A stretch of DNA of 61,307 nucleotides, the filler included, from Asterionella formosa (taxonomy: Eukaryota): NCBI GenBank assembly GCA_002256025.1. It is 18 parts of 18 records of this genome, joined end to end, with 100 filler letters (N's around TTAATTAATTAA, not from the genome) between each part and the next. Parts side by side here need not be neighbours in the genome. Positions count along the whole stretch, not along the records: positions 34,150 to 37,458 come from NKIB01014252.1; 17 more parts are not named here. One strand, written 5' to 3'. Shown here piece by piece: positions 1 through 61,307 of the stretch (position 1 is the stretch's first letter; each line of letters begins with the position of its first letter). A program made the position numbers and the translations under genes. The notes under the pieces are model-generated. The model had not been told where the DNA came from, ran no database searches, and saw only the letters and a program-made list of their open reading frames with translations.

Positions 1-992
1 TCACTAGAGAGAGGAGGTTGACCCAGTTCTCCTCTCAAATGAACCAACTGAAGTATGGCAAAACTATCACTCCCATCTTTGTACTTTACTTAACCCCTGT
101 CCTCCTGTATAACCCAATGGACAACTTCAAAGAAATTTACAAGCCAGGTGTAACATAGGGAGAAAAACAGCAATCAAAGCGGCGTTAAATCAACAATGCC
201 AACTCATCGGAATTCTGACTCTTCAGGGATATTTCTCCAATAGGTGGGGTTCAGCAATCCCAGAGAAATCAGAAGACAACAATGGCTATGGCAAGCAACA
301 AATGTACAGCCGCAGCAATCACGCAAACCTGGACCTTGGCCACTACAGCATGGGAGGATAGAAACAATATTCTCCACAACAAGCAATGAAAAGAATCAAA
401 GAATAGTGCTTTCAGCCATGGATGAAAGAATCAAGGTGCTCAACAATAAGAAGAATGAGATCTGCATCAGGGACAATCACCTATTTAAGCGCCTGCTGAC
501 AAAGGTTCTAGTGTAGAGAGAGGGCACAAAAACACAACTTTTTTCGAAGGCAGATTTCCTCTTCCAGGAATTGGCTGCGCTGGCCAGAACAGGACAGCAA
601 TCCCTTCAGAAAAATTTCCAAGCACATTGATGTTTAGAGAAGGTGGGGGGGGAGGGGAACAACTTGTGAGCAGCTGTCCCAGCTCCTCCTCCACAAGTTC
701 AAACTAAGTGATCCAATTTCTTCCTGGGTTGTTGAAGATGATGGGAGACTGATTAATATTACAGTACCAAAGAAATACTGCCATCAAGAAAGCAAAATTG
801 TCCGACTCCCCCTTGAGGGAGTGTATCCACCCTTTTCCCTGCATTCCAGGGCCTAAAATCACAACAGCTGTTGGGCTGATATCAGGATGGTTAGTCTTCC
901 AGAAAACCAAGGCTGGTAATGCCAGGAAGCGCTATGCAAGCTCCCCTACTAGCACTAGAGCACTTTTAATTACTGAGGTTATTAATGAGTCT

Positions 993-2642
993 TCAACATA
1001 GTGGACACTGGCTGCCATCTATAGACTTGTCATATTTTTTCCTTTTTTCATTGTAGGTAATAGCTTGTTGTGTGATTGTATTCTGAATCAGCTGTGCATA
1101 CTCAGTAAGGAGATCATGCAAACCAACCACCGTGGGACTTGTATCTCGCAATTGTAGAATAACTGTTATCATCGTTCTCAACTGCACATTTGTGTAAGGG
1201 TACTCAATTGGTCCACCCTCACGGTGCGAATGTCTTGCCTTGCTTTCTACACTGCCCAAATTCTTGCCCTTAACATACATTTCCCAAATACAAGGCAACT
1301 GCTGAGGAGGCACCATATGATTCCCTATTTCACTATCAGCATTGGCAAAGAAAACGGACAACTGTGTAAGTGTCTCAATACCAGTTGTAGGAGAGGTAAG
1401 ATGTTCAAAGGGTAGCAAGAACAAACTTTCTGAGTAGTTCTCGATCCAATATTGAGCATGATCAACCCATTTTCTGAGTTCTGCTTCAAAGAACTCGTCA
1501 CGCCATTTAAGCCACACCTCAATTGGCGCACGGGTAGAGTGATTTCTAAGCTTGTTCATTTGCTCGTACACAAAATTATGATAAGATGGAATTGACGCCA
1601 AAGGACTTCTCAAAATGAGGATAGCTCGTTGGATGCGCTGAAGGCTAGGTTTAAAGAAAACTTCTTTAGGAGTGTGCGACGGAAAATGTGTCTTGACAGC
1701 GACAACAAGTCCAGATTCCACGCGACCGTTGTGATCATGATCATCTGATGTCCATAGCCCTGTAATCGCTCGAATGAGCTTCCAGCTCAGCTTTGCACCT
1801 GATCCAGGATAGCTTGCTATCCATGATGGAGTCACAAGTCGTTCCTCTGGTAAGTTAACACCACATTGTGGCGATGCACTATTTTGTATTTCGATTGTTG
1901 GCTGCGCGACCTGTATGTTTTGCACCTGCAAGCCGTTTTGGTGATTCTGTTGTTCAATACGTTGTGATTCTTGCTTCTGATTCGACAGGAAACTGTATCT
2001 CGGCTCCTCTATTTGTGATGGTTGGACATCGCTCCGGAATTCCTTCTGTTGAGGCGATATTGCTTCCGCACCTTGATGCTGGGTGAGGATCGGTTTATCA
2101 AAACCATTAGTTTCCCTTTTTAGGTAAGATGATGGTCCCTTGTATTCCTGTTGCAGTTTCGTCTGCTGGCCAAACCCTTCGTCTTGTTTTTGTTGGGATA
2201 CAATCGTCCCCACTTCTTGCGGCATTGTATTGGTTTGTTCTCCAATCCGTTTCGTATGCTCTTGTTGACTTATGGAACCAATAAAGCCTTGTCGTTGCAT
2301 GTTTCGCTGTCGGTCAGCCTTTTCGTGGTGCTGTTGGCGCATACTCGCCTGATTGCGACTTGATGATCCTTGACCTATTTGGTTGTATTCATGGCTGTCA
2401 ATTTCATGTGTGTATATGTTGCTTGCTTCGAACGTGTTCGCTAATCCTCCGTTAAGATTCATCGGGTTGGATTGGAATTCATTTTGAGTTTGACCAGACA
2501 AAGTAACATGCAGCGATCGACGAGGAATATATACTTCGCCATCACTGCAAGCTGAGAACAACATAAGACTTGCCGCCACAATCATGGTCATCCCAAATCC
2601 AGTGAGCGCAGTCAAAGTTGATTTCGGTTCCGATCTAGCCAT
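993..2642 (-). CDS. Type II membrane sulfotransferase, WSCD/Sulfotransfer_1-like
   Basis: Likely ATG at 2642 (MARSEPK; the ORF track starts at a non-ATG codon at 2768). N-terminal hydrophobic anchor, long Gln-rich stem, then the 5'-PSB-like motif WIASYPGSG, VKTH and the 3'-PB-like ILRSPLASIPS. Confidence 0.75.
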   Translation of the reverse strand: MARSEPKSTLTALTGFGMTMIVAASLMLFSACSDGEVYIPRRSLHVTLSGQTQNEFQSNPMNLNGGLANTFEASNIYTHEIDSHEYNQIGQGSSSRNQASMRQQHHEKADRQRNMQRQGFIGSISQQEHTKRIGEQTNTMPQEVGTIVSQQKQDEGFGQQTKLQQEYKGPSSYLKRETNGFDKPILTQHQGAEAISPQQKEFRSDVQPSQIEEPRYSFLSNQKQESQRIEQQNHQNGLQVQNIQVAQPTIEIQNSASPQCGVNLPEERLVTPSWIASYPGSGAKLSWKLIRAITGLWTSDDHDHNGRVESGLVVAVKTHFPSHTPKEVFFKPSLQRIQRAILILRSPLASIPSYHNFVYEQMNKLRNHSTRAPIEVWLKWRDEFFEAELRKWVDHAQYWIENYSESLFLLPFEHLTSPTTGIETLTQLSVFFANADSEIGNHMVPPQQLPCIWEMYVKGKNLGSVESKARHSHREGGPIEYPYTNVQLRTMITVILQLRDTSPTVVGLHDLLTEYAQLIQNTITQQAITYNEKRKKYDKSIDGSQCPLC

Positions 2643-3322
2643 GTTTGGGATGACTTTCTGCAGGGAAATAATCAAAGAAATTGAATAGACCTGATAGCAG
2701 GGACGAGAATATTTTGACAAATCCTGCTGAAGGGCATGTACTGACCGAGAAGGGCATTGTTGAGGCAATTCCCACCCTAGCTATCGTCTTGCTTTTCGAT
2801 GAGAACTGTGGGTGTCTAAGTAATTTTTTTATTTAGGGGCAATATGGGGCACATTGGATTTTTGGGCATGAAAATGACATTCATTAATGCTTCATTTCTG
2901 GGCAGTAGGTAAGCGAATGGGGCGACGAAAGCTAGCTTGTGAATTGCCTCAACAATACCCTACTCGGTGGTTACATGCCTGCTCGTCTTCGGGTCTACTC
3001 GGCTGGGATAAAACTCGTAGGGTGACGTTCTCGCAGCGCCCTACTCGCGCCACCCAGCCTCGAACACATGTATACGAGAAGGCAAGTAGCTGCCGAGAAG
3101 GGTCTTGCTGAGGCAATTCCCGTTCCAGCTATCGTCCAAACAAGCAACCCTGTTCATTCCATTCTGAGCAAGCGTGATCGCCACGCTGCTCCAGAACTAT
3201 TGACTCTCTCTAGCTGAGTATTCGTCATGTAGCTTCTGATACGAACTCGTGGTAGAATTGTAGCAAAGCGCGTTAGTACAAGAAATGCATTGCTTGGCGG
3301 CAATATTGACATCATTGTCAAC

Positions 3323-3422
3323 NNNNNNNNNNNNNNNNNNNNNNNNNNNNNNNNNNNNNNNNNNNNTTAATTAATTAANNNNNNNNNNNNNNNNNNNNNN
3401 NNNNNNNNNNNNNNNNNNNNNN
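3323..3422. other. Artificial contig linker N44-TTAATTAATTAA-N44 (first of 17)
   Basis: Identical 100-bp spacers with stop codons in all six frames also start at 6743, 10160, 13576, 16989, 20404, 23814, 27228, 30639, 34050, 37459, 40868, 44271, 47679, 51087, 54494 and 57901. Confidence 0.98.
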
Positions 3423-4149
3423 TATTTGACAAATCTCATTGATTTTAAAGCAAATTCCAACAGTCTCTTTGGTACACTTCCTACAGAGATTGGATACCTG
3501 AGAGGTCTAACATCATTGTATGTACAGGAAAACCAGTTGACTGGTCCGCTTCCTTCAGAAATTGGCTTTTTGAAAAATATCATTGATTTTAGAGCAAATT
3601 CCAACCGTCTCTTTGGCACAGTTCCTACAGAGATTGGATTCTTGACAGGTCTAACAGTATTAGTTCTTTGGGAAAACCAGTTGACTGGTGCACTTCCGAC
3701 AGAAATTGGCAATTTGAAAAATATGGCATTATTTGCTGCAAGCACAAACCATTTCAATGGAACACTTCCTTCAGAAATTGGATTCTTGACAAGTCTTACA
3801 TTATTGCATCTATTTAATAATCAGTTGACTGGTGCACTTCCAACGGAAATTGGCAATTTGACAAGTCTCAATAATTTTCAGATTCATTCCAATATGTTTA
3901 CTGGTGCAATTCCCACAGAAATTGGTCTCATGTCATCATTGAGTAAGTTTAGTTTATCTGAAACTGACATTTCTTGACCATTTGTTCTAAAATTTCACTT
4001 TCTTGACAGCCACATTAAATTTTGGAAAGAACAATTTTACAGGGCCAGTTCCAACAGAAGCATGTAATATTGCAACAATAATTTTTTGCCCACCGCTGAT
4101 TTGCAACTGTGGTAGCTACTGTTCCGCAATTAAGCTCGATTGTGATTAA
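3423..4149 (+). CDS. Leucine-rich repeat protein with plant-type 24-aa LRRs, 5' partial, Cys-rich C-terminus
   Basis: Repeats of LxxLxLxxNxLTGxLPTEIG. A predicted intron at 3943-4009 (GTAAGT...GACAG) restores a last LRR, TLNFGKNNFTGPVPTEAC, followed by CPPLICNCGSYC and TAA at 4147-4149. Confidence 0.88.
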
Positions 4150-4370
4150 TCATTTTTGCTCTGATGATTTGTGAACATGCATAATAATAATTTTCTTTCT
4201 TAAAGCTGCCAGTAGTTAAATACCAAGTATCTGCTGGTGTTGATTCGAGTCATTTATATTTCATTTTAAATATTAGCAAATTGTTTGTCTATTTTCTGTC
4301 CTGGAATCTTGGCATGGCATTGTCTGGTGTTGGCGTGGGCAATTCATCAAAATAAATCCACTAGCTTGCC

Positions 4371-6742
4371 TGTTGAGCAGTCCATCGTTTAGTGGGATCC
4401 CACTTCATTATATTGGAGAATAACGTGAGACTGACTGGTGATATTCCTAGAAAGCGATCCCACAGTTTTGCAGGTATAATGTATGGTAGGAAGTTCAATG
4501 GTCTCATTTGCAATCAAGGGTAGTTCTAAAATACCTGGCCATATGGCCTCATGTGGTGTGCCTACTGTGAGAATTATGCTGCATTTCTCATGTGCCCTTG
4601 CTCCCTGGTGCCAGGGGTGCAGTGCCATTGGGTATTCAAATGTTTGACGTACGTGTGATGGTGAGGCTGTGGTATTAAAGTATCTGATGGGTTTCCGGGT
4701 CCCCCCTTCATTTTTGTATTGACGATTCGATTTGTAACTTGCTGCCGGATTGGGTCCGAGCGGATGTGGTTGGGTCTCTTTTGGCAGTTGGTTGATGGCG
4801 AGTCATGCTGCGGTGTAGCGATTCTTCTATTGGCATAATAAGGGTTTTTGGGCGATGTGTTCATTCCACAGTCAGATATATCTGAATGATGAGGGTCTTC
4901 TCGTCTTGCTGCTGTTTGGTGCATGTTAGACAGGCTAGCGCGCTTTTGCAGACAATGCCCAATGATTATGAGACATATAATTGAAACTAGACTAATCTGT
5001 TATTGATTTGCGTCTTACTTTGGTTATTGTCAAACTGCATTTATTCGTTTGAATATTTGCTGGTTTCCCTCACGCTTCCCCTGCGCAACACGACAACCGT
5101 CGTATTGTAGACTATCGTCTATCATTCTTCGTCGATCCTCTCGACTTCGTGGTCTAGAACCTAACATGGCTCAAGCTCCCAACGCCCATGCGGCTTTCGT
5201 CTTTGCTCTAACCCCAGCTCTCGCAAATCCTGATCCCGTTGATTACAACTCAAATGAAGGGATGAAATTGTACAAGTCTGCAACCGAAAAACTCAATCAT
5301 CCCTTCGATGGTGAAACTGGAGGCCTCCGCCTTTTCCTTCAAGCCTTGCAGCAACGAGCCGACGCATTTGGATGTGCCTCCATCCTCACGGTCCCTGATG
5401 ACCACAACGTTGGGCGAAACCTAATCACCGAATATGTAAGGGTCATCATGGCAAATGTGGTTGCTCACGCAGCCACACATGTTCATTCCCAGACGTGTGA
5501 CGCACAGAACTGTGCGCAGTTGTTTACGTGCATTTACGATTCACTTTCAATGGAGGCCTTGCTCAAGGTTTCTACAGACTCATCTGCCTATCGTCTTACG
5601 TCACCTACAGCCCCTACACACATAGTGGCAAGTGGTGCTGCATTCTTGAAACTTCTCATTACGAGATGCACGGTCGATACACGATCCACGGTGGCTACCA
5701 TTCGCCGTACCCTCAGCGTGTTGGATGAAAACATGTTATCGGTGGACTGCAACATTGAGAAGTTTAACCTCCATGTCCGTGTGCAACGTGACGCACTTAT
5801 GTCTCGTGGGGAAACTTCTTCTGACCTACTGACAAATCTGTTTACAGCATACGAGGCTGTGGAGGATAAAGTGTTCCATGATTACATGATTGGTCAGCAG
5901 GATCAGTATCACGATGGACGGGTGGATTTTGATGTGGATTCGCTGATGGACCTGGCCCTAAATAAATATAAATGGTGTGGGCGGTCCCATCCCAGTGCTT
6001 CTCAAAGGCACGGTGAAGTGGCGCATAGAGGACAACCTGGGGTGTATTCACATTTTTCGTATTCCAGGAACTTATTTTGCCCCGGCGGCCCCCTTTAGAA
6101 TGTTTTCTCCCCAACATTGGAGTCAGGAGACTAATAAGTGCCTTAAGCAAGGCCTTAAGGGAGCATGGTGCGCCACCTACGAGGACAGGGTAACTCTCCA
6201 CTGGGGTAATGATAAATATGTGCGATCTATCTGGCTGGATCCAAGCACAAATGTGGCAACTGTACAGACTGCACCAGGGTGCACCAGATATCAGATCTAC
6301 GAGGCCATTATAGGATCAACGAAGGAACACAATAGATCTAAAATGTTTTAATGTTAACACTGTCACCGATGATGAATGCTCAGACCGTGAGGAGGATGTT
6401 AAGGTGCGATCTAAGCTTCCCTACAGTTTGAATGAAGATGAACCATCAATAATTGGGGGGCCAGAGAAGGGAGATGCCAGTGGAACACATGATCCGTCCG
6501 TTAAGGGAAATGCCAGTGGAACACACATTCTTGAGTCTCACCTTGAAACAGTCTTTCATGACGCATCCGCCAAGCCAACTGAGACTGAAGATCAGGATAC
6601 CCTGACGCCTACCATGGAATTGCTTCGTCTCCACTACCGGCTTGGCCATCTGCCCTTCAGCCAACTGCGGAGCATGGCTGCTACCGGATTTCTTCCCAAG
6701 AGACTCTTGCAGGCCCGCATTCCCAAATGCGCTGCCTGCATG
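4371..6742 (+). mobile_element. Degenerate Ty1/Copia (CoDi-like) element, 5' part
   Basis: Contains gag, protease and pre-integrase remnants. The left boundary is tentatively placed at TGTTG (4371); LTR limits are uncertain. Confidence 0.65.
5166..6742 (+). pseudogene. Internally deleted and frameshifted gag-pol
   Basis: Gag-like FALTPA...DYNSNEGMKLY...LALNKYK (5166-5972) abuts, in another frame, the protease C-terminal half GTVKWRIEDNLG...FSPQHW. Further on is the GAG-pre-integrase/Zn-binding motif LHYRLGHLPF...CAAC, cut at the contig end. Confidence 0.75.
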
Positions 6743-8848
6743 NNNNNNNNNNNNNNNNNNNNNNNNNNNNNNNNNNNNNNNNNNNNTTAATTAATTAANN
6801 NNNNNNNNNNNNNNNNNNNNNNNNNNNNNNNNNNNNNNNNNNTTGAGCAAGGGCAAGGAGCCCATTATGGGGCTCTTTGAGCATTTTGAATCATGTGTAA
6901 AACAGTAGAGGGGAAGAGAGCAGCGTGCATGCCAATCAATAAATAGAGAACAAATATGAAAGGTGTACAGCCAATTTGGGGGTTATGAAATTAGAATCCA
7001 GGAAATGGAATAACCAATACCATGAGGAGTGATGAAGACATAGAAAGAGAACAAGAGAAAAGGGTCTTGGGAGACACAGAAAGTACTATTTATGGCAAAC
7101 TTAAGGGAGAAAGAGCAGCAGGTAGTAGCTGAATGAGAGAGGATGATGGAAAGGGGCGGGATGGTGCTTGAACGTCTGCAAAAAAAATTATCATGCATAT
7201 AGGATCAAGGGTATTGTATGCTAAGTGGCACAGGATTTTCGCATATATGATAATTTTTCGATCAAAAATATGATCAAGGTATCTTGTAACTATGATGATT
7301 TATTAATATTTTACCAACCTTGAAGTATAATGATAATAAGAACATTATCATCACACAACGTATATAAACTGATCAACAACATTTCCCATCAATATCATAA
7401 ACCTTCTCATATTATTTTCACTTCTCGTGATCGCCTGATGTAAATTATAACTACAATGTATCCTAAAACCAGCTCAACTCTATGCTATCATGTGAATTGT
7501 TTCATCGTAAATCTATCGTAAACATGATCATATTTCTAATTACAAGGATTGTTAAAAAAGGATTGGAACGGATCTTAATTTAATTGAAAAATTTAGCAAT
7601 GCTATCTATGATTCTACAGGCCAGCAACCCAACGTTTCTCTCTCTCTACTCGGCTCAATGTCTCGCCCTTTCCTTCCTTTATTCTGAATCTTGCGCCATG
7701 CAGTGCTTAATGTCTCGCATTTCTCCCTGCAATTAGTGACACTCTGAACTCACCGACTATTTCGTTGTTTGATTGGTTTTATTGTCCTATGCAGTAACAG
7801 TAACAATGAGAAGGAATGATTTGTCAGCTACTCATGTTACATTGACACAAAAACACGCAATTCCATCGTATCCTCTTGCTTCACTTACCACAAATCAATG
7901 CAATTGATGCATAAGTCTATTACAGTAAATTGTCAGTAAATTCTTGAATAAGTAAGTTTCGGGTATCCAATGTTGTCGAATAAAACTTACCGGTTCATTT
8001 TTTTCAGCTTAACTTTGAGAGAAGGTAAAAGTTTTGTCAGTTTTGTTCCAACAGAAGTGAATAGGTCCAACGAGCGAAAAGAGCACTTACGCAATTTGGT
8101 TTTGTTTTACATTGGTGCTCCCCAACAAGCGAAACGAGCTGTTGAATCAACTGAGAAAAAAGAAAATGTGGCTGCGTTTAGTTAACAATTTGTTGTTGTC
8201 CTGCCTCCCAATGATTGTCATTCAAGTATCACATTGATGGCTTCATTACCTTAAACATTCTCCATCCTTCGAAGGCGCAATGTGTCAAGGCCACAATGTT
8301 TTTCGTTATGTATTGCGTAAATTTTCTTTTCTTGCTTTTCATGTGCTTTACTACGACGTATCTTTTCATGAAGCAGCAGGCATTGTTTGTTAACATGACA
8401 GAACGATTTCAAAAATATATATGCCATGGATATAGTAATAAAATTTGTAAATATATATATATATTAAGTGTTATACATTTATAAAATTCAAAGGTGCTCT
8501 CGATATGGAACATCTGATATGGTTGGGATGATCATACTCGCATACACATAATTCGAAAATACTCAATGCACTATATGTCCATTGTTTTCCACAACTACCT
8601 GTACCGGTATTGTTTCTGAAATTTGTTTGCATCGATATTTTCTACGTCTGTTGAAACTAATTATTTAGACTGTTCAATTGCCGCAAGGGTTTTGGTAGCA
8701 AATTGTTTAAGCCCCTTTTTTGGTTGGGAGCTCTTCATGTGTACCTGTACATCATATGACAATAACAATATATCATATGTATATACAGAGTACCAGTAGC
8801 AGAGAGTAAGTGATATACTGGGGGTAGTCGGACTAGTAAACTAGCAAC

Positions 8849-9290
8849 AGAACACCATATGTTCAGGACTGTTTCTACTGCAGTGGGACAGTAAATCATC
8901 ATAGTTTAAGGATCGTATGATCGTAAAACCAAAAACCAAAAGAACACCATATGTTCATGACTGTTGCAATTACAGTGGGACAGTAAATCATCATAGTTTT
9001 AGGATGGTATGATCGTAAAACTAAAATCCAATAGAACATCATATGTTCAGGACTGTTGCTACTGCAGTGGGACAGTAAATCATCATAGTTTTAGGATTGT
9101 ATAATCGTAAAACTAAAAACCAAAAGAACACCATATCATCAGGACTGTTGCTACTGAAGTGCTGGGATAGTAAATCATCATAGTTTTAGGATTGTATGAT
9201 CGTGAAACTGAAAAGCTGTAGTCAGAGTAATAAGCAAGCAATAGAACAAAATATGTGTCTATGACTACTGCTACTGCAGCGGGACAGTGA
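8849..9290 (+). repeat. Tandem repeat of about 92 bp, roughly 4.5 copies
   Basis: The unit AGAACACCATATGTTCAGGACTGTT...GGGACAGTAAATCATCATAGTTT...GATCGTAAAAC starts near 8849, 8941, 9033 and 9125, with a partial copy near 9243. Confidence 0.9.
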
Positions 9291-9349
9291 ATGAATTTAA
9301 GATCATCGAACTTTAAGGAAGACAACGACAACAGTTATCAAGTAGTACA

Positions 9350-10080
9350 ATGTCTTCAAGAAACCATAAAGAGGTTCATGGAAACAAGCGACATGTGGCA
9401 AATACTGCCGGTATTGAACAAAGAAGCAAGTTCCAAAATGAGTTTAAAAAGAAAAAGCGAATAGGCGATTATCCAAAGCAACCCAATCGGCAATTGGGAG
9501 ACGTTGGGGGTGATACCCCATCGTCGATGGGGACACCATCAGCTACTAGTACAAAGGATCCCGTAATTGATACTGACAGCAATGATGACGTTTCTACTTC
9601 AGTTGTTGATACAAGAAAAATGGCTCCTGTCGATGATGCCATTAATAACTCCCAGATGCAGATGGACGACATGGTACCAGTGGTTCGAACGAGCGAATGA
9701 TGATACCACGGGTACCAATTTTTCCAACGAAAGAACTTGTCTCTCTATTGATGAGGATGACACGGACACGGACACCGACACCGACTTTTCCAGGAGCAAA
9801 CAACAATGAAGAGACCCACTTCTCGCTCTATTGATGGTAACAAAGATGCGGACAAGTTCAACAGTGAATACAAGAACAACATACCATTGAAAACAAGTCG
9901 ACAGTGTGTGCACGCACACGCCAAGCAAGTTTGAGGCAACGGACCATTCCAACAAGCAAATGACGATACAGATATCAAATTCTTCCTACGAGCAAACAAC
10001 AATGAAAAGAGCCACTTGCTTTTGCTCTCTTGCTTGATGGTATCAAAGATGCGGACAAGTTCAATAGTTAATTCAAGTAC
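9350..10080 (+). repeat. Dispersed repeat family member with a decayed ORF and an internal duplication of about 195 bp period
   Basis: About 9525-9679 is homologous to about 51193-51339. GAGCAAACAACAATGAA...GATGCGGACAAGTTCAA occurs near 9794 and again near 9990. Confidence 0.75.
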
Positions 10081-10259
10081 AGTATACCAAATGCAGAAAC
10101 GAGCGAGCGATATGAAAATGAAATACATTCTAATCAGAATCATTCTATAACTCTAGCTANNNNNNNNNNNNNNNNNNNNNNNNNNNNNNNNNNNNNNNNN
10201 NNNTTAATTAATTAANNNNNNNNNNNNNNNNNNNNNNNNNNNNNNNNNNNNNNNNNNNN

Positions 10260-12506
10260 TACACAAGGTGGGGGCATCACAACTAGTGTTCCTGCTTGAC
10301 TCTGAGAGGGGTGGCGTGCTGTCGTATAATTTTCGTCAAGGCGCTGCTCTTGGTGTCTCACACTCAGATGGCTTGCTCTTTTCTCTCTAACCTTCCTACT
10401 GTCAGAACAGAGTTTAGGGAGTGCAATCTTACCGCTTTCAAATATTCTACGGCGCCGCTGACGCCATACAAAACCCAGTATCAACAAAGCCAGAACGATC
10501 CCAGCGGAAACACCTGCGATAAGAGCAGTGCTAATAGAGCTGGTGGATGCAGCATCAGAACCACTATAGGAAATCGGAGCAACTGGACAGGTATCAGAAG
10601 GAACAGTTTCGCCAAGTTTGCAACAGACTCGATTCTAAGGACGGAAAGAGATATGAAGAGCATACATTGTTGGAGGTGTGAGTAAACAACAATTTTCATG
10701 TGTGCGACTTCTATAGTTATATAGAGAGAAATTGCTTCGATAACTTACAAAATACGGTTTGCCAATATAATTGGCATTCGTCCACAAATAATCTGGATAG
10801 TCAGCAACCGATGGACACTTGGCAGCCTCGACTTGCACAAAGTCACTGGCAGTGCATGCATTGACATCACATATTGCTTCATCACCGGCAGAACTGAGTC
10901 GACGAAATGATTCAAGCTCACAAAGAGTCAAGTTCAACGAAGGACAGTTGGCTGTTGATGCTTGCACAATTCTCTGGACAGCCGCCTCATTCCCAGTGTC
11001 GGATCCCAAAGCCTTATTAATAGCACTCAGTGGAAAGTTCATACCGACCACTCCAAGAAAAAGAGGAGGATTGTGAGCACGATCATAGACAGGTGCTGAT
11101 ACTGTGGTGCCGACCACCCCGCCTGTGGCAAACTTGTAGGGTTCCACCCATGCCACAACATCCTTGTTGCCGAGTCCAAGAGCAAATAGCCGATAGTACG
11201 AAGTCAAACTCTCAAACAGCTTGAGCTCATCATCAATCTTGGACCAAACACCCAGTTCAGTTGAGCATGCAAGTTCCCTTGGGAATCTGTGAACATCGTC
11301 ATTCACTGCTCCGATGCTGTATGTGAAGAAGAGAAAGGGTTTGCCACTCGACTGCATGGTTGCGTTGAGTCGTGTTGCAACAAGATCGATGACGTTCTGC
11401 TCTGATGCGCTCGGTGGATCTGTCATTACACCGTCGGTCAGAAAGAGAATGGCAGAGTTGCAATTATTGTTTAGTTCTGCCTCGATGGTCTTATCCAAAG
11501 TGTCGAAGGCACTTCCAAGAGCGGCAAGGAAGTTGGTGGCACCAGTAGCAGCAAGATCATTAACAGCCTTGACAAGAAAGTCTTTGTTTGTGGAATTCGC
11601 AGTCAGCAGACGACCTTCACTGTCACCAATCACACGTGCAGAAGAGGAAAAGGCGACAATGGCAATCCGATCTCCAACTGTCAAAGTCTCGATGACGTGA
11701 ATGGCTGCTTGCTTGAGAAGAACAAATCGCTGACCAGTGCCAGAAATCATTGATCCTGATATATCAAGAACCAAGACGACATTTTTCGGACCAGAGCTGG
11801 CAGCAATATACCATGGTCGAACTCGGGGATCATAGGCACCACATTTTTCATAGTGACGGCCAGGAAAAATGCGGAACATGCCCTCTTGCGATCCGAAAAA
11901 CATTGGAGGAGAATCCACTCCAAAGGAGCGCCAATAATTCATATCAGTACTACGCTTATTGAGAAAGAATTCATCAAGTTGTCTTGTGTAGCATACACTC
12001 TCAATAACCTGGTTGACAACCAAACAACAAAGCATGCAACACGGCCAAATTTGTGAGTTTTCAACCGTCGATGCAACATTCTAGTATTGAAATACTAAGC
12101 GCAGAGCAAGCACACATAGATGGTTTACCTGAGGATTCGTTGGGTTGCCGTCGATACCATTGGCAATCTCAAGAGGCAAGACGACGTTTGATGAGTTGAA
12201 GTCAAACAGGGCAGCACATGTATCACTGTTGCCTGTACTGCAATTCGTAGCAAACTCATCACTTTTATAGCAGGTTGGACTTGGAAACTGGGAAAAACAA
12301 GAGTCGAAATTGTTGTGGCCACAGTCATTGAGAGCAGTGGTGCATCGATCTTGAAAGGCAGCTTCGACTGCTTTGGCTAGCTCGAGAACGTCCATCTCCA
12401 TCTTGTCCATGAGTCGGTCCAGTTCCACCGTGCCCGCCATAGTGGAAGCAGGCAAGAAAACGAGCACGAGGGCAGCCGTGGTAGCTAAAACAAAGAAAGG
12501 GTTCAT
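10260..12506 (-). CDS. VWA and Cache domain single-pass membrane protein (alpha2delta/CACHD1-like), 3' partial
   Basis: Signal peptide, YDPRVRPWY, MIDAS DISGS, FLTDG and WVEPY...TVSAPVY. Predicted introns at 12128-12009 and 10748-10635. Exon 3 reads NRVCCKLG...ALIAGVSAGIVLALLILGFVW-RQRRRR, a TM helix with a stop-transfer signal. Confidence 0.88.
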
Positions 12507-12688
12507 TGAGACAATTTGAAATTAGATATGGTTGAATGTTTTGTTATTCAAATATTTTTTGTGTTCGAAAAGTGATTTGATTCCATTTCTAGATTAGCAG
12601 CTCTAAAGTACTGGATACTTGACAGCACATTAGTTAATGTAAAACGTAGTAGTATAGTCGAGGATAATGTGTCAGTTCCGAGCAATCG

Positions 12689-12952
12689 TAAAACACGAAT
12701 GAGCTTTTCCTGTGAGAATTTGTTTGATGCCACTACCACCTGTTTGATCGTTCGATGACGATATGAATTTCTTCATTAGGAATTGCAATTTCAAAAGTAG
12801 ACCTCACCACTTGCTACGTTGCCGCCACGACTTAGAATCCTCAGCAACAAAGTTCTCGTCCTTTGCATACCATGACGAGGGAATAGAAAGTTCTGAAGAA
12901 GAACAAGCAAGCAATCCTAAAACACGAATCAAATTTGAAAACTAGACCTCAC
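12689..12952 (-). promoter_or_regulatory. Upstream motifs conserved between the VWA-Cache paralogs
   Basis: On the + strand: TAAAACACGAATGAG (12689-12703, similar copy near 12918) and TTGCAATTTCAAAAGTAGACCTC (12783-12805). The same motifs lie in the same gene-relative orientation and at similar distance upstream of the paralog ATG at 25536. Confidence 0.55.
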
Positions 12953-13214
12953 AATGCAGAACGCCAAGCTCGACCGGCATTCATCAGGATCTGACATCAG
13001 AATCGAGTTCGCTCTTCTGCATTAGCTACAGTACTAGCAGAACCGAAAATTTTCTAGTACCTGGAAGCAGGTGTAACAGATTCTTTGGATTTTGTCTACC
13101 TTTTTTATAGGGTCCAGGTAAACGGTAGTAATATCCAGTGCTGACTTTTATTGTATTTTTGAGCACTCATTCGTGTGGATTAGACGACTGCGATTATGGC
13201 GTTGCGTGACGCTG

Positions 13215-13272
13215 ACCAGGTACCAGGTACCAGGTACCAGGGGTACCCTGAGCGGTACCACCTGGTACCAGT
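13215..13272. repeat. GGTACCA heptamer / GGTACC palindrome cluster
   Basis: CCAGGTACCAGGTACCAGGTACCAGGGGTACCC...GGTACCACCTGGTACCA. Similar clusters occur near 15493-15560, 16770-16860, 20910-20965 and 21535-21570. Confidence 0.8.
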
Positions 13273-13774
13273 ATTTGGTGACATCACAGGCAGCATCATG
13301 CAGTTTGGCACACACATGACGTCCCCCCCCGGATGTAGAACAGTGTTTACCGGTATTTCGATTCGCATGTATGCACACTAAAACCTTTCAATATTTGCAA
13401 TTAGCTACAACATATGTTCCTTACGATGCCTTACTGCTAACAGAAGCTGATCCAAATACCAATTTCCAAAAATTGGGAACAATCAACGGTGTTTCAGCTA
13501 GATATTCTGCATAACCCAATTGATTTCCATACTTGACTTTTGCCATTTCGACAGTCGTTAACATGGCACCAGTTGNNNNNNNNNNNNNNNNNNNNNNNNN
13601 NNNNNNNNNNNNNNNNNNNTTAATTAATTAANNNNNNNNNNNNNNNNNNNNNNNNNNNNNNNNNNNNNNNNNNNNGAAAGATATCAGTGTGACTGCTATT
13701 GTAAATGTACCGTCTGCACCACTTGAACTGAACAAAACTACTAAATGAAGAACAAAAACAACAAATACAGCGAA

Positions 13775-13801
13775 AACAACAACAACAACAACAACAACAA
13801 C
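13775..13801 (+). repeat. (AAC)n microsatellite
   Basis: About 9 consecutive AAC units. Confidence 0.9.
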
Positions 13802-14654
13802 ATGAAATTCTATCAAGTTCGGTTTGCTCGCTGTGAAATGTTTCCTTAGAAGACACACTCGATCGTTCAAGTAACAACTGGTTTGGGACCCAGTAACCCC
13901 TACGGGGGTACGCCCTCGAGTTCAATTGTCTTCTTCTGGTCTGATCTCACAACAGGTAGACCGTTCTCACAAACCAATGAGGCGGCGAATTACAACAATG
14001 TATTATAGAGCTATAGAGCTATGAAGCTTTTCTTTTCGTTGATGACTACTTTGTATTATAGTAGAAGGCATTAACTTATTTTCGGGTGTGACGATTACTT
14101 TGTCTTATAGAAGCTATAGCTATCGCTATATCTATAGAACAATTGGACTTATTTCATTATAGTGACTCTATAGCTACATCTTATATTCATCTCTACATTC
14201 TGCATTGTAGGTGCATTTGCGTTAGTCGGTAGCAAACATTTGTACACTTCGAAATACTGGTACCGGTAGTCTGGAATGACATAATCATCATCATTGGGTT
14301 TTAGGGTTTTAGACACGAATATAGTGAACGACACTTGTTGCGATTCAAGCCCTTAGCGACCGTAACTGATTTAATTTAAAAACTGGGCACCAACAGGCTT
14401 GGTGGCAGGCAACAGTTTCTCACCCGCCGCGATCTCCGAGGGAACCAACGTATAAATGTCTCCAATAAGAGGGAAAAAATCCCCGAAGGTGTGCTCTTTT
14501 CCAACCAGACATTAATTGAGTTTGTTTATGTCAACGTCATATCTCTCCAGTTTGCAATGAATCCAGCATGCTTGCCACACCGGACCGACCGGGCGTACAC
14601 GTATCGAATAGGGTTTTGATCGGGTACCTACACTGTTCATCAAAAACTCCAATA

Positions 14655-14837
14655 GTGAGCAGATGAGCAGATGAGCTGATGAGCAGATGAAATAAAATGA
14701 GATGAAATCAGATCAGATCAGATGAAAGAAATCAGATGAGACGAGATGAGATGAAATGAAAAGAAATGAAATCAGATCAGATAAAATCAGATGACATGAC
14801 ATGAAATCAGATCAGATAAAATGAAATCAAATGACAT
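14655..14837 (+). repeat. Degenerate pentamer satellite (AGATG/AAATG/AGATC/AAATC)
   Basis: About 180 bp built from variant 5-mers, with a few GAGCAGAT 8-mers at the start. Confidence 0.85.
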
Positions 14838-16038
14838 CTCACGAAATAATCATCTCGTACCACATCATGCTCTTCTCGTGTTCCCATGTTCCAACTTGAA
14901 TTACATGTTTGTTGAACAGTTGTTGATAGGAGGCCTTGGACACTTCGCTACCGGGTGATGGTAATAGAATGGAACCATTTTGATACATACAATGGACAGT
15001 GGACAGTGGACAGTGGATTGACACAACACACATAATATCGAGAACTCCCATGGAAGCTGCGGAGCTGATGTGACCGCACGCTCGCGTATTCGACTATAAT
15101 ACCGGTAGCAATAGAGCAGCCTCTGTCAAGGCGACAGGACAAGGAGGAGGAGGAGGAGTTAGCGCAGCAATTTGAGTGAATGGAAGAATTTGAATTCATT
15201 GAAGGATTCAAACGAGAAATTCAGACTTGTCCTTGTATCGTGCATCGTGCATCGTGCATCGAGCACCTTTTGCTGGTTCAATTTGTCACACCCCGCCGCC
15301 ATGAAAAGCGCCCTGTGGATTTTATGCGCAATTTCAAGTGCGAATGTTGTGCAAAAAAGAGGTGCGTAAGAGCGAATTCAGGGGAATTCGTCCCTTGACG
15401 ACCAACAACTTACTCCGAGTACATCATTGTCTGCTGCTGCTGCTGGGTTGGCTGACTGGGGAAGGACGGTTTTACCTACGCATCCGGTATTCCGGTACCA
15501 GGTACCAGGTAGTTTAAGATTCCGGGCGGTACCTGGTACCTGGTACCGGTACCTAGAGGTAGCCAAGTTTCTCTTCACCATGATCTCCTTGGCTGGTGAT
15601 TACTTGCTGGTTTGTTGTCTACCAGTAGGTGGAGTTCAGTTCAGTGTGTGCGTCCGTACGTGGTATTATACTATGTAGAATGATTGGATAAGAAAATCAA
15701 TATACACCCACGTAAAAACTTGTACCAGGTTGAGGTTCTGGTTCTGGTAGTCTACCGGGACTTTTCCCAAAACGGGATGAAACTGGAAAAACTATTCGTA
15801 AATTCAACTGCCCATTGGCATTTGCACCACCATTGCACCACAATTGCACCACCAATTGCACCACTTTACTTAGAGTAACTTGAATTGCACCAGACTATAT
15901 CAAATCCGTGCAACTATATAAATTTACATAACTGTATAGGAATACATGTGATCCTAAAAATTACAGCCCGCCAACATTTGATGAATAATTTGTTCACTTA
16001 ACTTGCCAATTTCGCATCCATATACTTGAATTGTCAGA

Positions 16039-16610
16039 ATGAGTAAGAAGAATACACGCGGTGAGACTAAAAAGCTTGCCAATCTACCTTGGGATGTCTT
16101 ATATGCCATGGATACACCAGCAGATATTGAAGATAAAGTAGCCCAAGGAATTCTGAATGCTTTGGACAAATTGAAAAAGACATCTGTTGACCGACGCTTG
16201 GCAAAATTGACTGGTACAAGTGCACTCCGGTATCTTTCAGAGCTAAGCTATGAGGTTCACTTTCGTGGTCTCACAAAATTCTTCAAGTTGATTGGTGATT
16301 ATGAGTCACTGTTGATGCTTAGGGACAAATGTCCTGCAAACTGTCCATCGATGAAGGTAGAATCCCTTGTAATGTATGTATGGTGGAAATACAATGCATC
16401 AAGTATGACATTATTGGATCTTGGTGAAAGGAAGTTTATGATGTCATGGGGCATCTTATAAAATGTCGTGGGGATTGGAATGTCCCTGAAAAGCGTAAGG
16501 GATTTCGTACTGCAGTATGGTGCATTCATAAGGCTCACAATCAAACTGGTAACTACATACAGGCTTGTCAAGACTGTCGTGATATGCCCTTTGATGAGTG
16601 GTATACAGTC
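16039..16610 (+). pseudogene. Frameshifted, truncated ORF, possibly the N-terminus of a tyrosine-recombinase (Crypton-like) element protein
   Basis: YEVHFRGL...IGDYESLL...CPSM continues after a frameshift near 16430 as VYDVMGHLIKCRGDWNVP...CIHKAHNQTGNYIQACQDC. The family is recalled from oomycete proteins and is unverified; no catalytic domain is present. Confidence 0.35.
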
Positions 16611-17964
16611 CTGTGTACCGGTACTCTGTACCAGTACTGTGCCAGTATTGACAATTAATTCTACCCCCAATACTACCATTTTTTGTCGTAGTGAAAGCTA
16701 GTGCACTAGTTAACTATCATGATGCACGTACAAAGCATGCACTGTGTGTGAGTGGGTGGTGCCACCGTGCTGGTACCAGGTACCAGGGTTACCAGGGGCG
16801 ATGCTGTTACAATGCATGAAGTACCCTGGTACTGGTGCCTGGTACTACGGTATGTACCAGTTGCCAGCACCTGGTGTTGCCGGATTTTGCTAGCTTCGTT
16901 GTGTGTAATGCTGATTCAACTGGTCTGGTATTTATACTGGGTAAGAAGCAGGCAATGAAATAACAAGGTACAGTACATTGAAAAAAATNNNNNNNNNNNN
17001 NNNNNNNNNNNNNNNNNNNNNNNNNNNNNNNNTTAATTAATTAANNNNNNNNNNNNNNNNNNNNNNNNNNNNNNNNNNNNNNNNNNNNTATTCAGATAAT
17101 ATATAGATATATTCAACTACGTATTTTGATGTATTCAACTAATTCATGTGATGCATTCAAAATCAACTAGGCTTATTTATGTGATGGTCACTTCACGTAA
17201 TACGCGGCTTAGATGAAAGGTAGGGCCACAACCTTAATACCAACACAATCTTGTTCCAGCCTGTACTACTAGTACTAGCTATGATACTGGAATCGGTGTC
17301 CATGAAAATTAATCTTGCACTAGAATGAATATAATCACTTTTTTAATACAGCTATAACTCTCTAATGCTATAAAATTACCAACATTGATATAATAGAATT
17401 TATATATTATTTCACAATGCAAGCATTGCTAGAATTGCTAGAAATGGTGTCACTAAAGGGCATTTCACGACAAATGTTACACCATGTCTATCAGAGGAAG
17501 TGATAACAAGTGAATGCATTTGCCATTTTCAAAACTGGCACTGCAATACATCTTTGGAAAAATACCCATGTTCTTTGCTCATGAAAGTTTAATCCTGTAT
17601 TTCAATGGCAGGTCCAGGAGTACTTTCTCAATCACAGTGGTCCTATAGCAGCAATCAATGATTTTTCAAGATGAATGCTCATCAATGTGCTTTGGTCTTT
17701 GCTTACAACGTGAAGGAATTCAAACAAGTCGTTGTTAGCTGTTGTGGAAAACTAGTTTAAAAGGTGTATGAAGTTATATTTCTTCCACTTCTTATTCAAC
17801 ACTTACTAAATTAGGGCTATAATGACCAATATATGTTCCTATATTGGGGACAGGCTGTTTGGTATTACTACACAACATGCTATAGCCAACACATGCAATT
17901 GAATCTCCTTTGCTTACCATATAAGTGCATAGGAAATCTTGCAAACATACTTCACAGCAGAATA

Positions 17965-19756
17965 TCACCAAAACGACCTTGCTTCTGGCATTAACCTCTT
18001 TTCAGTTCCATTGCATTCAATGACACTGGGAAGATTGTGATAATGGCAAGAAATTAAGGGTTTGGCTGCACAGCACGAGGTGATCAATGCATTCTGTTTC
18101 ATTGTCATTAATGTTGAATTTGCTGTGATACCAATGCAAGTATCCTTCACAAACCACGCCCCCATTTGCTTAAAGTAAAGTATTTTTTCTTTCTTTGACA
18201 CTGTCCAACTCATATGAAACATGAATGGTTGTTCTACTGTTCCAGAAATAAATGACTTCATCCAGCTTTTTTCACGGTGAAAGACAACACCAGTAGGGAA
18301 CACATGTTGGTCTAAGATCTTAACCCGTAATCCATATCTGGAGGCAAATTCAGCCATGAGATGATTAAGGTGACATTGCTCATCTTTTGTAGAGTAATCA
18401 AAAAACAAGGAATTGATTAGATTTTTTGTCTTGTCACTGTTCCTAATATAGAAAAAGCCGCCGTTGGCTCTATAAGGAAGGCTAGGTTCAATTTGTTTCA
18501 AGAAAGAAATCAAAAAGTTAGGAGGCACCAGTGAAAAAGTAAAGAAAGGAGCACCTTCCCCACACTTACTATGCATTCATTTCATTACCATCATCTGCAG
18601 CCATGACATCAAAATGGGAGAGTGATTTATTTTGAAAAAAAGGTAGGGGGTCCTTGAACCAAACCACATCAGCATCCTGAAATAGAATATCATAGCCCAA
18701 CATGATTGAAAGTTGAAGACAAATTATCTTCCCCATCATCATGTCATCGAAAATTTTGTCGCCATAAAAAGCTGAAGCTTTTGATGGCAGTTCACCAAAG
18801 TTGTGCTCATCATAAAATACAGTCAAACCCAAACCCTCTAACAATTCTTTTGTTTCAAGGTCAGTGGCAAATACCAGAATGCCAGAAATGTCCAAATTTC
18901 TAGCACGTGCACTGCAACAAAAGTTAATAATCAGCTCTGATTGCCCATGATTGGAAAACATGACAACCAGCGTATTCATTCTGGCTGTTTTTTTGGCAAT
19001 AGGATAAAGCTTCGTCAACACTGCATCTCTGCTATTCACGAAAATACGTATAGTTTCCCAATGCCTGAGTCTGTCTTGATCATTGGGTGGATAAAAATCA
19101 TTACTACCATCAGAATCCATCAATCGTCCCACATATTCAAGAGGAGCCTTGGAGTCAATTGTGACATCCCTATTGGTATTCTTGCGCATCCATCTCTGAA
19201 TATGAAACGATTCATGTTGCCCCACAATGGCCACACATTGTCGTCGTTCGTGTCCCACATGTGTAAGAATGACATTTAAAAAGTCACAATTGCCAGTCGC
19301 TTCGTTACTGTCGACTATGAGTGGTACCTCGCCATGTTGGGTATTTGCATAGTCGTTGGTGGGATGGGCGTCCTTACTGTAGAGAATCAATACTTGATCA
19401 TTTCCTGGTTGCGCTTGTTGAAGTGGAACGCCCATATAGAACTTGCTCGTAAAGTCTGTGCGTGACACCAAAGTCATCCCAACCGCAAAATTGTGTATCG
19501 AATCTGGAAATCTCGGCGTTTGGTGATTATTTGCATTGTTGTTGTTGTTGGTGGTGGTGGTGTCCTGCTCACATTTTGTAACATCAACATGAGGAGGCAG
19601 AGGTTTCAAGATATTGTTATTGTTGCAAACTTGATGTACACAGGCCATGAGGCCGACATGGTATCCAGCAAATGCTGCCAAACAGAATGCAATTATAATG
19701 CTTCCCACGAAAGAACGAGACGGTCCCCTCGGCGTTGCGGTCCCGTTGCTCACCAT
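17965..19756 (-). CDS. Nucleotide-diphospho-sugar transferase (GT77/PF03407-like), type II membrane protein
   Basis: N-terminal TM helix and the DxD motif FQDADVVWFKDP. An 88-bp intron at 18569-18482 joins EMNA-Y-LPYRANGGFFYIR, followed by DEQ and FHMSWT. Confidence 0.88.
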
Positions 19757-22700
19757 GATGACATTTCAACTAATACCGGTAAGTGAGTCGATGCTGTTAT
19801 AGTGCCGTCGCTGTTACCAGGGTACCGGTAGGAGGGGACATTTTTCTGCGGCCTTTTGCGAACTTCGCCTTCTTTTGCGGTCTATTGGGAAAACGTGATG
19901 CGAGGTCGATTTTAGATTAGTGGAGGGAAAATGGGCTGGCTAACCTTGTTAACCAGAAACCGTCTTAAACAGTGACGATATTCTCAGTGGCAATACCGGA
20001 TAATATAGGTTAAAATGTAAAACGTAAACTAAAATTATGATATAAACTGTGAAAAATGGAAACGATCTCCAATGGTCAATCCATTCCTCTCTTCCTGTAG
20101 GTTAATACTAATTCCATACGTAAATAGTGCATACGTAATCCCCGAATTGACGTGGTATGCAACCATACGTATTCCTTTTTCTCAAATTCTCAAGATCGGA
20201 ACATATCCAGCTGTTTTGATCTTTCTCTATATATAGTAAACCCCTAATACTCCCCTTCATGCCATTATACGTGAGGTCTTCAAGTGTGTGGGATGATCCT
20301 TTGTTTAGTGCTGGGGAACTTGATCTTGTCTTTTAAGGCGTTGTTTCTGTGCAGCATCCAACAACCTTTTCAGGAATACTGACATAGCATCGTACTTATG
20401 TATNNNNNNNNNNNNNNNNNNNNNNNNNNNNNNNNNNNNNNNNNNNNTTAATTAATTAANNNNNNNNNNNNNNNNNNNNNNNNNNNNNNNNNNNNNNNNN
20501 NNNTGTCACCAAGAACATCTGAGACTCAATGAGGATGGCATTGCTGGTCGATCATAGTTATAGCAAGGAGTTGATGGTGAAGATCAAACAATGACAAACA
20601 GAGGTATCATCATGGTGAGTGTAGCAATCAAGTGTGAGGCTGTGGCTCCTCAGTGCATGTGGCATGTATTTGTCAAGAGATTCATGATGGTTTATTATTA
20701 ACAAGTGGTATGTTCATTCATATATTTAATGAAGAGGAAATGAATGACATCAACTAGGATGACTCTACTTTTATGTATTCAAAACAAATATTGGGTTGTG
20801 CTAAATTTTACAAATGTAGAACCAGCTACTGGTACAATGGGCCGGTGTGTACCTGATGTACTTTGGGGGGGGCACCAAGCCATAATTTGGATCGAAGTTC
20901 TGTATCCTAGTACCGGTAGGTACATGGTATGGTATGGTATGGTATGGTACCAGGTACCAGGTACAACAGGGGTCCTATCGTGAGAGACCACGTATGTACC
21001 ACAGTCAAGTCCTTGCCTTTTTGCTTGGTGACGCTGGTTCCTAAGATACCAGTACGATAGTTGACAATTGCACATTCACACATGATACTTACGTAATTTG
21101 CATCGAAGTGCATAAACACAGATTCCATCAAGACATCTACTACATATGTAAAATTCCACGAGAAAACAGCTACCAGAAAAAAAGGCCGTTCGTCCGATAT
21201 TTCCCTCAAATGATCAAACTTCACTCCAAGTTCAACATAGTAGTACTAGATATACCGTGTTAAATTATAAAATGGGAATGAACGGAAGTTCAGACTTCGG
21301 CTGAAAAACCGGCCTACTGTCCGAACATTTCTACGAAAATCAGCGTAAGTGTCCGGTAGATGTCTGATGATGACCATCATCCATCGAAATGTGTCTTATC
21401 CGTACTATGATACTACATACAGTATAAGAAAACAATTTTTGTGCTTGGGTATATAACGAACGGTACATGATGATGACCATCGAAATTTGGCTGCTTGCTT
21501 TGCATGGCGTTTGGGAATGGGATCATTTTGTACAGGGTACCCTGGTACCTGGTAGGTACCCTGGTACATCAATATAGGTAATACATACCGATAGTAGTAG
21601 GATGCATCAGCAATCTAATTTGTACTACTGGTAGACTACCCTGGTACCCTGGTAGCGCAAATTGATCAAGATCATCGGCTCTTGTGGTGCACACTTATTA
21701 CTGATACTGTAATACTGGTAGCATGTAGTGATGTACCTACTCCTGCTCCATAATCCTAAAAATTGTTGTGGAGTATTTGTCAAACCCTAACCATATGTAG
21801 TAATCCGAAACAAAATTGAGGACCAGTTAGGAAGAAATAGGTACCTGGTACCAGGGTGTCATGACATCATCGGACAACACAATAAATATCAACAGTCAAC
21901 ACCCAAATAAATATATTTAGCATTTATATATATACCCAATATATACAAAAAAACATACTACCTGTACTACCTTTGTATGTTCTCTGAGTATTGTGTTACT
22001 CCTACATCACCATGAAAACCTACAGTGTCATCACACATGTAAAAATGCCACCATTATTAAGATTGTTGGCTGAACCCCCAATGTGAAGCAACTTATGATG
22101 CAGATGGGCCATGTGGAGTAATTATATCCATGGATATATTAAGAAGTTTGCAGTATTGATTCCAGGACGCAGCCACTGTACACTAGGAAGGTAAGGATGG
22201 TACCAGCAGGTACGTACACCACACACACTTTGCACAGAACAATAGAGGTGCATGTCATCCCCCAAAAATTTGCAGAAATTGCTGGTTGGGGTGGAATCAG
22301 AACCATCATAAATTTGTTGAATTGCATTGCTACCATTCAACTGGTAAAACCGGAATGGTGGCTATTACACTCACCCCCTCTGGTACAGTGACCAGGCAAT
22401 CCTGCTGTTGGAGGCGGCTCTGCTTACCTGCGACAAAAGCATTCACTTGGCACCATCTCTCTTGTCACCATGGCCCACATAGGAGAATCAATAGTGGGAA
22501 CCAGCCAATCATCAACAACCCAAACCATTTCTTGTTCAGAAGACTATTGTGGCATGTGGAAAGGAAACAACAGTCAGAGGAATATTGTAGATATGGAAAA
22601 GAACCAACAAGCACAGTCAGATTACTATTTTTGGTTATGGAAAAAACAGATCAACCTAGATACTCAAGAATGCAGCCAGAATGACTTGCACAGCCTTGTT

Positions 22701-23469
22701 TGTTGCTTAAGTATTAACTCACTTTTTGATGTTATTGCTGTTAACAAAAGTAACCAGCAAAAGTGATGTTCAGATAATTAGATTCTTTCCTGCTAGCCTG
22801 GTTAAACAATCCCTTTGATCTCCACAGGTTATGTCTTATCATTAAGGTATTGGTACTTTTGCAAACAATAAGGGCCCCCTAGCCTGGCCTTTTACTATCT
22901 ATATAATGAAATCATTGTCCTGTGATTTCTGTGCACAGCTCTCTTGCATTCTCTCACTCCTTATTCTGTGTAAATTCACTCATTCTTGACAACGAAAACC
23001 TGCATTGCTTATGCCACTTCATCTTGATTGTTTGCCATCATGCCCGCTATGTTGTGGTGTTCAAAGGGGTTGTTTTACGAGGTCACCAGCAAGTATCTAA
23101 AGAACTGAAAATCGGTTTTACTAGTTACTTTTGTCAACATCATCAGCATCGAAAAGAGAAATAAAGTTAACATAATAGACAAGTTGAATGTCAATTTGGT
23201 TCCATGCAAGAACAGGTTAACTTTTTTTCTTGTAATATGCCACAATAACTCTGTTAACAAGAAATGAATGTGAAAAACTACTCAAAAAATATCCTTCAAT
23301 CATTTTGATAATGAAAATCCAATAGAAGTAAACTTAAGTTAAATGTACTTTATAAGCGGACAACACCAACTGTGATCACAAATTTGGAGCAACAGCCAAT
23401 GCATACAAAAAACCCAAATACATTCATTAAAAAAGGAACAAACACACACTGCATTCTCCATCACATCAC

Positions 23470-23813
23470 CTAAACGCATGGTGAATAATACTCAACAGCC
23501 AACCCAAACAGCAAATGGTTTGGGTTGTTGGGGACGCCATTGTTTAGGTAGCAAAAATTGGCAGTAGCACCTTGCTGAATATTGCTGCAGTCCACATATG
23601 GCCAGTAATTTCCACCACAGGAGTAATATTTGCACAAAGTACACTGTACATCGTTGTAAAACGCCTTGCAAGTATAGGTAAAAGACTCATGATGAACTTT
23701 CCAGTACGCCCACTTGTATAAGTGAAACCAGTTCCATATCCAAATGGAGAATAGGGTGAATTTTCACCATAGGTTCCAAAAGGAACAGCACATACTCCAC
23801 CAAGACACCACTG
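23470..23813 (-). pseudogene. C-terminal fragment of a Cys-rich secreted-type protein with one frameshift
   Basis: QWCLGGVC...FTYTSGRTG, then after a frameshift CKAFYNDVQCTLCKYYSC...VDCSNIQQGATANFC...PCV and a stop. Confidence 0.4.
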
Positions 23814-23913
23814 NNNNNNNNNNNNNNNNNNNNNNNNNNNNNNNNNNNNNNNNNNNNTTAATTAATTAANNNNNNNNNNNNNNNNNNNNNNNNNNNNNNN
23901 NNNNNNNNNNNNN

Positions 23914-25489
23914 TACTATCCGGTGATTTTCGACTTTTTGTTTTAACTTATTAGATCGTGTTGGAAAAGTGAGTTAGTTGTTTCTTCCATTTCTTAATCT
24001 ACATTACGATGGATCCCTAGTAGAGTTGCTACTGACCAAATCTTGCTTGGTTGGCAGATCCTAAAACACGAATGAGATCTTTTTAAAGAAATTCGGTTGC
24101 CTCTTGAGGTTTTATTCGCTATTACTCGTATCACTTACTCGGAGTACTAGCAGTCTTCATCAAGGCAGATTTGCAAATTCAAAATCAGACCTCGCCTCTT
24201 ACAAGAACATTTCTAGACAATGGTGGTGGTGTCGCCTATTCCTTATTGGCTGGTAGCTGCCCTGCTCGGATTGTAAAGCCTAACACACGAATGAGATCTT
24301 AAAGGAGAATTCGTTCAAGTCTGGACGTATGCTCCACTTCTTTTCTAGAAATACGTAGCAGCCTTCTACAAGAGTGAGTATTTTAGAAGTAGTCCTCACA
24401 ACCTTACATACGAGAAAGTTTTCATTTGTTAAGAAGATGAGGTATGCTAAGTCTAAATATCATAGCTAGAGACAATCCAAAAGCATTACGCAGTACCTAC
24501 CTGGTATCTAAAAATACAAGGAGAATGTGAATGCATGCAAAGTTCAGGAAAACACACGCGACATTTCAACATCAAGTATTTTTATATTACTGATCTTTTT
24601 GAAAGAAAGGAAGTACAAATCAAGTACTGTCCATCGGATGCAATGTTAGCAGACTACATGACAAATCCACTGGTTGGAACGAAATTTATTCATTTTCGTC
24701 AGCAAGTTATGAATTCAAAGTGAGCATCCGTGTCCAGCAGGAGTGTGTTGGAGAAATTATTTTAGGAAAGAAAATCCCGGTATAAATTACCTACTACATA
24801 TTGAATCGAATGAATAAAAAAAAGAATATGGTACCAGAGAAAACTCAGAATTCGAAAACAATCTACGCCAACGCACAGTAAAACCCATAATTCTACTAAA
24901 ACTCTTAGGAACGATTACAATCGATTACGGAGACATCGTTGTTCATATCTACAGCCTATTTGGTCCCCGACGTGTCCTTACAGGATACAAGAAAGCATAG
25001 AGTGCTTCCGGACGCAATTTCAACAGTATATAATACCCATTGTTTTTATGATGAAATACAAATTTACATGCTGATGTCGTTATGATCGGACAATTGATAA
25101 ATGGTATTTGTTTACACTCCACTGGAACAAATAATATTATTGTTCCATTCAAAGACACTAACAGTTCAAAAGTAGCTGATGTGCTATGTACCGCAGTACC
25201 GTAGAGCCATGGATTCGTGTTTTGCTTAGGATCTACCATCCATCCATCAAGAAGAGGCGAGGTCTAATTTTGAATTTGCACGTCTTGATGAAAACTACTA
25301 GAAATAGCGATTTTAATAGAAAAGATCTCATTCGTGTTTTAGGATCTGCCAACCAAGCAAGGTTTGGTCAGTAGCAACTCTACTAGGGATCCATCGTAAT
25401 GTAGATTAAGAAATGGAAGAAACAACTAACTCACTTTTCCAACACGATCTAATAAGTTAAAACAAAAAGTCGAAAATCACCGGATAGTA
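23914..25489. repeat. 170-bp inverted repeat (23914-24083 / 25320-25489) flanking a spacer of about 1.24 kb
   Basis: The arms are reverse complements with one mismatch (24041/25362). Weaker mirror homology continues at about 24171-24200 versus 25251-25281. Confidence 0.93.
24535..24953 (+). mobile_element. Copia RNase H C-terminus with PPT and 3' LTR remnant
   Basis: SSGKHTRHFNIKYFYITD...YCPSDAMLADYMTNPL, then CAGGAGTG and the LTR start TGTTGGAG at 24746. The right end is tentative. Confidence 0.8.
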
Positions 25490-25535
25490 AGCTTTTTTTG
25501 CCTTTGCGAGAGTCAGATTGTAAGATCCTTTGACA

Positions 25536-27227
25536 ATGAACTTATTCTTGATTGTAGTGTCCACCATACTCCTCCTTCCTAATTTCACTGGAGCGGGTAC
25601 TGCGGACCTGGAATTGCTCATTGACAAGATGGAGAATGATGTACTTGAGCTCGCCGAACAAGTCGAAGAAGCCTTTCAAGATCGATGCACCACCGCTCTT
25701 AATGACTGCAGCTACAACAACTACGATAGTTGCGTTTCCCAGTTTCTAAGCCCAACATGCTATAAAAGCGATGAACTAGTAACGACTTGCAGCTCGGGTC
25801 CCAGTGACAGCTGTGCTGCCTTGTTTGACTTCAACTCTTCAAATGTGATCTTGCCCAGCGAGATTGCCGACGGCAAAGACGGCAACCCAACGAATCCACA
25901 GGTAAAGCACATGTGTTCTTTGGCTGCTAGTAGAACAGTTTCGTTTGATGTCGAAGCAGGAGTGTACTAACCTATTGGTGATTGTCCCCCTCTTTCGTAC
26001 TATATAGGTGATTGAGAGTGTATGTTACACCAGACAACTTGATAGCTTCTTTAGTCAGAAACGTCGTACTGATGCCGACTACTGGCGCTCCTTTGGAGTA
26101 GAGTCACCTCCCATGTTTTTCGGGTCACAAGAAGGAATGTTTCGTATCTTTCCTGGTCGTCACTTTGAGAATTGTGGTTCCTTTGACCCGCGAGTCCGAC
26201 CATGGTATATTGCAGCAAGCTCTGGTCCAAAAAACATTGTCTTAGTTCTTGATACATCAGGATCAATGAATTCCGGCCAAGGTCAGCGATTTGTACTTCT
26301 CAAGAAAGCAGCGATTCGGGTGATTCAGACATTAACAGTCGGCGATCGTGTTGCGATTGTTCCCTTTTCCTCGTCTTCACTCGTGATTGGCGACAGTGAA
26401 GGTCGCATGCTGACTGCGAATGCGGAAAACAAAGCAATTCTTGTTGACGCCATAAATGGTCTTGTGGCTGAAGGGAGTACCAACTTCTATGCCGCCCTTG
26501 GAAGTGCCTTTGACACTATGGATAAAACCATCGCGGCAGAGCTTCACAACAACTGCAACTCTGCCGTTCTTTTCCTGACCGATGGTGAAATGACAGATCC
26601 TCCAGGTGTGACAGAGCAGGATGTCATTGAGCTAGTTACAAACAGACTCAACGCAACCATGCAGTCCAGTGGTAAGCCCATCCTCTTTTTCACTTACAGC
26701 ATCGGCACTGCAAATGAAAATGTTCACAAATTCCCAAAGGAGCTTGCCTGCTCCACTGAATTGGGCGTTTGGTCCAAGATTGATGATGAGAGCAAGCTGT
26801 TCGAGAGTCTAACGTCCTACTATCGACTATTTGCCCTTGGACTTGGCAACAAGGGTGCTGTAGCTTGGGTGGAGCCTTACAACTTCGCCACTGGTGGCGT
26901 CGTTGGTACCACAGTGTCAGCACCTGTCTACGATCGTAATCATAATCCTCCTCTTTTCTTGGGTGTGGTTGGCATGAATTTTCCTTTGAATGCTATCAAT
27001 AAGGCTTTGGGCTCTGAAGCCGGGAATCAACAAGCCGCCATCGATCGAATTGTGAAAGCTTCGACTGCCAATTGCCCTTCGTTGAACCTGACTCTTTGTG
27101 AACTGGAATCATTTCGTCGTCTCAGCTCTGCTGGTGATGAAGCGATTTGTGATCTAAGCGCTTGCAACGCTAGTGACTTTGTTCAAGTTGAGGCCACCAA
27201 ATGCCCTTCGGTTTCTGATTATCCACA
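25536..27227 (+). CDS. VWA and Cache domain protein (alpha2delta/CACHD1-like), paralog of 10260-12506, 3' partial
   Basis: ATG at 25536 with a signal peptide. Intron 25902-26007 sits at the same position as in the paralog (NPQ|VIES). FDPRVRPWY, MIDAS DTSGS and FLTDG are present. Confidence 0.9.
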
Positions 27228-27327
27228 NNNNNNNNNNNNNNNNNNNNNNNNNNNNNNNNNNNNNNNNNNNNTTAATTAATTAANNNNNNNNNNNNNNNNN
27301 NNNNNNNNNNNNNNNNNNNNNNNNNNN

Positions 27328-30300
27328 TGACACCAGTTACCTCCTGGGCATGCAATGACGTGTGGCACCGAATCCAGGTCAATGTTTAGTGATATATTTG
27401 TTTGGTTTCACCTCCCATGTATTCGAGGGGACTGAACGAATATTGCAGTGCAGTGTGGGCGCATGGGTGCTCGTACCATGTCATATGGTACAGTGTACTC
27501 GAATAAATACGCTAGTGTGGTCAGCAGAACAACTTACATGGTGCACAAGGAAAGAAAGATAAAGGTTGAAAAGATAGACTTAAAGATACATATACCTACT
27601 CCGCATTCTCTGCTCCAAGCTTGCACGCTGTACTATCGCGAAAGCACTCTAACGGCTAGTTAGTACCCTGAACTGTATGACACGGTACGCTCACCCACGC
27701 GCCCATACTGCACTGCAATATTCGTTCAGTCCCCTCGAATACATGGGAGGTGAAACCAAACAAATATATCACTAAACATTGACCTGGATTCGGTGCCACA
27801 CGTCATTGCATGCCCAGGAGGTAACTGGTGTCATAGGTTGTGACATCGCGATGAACCTTGGCTTCAATCTTCGACCCACTGTGATCCAACAGCCATCAAT
27901 ACATGAACTTGTCGCACAAATACTCTCGTGTAATTTGGGGTAATGGCTTCGTCAGCACATCAGCCAAATTAGTCTTTCTATCTTCCTTCGTTACCCGAAT
28001 CATCCCTGCCGCCACAGCTTCTCTCGCTCTGTGATACACTATCGCATTATGTTTCTTTTTCAAAGTCGATTCTGGATGAATCGTGTTCTTCGTCACCGCC
28101 TCGTTGTCGCAGAAAACGTTAGTTGGTCCATCGATTGGGATTCCAAACATTCTCAGCTTATACCTCAATGCCTCGATCAGTTCGACCGAGATCTTCAAAG
28201 CCACAAATTCGCTACCAAATGTCGATGTCTCGACAGTGTTCTGTCGCTTACTGTACCATATAATTGGAGCCCGATTCACAAAAATCAGTATCCCGGTCTG
28301 CGAGCGCCTCGTCACCCGATTCCCCGCATGATCCGCATTCACAAAACAGTGAGTAGTTACAACATTACCTCTGGGCTTGGGTGCGTCCCCTGGAATAGAC
28401 TCCTGCGCTCCCCTGTAAAAGTCGTGCCAATCGCATTTAACAAACCTGGACTCGTTTATATTGGGTTGTATCGGATCAAAGATCAATGTCCTCTTGGGTT
28501 TCGCTTTCAAATATCCGAACATGTGATATACCTGTTGTAAGTGTCCGCTCCTCGGCAACGCTAGGTGAGTAGATAACATAGAAACTTCCATAGCAATGTC
28601 TATTCGTCCAAGCTCCACTGCCCAGCGGAGCACGCCGATCAATTCCTGGTAGTATCTCACGCCTTCAATCTTGAGTTTGGCAGAAGTATCCAGCTCCGGT
28701 CTATAATTCCCCTGCAATGGGGTAGTGCACCTCGTTGGAAGCCGCTAACCCGACTCGTCGAGTTTGAGCTCTACGTTGGCGATGGCCGCCTTGACATACT
28801 GCTCAGAAGTCATGGCCCAACATTCAACTCCGCCGACTATTTTCTGCATTACCTGGGCTCCCAGGTAATTTTCCGGCTTCTCGACTTTATCGTCCTTCCA
28901 TTTGAAGGTCGACTGTATCCTCGCTAAAGGCTGCGCTGAAATGCAAAGAATGTCATCAACATATACAAGAATCATTTCGTGATACTCAAAACCATCCTGT
29001 TTTACCGCCGGTCGAATCCATACATCAGGGTCCCCTTTCGTGGGCAAGTAACCCAAATCATGGAGGGTTTATGCGAGATGCGCTCTGAATGCCGCACCGC
29101 TAGATTTGAGCCCATACAGCGCTTTCTTCACCACCATGGTAGCTCCCGCTTCCGACCCAAATTCCGGCCCTGCAATTATGTAAATTTTCTCTCTGCAATC
29201 TGCGGTTAGATAAGCGTTTTGAATATCGCAAGCAAGAAGTTGTAAGTCGTTCAATGAAGCAACCAATAAGGCAATGCGCACTGAGTCCCTCGACACAACT
29301 GACGAATACGTCAGGGCTGCGGGCGTTTCCGTCCGGCTGCCGTCAGCAACTAGTCTCGCCTTACGCCGAAAGTTTTCGCCCATTTTGATGTCGAACACGA
29401 AATGACACCTTATCTTTTGGTACCCTGGCGGAAGGTCTCCCTCTCGCTTTTCCCACTTTTCAAATGCCGGTCGCACGTTTTTCATTTCCTTGCAGATGGC
29501 GTCCCACCATAATGTGTTGCCATTGGCTTTATCAATCGCTAACGCCTCTTCGACGGACTTCGGTATCCGTATACCGTATTTGTGAGTTCGCTGCCAATAC
29601 TTAGACTTTACCTTCGCTAGGACTCGGTCCTGTTTCTTTAGAAGAGTCGGCACCCACCATGCAAACGCCGCCTCGTCATCAATACGATTAGCAATTGAGT
29701 ACTCCGCCACCTGTATGGGGTACGATTGCTTCATATCCTTAAGTGCAACCCAAGTGGTACTCTCATCCCTCCATTAGCACAGGAGTTGCCACCCTTGAGT
29801 CGTCTGTCTCCGCCGCTTGACACCGGTAGACATTGTGATGAACGCGTCCTCTTTGTCAAGTGCCGTCGCATTCCGCCTATGATCGATAATGTCGTCGAGA
29901 AGTACGTGTCGTTCGCCCTCCTCGTCTATCTGTGAAAACAAATTCTGAGCAATAAGGTCAGAGGACAATGCCTCTGAGTGTCCGTCAAGGAACTCGACCT
30001 CATACTCTCTGGTGTCAAGCAAAGGATTTTCGTGAGCCTTGCCGATAGGTCTACCATCGGCGTCGCGCAATCTCTTGGTGACTCTGCCAAATTGAACACC
30101 GTCGTTGTCATCTCCAGCGCCCCTCGCTATCGCTATCGCTATCTCTTTGTTGAGGTATGTATCCTCGAAAATATCGGGCGTGAAAGTGTCATCGGCATCT
30201 GGTATTTGGTGATCGCTCACAACAATTTTTATCTCTTCGCCGAATACTGAATCGTCCTGCAGATCCGAGTATTCCTCCCAATCCTGCAATTGTTGCTCCT

Positions 30301-30638
30301 CCTCGTCGCCTGCATTTTGGTGGTTGTCGTCACGCATGATTTCCTTTATCCTCTCATTGTACTCCTTGCATCTGTCGTTGACCTCGCTAGTTGTCAGTTC
30401 AAGGTGATTGATATGCTGCACTGTAGTGCGTGAGATAACGCGACAAGCAATGGTTAGAATCCAATACGACATTAGGTTACCGACTCGGTGAGACACAACA
30501 AGCCAGCGCTTGAACATGTTTTCGCCAACCCCTGCATTATCCTTGTACCACACCCAATCGTAGAACCCGAAATCCAAGTATTCGGATATGTTGGGTGTCG
30601 CGCCTGTGATCTGCTCTATAGGAGTCCGACCTTCCAGC
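27328..30638 (-). mobile_element. CoDi-type Ty1/Copia 3' half (IN C-terminus, RT, RNase H, PPT, LTR) with inverted 3' end, copy 1
   Basis: IN tail TPNISEYLDFGFYDW; RT motifs RKARLVA, DIQNAYL, KALYGLK and YVDD; RNase H STFGSEF and NLADVLTK. One reading frame with three internal stops and no frameshift. Inverted repeat arms at 27328-27485 and 27676-27833. Confidence 0.95.
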
Positions 30639-31115
30639 NNNNNNNNNNNNNNNNNNNNNNNNNNNNNNNNNNNNNNNNNNNNTTAATTAATTAANNNNNN
30701 NNNNNNNNNNNNNNNNNNNNNNNNNNNNNNNNNNNNNNTAACTAGAAGTAGTAGTATTTGTTGAATATATGAGCTTATTTGTTAATCCTTGTGTGTAACT
30801 CGTTCTCCAAGTCGACACCAAAGTATACAATGAGGGTTAGTCGAGTTCTCTCATTATTGAGTTCTTATACATACATGATATAACACTAACCCTATATACA
30901 TCTGTATTGATGCGCAAGATCGCTCACCTGGTACCAGGGTACGAGGTACCGTGTATGTTGAACGAGTCTTCACTTTCATCCTCCATCCCAATAATTAAAA
31001 CGGTGTGATCATACGAATATATTGATCAAGAATCTATTTTAAAGCAAACGGAGAAAGGTCTAAGTTCTTTCATTAAAACCAAAGGGTATCCCCCTATTTA
31101 GTAAAGGCATAGAGC

Positions 31116-32120
31116 ATGTCCTCCATACCCTCTTCCCTTCTTGATATGCCAGGGTCCAATGCCAGAAGCAGAAATGACAGCAACAGCATTCAACTGCAGC
31201 AAGAGAAACAACAGCAACAGATTCACGCGCTCGTCCCTTCCAGCATGATTTGTATTACAGGTGTCATGTTCATTGAAGGGACTCTCAAAGTGCCTCGTCG
31301 TACTGCTGAAGGATCCATGCTGACCTGCTCACTTCACTACCGCATCTTTCGGGCACGGCAATTGAAAATGCAGCCTCCACCACTTGTGGTTGTTCACGGA
31401 GGCCCCTCCATACCGTCCAACTACTTATTGTCCCTGGTCAATGTCATTACTGATCGAGCTGTCATTTTCTACGATCAAGTCGGTTGTGGGAAGAGCAGCA
31501 GACCTGCCGAAAGAGAATGCTATAGTATGGATTACTCAGTCAGCGATTTGAATGCCTTGATCCAGCATTTGAAATTACTCAAGTACCACTTGTTCGGGCA
31601 TTCCTTCGGTGGGTTGGTTACATTCGAGTACATCAAGAGCTTGATAAGAGACGAACAAACCATATCTTCTTGCTGTTCCATGATACTTTCAAGCACTCCA
31701 ACATCAACTCGACTAGCACAAGATGAATCCAAGTACTGTATGGACCAATTACGTGACACGTATCCAGACTATACTCCTTCCATGCTTCAAGAATTGTATC
31801 ATCAACAGAATGAATGTCGCATTGTACCCCCTCCGTTGGCATTGACGGATGCGTATGCGCAAGCTGGTAACGTGTGGAGAGGGATGGATGCTATACCTGA
31901 TTACGAGGCACAAGCAACAATAACTACTTCGAAACTACCACCAACATTGATCCTTCGAGGACAATATGATTTCATTTCAGAACGTTGCATTGAAGAATGG
32001 AGTACCATAATTCCATCCTCGCATCAAGTGACGTTGGCTGGGTGTTCCCATCATGGACTATTGGAAAATGAAGCCATGTATGGAGCCGCAATAGGTGGGT
32101 TTATAGAAGACTGCGATTGA
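31116..32120 (+). CDS. Proline iminopeptidase-like alpha/beta hydrolase (S33)
   Basis: HGGP, YDQVGCGKS, the nucleophile motif GHSFGG, GQYD and the C-terminal His in GCSHH. Confidence 0.85.
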   Translation: MSSIPSSLLDMPGSNARSRNDSNSIQLQQEKQQQQIHALVPSSMICITGVMFIEGTLKVPRRTAEGSMLTCSLHYRIFRARQLKMQPPPLVVVHGGPSIPSNYLLSLVNVITDRAVIFYDQVGCGKSSRPAERECYSMDYSVSDLNALIQHLKLLKYHLFGHSFGGLVTFEYIKSLIRDEQTISSCCSMILSSTPTSTRLAQDESKYCMDQLRDTYPDYTPSMLQELYHQQNECRIVPPPLALTDAYAQAGNVWRGMDAIPDYEAQATITTSKLPPTLILRGQYDFISERCIEEWSTIIPSSHQVTLAGCSHHGLLENEAMYGAAIGGFIEDCD

Positions 32121-32275
32121 TTGAATGAACGAAACAAGGGTGCCTGTGGTCACGGGGCAGCGAAGAAGTTGAAAATGATGTCTTGCACCTACTTACGTTT
32201 TTGACAACAGGTAGTGTACCCTTAAGTTAACAGCTACCCACGGGCATTTTTTTCTTTCGAGCTTCGATTTGCAGG

Positions 32276-33829
32276 TTAATCTAGTCGAATCTTGGACTTT
32301 CCAAATTTCCACACTGTGGGGTTTGCTTTCGAGGTTGACCCACCATTCGTGAACGATGAAGTCAGTTGATCTGTCAAGGAGTCTTCATGTTGTTGAAGGT
32401 GACTTAATTTCTGATAGGCACTTTGCTTCGCATTGCTCGATACAAGTGATGCCAATAATAACAAGGATATGGTTTGTAGCATGGCCCCCAACGCACTGAC
32501 AACTGGATGTCGCAAATAATAGGGTACAAGCATTCCACATACCCACGTCACGACTGGCAAGGATTGAAACCACAACGTCCCAACCATGGCAAATCTTGTA
32601 TAGAATGCTCGCAGTGAGGCAGGACAAGCATTGGACGTTTGCTTTGTGGCAGCTATGAATATGAGTCCCAACATCATTCGAAAGGACATTAATAATTTCC
32701 CGGGCAGGTGCTCTAAATCATGATATGAATCAAAATCATCATTGTATGTCCGACCCCACTGTGCCAATATTGCATGAAGTGCTATAATAGACATTGCCAG
32801 CCATCCCGCGGATGACATGACGACCACACTTCCGGCCGGATTGCGTAATCCACCAATGAGCGTTTGTACGAAGGAAGCATTTTGCGGAAAGGCTACAACA
32901 TCCGTCGGCAACGTCCATCCGGATGCAATGGATAATAATAAAATGGAAACCAAGGAATCACACATGGCCTCAAAGTGTGATGCCATGGCATCCAGAAAGT
33001 ACCACCCATAGCCATTGCGCTCGTACCAGGACAAGTGAATCAACTCACAAAGGCTGGAAGCCGCATCGAATGCAGAAGCTGCCATGACAAGAAAATTGGC
33101 CGCATGGACAGCTTTAGTATCCATGAGTGTCTTGGATATATACATGAGCATAAGTAGCGTGATCAATGAGGATACCACCAAAGTAGCGGTATGTAAGTTC
33201 GTTTGATTGATTTCATCTGCGGACAACTGAGTTAGCTTGATTCGCTTCGCGACACCGTTCGCCGACCCAGGGGACCTTCCTTGGTGGTTTCCACCAATGT
33301 CATTAAAAACTTGCACTTCATAATGAATTATCGGAATGCGGTTGTCATGATTGTACTGTTCGAGTGAGCAGTCATCTACAACCATGTACCAATAGTGTGG
33401 TCTTGATTCAGCCTCGGAATGCATTGGTGACAATATCGATGCCCTCCATTCTTCCTTGTTTTTTCCATCGCCGCCATTACTATTGGGGAAGCGAACGAAT
33501 TCAAAAGTCGTAGTCAACGCCTGTCTGGCAAGTGCAATCTTTTCCGCACACAGCTGAAGCTTCTGCCACTTCGCCCAATCCGTATCCATGTACAAGTGAA
33601 CTCGCAGCGATGACTCATCTTCGTACATGGCAGGACTTGTCAACGACATATTCATCCACCCCCGGGCATACGCGGAAAGAGCAAACTTGGCCAATACATG
33701 CTCGGTATGATCACCTGAGAGCTTGAAGCTACCAGAAACTTGTCGGGCCTCGACTGGTCGATGTACTAGTAGCAGCAGTAGTAGCGAGACATGGAAGACT
33801 GTCGACAGAAGGAACGAAAGGATTTTCAT
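32276..33829 (-). CDS. GPR180/TMEM145-like seven-TM protein
   Basis: Probable ATG at 33829 (MKILSFLL, signal peptide); the upstream part of the tracked ORF runs through LTR DNA. Luminal domain with HYWYMVVDDC, then about 7 hydrophobic helices including YHDLEHLPG. Confidence 0.78.
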   Translation of the reverse strand: MKILSFLLSTVFHVSLLLLLLVHRPVEARQVSGSFKLSGDHTEHVLAKFALSAYARGWMNMSLTSPAMYEDESSLRVHLYMDTDWAKWQKLQLCAEKIALARQALTTTFEFVRFPNSNGGDGKNKEEWRASILSPMHSEAESRPHYWYMVVDDCSLEQYNHDNRIPIIHYEVQVFNDIGGNHQGRSPGSANGVAKRIKLTQLSADEINQTNLHTATLVVSSLITLLMLMYISKTLMDTKAVHAANFLVMAASAFDAASSLCELIHLSWYERNGYGWYFLDAMASHFEAMCDSLVSILLLSIASGWTLPTDVVAFPQNASFVQTLIGGLRNPAGSVVVMSSAGWLAMSIIALHAILAQWGRTYNDDFDSYHDLEHLPGKLLMSFRMMLGLIFIAATKQTSNACPASLRAFYTRFAMVGTLWFQSLPVVTWVCGMLVPYYLRHPVVSALGAMLQTISLLLLASLVSSNAKQSAYQKLSHLQQHEDSLTDQLTSSFTNGGSTSKANPTVWKFGKSKIRLD

Positions 33830-33854
33830 GGCTTGGAGTGGTATGTTGTGCATG

Positions 33855-34049
33855 TGTTGGAGAAAATATTTTAGGAAAGAAAAATCCCGGAATGAATTAC
33901 CGTATACTTCATTGTCCTGGACCCCCCCTATGGTTGCTGGACCCCCCTGTACATTTTTCTCGAGGTGGAACCAAACACCCAATAATTTTCTTGTCATAGA
34001 CAAAGTAACGTGCCATAATTCTTTTTGTCCTCGTAGGCACTAGTATGTA
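33855..34049 (+). mobile_element. Copia LTR fragment
   Basis: TGTTGGAGAAAATATTTTAGGAAAGAAAAATCCCGG closely matches the LTR start at 24746. Confidence 0.7.
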
Positions 34050-34149
34050 NNNNNNNNNNNNNNNNNNNNNNNNNNNNNNNNNNNNNNNNNNNNTTAATTA
34101 ATTAANNNNNNNNNNNNNNNNNNNNNNNNNNNNNNNNNNNNNNNNNNNN

Positions 34150-37100
34150 GCTGGAAGGTCGGACTCCTATAGAGCAGATCACAGGCGCGACACCCAACAT
34201 ATCCGAATACTTGGATTTCGGGTTCTACGATTGGGTGTGGTACAAGGATAATGCAGGGGTTGGCGAAAACATGTTCGGGTGCTGGCTTGGTGTGTCTCAC
34301 CGAGTCGGTAACCTAATGTCGTATTGGATTCTAACCATTGCTTGTCGCGTTATCTCACGCACTACAGTGCAGCGTATCACTCACCTTGAACTGACAACTA
34401 GCGAGGTCAACGACAGATGCAAGGAGTACAATGAGAGGATAAAGGAAATAATGCGTGAAGACAACCACCAAAATGCAGGCGACAAGGAGGAGCGACAATT
34501 GCAGGATTGGGATGAATACTCGGATCTGCAGGACAACTCAGTATTCGGCGAAGAGATAAACAATGTTGTTTAATCACCAAATACCAGATGCCGATGACAC
34601 TTTCACGCCCGATATTTTCGAGGATACATACCTCAACAAAGAGATAGCGATAGCGATAGCGAGGGGCGCTGGAGATGACAACGACGGTGTTCAATTTGGC
34701 AGAGTCACCAAGAGATTGCGCGACGCCGATGGTAGACCTATCGGCAAGGCTCACGAAAATCCTTTGCTTGACACCAGAGAGTATGAGGTCGAGTTCCTTG
34801 ACGGACACTCAGAGGCATTGTCCTCTGACCTTATTGCTCAGAATTTGTTTTCACAGATAGACGAGGAGGGCGAACGACACGTACTTCTCGACGACATTAT
34901 CGATCATAGGCGGAATGCGACGGCACTTGACAAAGAGGACGCGTTCATCACAATGTCTACCGGTGTCAAGCGGCGGAGACAGACGACTCAAGGGTGGCAA
35001 CTCCTGTGCTAATGGAGGGATGAGAGTACCACTTGGGTTGCACTTAAGGATATGAAGCAATCGTACCCCATACAGGGGGCGGAGTACTCAATTGCTAATC
35101 GTATTGATGACGAGGCGGCGTTTGCATGGTGGGTGCCGACTCTTCTAAAGAAACAGGACCGAGTCCTAGCGAAGGTAAAGTCTAAGTATTGGCAGCGAAC
35201 TCACAAATACGGTATACGGATACCGAAGTCCGTCGAAGAGGCGTTAGCGATTGATAAAGCCAATGGCAACACATTATGGTGGGACGCCATCTGCAAGGAA
35301 ATGAAAAACGTGCGACCGGCATTTGAAAAGTGGGAAAAGCGAGAGGGAGACCTTCCGCCAGGGTACCAAAAGATAAGGTGTCATTTCGTGTTCGACATCA
35401 AAATGGGCGAAAACTTTCGGCGTAAGGCGAGACTAGTTGCTGACGGCAGCCGGACGGAAACGCCCGCAGCCCTGACGTATTCGTCAGTTGTGTCGAGGGA
35501 CTCAGTGCGCATTGCCTTATTGGTTGCTTCATTGAACGACTTACAACTTCTTGCTTGCGATATTCAAAACGCTTATCTAACCGCAGATTGCAGAGAGAAA
35601 ATTTACATAATTGCAGGGCCGGAATTTGGGTCGGAAGCGGGAGCTACCATGGTGGTGAAGAAAGCGCTGTATGGGCTCAAATCTAGCGGTGCGGCATTCA
35701 GAGCGCATCTCGCATAAACCCTCCATGATTTGGGTTACTTGCCCACGAAAGGGGACCCTGATGTATGGATTCGACCGGCGGTAAAACAGGATGGTTTTGA
35801 GTATCACGAAATGATTCTTGTATATGTTGATGACATTCTTTGCATTTCAGCGCAGCCTTTAGCGAGGATACAGTCGACCTTCAAATGGAAGGACGATAAA
35901 GTCGAGAAGCCGGAAAATTACCTGGGAGCCCAGGTAATGCAGAAAATAGTCGGCGGAGTTGAATGTTGGGCCATGACTTCTGAGCAGTATGTCAAGGCGG
36001 CCATCGCCAACGTAGAGCTCAAACTCGACGAGTCGGGTTAGCGGCTTCCAACGAGGTGCACTACCCCATTGCAGGGGAATTATAGACCGGAGCTGGATAC
36101 TTCTGCCAAACTCAAGATTGAAGGCGTGAGATACTACCAGGAATTGATCGGCGTGCTCCGCTGGGCAGTGGAGCTTGGACGAATAGACATTGCTATGGAA
36201 GTTTCTATGTTATCTACTCACCTAGCGTTGCCGAGGAGCGGACACTTACAACAGGTATATCACATGTTCGGATATTTGAAAGCGAAACCCAAGAGGACAT
36301 TGATCTTTGATCCGATACAACCCAATATAAACGAGTCCAGGTTTGTTAAATGCGATTGGCACGACTTTTACAGGGGAGCGCAGGAGTCTATTCCAGGGGA
36401 CGCACCCAAGCCCAGAGGTAATGTTGTAACTACTCACTGTTTTGTGAATGCGGATCATGCGGGGAATCGGGTGACGAGGCGCTCGCAGACCGGGATACTG
36501 ATTTTTGTGAATCGGGCTCCAATTATATGGTACAGTAAGCGACAGAACACTGTCGAGACATCGACATTTGGTAGCGAATTTGTGGCTTTGAAGATCTCGG
36601 TCGAACTGATCGAGGCATTGAGGTATAAGCTGAGAATGTTTGGAATCCCAATCGATGGACCAACTAACGTTTTCTGCGACAACGAGGCGGTGACGAAGAA
36701 CACGATTCATCCAGAATCGACTTTGAAAAAGAAACATAATGCGATAGTGTATCACAGAGCGAGAGAAGCTGTGGCGGCAGGGATGATTCGGGTAACGAAG
36801 GAAGATAGAAAGACTAATTTGGCTGATGTGCTGACGAAGCCATTACCCCAAATTACACGAGAGTATTTGTGCGACAAGTTCATGTATTGATGGCTGTTGG
36901 ATCACAGTGGGTCGAAGATTGAAGCCAAGGTTCATCGCGATGTCACAACCTATGACACCAGTTACCTCCTGGGCATGCAATGACGTGTGGCACCGAATCC
37001 AGGTCAATGTTTAGTGATATATTTGTTTGGTTTCACCTCCCATGTATTCGAGGGGACTGAACGAATATTGCAGTGCAGTATGGGCGCGTGGGTGAGCGTA

Positions 37101-37458
37101 CCGTGTCATACAGTTCAGGGTACTAACTAGCCGTTAGAGTGCTTTCGCGATAGTACAGCGTGCAAGCTTGGAGCAGAGAATGCGGAGTAGGTATATGTAT
37201 CTTTAAGTCTATCTTTTCAACCTTTATCTTTCTTTCCTTGTGCACCATGTAAGTTGTTCTGCTGACCACACTAGCGTATTTATTCGAGTACACTGTACCA
37301 TATGACATGGTACGAGCACCCATGCGCCCACACTGCACTGCAATATTCGTTCAGTCCCCTCGAATACATGGGAGGTGAAACCAAACAAATATATCACTAA
37401 ACATTGACCTGGATTCGGTGCCACACGTCATTGCATGCCCAGGAGGTAACTGGTGTCA
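34150..37458 (+). mobile_element. CoDi-type Copia 3' half with inverted 3' end, copy 2
   Basis: Same as copy 1 plus a 2-bp frameshift near 34570. Stops at 35010, 35715 and 36039, terminal TGA at 36888-36890, PPT-like GAGGGGAC, then TG at 37058. Confidence 0.95.
36953..37458. repeat. 158-bp inverted repeat (36953-37110 / 37301-37458) with a 190-bp loop
   Basis: The outer 127 bp are perfect; the inner 31 bp carry 5 mismatches. Each arm covers the 3'UTR, the PPT and the first 53 bp of the LTR. Confidence 0.95.
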
Positions 37459-37558
37459 NNNNNNNNNNNNNNNNNNNNNNNNNNNNNNNNNNNNNNNNNN
37501 NNTTAATTAATTAANNNNNNNNNNNNNNNNNNNNNNNNNNNNNNNNNNNNNNNNNNNN

Positions 37559-40500
37559 GCTGGAAGGTCGGACTCCTATAGAGCAGATCACAGGCGCGAC
37601 ACCCAACATATCCGAATACTTGGATTTCGGGTTCTACGATTGGGTGTGGTACAAGGATAATGCAGGGGTTGGCGAAAACATGTTCGGGCGCTGGCTTGGT
37701 GTGTCTCACCGAGTCGGTAACCTAATGTCGTATTGGATTCTAACCATTGCTTGTCGCGTTATCTCACGCACTACAGTGCAGCGCATCACTCACCTTGAAC
37801 TGACAACTAGCGAGGTCAACGACAGATGCAAGGAGTACAATGAGAGGATAAAGGAAATAATGCGTGAAGACAACCACCAAAATGCAGGCGACAAGGAGGA
37901 GCGACAATTGCAGGATTGGGATGAATACTCGGATCTGCAGGACAACTCAGTATTCGGCGAAGAGATAAACAATGTTGTTTAATCACCAAATACCAGATGC
38001 CGATGACACTTTCACGCCCGATATTTTCGAGGATACATACCTCAACAAAGAGATAGCGATAGCGATAGCGAGGGGCGCTGGAGATGACAACGACGGTGTT
38101 CAATTTGGCAGAGTCACCAAGAGATTGCGCGACGCCGATGGTAGACCTATCGGCAAGGCTCACGAAAATCCTTTGCTTGACACCAGAGAGTATGAGGTCG
38201 AGTTCCTTGACGGACACTCAGAGGCATTGTCCTCTGACCTTATTGCTCAGAATTTGTTTTCACAGATAGACGAGGAGGGCGAACGACACGTACTTCTCGA
38301 CGACATTATCGATCATAGGCGGAATGCGACGGCACTTGACAAAGAGGACGCGTTCATCACAATGTCTACCGGTGTCAAGCGGCGGAGACAGACGACTCAA
38401 GGGTGGCAACTCCTGTGCTAATGGAGGGATGAGAGTACCACTTGGGTTGCACTTAAGGATATGAAGCAATCGTACCCCATACAGGTGGCGGAGTACTCAA
38501 TTGCTAATCGTATTGATGACGAGGCGGCGTTTGCATGGTGGGTGCCGACTCTTCTAAAGAAACAGGACCGAGTCCTAGCGAAGGTAAAGTCTAAGTATTG
38601 GCAGCGAACTCACAAATACGGTATACGGATACCGAAGTCCGTCGAAGAGGCGTTAGCGATTGATAAAGCCAATGGCAACACATTATGGTGGGACGCCATC
38701 TGCAAGGAAATGAAAAACGTGCGACCGGCATTTGAAAAGTGGGAAAAGCGAGAGGGAGACCTTCCGCCAGGGTACCAAAAGATAAGGTGTCATTTCGTGT
38801 TCGACATCAAAATGGGCGAAAACTTTCGGCGTAAGGCGAGACTAGTTGCTGACGGCAGCCGGACGGAAACGCCCGCAGCCCTGACGTATTCGTCAGTTGT
38901 GTCGAGGGACTCAGTGCGCATTGCCTTATTGGTTGCTTCATTGAACGACTTACAACTTCTTGCTTGCGATATTCAAAACGCTTATCTAACCGCAGATTGC
39001 AGAGAGAAAATTTACATAATTGCAGGGCCGGAATTTGGGTCGGAAGCGGGAGCTACCATGGTGGTGAAGAAAGCGCTGTATGGGCTCAAATCTAGCGGTG
39101 CGGCATTCAGAGCGCATCTCGCATAAACCCTCCATGATTTGGGTTACTTGCCCACGAAAGGGGACCCTGATGTATGGATTCGACCGGCGGTAAAACAGGA
39201 TGGTTTTGAGTATCACGAAATGATTCTTGTATATGTTGATGACATTCTTTGCATTTCAGCGCAGCCTTTAGCGAGGATACAGTCGACCTTCAAATGGAAG
39301 GACGATAAAGTCGAGAAGCCGGAAAATTACCTGGGAGCCCAGGTAATGCAGAAAATAGTCGGCGGAGTTGAATGTTGGGCCATGACTTCTGAGCAGTATG
39401 TCAAGGCGGCCATCGCCAACGTAGAGCTCAAACTCGACGAGTCGGGTTAGCGGCTTCCAACGAGGTGCACTACCCCATTGCAGGGGAATTATAGACCGGA
39501 GCTGGATACTTCTGCCAAACTCAAGATTGAAGGCGTGAGATACTACCAGGAATTGATCGGCGTGCTCCGCTGGGCAGTGGAGCTTGGACGAATAGACATT
39601 GCTATGGAAGTTTCTATGTTATCTACTCACCTAGCGTTGCCGAGGAGCGGACACTTACAACAGGTATATCACATGTTCGGATATTTGAAAGCGAAACCCA
39701 AGAGGACATTGATCTTTGATCCGATACAACCCAATATAAACGAGTCCAGGTTTGTTAAATGCGATTGGCACGACTTTTACAGGGGAGCGCAGGAGTCTAT
39801 TCCAGGGGACGCACCCAAGCCCAGAGGTAATGTTGTAACTACTCACTGTTTTGTGAATGCGGATCATGCGGGGAATCGGGTGACGAGGCGCTCGCAGACC
39901 GGGATACTGATTTTTGTGAATCGGGCTCCAATTATATGGTACAGTAAGCGACAGAACACTGTCGAGACATCGACATTTGGTAGCGAATTTGTGGCTTTGA
40001 AGATCTCGGTCGAACTGATCGAGGCATTGAGGTATAAGCTGAGAATGTTTGGAATCCCAATCGATGGACCAACTAACGTTTTCTGCGACAACGAGGCGGT
40101 GACGAAGAACACGATTCATCCAGAATCGACTTTGAAAAAGAAACATAATGCGATAGTGTATCACAGAGCGAGAGAAGCTGTGGCGGCAGGGATGATTCGG
40201 GTAACGAAGGAAGATAGAAAGACTAATTTGGCTGATGTGCTGACGAAGCCATTACCCCAAATTACACGAGAGTATTTGTGCGACAAGTTCATGTATTGAT
40301 GGCTGTTGGATCACAGTGGGTCGAAGATTGAAGCCAAGGTTCATCGCGATGTCACAACCTATGACACCAGTTACCTCCTGGGCATGCAATGACGTGTGGC
40401 ACCGAATCCAGGTCAATGTTTAGTGATATATTTGTTTGGTTTCACCTCCCATGTATTCGAGGGGACTGAACGAATATTGCAGTGCAGTATGGGCGCGTGG

Positions 40501-40867
40501 GTGAGCGTACCGTGTCATACAGTTCAGGGTACTAACTAGCCGTTAGAGTGCTTTCGCGATAGTACAGCGTGCAAGCTTGGAGCAGAGAATGCGGAGTAGG
40601 TATATGTATCTTTAAGTCTATCTTTTCAACCTTTATCTTTCTTTCCTTGTGCACCATGTAAGTTGTTCTGCTGACCACACTAGCGTATTTATTCGAGTAC
40701 ACTGTACCATATGACATGGTACGAGCACCCATGCGCCCACACTGCACTGCAATATTCGTTCAGTCCCCTCGAATACATGGGAGGTGAAACCAAACAAATA
40801 TATCACTAAACATTGACCTGGATTCGGTGCCACACGTCATTGCATGCCCAGGAGGTAACTGGTGTCA
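37559..40867 (+). mobile_element. CoDi-type Copia 3' half with inverted 3' end, copy 3
   Basis: Differs from copy 2 by only a few SNPs (GRW vs GCW, IQVA vs IQGA). Arms at 40362-40519 and 40710-40867. Confidence 0.95.
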
Positions 40868-40967
40868 NNNNNNNNNNNNNNNNNNNNNNNNNNNNNNNNN
40901 NNNNNNNNNNNTTAATTAATTAANNNNNNNNNNNNNNNNNNNNNNNNNNNNNNNNNNNNNNNNNNNN

Positions 40968-43900
40968 TGACACCAGTTACCTCCTGGGCATGCAATGACG
41001 TGTGGCACCGAATCCAGGTCAATGTTTAGTGATATATTTGTTTGGTTTCACCTCCCATGTATTCGAGGGGACTGAACGAATATTGCAGTGCAGTGTGGGC
41101 GCATGGGTGCTCGTACCATGTCATATGGTACAGTGTACTCGAATAAATACGCTAGTGTGGTCAGCAGAACAACTTACATGGTGCACAAGGAAAGAAAGAT
41201 AAAGGTTGAAAAGATAGACTTAAAGATACATATACCTACTCCGCATTCTCTGCTCCAAGCTTGCACGCTGTACTATCGCGAAAGCACTCTAACGGCTAGT
41301 TAGTACCCTGAACTGTATGACACGGTACGCTCACCCACGCGCCCATACTGCACTGCAATATTCGTTCAGTCCCCTCGAATACATGGGAGGTGAAACCAAA
41401 CAAATATATCACTAAACATTGACCTGGATTCGGTGCCACACGTCATTGCATGCCCAGGAGGTAACTGGTGTCATAGGTTGTGACATCGCGATGAACCTTG
41501 GCTTCAATCTTCGACCCACTGTGATCCAACAGCCATCAATACATGAACTTGTCGCACAAATACTCTCGTGTAATTTGGGGTAATGGCTTCGTCAGCACAT
41601 CAGCCAAATTAGTCTTTCTATCTTCCTTCGTTACCCGAATCATCCCTGCCGCCACAGCTTCTCTCGCTCTGTGATACACTATCGCATTATGTTTCTTTTT
41701 CAAAGTCGATTCTGGATGAATCGTGTTCTTCGTCACCGCCTCGTTGTCGCAGAAAACGTTAGTTGGTCCATCGATTGGGATTCCAAACATTCTCAGCTTA
41801 TACCTCAATGCCTCGATCAGTTCGACCGAGATCTTCAAAGCCACAAATTCGCTACCAAATGTCGATGTCTCGACAGTGTTCTGTCGCTTACTGTACCATA
41901 TAATTGGAGCCCGATTCACAAAAATCAGTATCCCGGTCTGCGAGCGCCTCGTCACCCGATTCCCCGCATGATCCGCATTCACAAAACAGTGAGTAGTTAC
42001 AACATTACCTCTGGGCTTGGGTGCGTCCCCTGGAATAGACTCCTGCGCTCCCCTGTAAAAGTCGTGCCAATCGCATTTAACAAACCTGGACTCGTTTATA
42101 TTGGGTTGTATCGGATCAAAGATCAATGTCCTCTTGGGTTTCGCTTTCAAATATCCGAACATGTGATATACCTGTTGTAAGTGTCCGCTCCTCGGCAACG
42201 CTAGGTGAGTAGATAACATAGAAACTTCCATAGCAATGTCTATTCGTCCAAGCTCCACTGCCCAGCGGAGCACGCCGATCAATTCCTGGTAGTATCTCAC
42301 GCCTTCAATCTTGAGTTTGGCAGAAGTATCCAGCTCCGGTCTATAATTCCCCTGCAATGGGGTAGTGCACCTCGTTGGAAGCCGCTAACCCGACTCGTCG
42401 AGTTTGAGCTCTACGTTGGCGATGGCCGCCTTGACATACTGCTCAGAAGTCATGGCCCAACATTCAACTCCGCCGACTATTTTCTGCATTACCTGGGCTC
42501 CCAGGTAATTTTCCGGCTTCTCGACTTTATCGTCCTTCCATTTGAAGGTCGACTGTATCCTCGCTAAAGGCTGCGCTGAAATGCAAAGAATGTCATCAAC
42601 ATATACAAGAATCATTTCGTGATACTCAAAACCATCCTGTTTTACCGCCGGTCGAATCCATACATCAGGGTCCCCTTTCGTGGGCAAGTAACCCAAATCA
42701 TGGAGGGTTTATGCGAGATGCGCTCTGAATGCCGCACCGCTAGATTTGAGCCCATACAGCGCTTTCTTCACCACCATGGTAGCTCCCGCTTCCGACCCAA
42801 ATTCCGGCCCTGCAATTATGTAAATTTTCTCTCTGCAATCTGCGGTTAGATAAGCGTTTTGAATATCGCAAGCAAGAAGTTGTAAGTCGTTCAATGAAGC
42901 AACCAATAAGGCAATGCGCACTGAGTCCCTCGACACAACTGACGAATACGTCAGGGCTGCGGGCGTTTCCGTCCGGCTGCCGTCAGCAACTAGTCTCGCC
43001 TTACGCCGAAAGTTTTCGCCCATTTTGATGTCGAACACGAAATGACACCTTATCTTTTGGTACCCTGGCGGAAGGTCTCCCTCTCGCTTTTCCCACTTTT
43101 CAAATGCCGGTCGCACGTTTTTCATTTCCTTGCAGATGGCGTCCCACCATAATGTGTTGCCATTGGCTTTATCAATCGCTAACGCCTCTTCGACGGACTT
43201 CGGTATCCGTATACCGTATTTGTGAGTTCGCTGCCAATACTTAGACTTTACCTTCGCTAGGACTCGGTCCTGTTTCTTTAGAAGAGTCGGCACCCACCAT
43301 GCAAACGCCGCCTCGTCATCAATACGATTAGCAATTGAGTACTCCGCCACCTGTATGGGGTACGATTGCTTCATATCCTTAAGTGCAACCCAAGTGGTAC
43401 TCTCATCCCTCCATTAGCACAGGAGTTGCCACCCTTGAGTCGTCTGTCTCCGCCGCTTGACACCGGTAGACATTGTGATGAACGCGTCCTCTTTGTCAAG
43501 TGCCGTCGCATTCCGCCTATGATCGATAATGTCGTCGAGAAGTACGTGTCGTTCGCCCTCCTCGTCTATCTGTGAAAACAAATTCTGAGCAATAAGGTCA
43601 GAGGACAATGCCTCTGAGTGTCCATCAAAGAACTCGACCTCATACTCTCTGGTGTCAAGCAAAGGATTTTCGTGAGCCTTGCCGATAGGTCTACCATCGG
43701 CGTCGCGCAATCTCTTGGTGACTCTGCCAAATTGAACACCGTCGTTGTCATCTCCAGCGCCCCTCGCTATCGCTATCTCTTTGTTGAGGTATGTATCCTC
43801 GAAAATATCGGGCGTGAAAGTGTCATCGGCATCTGGTATTTGGTGATTAAACAACATTGTTTATCTCTTCGCCGAATACTGAGTTGTCCTGCAGATCCGA

Positions 43901-44270
43901 GTATTCATCCCAATCCTGCAATTGTCGCTCCTCCTCGTCGCCTGCATTTTGGTGGTTGTCTTCACGCATTATTTCCTTTATCCTCTCATTGTACTCCTTG
44001 CATCTGTCGTTGACCTCGCTAGTTGTCAGTTCAAGGTGAGTGATACGCTGCACTGTAGTGCGTGAGATAACGCGACAAGCAATGGTTAGAATCCAATACG
44101 ACATTAGGTTACCGACTCGGTGAGACACAACAAGCCAGCGCTTGAACATGTTTTCGCCAACCCCTGCATTATCCTTGTACCACACCCAATCGTAGAACCC
44201 GAAATCCAAGTATTCGGATATGTTGGGTGTCGCGCCTGTGATCTGCTCTATAGGAGTCCGACCTTCCAGC
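40968..44270 (-). mobile_element. CoDi-type Copia 3' half with inverted 3' end, copy 4
   Basis: Carries the 2-bp frameshift, lacks one 6-bp unit (IAIARG) and shares KRWLVV with copy 1. Arms at 40968-41125 and 41316-41473. Confidence 0.95.
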
Positions 44271-44370
44271 NNNNNNNNNNNNNNNNNNNNNNNNNNNNNN
44301 NNNNNNNNNNNNNNTTAATTAATTAANNNNNNNNNNNNNNNNNNNNNNNNNNNNNNNNNNNNNNNNNNNN

Positions 44371-45755
44371 ACGATCTCCTGTCCGCAATGGAGGGCTGTC
44401 GTGTCATCGCCGGTACCACGGGTGGTGATCTTCGCGTCTGGTCTGTAAAGGACGTCTACGCAGCGACGGTGGTTGCCAGAAAAGGAAGCGAAGCTTTATC
44501 AAGTGTCGTAGATGTCATCAATCCACTCAATGAGATGAGAATCTCCCATGTAAAAGACAGTTCGACATCAAGCTACATCTCACGAACAAATCGGGGTATT
44601 ACAGAAATTGCTGCAGGTAGCGCCTTCAGTCGACTAAAGTTTTCGCTTCGTGGCCGCGCATTGTCTGGTCACCGTGGCGGTGTCACTTGCATTGATGTCC
44701 CCTCTCATATATACCGACCCGACGCCCTCGTTACCGGGGGAGCCGATGGTTTCATCAAATTGTGGTCTCTTCGAACCCCAACAGGAAGGAGGACAAGCGG
44801 CGAGTTGCTTTCGGGAGGATCTAGTACTCCTTTATTCAATACTTCTGGTCTGGCCGGTGGTGCAACTGGGAGTAGTTCCGATCCAATGGGTAGCAACGGA
44901 AGGAAGAGCGGCAGAGGGGGGGATGCTCTCAGCATTCTCTCTGGTCACACTGGACGAGTGCTTTGTGTGAAGACAGCTTGGCATGGCGATCGTCTTCTCA
45001 GTGGTGGAGCAGATCGTACAGTTCGTATTTGGGACCTTGCTGGTCCTGGCGGAGGGGGTAAATGTCTACATGCACTTACTGGACACCTTGGTTGGGTTAC
45101 CCATACCCACTATTGGGGACCCAACACTATTGTGTCAGCATCGACTGACCGCGCTATAGCATTGTGGGATGCCCGCGTTAGGATATCCCCTCTCTTTGTT
45201 CTTCGATACCATCAGTCGCCCATCTCTGATCTCCTTGTTGGCTCAAGAACTGATCCATTGATGGTTAGTGCGGCGGCTGACGGGACCGTCGCTACGTGGG
45301 ACTTCCGAATGCTATCTGGTGGTGATACTGAAAACGGAAGCTCATCTGGTGTAAAACTTGGAAAAATGTCTGGCAAGAAAGATTCGAAACTTGAGGAGAA
45401 GCATTGCAAATCGATTCGTGATCCTCCTGCTACCATGTTGCATGCATCCCGCGGCAGTTCAAGCAAGCAAGCGGGTGCCGTCCTCTTGTCAAGGGGAGCG
45501 GGCAAGGTTCGAAGGACAGTTATTACTGTGGGCAGCGACGCAGTTGCTAGAGAGTGGGATATTTCGACTGGTGAAAGTATTCGCGAAGAAAGCACGGGTC
45601 ATTGTGATGTTGTTTCTAGTCTGCTCACCTTTTCGGATGGAACAATGGGTGCATCTTCTGGAGTGGAGCCTAGCGATGTTAATTTAAACTTTGGTGGGAC
45701 CATATCGAGTTCCTGGGATGGAACAATCCGGATGAAGAAACTAGTGCGACGTTGA
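44371..45755 (+). CDS. WD40-repeat protein, 5' partial
   Basis: Several GH...WD/WS repeats, such as LSGHRGGVTC...DGFIKLWS and LSGHTGRVLC...DRTVRIWD. Confidence 0.9.
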
Positions 45756-47105
45756 AGAGAACCTAGTTATCTGATGAATATTAAAAACTGTTGATTTCAT
45801 TCAACCATTGAGAAGGATGTCGCCGACTAAACATTTAATTGAATGTAACATACCAGAGTGGCCTAAAATATTCCACACATATAGTTTGAGAATGAAGCGA
45901 AATATATGCCATTCCTTTCGAAATTTCATGTGAAATGGGATTATTCTAGCTTTTAGATATTACATTGACTCCCAATTGTTGGCAGTAAAAAAAATGATGT
46001 GATGGGTTCGATTGAGTTTTTCTACATGCATTTTTTGTCTCACTTGCTTGTTTTAACTTGGAAAATGTGTAATGCACAAATATATTCAAGTATATTATTC
46101 GAATAGCAATTCAGATAGAAATCAAATTCGGTTTGGGCCTGCTAAGATTTAACGACAATTTGATTTCCATTGAATAGTATAAAACCACAAATACACTGTT
46201 TTGATTTGCTAGATAATTCGATCATCATGACAAAGACTACTAATTCAAATGGAAAGCAAAAGTAGCTTTGAATCCGCTGACAGTTCAAGTCGAAAAATAT
46301 GATGATTTGCATTGACTTGCATGAACAAGGATCGGCGTTATGTTATGAGTTGTTGGATAATGTTTATCTCAACAATGAAGCAGAAGAATTTAAAAGAAAG
46401 AAGAGCGAACATTGATTTGGGTTTCGCCGACAGATTATGAAAAAATTAATTTTATATGAGTCGAGTTTTGCTCGATTAACTATTGCCATGACGAAGAGTA
46501 ATAATAATTCACATGGAGAGTGAAATTCGATTAGGATCCCTGAGCATTCAAGAAGAAACTGAAAACAAAGCAACAGTTCAGTCAGGGTTGTGTTGACTAG
46601 TTCAAAAAGTGCATAAATATTGTTTTGATGCGAAATAATCTATAATAAGTATATGATGAAGACTACAAATTCATAGTAGTATATGGAAAGCGAAAACCGA
46701 TTTGGATCCGCTAAGATTTGAATACTATTTGCATCAACTAGATCGAAAACTACTTCGTAGTGTGGGATAATCCAAGATCATATTATACAGGCTGATAAAT
46801 CATATTGAAAGCGAGACTTGGTGTCCGTCTGCTGAGAGTTCAAGTCAGTGAAACAATTCTTTTTATTCAAAATGATGAGTTGCATTTCAGTGTTACCGGA
46901 CACTTTGACATTTACGTAGGTCAGATGTGAACAGGCTACATACAATATATTCAACACACGAGTGTACCGCGGGGCGGAATCCAGAATCCGTTCATATGCC
47001 ATACTTGATGTCGAAATCAACAGTACGACATCATAAATAATATTGTTTATTTTTTATTTCTATCATATACATATATATATTATATATATATATATTCCGG
47101 TATTG

Positions 47106-47678
47106 TGTTCAAGGAGCATGGTGATACATGTCAAGAATATAGCATCAATGGCTATAATGAGTCACAAGGACTGTGGACTCGACTATAGTCCAATGAGTCA
47201 AATGGTGCGTTCCCATGTCAAGAAGCTTGCTAACGAGATTGATGTCTTAGATCAATCAGAAGAAGGTTTACATCAACGAAAAGGGAACACGAAGAACAGG
47301 TTCTCGAAGTGTGATGAATGGGATTGAAACTTAGTTTTAGTTTAATCTTATAATTAAGAAACAGTGAGAATTGACAGAGTAAGGTCAATAGCGAAAACTA
47401 GCACGAAGGCTAGCAGCAGAAAGAAGATAACAATACTAGTGGTATAACAGGTAAGTTCTACGTAAGAGGAACCCGTCAGACGGGAAGGAGTACGAGACCT
47501 TTCAACACGCTTTAAAGCGTTCACTTTAAGGCCACAGGCTACTCAGGAACCATGGGAAGTGACGAAGACACGTCAGTGAGGTTGCCGACATTCGATGGGC
47601 AAGATGCTAAATGGCACATGTGGAAAGCGAAGTTTCTCGCATACGCGTGCTACAAGAACTTTCAAGGAATACTTAACG
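47106..47678 (+). mobile_element. Copia 5' LTR and gag N-terminus
   Basis: Candidate LTR TGTT (47106) to AACA (47449), next to an (AT)n tract. The ORF from 47552, LPTFDGQDAKWHMWKAKFLAYA, is typical of a Copia gag start. Confidence 0.7.
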
Positions 47679-47778
47679 NNNNNNNNNNNNNNNNNNNNNN
47701 NNNNNNNNNNNNNNNNNNNNNNTTAATTAATTAANNNNNNNNNNNNNNNNNNNNNNNNNNNNNNNNNNNNNNNNNNNN

Positions 47779-48070
47779 CTCAACGCTCCTCTGAAATTCT
47801 CGTTACCCATCTCCCGGGCACCTCTAACGTCGCCGACCTGTTCACCAAAGAACACAAAGACGATGCTCACTTCCTCCGCCTCCGCAACATTGTTGTCCCG
47901 CCCCGAGGGAACTTCCACACTTAAGGGGGGTGTTAGTACTGCATACCAGTTACTTCAGTGTACTCTACTAATATCCACGTAAGTGTGCAGATCCCGGTAT
48001 ATCCGATACACAACAGAAATAGATAATCTAATTAAACCCTCAGTTACTTGTAATTACGTTGTCCTCAACC
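47779..48070 (+). mobile_element. Copia RNase H end with PPT and 3' LTR
   Basis: ILVTHLPGTSNVADLFTKEHKDDAHFLRLRN, a stop, AAGGGGGG, then TGTTAG at 47931. The right end is uncertain. Confidence 0.8.
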
Positions 48071-49239
48071 CGATTGCACGAACTCGTCACCCATCTCTCC
48101 TCCACACATGTAACTGTAGCACACAGTATGACTAATCCTATTTGTACCGGTATATGTAAAAGGACATTGCTGCGTTCTCCGTGGTTCATTTTTCCTTCGA
48201 CGTGTCCATGGTTGCTTTGTTTCGGTCGTGATTTCGTTACTCCAGATTTGGAACGTTGCAGTTTTTCGTGCTGATGTACTGATCATATGACACAGGGCGA
48301 CACCCTGTGTGATACCAATACTTTGCTATCCCCTGATACGGGCTTGAACCACCGTGAAAGCTCCATGCCGTGAATGTGGACACAAAATATTGGTAAGTAC
48401 GAATTTTATCTCACTTTGGTATCGGCCTTTCTCTTTTCGTTTACTCGTTGTTGTTGTTGTTGTTCTTTTGGTTCTTGTGGTTGTTGCTGCTGCGCTGCCA
48501 GTCAACCCATAGTTTGTGGTCTGCTGAGCTCGGATCATAGAATATGATGTGTAATGTTACTGGGAGTACTGGCAGCATCACCATTGGAATGGCAAGGCAG
48601 CGATATCCATTGCTGCCAAAACATCAACGATTTCAATATATAAATAGTGGCTAGTAAAAGTACTACTACTTATTTGATTCCTTAGCTCTATTTCTTACTA
48701 AACTAAAACAGGTAGTATTTGATTGGATATACTACTACCATGAAGAATCCACAAACATGGACTATAGGTCAGCACACAGTGACTGACTAATAGTCTTCGT
48801 CCTCTTCCATATCGTTGCCATCCGCAATCGTCTCGACTTGCAAAAGACTGCGCTTCAACTTCTTGCCACACCTGCATGTGCATTTGAATTCGCAAATGCA
48901 ACTTTTATCCTATTGGTCTGGTCATTGCTTGTTGTTGTTGTTGCTGCGTTTGTTGTCTTTGTTGATATTTTTGATCCATTCCTGGTGCTACTTTGTTGGG
49001 TGGGGGTGAGTTCACTCCTCCCTGGTTCTGGTAGCTTGACTGGTGAAAATAGTTTTGTGGCTTGATGGAGGAGCTGCTATCAAAGTCAAATGTTTGTCGG
49101 ATTGGGGACACAAAAGATCGCACCGCCAAGGCAGTCATTTTGACATGATCCTTCGGATAGTACTGCAACATTGTTCCATTGACAGTGTAAGTTTCATGAA
49201 GTATCATCGGCTTCATCATGGCATCCGGCCATGAGTAGT

Positions 49240-49672
49240 TCACAACCACTTCCCTGCCACCTGGCGATATCTTGGAATATTTTCCAGTAATTTTCGCTCC
49301 TCGAATTCTGAATTAGAAATAGCAGAGCTAAAATAATTTCGTAATAACAAATCAGTTTTCGATGAATTTTCCGGTGAGCAGGAAGTACATCGGCAAAATT
49401 TGTTACCACTTGTTGTGTGTCCTCTGCCACTTTCTACTTCCGCTCTTGTGCTTGTCCGCCATTGCAAGCCCACTTGACCAGGCCTTGTTGTCAAATCTGC
49501 TAGCACATATTCCTTGTATAGATGCGAATGATACTGTTGCACCATGCGGTCTTGCCATTTGTCTATCTGATCTTTCTCGGGTAAGAAAGTGTAGTGTCTC
49601 TCTAATTCGGCTCTGTCCGTGTTGGACACAATGTGCTTGACTTTACGAGTCTTCTATCAATCTCGTTCCCAT
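49240..49672 (-). pseudogene. FRA10AC1: FRA10AC1-like fragment, disrupted and 3'-truncated
   Basis: WQDRMVQQYHSHLYKEYVLADL...GLQWRT...EVESGRG...GNKFC. The nearest upstream ATG (49672) is out of frame, and the conserved C-terminal part is not seen. Confidence 0.7.
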
Positions 49673-49787
49673 ATTTATCACTTGCATCGACGACAATTAC
49701 TCTTCTTTGATCTGCAATTCCGGCAACAACATCTCGATTGACCAGACCAGACCAGACCTGCTCTTCCCTTTCATGCATACCTAGCAC

Positions 49788-50357
49788 ATGTACTACACCT
49801 TTCAACGAATTAACAAACCTGTATTTGACTACTGCGTCAGACAGAAAATTGTAGACAGTGCCTTAATGGCCAAGTGGAAGAAACCAGGATACGAACGACT
49901 GTGCTCGACATTTGTGATCAATCCAACCAACTATAAGTTTGGCACTACCAGCCTGTGTCGTGTCCCATGGAAGGATCGATCGGAAGAACAAAAAGAAGCA
50001 CGGGACCCAACAACTGGTTGCCGAGGATGTGCCTCTGGGAAAGGGGCGGGGCCACGAAACATTTTCGGTAACAAGTATGGCCAGCACTTGGCTGCTGTGC
50101 AAGTTGCGAGGGAGGCGAGAATGGAAGAAATCATGGCCAAAGCCGCGAAATCTGGAGAGCAACCGGACGATGGAAGCGAAGAAACAGACGAAGGTGGAGA
50201 TGAAGAGACAGACGACGAAGAAGAAGATTATGGACCAACACCAGCTGCCGGAGTATGGGCCGGATCCAAAAAGTTGGAGCATGAGGCAGATGCCGCTTTC
50301 GACGACGGGGACATGGAGGACGGAGGTCCTCAGCGAAAGAAGAAGCGAACTGATTGA
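49788..50357 (+). CDS. BUD31: Divergent BUD31/G10-family protein, C-terminal part with an acidic tail and NLS
   Basis: LMAKWKKPGYERLC, FGTTSLCRVP and GCRGCAS. The N-terminal half is absent; a possible splice acceptor (CCTAG) lies just upstream. Confidence 0.72.
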   Translation: MYYTFQRINKPVFDYCVRQKIVDSALMAKWKKPGYERLCSTFVINPTNYKFGTTSLCRVPWKDRSEEQKEARDPTTGCRGCASGKGAGPRNIFGNKYGQHLAAVQVAREARMEEIMAKAAKSGEQPDDGSEETDEGGDEETDDEEEDYGPTPAAGVWAGSKKLEHEADAAFDDGDMEDGGPQRKKKRTD

Positions 50358-51186
50358 AGGTTTTCGAGTTCTATTAGGTTTTTTCTTTCGAGTAAAATAT
50401 AAAGCTACATACATTCTTGCACTTTTACAGAGTTCATGGCTGATGGTGATGATTTAAAATTTAGTCCATCGTCGGCAGGCTTGATATCACAAAACCTAGA
50501 TAGCAGCATTCTCGTACCTTGCTATCGATTGATAAATGGTGCGAATACATGCAGGAGTGTAAAATGCAGCACGGACCCACAAACTTCACTCCGTTTCATT
50601 TGTTCAGAACTCAAGCTAGCGAATTTGGCCAAAAACACTGCTATATATGGATCAAGATTCCCACGTACATTGTGCTTTGAATACTAGTATCCATATGACA
50701 TCAGTGGCTGTGTTAACGATCACAATGGTACACCATCTCTGGTCTGCTAGTAAATGGAAAAACCTGCGACAAATGGATTAAGCAACGGAACATAAAATCC
50801 TTTTGTCAAGATAGTTGGACTGAAGGAATTGTGTGAAACCAAGTTCGGTCACTACTCAAATTTAATTTTCAGCTGCGTCGAACTTCAAGTTGAACTGTTG
50901 TTGGCGGAAGAATGACAGAGCTACATTTGCAAATTAACAAGACAGATTCAATAACTTCGATGTATTCTTCTACGCAATCACACTCAACATCCACTCATAC
51001 TTGATTTACACCGATACCCCACGTTCGGCTCCATAGGCCCCTGCACTCATCCACCACATGTAAAATTCTTCATAACCAACCTTTTCNNNNNNNNNNNNNN
51101 NNNNNNNNNNNNNNNNNNNNNNNNNNNNNNTTAATTAATTAANNNNNNNNNNNNNNNNNNNNNNNNNNNNNNNNNNNNNNNNNNNN

Positions 51187-53200
51187 ATTGTTGATGGGGA
51201 CACCATCAGCTACATAGGATTCGTAATTGATACTGAAAGCAATGATGACATTTCTTTTTCAGTTGTTGATACAAGAAAAATGGCTCCTGTCGATGATACC
51301 ATTAATAACTCCCGGATGCAGATGGACGACATGGTACCATATCATAAATTTTCTAATTGCACGGACCAACACGTACATGACAAACTGAGGGAAAAACATT
51401 TTGCACTTGCCAAAGGATATTATCAATTGGTCAATGAACTCAATCACTACAAAGGTTGAAATTCGGTTCAAAACTCGTCCATACGAGGTTATCAAGAATA
51501 TTCAATTTCAGCAGCCTTATCAGAACGTCGTTCCCGCTTAGCTAAAATTGAACCATCAATTGTCACAAAGGTTGTGAGTTTCATTTTCAAGACCAAGAAT
51601 TTTTGCTGTGAACGTGTAAGTTTGATGTTATAGTTTGTGAATCATTGCAGGTACTTTAAAACAGAATATCAATCTAATGTGCTTTTTTCTGGTCCCAAAA
51701 GAGAATCAAACATCCAGCCCTGCCTATCTGGTCCAAGTAGTATGAAAGGTATTTCCAATCACAAACAGGATTGGTTTGCCCAATGTTGACCTGCCTAACT
51801 TGGCTATACACAGTGAAACCGGAGTTAGGCAAAGAAGTGGAGAGTGACCCAGAGCTTGCCGATTTCATATGGAATGGTTCTGATGCACTTCTTCCGATGA
51901 ATCAGACCATTGAACGTACCAACAAGGCATGTTTAGATTACATCAAATCAACAATTGGCATGTGCATTAAAAAGTTGAGAGAATGTCAGAATGTATTGAA
52001 TAATCAATTTAAAGGAATCTTAGGTAAGTTCTTGCAGGGAGATGCTCTGAAAGCATGACGTTTTGAGTCGGTGATTATATTCTTATCAAATATGTTTCAA
52101 TTTAAAAATGCTAAAATAATTCATGACATACCAGCTGGTCTAAGAGAATATAGCTAACTTTCAAACTATGGATATTGATGACTTTATGAGGTGGGCGTTC
52201 ACGCTTTATCGTTTTGCGCAGTCAAAGGACATTGACAGGGGAGGCCAAGGCTACCAATACTGGCGTGATGTTCTTGCTTCATTCATTTTTGCATCACGGA
52301 TTTTACCATGAAAACATCAGTTGAGAGAATGTCAGAATGTATTGAATAATCAGTTTAAAGGAATCTTAGGTAAGTTCTTGCAGGGCGGGAGATGCTCTGA
52401 AAGCATGATGTTTTGAGTCGGTGATTATATTCTTATCAAATATGTTTGAATTAAAAGTGCTAACATAATTCATGACACACCAGCTGGTCTAACAGAATAT
52501 AACTTCCAGACTATGGATGTTTATGACTTTATTATGTGAGCGTTCACGCTTTATCGTTTAGCGCAGTCAAATGACATATACAGGGGAAGCCAAGGATACC
52601 AAGTCTGGCGTGATGTTCTTGCTCCAGTGTATTTTATAGGAAGGACAAGCCGTGGAGAACCGTTTTTAACAGGAGAAAATCTGGTGTGACCAAATTTCAA
52701 CTAAGTCTTGGGGAACAGTGTGAATTGCAATCACGTTTTGTTGGTTCGCTGATCAATGCCAGTACAGAAGCCTTTTGCTTCTTGGTGCTGAAAGGAAAAT
52801 TCCGATTGCAACAAAAATATTTGGGTTTCAATCCAGATACTACGCATGAAATTTCAGAGAACGATATTCGTCATTCCACTGATTCTGTCGACATTGGTGG
52901 GAAACCACTTATCAAAAAAGTGTGAGGGAAGAAAGTTCAGTTTCAAATGGTCTCACTGATCAATGAACTGATGATAATGATTTACTCGGTTATTATAAGG
53001 AAATCTACACTGGACTTTCTCAAAAGAATCGATCGGAATATGGAAGGAATCCTAGTGGAATTGCTACTTCCACAACAAATATCATCTACCCACACTCATA
53101 CTTGTTCTCATTTCCCAATGTAAGTGAAGAGGATATGTGTCAATATGTTGAACCACTTCAACCAAATGTTCCTGAGAAGAATATTGATTACAATGAACGC
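51187..53200 (+). repeat. Decayed multi-copy element shared with two other contigs
   Basis: About 51193-51339 matches 9525-9679, and about 51452-51627 matches the reverse complement of about 58615-58790. Only broken ORFs remain. Confidence 0.7.
51973..52624 (+). repeat. Direct duplication of about 305 bp
   Basis: AGTTGAGAGAATGTCAGAATG...CTGGCGTGATGTTCTTGCT at about 51973-52279 and 52319-52623. Confidence 0.9.
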
Positions 53201-54806
53201 ATGAATCAACGGGACATTGATGACGACTTTGATTTTGAATGGATCTAATAGAATCCAATGCATGCTTAGTAGTTACATAATAAATATAGTTAGTGTGAGA
53301 CTTCTACAATGCACAAACCATATCATAGATGTTAGGAAAACATTGATGTTGGTCTATACTACTAGTAGTGCCGCCTGTACTGTATGTAGCGGTATACCTC
53401 CATTTTTACTACTATGGTGGAGTGATAATTTCACGACTCTGTATTGTCCAGCACAGCATGATCGGAGTGATGCTAAATTTATCATTATATATTCATTCAT
53501 TTTCATTCTATCCTGTTCATTTCCTGACTTTGTCATCATTTGAAATTTGCAATGTCTTTGCGGACATTGCAATGGTGTTATCTGCATAACTACAAATTTC
53601 GGAAGAACAAATCCCCATCTGAGTCTCACAACCGAAATTGTAGCAACCGTGTTTTCTATGCATATGGTCACTGTCGACATTGCATGCAAGAACATCGAGT
53701 TCCTGTAATACATAATGAAACTATGTATTGCGGTAGTGCGCGCATCGAATCATTCAAGGAAAGAAGTTAATGGCAGTGTAACTGCTGCAGCATTTAGGGA
53801 GAGTAGACAACAAGAAGAGATTATGTGTCCTATCCTTGAATCAAGTGGCCACAATCATCCATTTCATGACGACAGCGACGATTCAGTTTATAACAATATT
53901 CAGTAACAACAAGACAAACAATTGAGACTAATACCTCTCCAAGGATTGAATTCAGAAACCATGCAATATACAGTTTTTCAAGATCATACCTGCTTTCTCC
54001 CTGAAAATGCAATGGAAATGCCCCTTCCTCGGCTCCTCAATTTCAACATCCAAGTAAGCATTCTCTAAACATACGCGCATCCAATCGAATTAGAACTCAT
54101 GATATTCCTTAACGAGAACTACCTACCTTCCACCAGTTTACTTTGATCATCTAATGAAATGGCTGTTCAAGGCAAAAGCAATGAAATATTTTGATGGAAG
54201 GTATCAAGCTCCATCCTACCAGACTTTGAAAAAACGCATACTTTATGATTGATTTATTGATTTTCTATGATGTATCGATAACACTTACGTACATATTTTA
54301 TCGTATTTTATTATCATTGTATTATCTTAACACGATCATATTTTTTTGATCAAACTTTTATCATGAACATTCTAAGAAATCATCATAGTTCTATGATCAA
54401 TGTATCATCGCTATGTGATATACTTTATTCAATATTATGTATAATACTTTGGTGATGTATGCATCGATGTAACCCTATCGTGATATCACATTANNNNNNN
54501 NNNNNNNNNNNNNNNNNNNNNNNNNNNNNNNNNNNNNTTAATTAATTAANNNNNNNNNNNNNNNNNNNNNNNNNNNNNNNNNNNNNNNNNNNNACCCGAA
54601 TATCCGGGGTTTCAAGATTCCTTAAAAACGCGGGAAAATAATTTGACACCTGGAATATGATCGAAAGATGATGAGAACAAACTGTTCAAACACTATCCTT
54701 GCCGATCAAGGCGCTCGTGCGTATCATTGCGTTGCTCGACGTCCTCCTGAAGATTCATCTCATGCGTTCGATGACGATACCCGCAATTAACATAAAGCGA
54801 GCGAAA

Positions 54807-56303
54807 ATGATTGCGGGGCCATGGTACCTGCTTGCTCTTATGATATTGAGCATTTCGTTTTCAGTAGCGGCCTCAAGTAGTGTGAAGCGAACAAGCAGCG
54901 CGTTCGTAGAATCATCATCATTGCTTCAAATGCAACATCAACCAACGTTCTTTGTGAAACGAGCAATATCTATCCGAGGAGGGGACGAAAATAATCAATC
55001 AGAATCGGTCATTGGTGGAGTTTTGACTGGCCTACTGGTTGGACTTGGAAAAGCTACACTTGCCACAGTATCGGCAGTTCAACGGGCTATTTCGGCTGCT
55101 TTTGAATCAGATGAGATGGAAGAATTGGAGGAATCATCTGCGGTGACCAAAATATTGAGAACTCTCGGCAGAATGTGGAACGCTGCCGTGGACTTTCCAC
55201 CTGGAAATGATGGGGAGGAAGAAGGTGCATTCAACACAAATTCGAAGGAATCAATTTCCCCCGGTTCCACCAAAGCTTATTCGGAACCGATAACTGAGTT
55301 TGGTGGGTTCCTCTCGAAGAGTTATGGAGTAGATAGGGAAGAGGGAGCATCAACAGTGCTCGGTGGCACCATCGGAGATGCGCTTCGTGATGCTAGATCA
55401 AAGGCCCGGTTGCTGCTTGTGTTCATTCCAGCTGAGCGACCATCAAGCAAACGAAAAAAGACTTCGGATCAACTAGCTATCCAAAGCTTGTTGAGTCAAG
55501 GAGTGACACAAGCATCTAATAAGCCTTCTAGGAAGAAGGCTACGACTGGTTCATTTTTGCTGTGGGGCGCAAAGGCTTCGTCTCCAGAAGCCATGACGGC
55601 CATGAAACGACTAAAGGTCAAACAACCAAAAGGGGGAAACCGACCAAGCTTGGTGGTAGTATATCCTGCCCAAGTATTAGACTCTTCAGGGCAGCCAAAA
55701 CTGGTACCCAGGTTGTTGGCACAACATCACTGTAGTCCACCTCCTACTCCTGAGTCAATGGCAGCCTGGCTCAATGCATTGAGGAAGCGTCACGCAAAGC
55801 AATTTGCATCCATGCAGCACGAGTTGAAGGAGGTTCAACTTTACAAAGAACGTCAGCATGGGTACCGAAGTAGTGTCCAGAATGACCTTAAACGACAAGA
55901 ACAGGAGCAGCGAGCTGAAGAAGAGAGACTAGCCAAAGAAGCGACAGAACAAGCGCGACAAGAACGCTTGTCGCAGAGGCGAGTAGAATTGCTAGCCTCG
56001 CTCCCCCCTGAGCCACCAAAGGAATTTTCCTTTACAATCGCTCTTCGTTTCGCCAATGGAAACTCTGGACAACGTCGGTTTGCACCAGACACGCTACTCA
56101 CAGTTGTCTTTAGTTGGGTCGACGCCATGTATGACATGGAGCGTGAACTTGTGGTGCTAACCACCATGAACGGTCAAAAATCCTTCGCATGGGATGATTT
56201 AGGCACATTGACACTTGAGAAGGCAGGATTGGGCCGAATGACCGGACTACGAGTCTCGCAAAAGACTGATGTCGATGACAAGCTAGAGGATGAACCTGTT
56301 TAA
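54807..56303 (+). CDS. UAS, coiled-coil and UBX protein (FAF1/FAF2-like Cdc48 cofactor) with an N-terminal signal peptide
   Basis: Probable ATG at 54807. Signal peptide plus Ser-rich leader, UAS-like ALRDARSKARLLLVFI, a charged coiled coil, and UBX IALRFANG..GQRRF...VFSWV. Confidence 0.8.
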   Translation: MIAGPWYLLALMILSISFSVAASSSVKRTSSAFVESSSLLQMQHQPTFFVKRAISIRGGDENNQSESVIGGVLTGLLVGLGKATLATVSAVQRAISAAFESDEMEELEESSAVTKILRTLGRMWNAAVDFPPGNDGEEEGAFNTNSKESISPGSTKAYSEPITEFGGFLSKSYGVDREEGASTVLGGTIGDALRDARSKARLLLVFIPAERPSSKRKKTSDQLAIQSLLSQGVTQASNKPSRKKATTGSFLLWGAKASSPEAMTAMKRLKVKQPKGGNRPSLVVVYPAQVLDSSGQPKLVPRLLAQHHCSPPPTPESMAAWLNALRKRHAKQFASMQHELKEVQLYKERQHGYRSSVQNDLKRQEQEQRAEEERLAKEATEQARQERLSQRRVELLASLPPEPPKEFSFTIALRFANGNSGQRRFAPDTLLTVVFSWVDAMYDMERELVVLTTMNGQKSFAWDDLGTLTLEKAGLGRMTGLRVSQKTDVDDKLEDEPV

Positions 56304-56381
56304 TTTAGTGGCCAAAATAGTATAAACAAAGTTGTCATCAATCTCGCCGACAGCATTAGCGACATGGTGTTCGATTACACG

Positions 56382-57533
56382 TTACAAAAGTTGTGCTCCA
56401 ACCTTGGCATTTCCTTCTGCCTTCATAAACTGCTCACGAAGGCTGTATACGTATTGCATAACTTGAATTTCCACTGGTGTCATAGCCAGCGTATTGAAAA
56501 AGTCCACATGCAAGACAACTCTTTCTTGAGTAGGATGATCATTAAATGTTTCGTGCTCATACGTAGTATCGTACAACAAGCACTCTCCAGCCTTCCATCG
56601 GTTTGTGATGGGTCCAACTCGAATATACGCCGCATCCCCCTCTGGCACAATAATTCCCATTTGACATGTTAACCACATGTTATTCCCATCACTGTGTAAT
56701 GGAATCCCACTCTGAGGCTGTTGTCGATTGAAACCAGCGATTCTCCCTGCCAGAGGATAGGATTCCAAAATACTGGTCGTGACCGGAGCTAGATGATAAG
56801 GGAAGTCGTTGATCCGGTGACCGTTGTAAAACAAAACGACTGTTTGCCATCCTGCGTCATAATTCATGGATGTGACCGATTGAAAGCGGTTCTTGCCTCC
56901 TTGTCGTTCCATATCTTGCACCAAAGCGTGATATTCTTGCTTAATGATTTCATAGTTTTCCGTCAACTTTTGACACAGCGTCAATTGCGTAGGATCATAA
57001 AATGGCTTGGTGGGTCCCAATCCAGGCATGTAGGCATGAATCTCTCGATGCGGGCGGAAAGGGTCCTCAATGATAGTGTCTTCCAAGGGCAGGATTGGAT
57101 CCAGGGCGTGTCGCACCACTCCTGCCACGCGTTTAAGTTGTGAGTCTGGCACGTTTGGAAACTTGGCGGCAATCAAACTGGGCATGAGTTGCCAAAACGG
57201 GTCGTCGTTGGGTGGCGATTCAGCCACTGCACGGCCAATGCATGTTCTGGACGATGCTTGTTGAAGGGAGTCTATCATTTGGTCTTGTTGCGATTTGACA
57301 AATGGTATGTTGGGAGAGGGGTCCTTCTTTGGCGGCACTGAATCGTCGAGTTGGTCAGCAAGAGAGGGTCGCTTTTTCTTTTTCGAAGCAGGAGGGCTCT
57401 TCTTATCAAAGCCTTTTGCAGCAGCAAGCTCAAACGGAGCTGCTTGAATGTATCCAGCGAAACGGACAAGAAAAGCATGGCATGATTGGATCGTTGCCGC
57501 CAGGAGTAGTATACGAGCAACTGTCGTGTTCAT
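56382..57533 (-). CDS. Aspartyl/asparaginyl beta-hydroxylase-like 2OG-Fe(II) dioxygenase, probably plastid-targeted
   Basis: IPLHSD, LYDTTYEHETFN and RVVLHVDF. The signal peptide ends CHA-FLV, resembling ASAFAP. Confidence 0.85.
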   Translation of the reverse strand: MNTTVARILLLAATIQSCHAFLVRFAGYIQAAPFELAAAKGFDKKSPPASKKKKRPSLADQLDDSVPPKKDPSPNIPFVKSQQDQMIDSLQQASSRTCIGRAVAESPPNDDPFWQLMPSLIAAKFPNVPDSQLKRVAGVVRHALDPILPLEDTIIEDPFRPHREIHAYMPGLGPTKPFYDPTQLTLCQKLTENYEIIKQEYHALVQDMERQGGKNRFQSVTSMNYDAGWQTVVLFYNGHRINDFPYHLAPVTTSILESYPLAGRIAGFNRQQPQSGIPLHSDGNNMWLTCQMGIIVPEGDAAYIRVGPITNRWKAGECLLYDTTYEHETFNDHPTQERVVLHVDFFNTLAMTPVEIQVMQYVYSLREQFMKAEGNAKVGAQLL

Positions 57534-58200
57534 GGTGACGACAAGCAATTCGCAAAGATCCTAGAGCAGTGCATCATGTCAACAAATACCGCTACCGGTA
57601 TATAAATTCACGTGAGGCATCATCGTGACCATCAGCCATCAAGCGGCGGAATGCTGTTCCTCGGCGGTTCCCTATGCAGGCAGCAGCAGGAAATTCCCCG
57701 ACGCAGGCGAAACTGGATTGCTTCCACGTGGAAGCACTATTGTCCAATGATCGCTCAGTTTTTGAATATACAGTACGGTACAGTATTAGTTCCGCCCCCC
57801 CCATCGAAATTCTTCAACACGCACGACCTGCCACAGAGAGCACCTGGCACCACCATTACATTTCGGCCTTCGTTGACACTGGAAAGAGTAGGGCCTAATT
57901 NNNNNNNNNNNNNNNNNNNNNNNNNNNNNNNNNNNNNNNNNNNNTTAATTAATTAANNNNNNNNNNNNNNNNNNNNNNNNNNNNNNNNNNNNNNNNNNNN
58001 GTAATAACCTACATAACATGAAAACTGGGAAGAGGGAGCTTTTTTACCGGTAAGTGTGAGTTCTTCATGTGATGTGTACAACCGTAAAACTTTGATCTCA
58101 GATGGATGACATTAGACACCACAAATATCCTTACTATTTCATTAAGTAAAATGCGTGTTGTGAATGTATTAGCCTCAAGAGCAGGATCTTGGTTGAACTT

Positions 58201-58580
58201 TCAAATGAATTATTTGAAACATCAACTAATTCAGTCTTGCGTTCAAAATTCATTGTGAAAACTTCACATGAAACCGTTAAAAGTAACCTTTTTACGTGAA
58301 GAGTGGCATTAATGCATGTGAAGTACCACATAATTAACACTCGTACGTAAACGAAATTTCGAAAAGTCAAATGAATTATTTGAAACATCAACTAATTCAG
58401 TCTCGCGTTCAAAATTCATTGTGAAAACTTCACATGAAGCAGTTAAAACTTCACATGAAACCGTTAAAAGTAATGTTTTTTACGTGAAGAGTGGCATTAA
58501 TGCATGTGAAGTACCACATGATTAACACTCATACGTAGACGAAATTTCGAAAAGTGGCGTATTTCGCGGCTTAGATGTAG
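58201..58580 (+). repeat. Tandem duplication of about 166-188 bp, ending in a candidate transposon terminus
   Basis: Units at 58201-58366 and 58367-58554, then CGCGGCTTAGATGTAG at 58565-58580. The same 13-mer core occurs at 17203-17215. Confidence 0.75.
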
Positions 58581-59932
58581 ATTGATATTCTGTTTTACAG
58601 TACCTGCAATTCACGATCAAACTTACATGTTCACAGCAAAACTTCTTGGTCTTGAAAATAAAACTTACAACATTTGTGACAATTGATGGTTCAATTTTAG
58701 CTAAGCTGGAACGACGTTCTGATAAGGCTGCTGAAACTGAAGATTCTTGATAACCTTGTATGGACGAGTTTTGAACCGAATTACGACCTTGCCTAAATGA
58801 TTCACATGTATTGCTATTGTTGTCGTTGAGGTCACATGTTGTACCACAGTCTGCATCGCCTGATTGCTGTTATTAGTCGAATTCTGTTAGTCACCAAGAG
58901 GAATGGTATTTTTTTGATCGATGCATCCATTACTTCCATCAGATCTTCGTTTGGGTTGTTGTAGTATGGTGGTTCTGGCTGTGGTCATCAGCACATCTTC
59001 CTCCTTGGAAGTTGATCATCAGTTTTTCGAATCAGAGATAAATCGCCAAACATAGAAACTGATGGCTGCATTGTTAGATTCATTCATACTGCTACTAGTC
59101 CTATTCACTGGGAAGCGACGACCTTTTGTCCATGCATGGTGGAGAGGAATACCCTTTCTACCAGCACACTACATAAGAAATCCTGTAGGTATGTAGTTTT
59201 TTTAAAATACATGTATTTCGGCCTTAATATGCTGTTACGATTTCCACCACGGTGAAACTATGAAAAGCTTGTATTGGATGATATTCTCATGACAAATAAA
59301 GGAAAACCTTGAATTTGACTGATACCCGGAGTTGTTTTCACCTTGTAGGTATTGGACTGGACATGAGGACAATTCGCCAATGAATGTGAATCTTGTATTG
59401 AAAAAATCAAATGGCTGATACCGGTACCTGGATTTGGAGCACGAAAACCGGTTGAAAAGAACGTACCAAAATTGTCAACAAAGCAGTAGACCGGTACTTT
59501 CGTTTCCTTTCTGGGTTCGTGATTCAAAGAGTGCCGCGACTAAACTTTCGTTGACGATAATTTCAAAGATTCGACAATCAAGAATAGTGATGTGTACACT
59601 CTACCCGAACATGAGTATGTTATTGTTATGGGAATACATACACCTACCGGTAAATTATGACATACGGACAAGTTACAATACCGTGTATACTGGTAGCCTT
59701 TTTATGCTCGAAGATTCGCAATTCGAGATTCGAACATTCGTACATCCGGGTATTATGCACGTGGACTGTAGTATATTTCCGAACTTCTGTACCTATGCCC
59801 ATGTTGTCGGGCGACGATGCAAGAATTGTCACGACTTACCTTTCAACAACATTGTTCGTTGACAGTGGTTTGCGAGGTACACACAAATATCTATTTTCTT
59901 TCTTATATTCATTCAATTCAAGCGTCAAGAAC

Positions 59933-61111
59933 ATGGATGTTAGTGCTGCAGAACTTCCGATTGGAATTGCACAAGCAGAACTTCGTGATGAGCCCACGAT
60001 TGTCTACTGCTCTCCTGATTCCCCCACTGTTGCGAACTATCCAATTGCGCTTGCTTTGCCTTTCAAAGAAGTCACATTAGTTCCGCCGTCCTCTACCGAT
60101 ACAGAGGCACCTCCAGAAGCCGCTGTGCTCTCCGTAGAGGAGCCAGCAGGATATTCGACTCAACCGAACTCTTCCGAGTCCAATCCTTCCGACTGGAACG
60201 AAATTGATACTCCGGATCCGTGGACTCAACGAGATAATGAAAACAAGAATTGTTCCATTGTTCGAAACAAAACTTGCCTCGTGAGTGCCTTGCTCAGTAT
60301 TGTCTTGTTGGTGGTGTTAGTTTCGAGAGCCATAAAGCAGCATAACACTTATGTGCAAGGTGCCACTAACCACATACCCAGCGATTATATTTACAGCTGG
60401 AATGTTCTTGAGCGTGGCGTAATGCCACTTCGATCCGGACAACCTGGTTGGGCCACAGATCCGAAGGATTGTGTACAGCGTTGCGTAAAGAAAAATTCTC
60501 AAAACCAAGCAATTGTATGGCTCAACGTGTCAAAACTTCGAACCTTTATCAATATTGGAAATTGTTTTTGTCATGATACAAGTACCTGCGTTTTCAATTC
60601 CAGTTACGTTATTCCTGGAATAGGCATGTCTGTCAAGCCGCTCCCAAGAAAATGTAAACGTTACGAAATCCAAGGGGGGGACTACGATTTCAGTGGTGCA
60701 AATCCCGAAACATTCGAAGGAACGGTTTATAGATTTGACAAACATTATGTTTACATTTCGTATCCAACCTCATATGGAAATGATTATTCTTTTTATTCAT
60801 ATCCAGATATCTTCGGCAAACTTTCGAGCTCTGATTTTGCGTTCCTTCAAGCATATGAACTTTCCCAATTCAAAGTCTCAACAACTGTCTTGCCTATTCC
60901 CAACTCCTACGAATATGCTGACTACGGTTTTGGTTTGACACTCAACGTTTTGCTTACTGTGGAGGTTCCAGGAGTAGAAGCTGTGATTGAGTTAACCTCA
61001 TTGAAAGAAGACCCCTACTATTTACCTCCTCTTGTCGCTCCTAATTTTGCGCCTCTTATCGCTCCTAATTTGGCGCCTACTTATTTCACTTCCTCTGTTC
61101 CCATTGGATAG
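59933..61111 (+). CDS. Single-pass membrane protein of unknown function
   Basis: Probable ATG at 59933. Acidic/Pro-rich N-terminus, TM helix CLVSALLSIVLLVVLV, a Cys-containing domain and APN repeats. Confidence 0.6.
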   Translation: MDVSAAELPIGIAQAELRDEPTIVYCSPDSPTVANYPIALALPFKEVTLVPPSSTDTEAPPEAAVLSVEEPAGYSTQPNSSESNPSDWNEIDTPDPWTQRDNENKNCSIVRNKTCLVSALLSIVLLVVLVSRAIKQHNTYVQGATNHIPSDYIYSWNVLERGVMPLRSGQPGWATDPKDCVQRCVKKNSQNQAIVWLNVSKLRTFINIGNCFCHDTSTCVFNSSYVIPGIGMSVKPLPRKCKRYEIQGGDYDFSGANPETFEGTVYRFDKHYVYISYPTSYGNDYSFYSYPDIFGKLSSSDFAFLQAYELSQFKVSTTVLPIPNSYEYADYGFGLTLNVLLTVEVPGVEAVIELTSLKEDPYYLPPLVAPNFAPLIAPNLAPTYFTSSVPIG

Positions 61112-61307
61112 CCAAATCTCGCCTATTGCTCAAACTGTTATCAAACCTGCTGACCAACCTGTGTATGCTCCTTAATCAGTCCCTATTCATTTCACTCCCT
61201 CTGCTCCCATTGGATATCTAATCACGCGTTTTGCTCAACCAATTAACCATCCTGCTGACCAACCTGTTTATGCTCCTTAGTCGGCCCCTATTGATTTCAC
61301 TCCCTCT
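61085..61307 (+). repeat. Tandem repeat of about 105 bp
   Basis: TTCACT(T/C)CCTCT at 61085, 61191 and 61296; CCTGCTGACCAACCTGT occurs twice. Confidence 0.85.

Follow-up and report, generated by a model that had tools for sequence, protein, structure and literature searches.

Tail-to-tail Copia 3′ ends in the diatom Asterionella formosa, probably formed by antisense insertion of one family member into another

The window and the left Copia element

The window, the whole stretch of DNA that was analysed, comprises 61,307 nucleotides of the Asterionella formosa assembly GCA_002256025.1. It is a chain of 18 contigs of 3303–3322 nt each, separated by linkers of 44 N, TTAATTAATTAA, and 44 N. The contig at positions 34150–37458 (NKIB01014252.1) carries the 3′ part of a Copia element on the plus strand and, at its right end, part of a second, inverted element. 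The neighbouring contigs hold ordinary diatom genes, and 8 of the 11 ORFs scanned on other contigs matched ordinary eukaryotic Pfam domains.

The left element begins with a pol fragment (34150–36890, plus strand) covering the integrase C-terminus, reverse transcriptase, and RNase H, as delineated by an RVT_2 match and by alignment to relatives. The RVT_2 domain (PF07727) was matched with E = 1.9e-12 and 47.8 bits, against a cut-off of 31.6, and was found in 120 of the 120 homologues listed; the named homologues came from the diatom Fragilaria crotonensis. The fragment shares 83% amino acid identity with full-length relatives of 1139–1356 residues, the integrase region being included in this alignment. 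The contig start aligns upstream of the reverse transcriptase in these relatives, and the order of integrase, reverse transcriptase, and RNase H was recognised by eye; a Pfam search of the ORF pieces of pol named no integrase domain and no RNase H domain. The named diatom homologues and the diatom-like host genes mark the left and right elements as diatom Copia elements that are putatively CoDi-like.

The pol frame, which closes with a TGA at 36888, is interrupted by in-frame stops at 35010 (TAA), 35715 (TAA), and 36039 (TAG), where the relatives have Q, E, and Q. A 2-nt deletion lies near 34569 in the path 34150–37458, and three of the four assembled paths described below have a 2-nt deletion. 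In contigs from the public runs X1 and X7, two of the stop sites (35010 and 35715) are occupied by CAA and GAA, and most of the X1 depth consists of sense codons there. The first-pass annotation had described pol as dead. This description holds for the assembled path, with its three in-frame stops and the deletion in three of four paths; it is qualified by X1, which is mostly sense at two of the three sites. A ciliate-type genetic code was suggested by the stops, all TAA or TAG, by the terminal TGA, and by the Q, E, and Q of the relatives. It was discarded because other contigs contain standard-code ORFs of 335–595 residues, 8 of the 11 scanned having ordinary Pfam matches, because the host is a diatom, and because sense codons stand at two of the sites in X1 and X7.

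Downstream of pol, the 3′UTR of the left element spans 36891–37049 on the plus strand, and its segment 36953–37049 forms the outer portion of the left arm of an inverted repeat. The PPT, GAGGGGAC, occupies 37050–37057 on the same strand and abuts the LTR start.

Boundaries of the LTR

The complete 3′ LTR of the left element (37058–37286, plus strand) is 229 nt long and reads TG...CG, as established by relatives and by contigs from public runs. Its start at 37058 was set by two contigs (runs X1 and X7) with differing, unrelated letters upstream of this position. At the other end, forward homology to the metagenome relatives L001, L009, L054, and L002 breaks off at 37284–37286. Past this point, L001 and L054 have a PBS-like stretch, (C/T)GGTTTATCAGACCC, directly after the LTR end, L009 has unrelated DNA, and the L002 contig stops. 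Six contigs of X1 and one of X7 have GTTTATCAGACCC next after 37286, and the PBS-like stretch directly follows the LTR end in both runs; X7 also has another flank after 37287. A tRNA gene search of the window found none. The contig contains one LTR (the 3′ LTR), which ends in CG, the usual end being CA. The relative L001 assembles into a circle-like contig that has a single LTR and whose ends overlap by 107 nt.

These dimensions can be set beside the description of CoDi elements by Maumus et al. (2009, PMC2806351), which concerns the same superfamily and host group. The 229-nt LTR lies inside the range of 153–844 bp given there, and one-LTR assemblies of relatives, at about 6.4 kb, place the element size inside the CoDi range of 5.2–8.1 kb. 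TG/CA ends are given for 23 of 26 described CoDi families, in contrast to the TG...CG found here.

The 296-nt TG...CA segment between the two PPTs had been interpreted as a single LTR-like unit with a PPT on either side, one per strand. That interpretation is not supported, since the LTR finishes at 37286 in the relatives and in the X1 and X7 contigs. By these alignments, the segment is a composite of the full 229-nt LTR and the inverted 67-nt LTR start of another copy. A snap-back model, which makes the 296-nt segment a single LTR bounded by 67-nt terminal inverted repeats and lets its 3′ end fold back and prime, was likewise rejected, because the LTR of the relatives ends at 37286 and no right arm is present there.

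The second element and variation within the family

The sequence to the right of 37286 belongs to the minus strand. In the family alignment, 37287–37353 corresponds to LTR positions 1–67 of a second family member, whose LTR is cut at position 67 and would be the insertion target. They are followed by the PPT of this element (37354–37361, minus strand), the reverse complement of 37050–37057, and by its 3′UTR (37362–37458, minus strand), the reverse complement of the left 3′UTR, which is ended by the contig end. The view that two Copia 3′ ends face each other was borne out, in that PPT, LTR start, and 3′UTR are present on both strands; GAGGGGAC followed directly by TGAACGAATATTG (PPT and LTR start) was found in the contig, as was its reverse complement. 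With an inverted PPT and 97 nt of 3′UTR beyond the LTR piece, the right arm is also, as had been proposed, part of an element with internal sequence.

Conservation is unequal along this part of the family. Over the 3′UTR and PPT (36953–37057), six family members are identical at 100–105 of 105 positions. LTR positions 1–22 agree at 22 of 22 in all 15 family pairs, and positions 23–67 at just 36–45 of 45. Over positions 23–67, the right LTR piece matches the left copy at 36 of 45 and the metagenome relatives at 36–38 of 45, and it has bases in common with the relatives that are absent from the left copy; the piece is therefore assigned to a different copy. Position 67 is crossed uninterrupted in all five other family copies aligned.

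Both arms have three CpG-type changes in the 3′UTR in common, relative to four relatives. The window lineage has 55 private changes; C>T or G>A accounts for 31 of these, and 22 of the 31 lie at ancestral CpG. Three nonsense codons and this CpG-decay spectrum give the assembled path the look of a copy that has long resided in a chromosome. Run X1 was the best match to the element (0.77 of sampled words), and the RNA runs X18–X23 shared 0.13–0.17. X1 contained 6921 contigs at ≥95% on 3.2 kb and thus a large swarm of variants of the family; its depth is a sum across contigs that is inconsistent between neighbouring places.

The inverted repeat and its assembly

A repeat search placed the arms at 36953–37124 and 37287–37458, each 172 nt long, 95% complementary, and 162 nt apart. 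LTR positions 1–67 (37058–37124) make up the inner portion of the left arm, and positions 68–229 constitute the 162-nt “loop” (37125–37286). Nine mismatches, at offsets 128, 136, 143, 144, 151, 159, 160, 163, and 167 from the outer end of the arm, all lie within the inner 45 nt, and the outermost 127 nt are mismatch-free. The arms of 158 nt reported earlier, perfect over the outer 127 nt and with five mismatches in the inner 31, were recounted with the same outcome (offsets 128, 136, 143, 144, and 151). Folded as RNA, the inverted repeat has a computed energy of −357.1 kcal/mol (z = −31.1), a stability that none of 100 shuffles reached. The inverted repeat is well beyond chance expectation.

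The right arm finishes on the last base of the contig, the N linker starting at 37459, and forms the terminal 127 + 45 nt; counted inward from that end, the mismatches begin at offset 128. The terminal 127-mer (37332–37458) is the reverse complement of 36953–37079. At the end of an unrelated contig, the first inverted-repeat mismatch likewise falls at offset 128. The repeat is borne by four contigs (34150–37458, 37559–40867, and, in reverse complement, 27328–30638 and 40968–44270), which have common start and end points. They are alike over the first 127 nt, first differ at nt 128, have 30 differing alignment columns, all in the first 928 nt, and are identical over the final 2381 nt. These contigs are alternative graph paths through one terminal sequence. 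The presence of the structure in all four assembled copies had been noted as if it were replication; contigs that are identical across their last 2381 nt give no independent sightings. The suspicion that the figure of 127 nt reflects an assembler k-mer, on the other hand, gained support from three independent k = 127 signatures, namely the shared contig starts and two unrelated contig ends.

A de Bruijn assembler working at k = 127 would run through the LTR end of the inserted element into the inverted target, and the path would halt once its final 127-mer was the reverse complement of a 127-mer already used. This stop rule is taken to explain both why the outer arm is perfect over 127 nt and why the contig ends where it does. 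The known behaviour of de Bruijn assemblers backs the k = 127 reading, alongside the contig signatures; in the literature on assembler-made inverted contig ends, nothing was found that directly addresses the stop behaviour of SPAdes.

The fall of identity toward the loop had been taken as a sign of gene conversion between the arms. Unrelated family members show the same profile, to which the stop rule adds, and gene conversion is not needed, because the fall matches the family-wide conservation profile. The distribution of mismatches, with 0 in 127 nt versus 9 in 45, is uneven, an imbalance for which the family profile and the stop rule account, although conversion between the arms may have contributed. 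As a path through a graph of many variants, the contig could be a mosaic, and the nine arm mismatches are therefore no strict proof of two molecules.

A probable antisense nested insertion

The arrangement probably arose on a chromosome, when the 3′ LTR of one family member received an antisense insertion of another member. Integration would have occurred 67 nt from the start of the target LTR, in the opposite orientation, and integrase acting in the chromosome would have made the join. The two 3′ ends (3′UTR, PPT, and LTR start) would then face each other across the remainder of the inserted element's LTR, and the right arm would extend into a longer element beyond the contig end. The join is located at the exact 3′ terminus of the LTR, as independently set by the relatives and by the X1 and X7 contigs. 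Identical arms would be expected from a templated fold-back or from an event within one molecule; the differences between the arms therefore favour a nested insertion. When the target is rebuilt from the family alignment, the join appears to be free of microhomology. Given the ordinary diatom genes on the surrounding contigs and the swarm of family variants in X1, nested hits are to be expected in such a genome.

Searches for further views of the junction were of limited reach. Among the contigs listed from public runs over 34150–37330, none bridged 37286/37287 and none had a strand-changing joint; the stretch reaches just 44 nt past the join (X1 contigs, about 90 nt), and this evidence is neutral. 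The exact junction string had 0 matches in viral_contigs and genome_contigs, and the PPT with the LTR start had 0 in viral_contigs; a diatom is unlikely to occur there, and these results carry no weight. A second insertion junction with a target-site duplication was absent from the 18 contigs of the window.

Maumus et al. (2009, PMC2806351) describe diatom Copia elements that have inserted into other TEs, and an antisense self-nested insertion is described for the Arabidopsis Copia element EVD (PMC11624286). As in A. formosa, EVD lies inside a copy of its own family, in the opposite orientation, with LTR and internal sequences inverted. For EVD, both junctions and a target-site duplication were obtained from read pairs, and the LTRs are 1.9–2.6 kb apart, whereas the present case offers one junction, a target that is the 3′ LTR, hit 67 nt from its start, facing parts 162 nt apart, and a diatom host.

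Alternative origins

An in-vitro chimera (from the library, from amplification such as phi29/MDA, or from ligation) or an assembly error, retained by the assembler at deep coverage, is an unlikely source of the join. The structure stands at a contig end with no bridging reads among the contigs listed, and the very high summed contig depth of X1, with its thousands of variant contigs, could have allowed rare chimeric molecules to attain assembling depth. Among 80 loci, L021 (68% amino acid identity to the query) has an inverted self-join at a 4-nt microhomology. MDA chimeras resemble the present structure in their inverted join and short intervening stretch within a short-read assembly, and in the account of Lasken and Stockwell (2007, PMC1855051) more than 85% of 475 were inverted joins. 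The joins described there fall at arbitrary places, are mainly intramolecular, and have 2–21 nt of complementarity at more than 70% of junctions. None of these marks (arms from one molecule, an arbitrary join, and 2–21 nt of complementarity) was found here. Instead, the join is at the exact LTR terminus, where a random strand switch would not land, it connects different copies whose arms differ at 9 of 45 positions, and microhomology appears to be lacking. A low-k misjoin would require a k-mer common to the LTR end and to the inverted LTR near position 67, and none seems to be present; a k = 127 path across the join demands real 128-mers. A misjoin through a 22-nt perfect stretch was considered and rejected, as this stretch lies away from the true join and the two sides of 37286/37287 have no k-mer in common. 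The exact LTR terminus would also suit an extrachromosomal product, in which a cDNA integrated, through its LTR end, into retrotransposon cDNA, either into itself (an autointegration inversion circle) or into another molecule. Within the contig, such a product is indistinguishable from a nested insertion, because k = 127 is shorter than the 163 nt from target to terminus. SISYPHUS products of Arabidopsis, in which the 3′ LTR is contiguous with an inverted portion of the element, have exactly this form, with the LTR end running directly into inverted sequence of its own family (PMC7197481), and the A. formosa family, very abundant in X1 and with mostly sense codons at 35010 and 35715, is possibly active. 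The inversion circles of that report are extrachromosomal and intramolecular and have identical arms, as any product of one cDNA would, whereas the present arms disagree at 9 of 45 positions and each carry CpG-type changes of their own (in a contig that is possibly a mosaic), and the nonsense codons and CpG-decay spectrum appear typical of a resident genomic copy. An extrachromosomal origin is considered very improbable.

The first-pass annotation had raised a different interpretation, in which a maintained palindrome or dimeric element, homogenised by arm-to-arm conversion, serves as a natural source of hairpin RNA that silences the family in trans. Mu killer of maize is a natural inverted transposon duplication that silences its family. 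An inverted duplication of transposon sequence is likewise present here, with 172-nt arms up to the contig end, and could yield hairpin RNA; an RNA crossing the region is predicted to form a stem of at least 127 perfect bp. Mu killer, however, is a rearrangement of a DNA transposon with a demonstrated transcript, siRNAs, and heritable silencing, and the present locus is at most a candidate. The three 3′UTR changes common to both arms and missing in four relatives would fit homogenised arms. In P. tricornutum, genes are silenced by inverted-repeat transgenes, and of the small RNA reads derived from repeats, 98% are reported to map to LTR retrotransposons (PMC4247016). Hairpins from nested or inverted TE copies have been proposed as a silencing trigger, and the nested EVD insertion is discussed as a possible source of hairpins or convergent transcripts (PMC11624286). 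Against a maintained palindrome stand the composite nature of the segment between the PPTs, which is more than one LTR, an identity gradient accounted for by the family-wide profile and the stop rule, and the collapse of the four “copies” into a single path, and we regard it as quite unlikely. The small poly-A RNA run X24, which shares its sample with X1, gave 0 contigs on the element, a result with no bearing on transcription. If a nested insertion is assumed, one might speculate that dsRNA arises from read-through of the left element or from read-out of its 3′ LTR into the antisense target. If the join is real and the right arm runs on as a long, near-identical inverted copy, the locus would be a kilobase-scale Copia palindrome, and dsRNA from read-through or from the intact 3′ LTR promoter would seed 25–30-nt small RNAs and CpG methylation restraining the very abundant CoDi-like family. 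This proposal is very improbable; if true, the locus would be a natural “Mu killer” in a diatom.

Biological meaning

The analysis bears on how such assemblies are read. Windows can be chains of short contigs, and neighbouring contigs that are nearly identical can be different routes through the assembly graph instead of separate copies. When a contig ends in a perfect repeat, inverted or direct, of exactly k bases, this is an assembler mark, and an identity gradient in a TE repeat should first be compared with the conservation profile of the family itself.

The tail-to-tail Copia arrangement is ordinary. It has little biological significance: a TE-rich diatom genome is expected to contain an abundant retrotransposon in nested, inverted copies, and the locus is at most a candidate source of dsRNA, like many nested inverted loci. 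LTR, PPT, and PBS-like landmarks are now set for an undescribed diatom Copia family that is widespread in freshwater and marine metagenomes.

Structure of the inverted repeat

A repeat search of the window identified two arms, 36953-37124 and 37287-37458, each of 172 nt and 95% complementary to one another, with 162 nt between them. The 127 perfectly paired nucleotides and the 5 mismatches in the following 31 nt described in the first-pass annotation were reproduced, and the arms proved 14 nt longer than its figure (172 instead of 158 nt). The mismatches lie, numbering inward from the outer end, at offsets 128, 136, 143, 144, 151, 159, 160, 163, and 167, and similarity stops past offset 172. 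The predicted RNA fold of the region has an energy of -357.1 kcal/mol (z = -31.1), and none of 100 shuffles was equally good. The repeat occupies the 3′ end of contig 34150-37458, where an N linker begins at 37459.

The LTR boundaries were established from related elements. Use of the RNase H end to search metagenome contigs yielded 80 loci, including four close relatives: L001 (96.5% DNA identity over 3.1 kb), L002, L009, and L054. The window's forward homology with each of them extends from pol across the 3′UTR and PPT into the LTR start and ends at 37284-37286, and 37287-37458 matches them solely as the reverse complement of their 3′UTR/LTR start. Past ...TATTTATTCG, L001 and L054 run into (C/T)GGTTTATCAGACCC, which is primer-binding-site-like, and then into a 5′ leader and gag; L009 continues into unrelated DNA, and L002 reaches its contig end. 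Among contigs from two public sequencing runs (X1 and X7), different unrelated letters precede 37058 in two contigs (X1, X7), the continuation past 37286 is GTTTATCAGACCC in six contigs of X1 and one of X7, and another flank follows 37287 in one X7 contig. These branch patterns at 37058 and 37286 are those of LTR boundaries, thus defining an LTR of 229 nt (37058-37286), which lies inside the 153-844 bp given for diatom Copia-like LTRs in PMC2806351. Its termini are TG...CG, not TG...CA; the same paper describes TG/CA as absent from 3 of 26 diatom Copia-like families. At 37183-37184 the left LTR is missing 8 nt found in all four close relatives (a GCGCTAGAA-type insert), and X7 contigs break there, in accord with this difference. 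The closest relative, L001, is a 6463-nt contig with a single LTR, the ends of which (1-109 and 6357-6463) overlap directly by ~107 nt, and in many other loci of 6.3-6.9 kb the pol end is found at varied positions; such elements apparently assemble into "circles" with one LTR, as a result of either collapsed LTRs or real circular DNA.

The 296-nt "TG...CA segment" had been interpreted as a single LTR between two PPTs, a view that the LTR end at 37286 contradicts: the segment consists of the complete LTR (37058-37286) and, joined at its exact terminus, the inverted first 67 nt of the LTR of another copy (37287-37353). Beyond 37353, a PPT and 97 nt of 3′UTR follow, both inverted, as far as the contig end. 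The proposed tail-to-tail arrangement of Copia copies is borne out, as the inverted LTR start, PPT, and 3′UTR face the left, plus-strand element. Across LTR positions 23-67, the inverted piece is identical to the left copy at 36/45 positions and to relatives from other metagenomes at 36-38/45, and has bases in common with relatives that the left copy lacks; being no closer to the left copy than to the relatives, it therefore belongs to a different copy. LTR position 67 is uninterrupted in all five other copies aligned, indicating that the inverted copy is the interrupted partner.

Falling identity toward the "loop" between the arms had been offered as a case for gene conversion. A conservation profile of six sequences (15 pairs) gave 100-105/105 identities for the 3′UTR and PPT, 22/22 in every pair for LTR 1-22, and 36-45/45 for the CpG-rich stretch LTR 23-67. 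This family profile, sharpened by the assembler stop rule discussed below, suffices to explain the drop. The 3′UTRs of both arms have in common three CpG-type changes that are missing from four relatives, which could equally reflect gene conversion or a shared local subfamily.

Assembler signatures

The same 3.3-kb sequence is present as four contigs, 34150-37458, 37559-40867, 27328-30638 (reverse), and 40968-44270 (reverse), with common start and end bases. Their 30 differing alignment columns all fall in the first 928 nt, the earliest at nt 128, and their final 2381 nt are identical, so that the palindrome's presence in "all four copies" amounts to one observation. The unrelated contig 23914-27227 begins with a 170-nt inverted copy of its own internal segment (arms 23914-24083 and 25320-25489, 99.4% identical), and the sole mismatch is found, counting from the contig end, at offset 128. 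The four-path divergence at nt 128 and offset 128 at two unrelated ends are three independent marks of a k=127 de Bruijn graph, as the first-pass annotation had surmised from the perfect 127-nt arm. In such a graph, paths have one 127-mer vertex in common at a branch, and a path stops when its final 127-mer repeats, in reverse complement, a 127-mer used before; this rule forces both the perfect pairing over the outer 127 nt and the mismatch at offset 128. De Bruijn assemblers collapse isolated variant bubbles, while dense variants survive as parallel paths, which would account for the confinement of four-path differences to places where variants are closer than k. X1 carries many variant positions throughout the element, also over the stretch on which the four paths are identical. 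The arms on contig 23914-27227 may belong to a further inverted structure, likewise TE-related and truncated by that rule; an ORF between them (24466-24723) resembles, by eye, the C terminus of a Copia-type pol.

Origin of the palindrome

An ordinary antisense nested insertion, cut off by the assembler, is the best explanation of these data and probably the correct one. In this simplest account of the palindrome, the left element would have inserted antisense within the 3′ LTR belonging to a second member of its family. The arrangement is like that documented in PMC11624286 for EVD of Arabidopsis, a Copia element inserted antisense into a copy of itself, and PMC2806351 reports other TEs interrupted by diatom Copia elements. 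A second insertion junction and target-site duplication were not found among the window's 18 contigs. Public-run contigs were aligned to 34150-37330, a stretch chosen to make any fold-back visible as a strand-changing joint, and no contig bridging 37286|37287 was among the minority listed after filtering (X1 contigs being ~90 nt).

Two other origins were considered. A chimera formed during MDA or library preparation could account for the inverted join at the contig end, the element being very deeply covered: X1 gave 6921 contigs of at least 95% identity over 3.2 kb, from a 514-million-letter run, with summed depths of hundreds of thousands that are inconsistent between neighbouring places. In that sample the Copia family is either exceptionally abundant or exceptionally rich in variants. 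However, MDA joins, as characterized in PMC1855051, occur at arbitrary places, are mostly intramolecular, and mostly use 2-21 nt of complementarity, whereas this join sits at an LTR terminus, links different copies, and has no visible microhomology, making a chimera unlikely. Less probable still is an autointegration inversion circle. Such a product, whose 3′ LTR runs directly into part of the element in inverted orientation (PMC7197481), has the right form and is compatible with a k=127 contig, but the arms differ and the assembled path is decayed. Snap-back and low-k misjoin models were dropped once the LTR end at 37286 was established.

Inverted self-junctions seem to be recurrent in assemblies of these Copia elements. 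Two of the 80 loci, L021 and L028, both from a related Copia family (66-68% amino acid identity), have one downstream of pol. The L021 join (1-453/1465-1917) is at a 4-nt GCAT microhomology ~10 nt before its family's LTR end. L028 has a perfect 110-nt arm reaching the contig end (488-597/1682-1791), and the two ends of a further locus, L027, share a 65-nt inverted match.

Other contigs of the window

The window strings together short contigs of a fragmented assembly and is not a single genome stretch: its 18 contigs (3303-3322 nt each, GC 37% to 48%) are sorted from longest to shortest and joined by 44 N + TTAATTAATTAA + 44 N, and features spanning or abutting a linker are not genomic context. 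Internal direct repeats, 85-90% identical with units of ~90-350 nt, occur on three contigs (8845-9214, 51973-52623, and 58201-58555). Contigs 6843-10159, 51187-54493, and 58001-61307 show mutual 153-225-nt matches of 89-90% identity; these repeats and matches probably represent a further repeat, of dispersed or satellite type. Two proteins with a von Willebrand factor type A domain (PF13519, E ~1e-14) are encoded on different contigs at 10638-12080 (minus strand) and 26008-27225 (plus strand), and may be paralogues or alleles.

Coding capacity and decay of the element

The plus strand of 34150-37458 encodes a Copia-type pol (RVT_2, E=1.9e-12) with 83% protein identity to full-length metagenome polyproteins of 1139-1356 aa; the named homologues among the matches listed are from the diatom Fragilaria crotonensis. 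The assembled path contains in-frame stops at 35010 (TAA), 35715 (TAA), and 36039 (TAG), before a terminal TGA at 36888, and 2 nt are missing near 34569 in three of the four paths, the frame being intact in the fourth. At the three stop sites nine relatives have Q (7/9) or E (2/9), E (9/9), and Q (9/9), respectively. The confinement of in-frame stops to TAA/TAG, with TGA as terminator, mimics a ciliate-type code. Such a code was ruled out by standard-code ORFs of 335-595 aa on other window contigs, by ordinary eukaryotic Pfam domains in 8 of 11 ORFs scanned (VWA, WD40, GPR180/TMEM145, UBX, Asp/Arg hydroxylase, and others), by a GPR180-like protein whose named relatives are diatoms only, and by X1 and X7, which mostly carry C at 35010 and G at 35715, giving the sense codons CAA and GAA in most letters. 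The stop-bearing path is therefore a minority variant.

Private changes of the window lineage, defined as sites at which L001 and L002 share a state that it lacks, number 55 over 34150-37286; 31 are C>T or G>A, 22 of these at an ancestral CpG, and L002 has a similar spectrum (38/74 C>T or G>A). A CpG bias of this kind would be expected if the copy were resident, methylated, and decaying, with the caveat that several copies may be mixed in a mosaic contig. The spectra of the window lineage and L002 suggest methyl-CpG decay of silenced copies.

The first-pass annotation had proposed a hairpin-RNA silencer. According to PMC4247016, genes of P. tricornutum have been silenced by inverted-repeat constructs, and 98% of its repeat-derived small RNA reads fall on LTR retrotransposons; by analogy, such a role for the putative locus would be reasonable in kind, though improbable.
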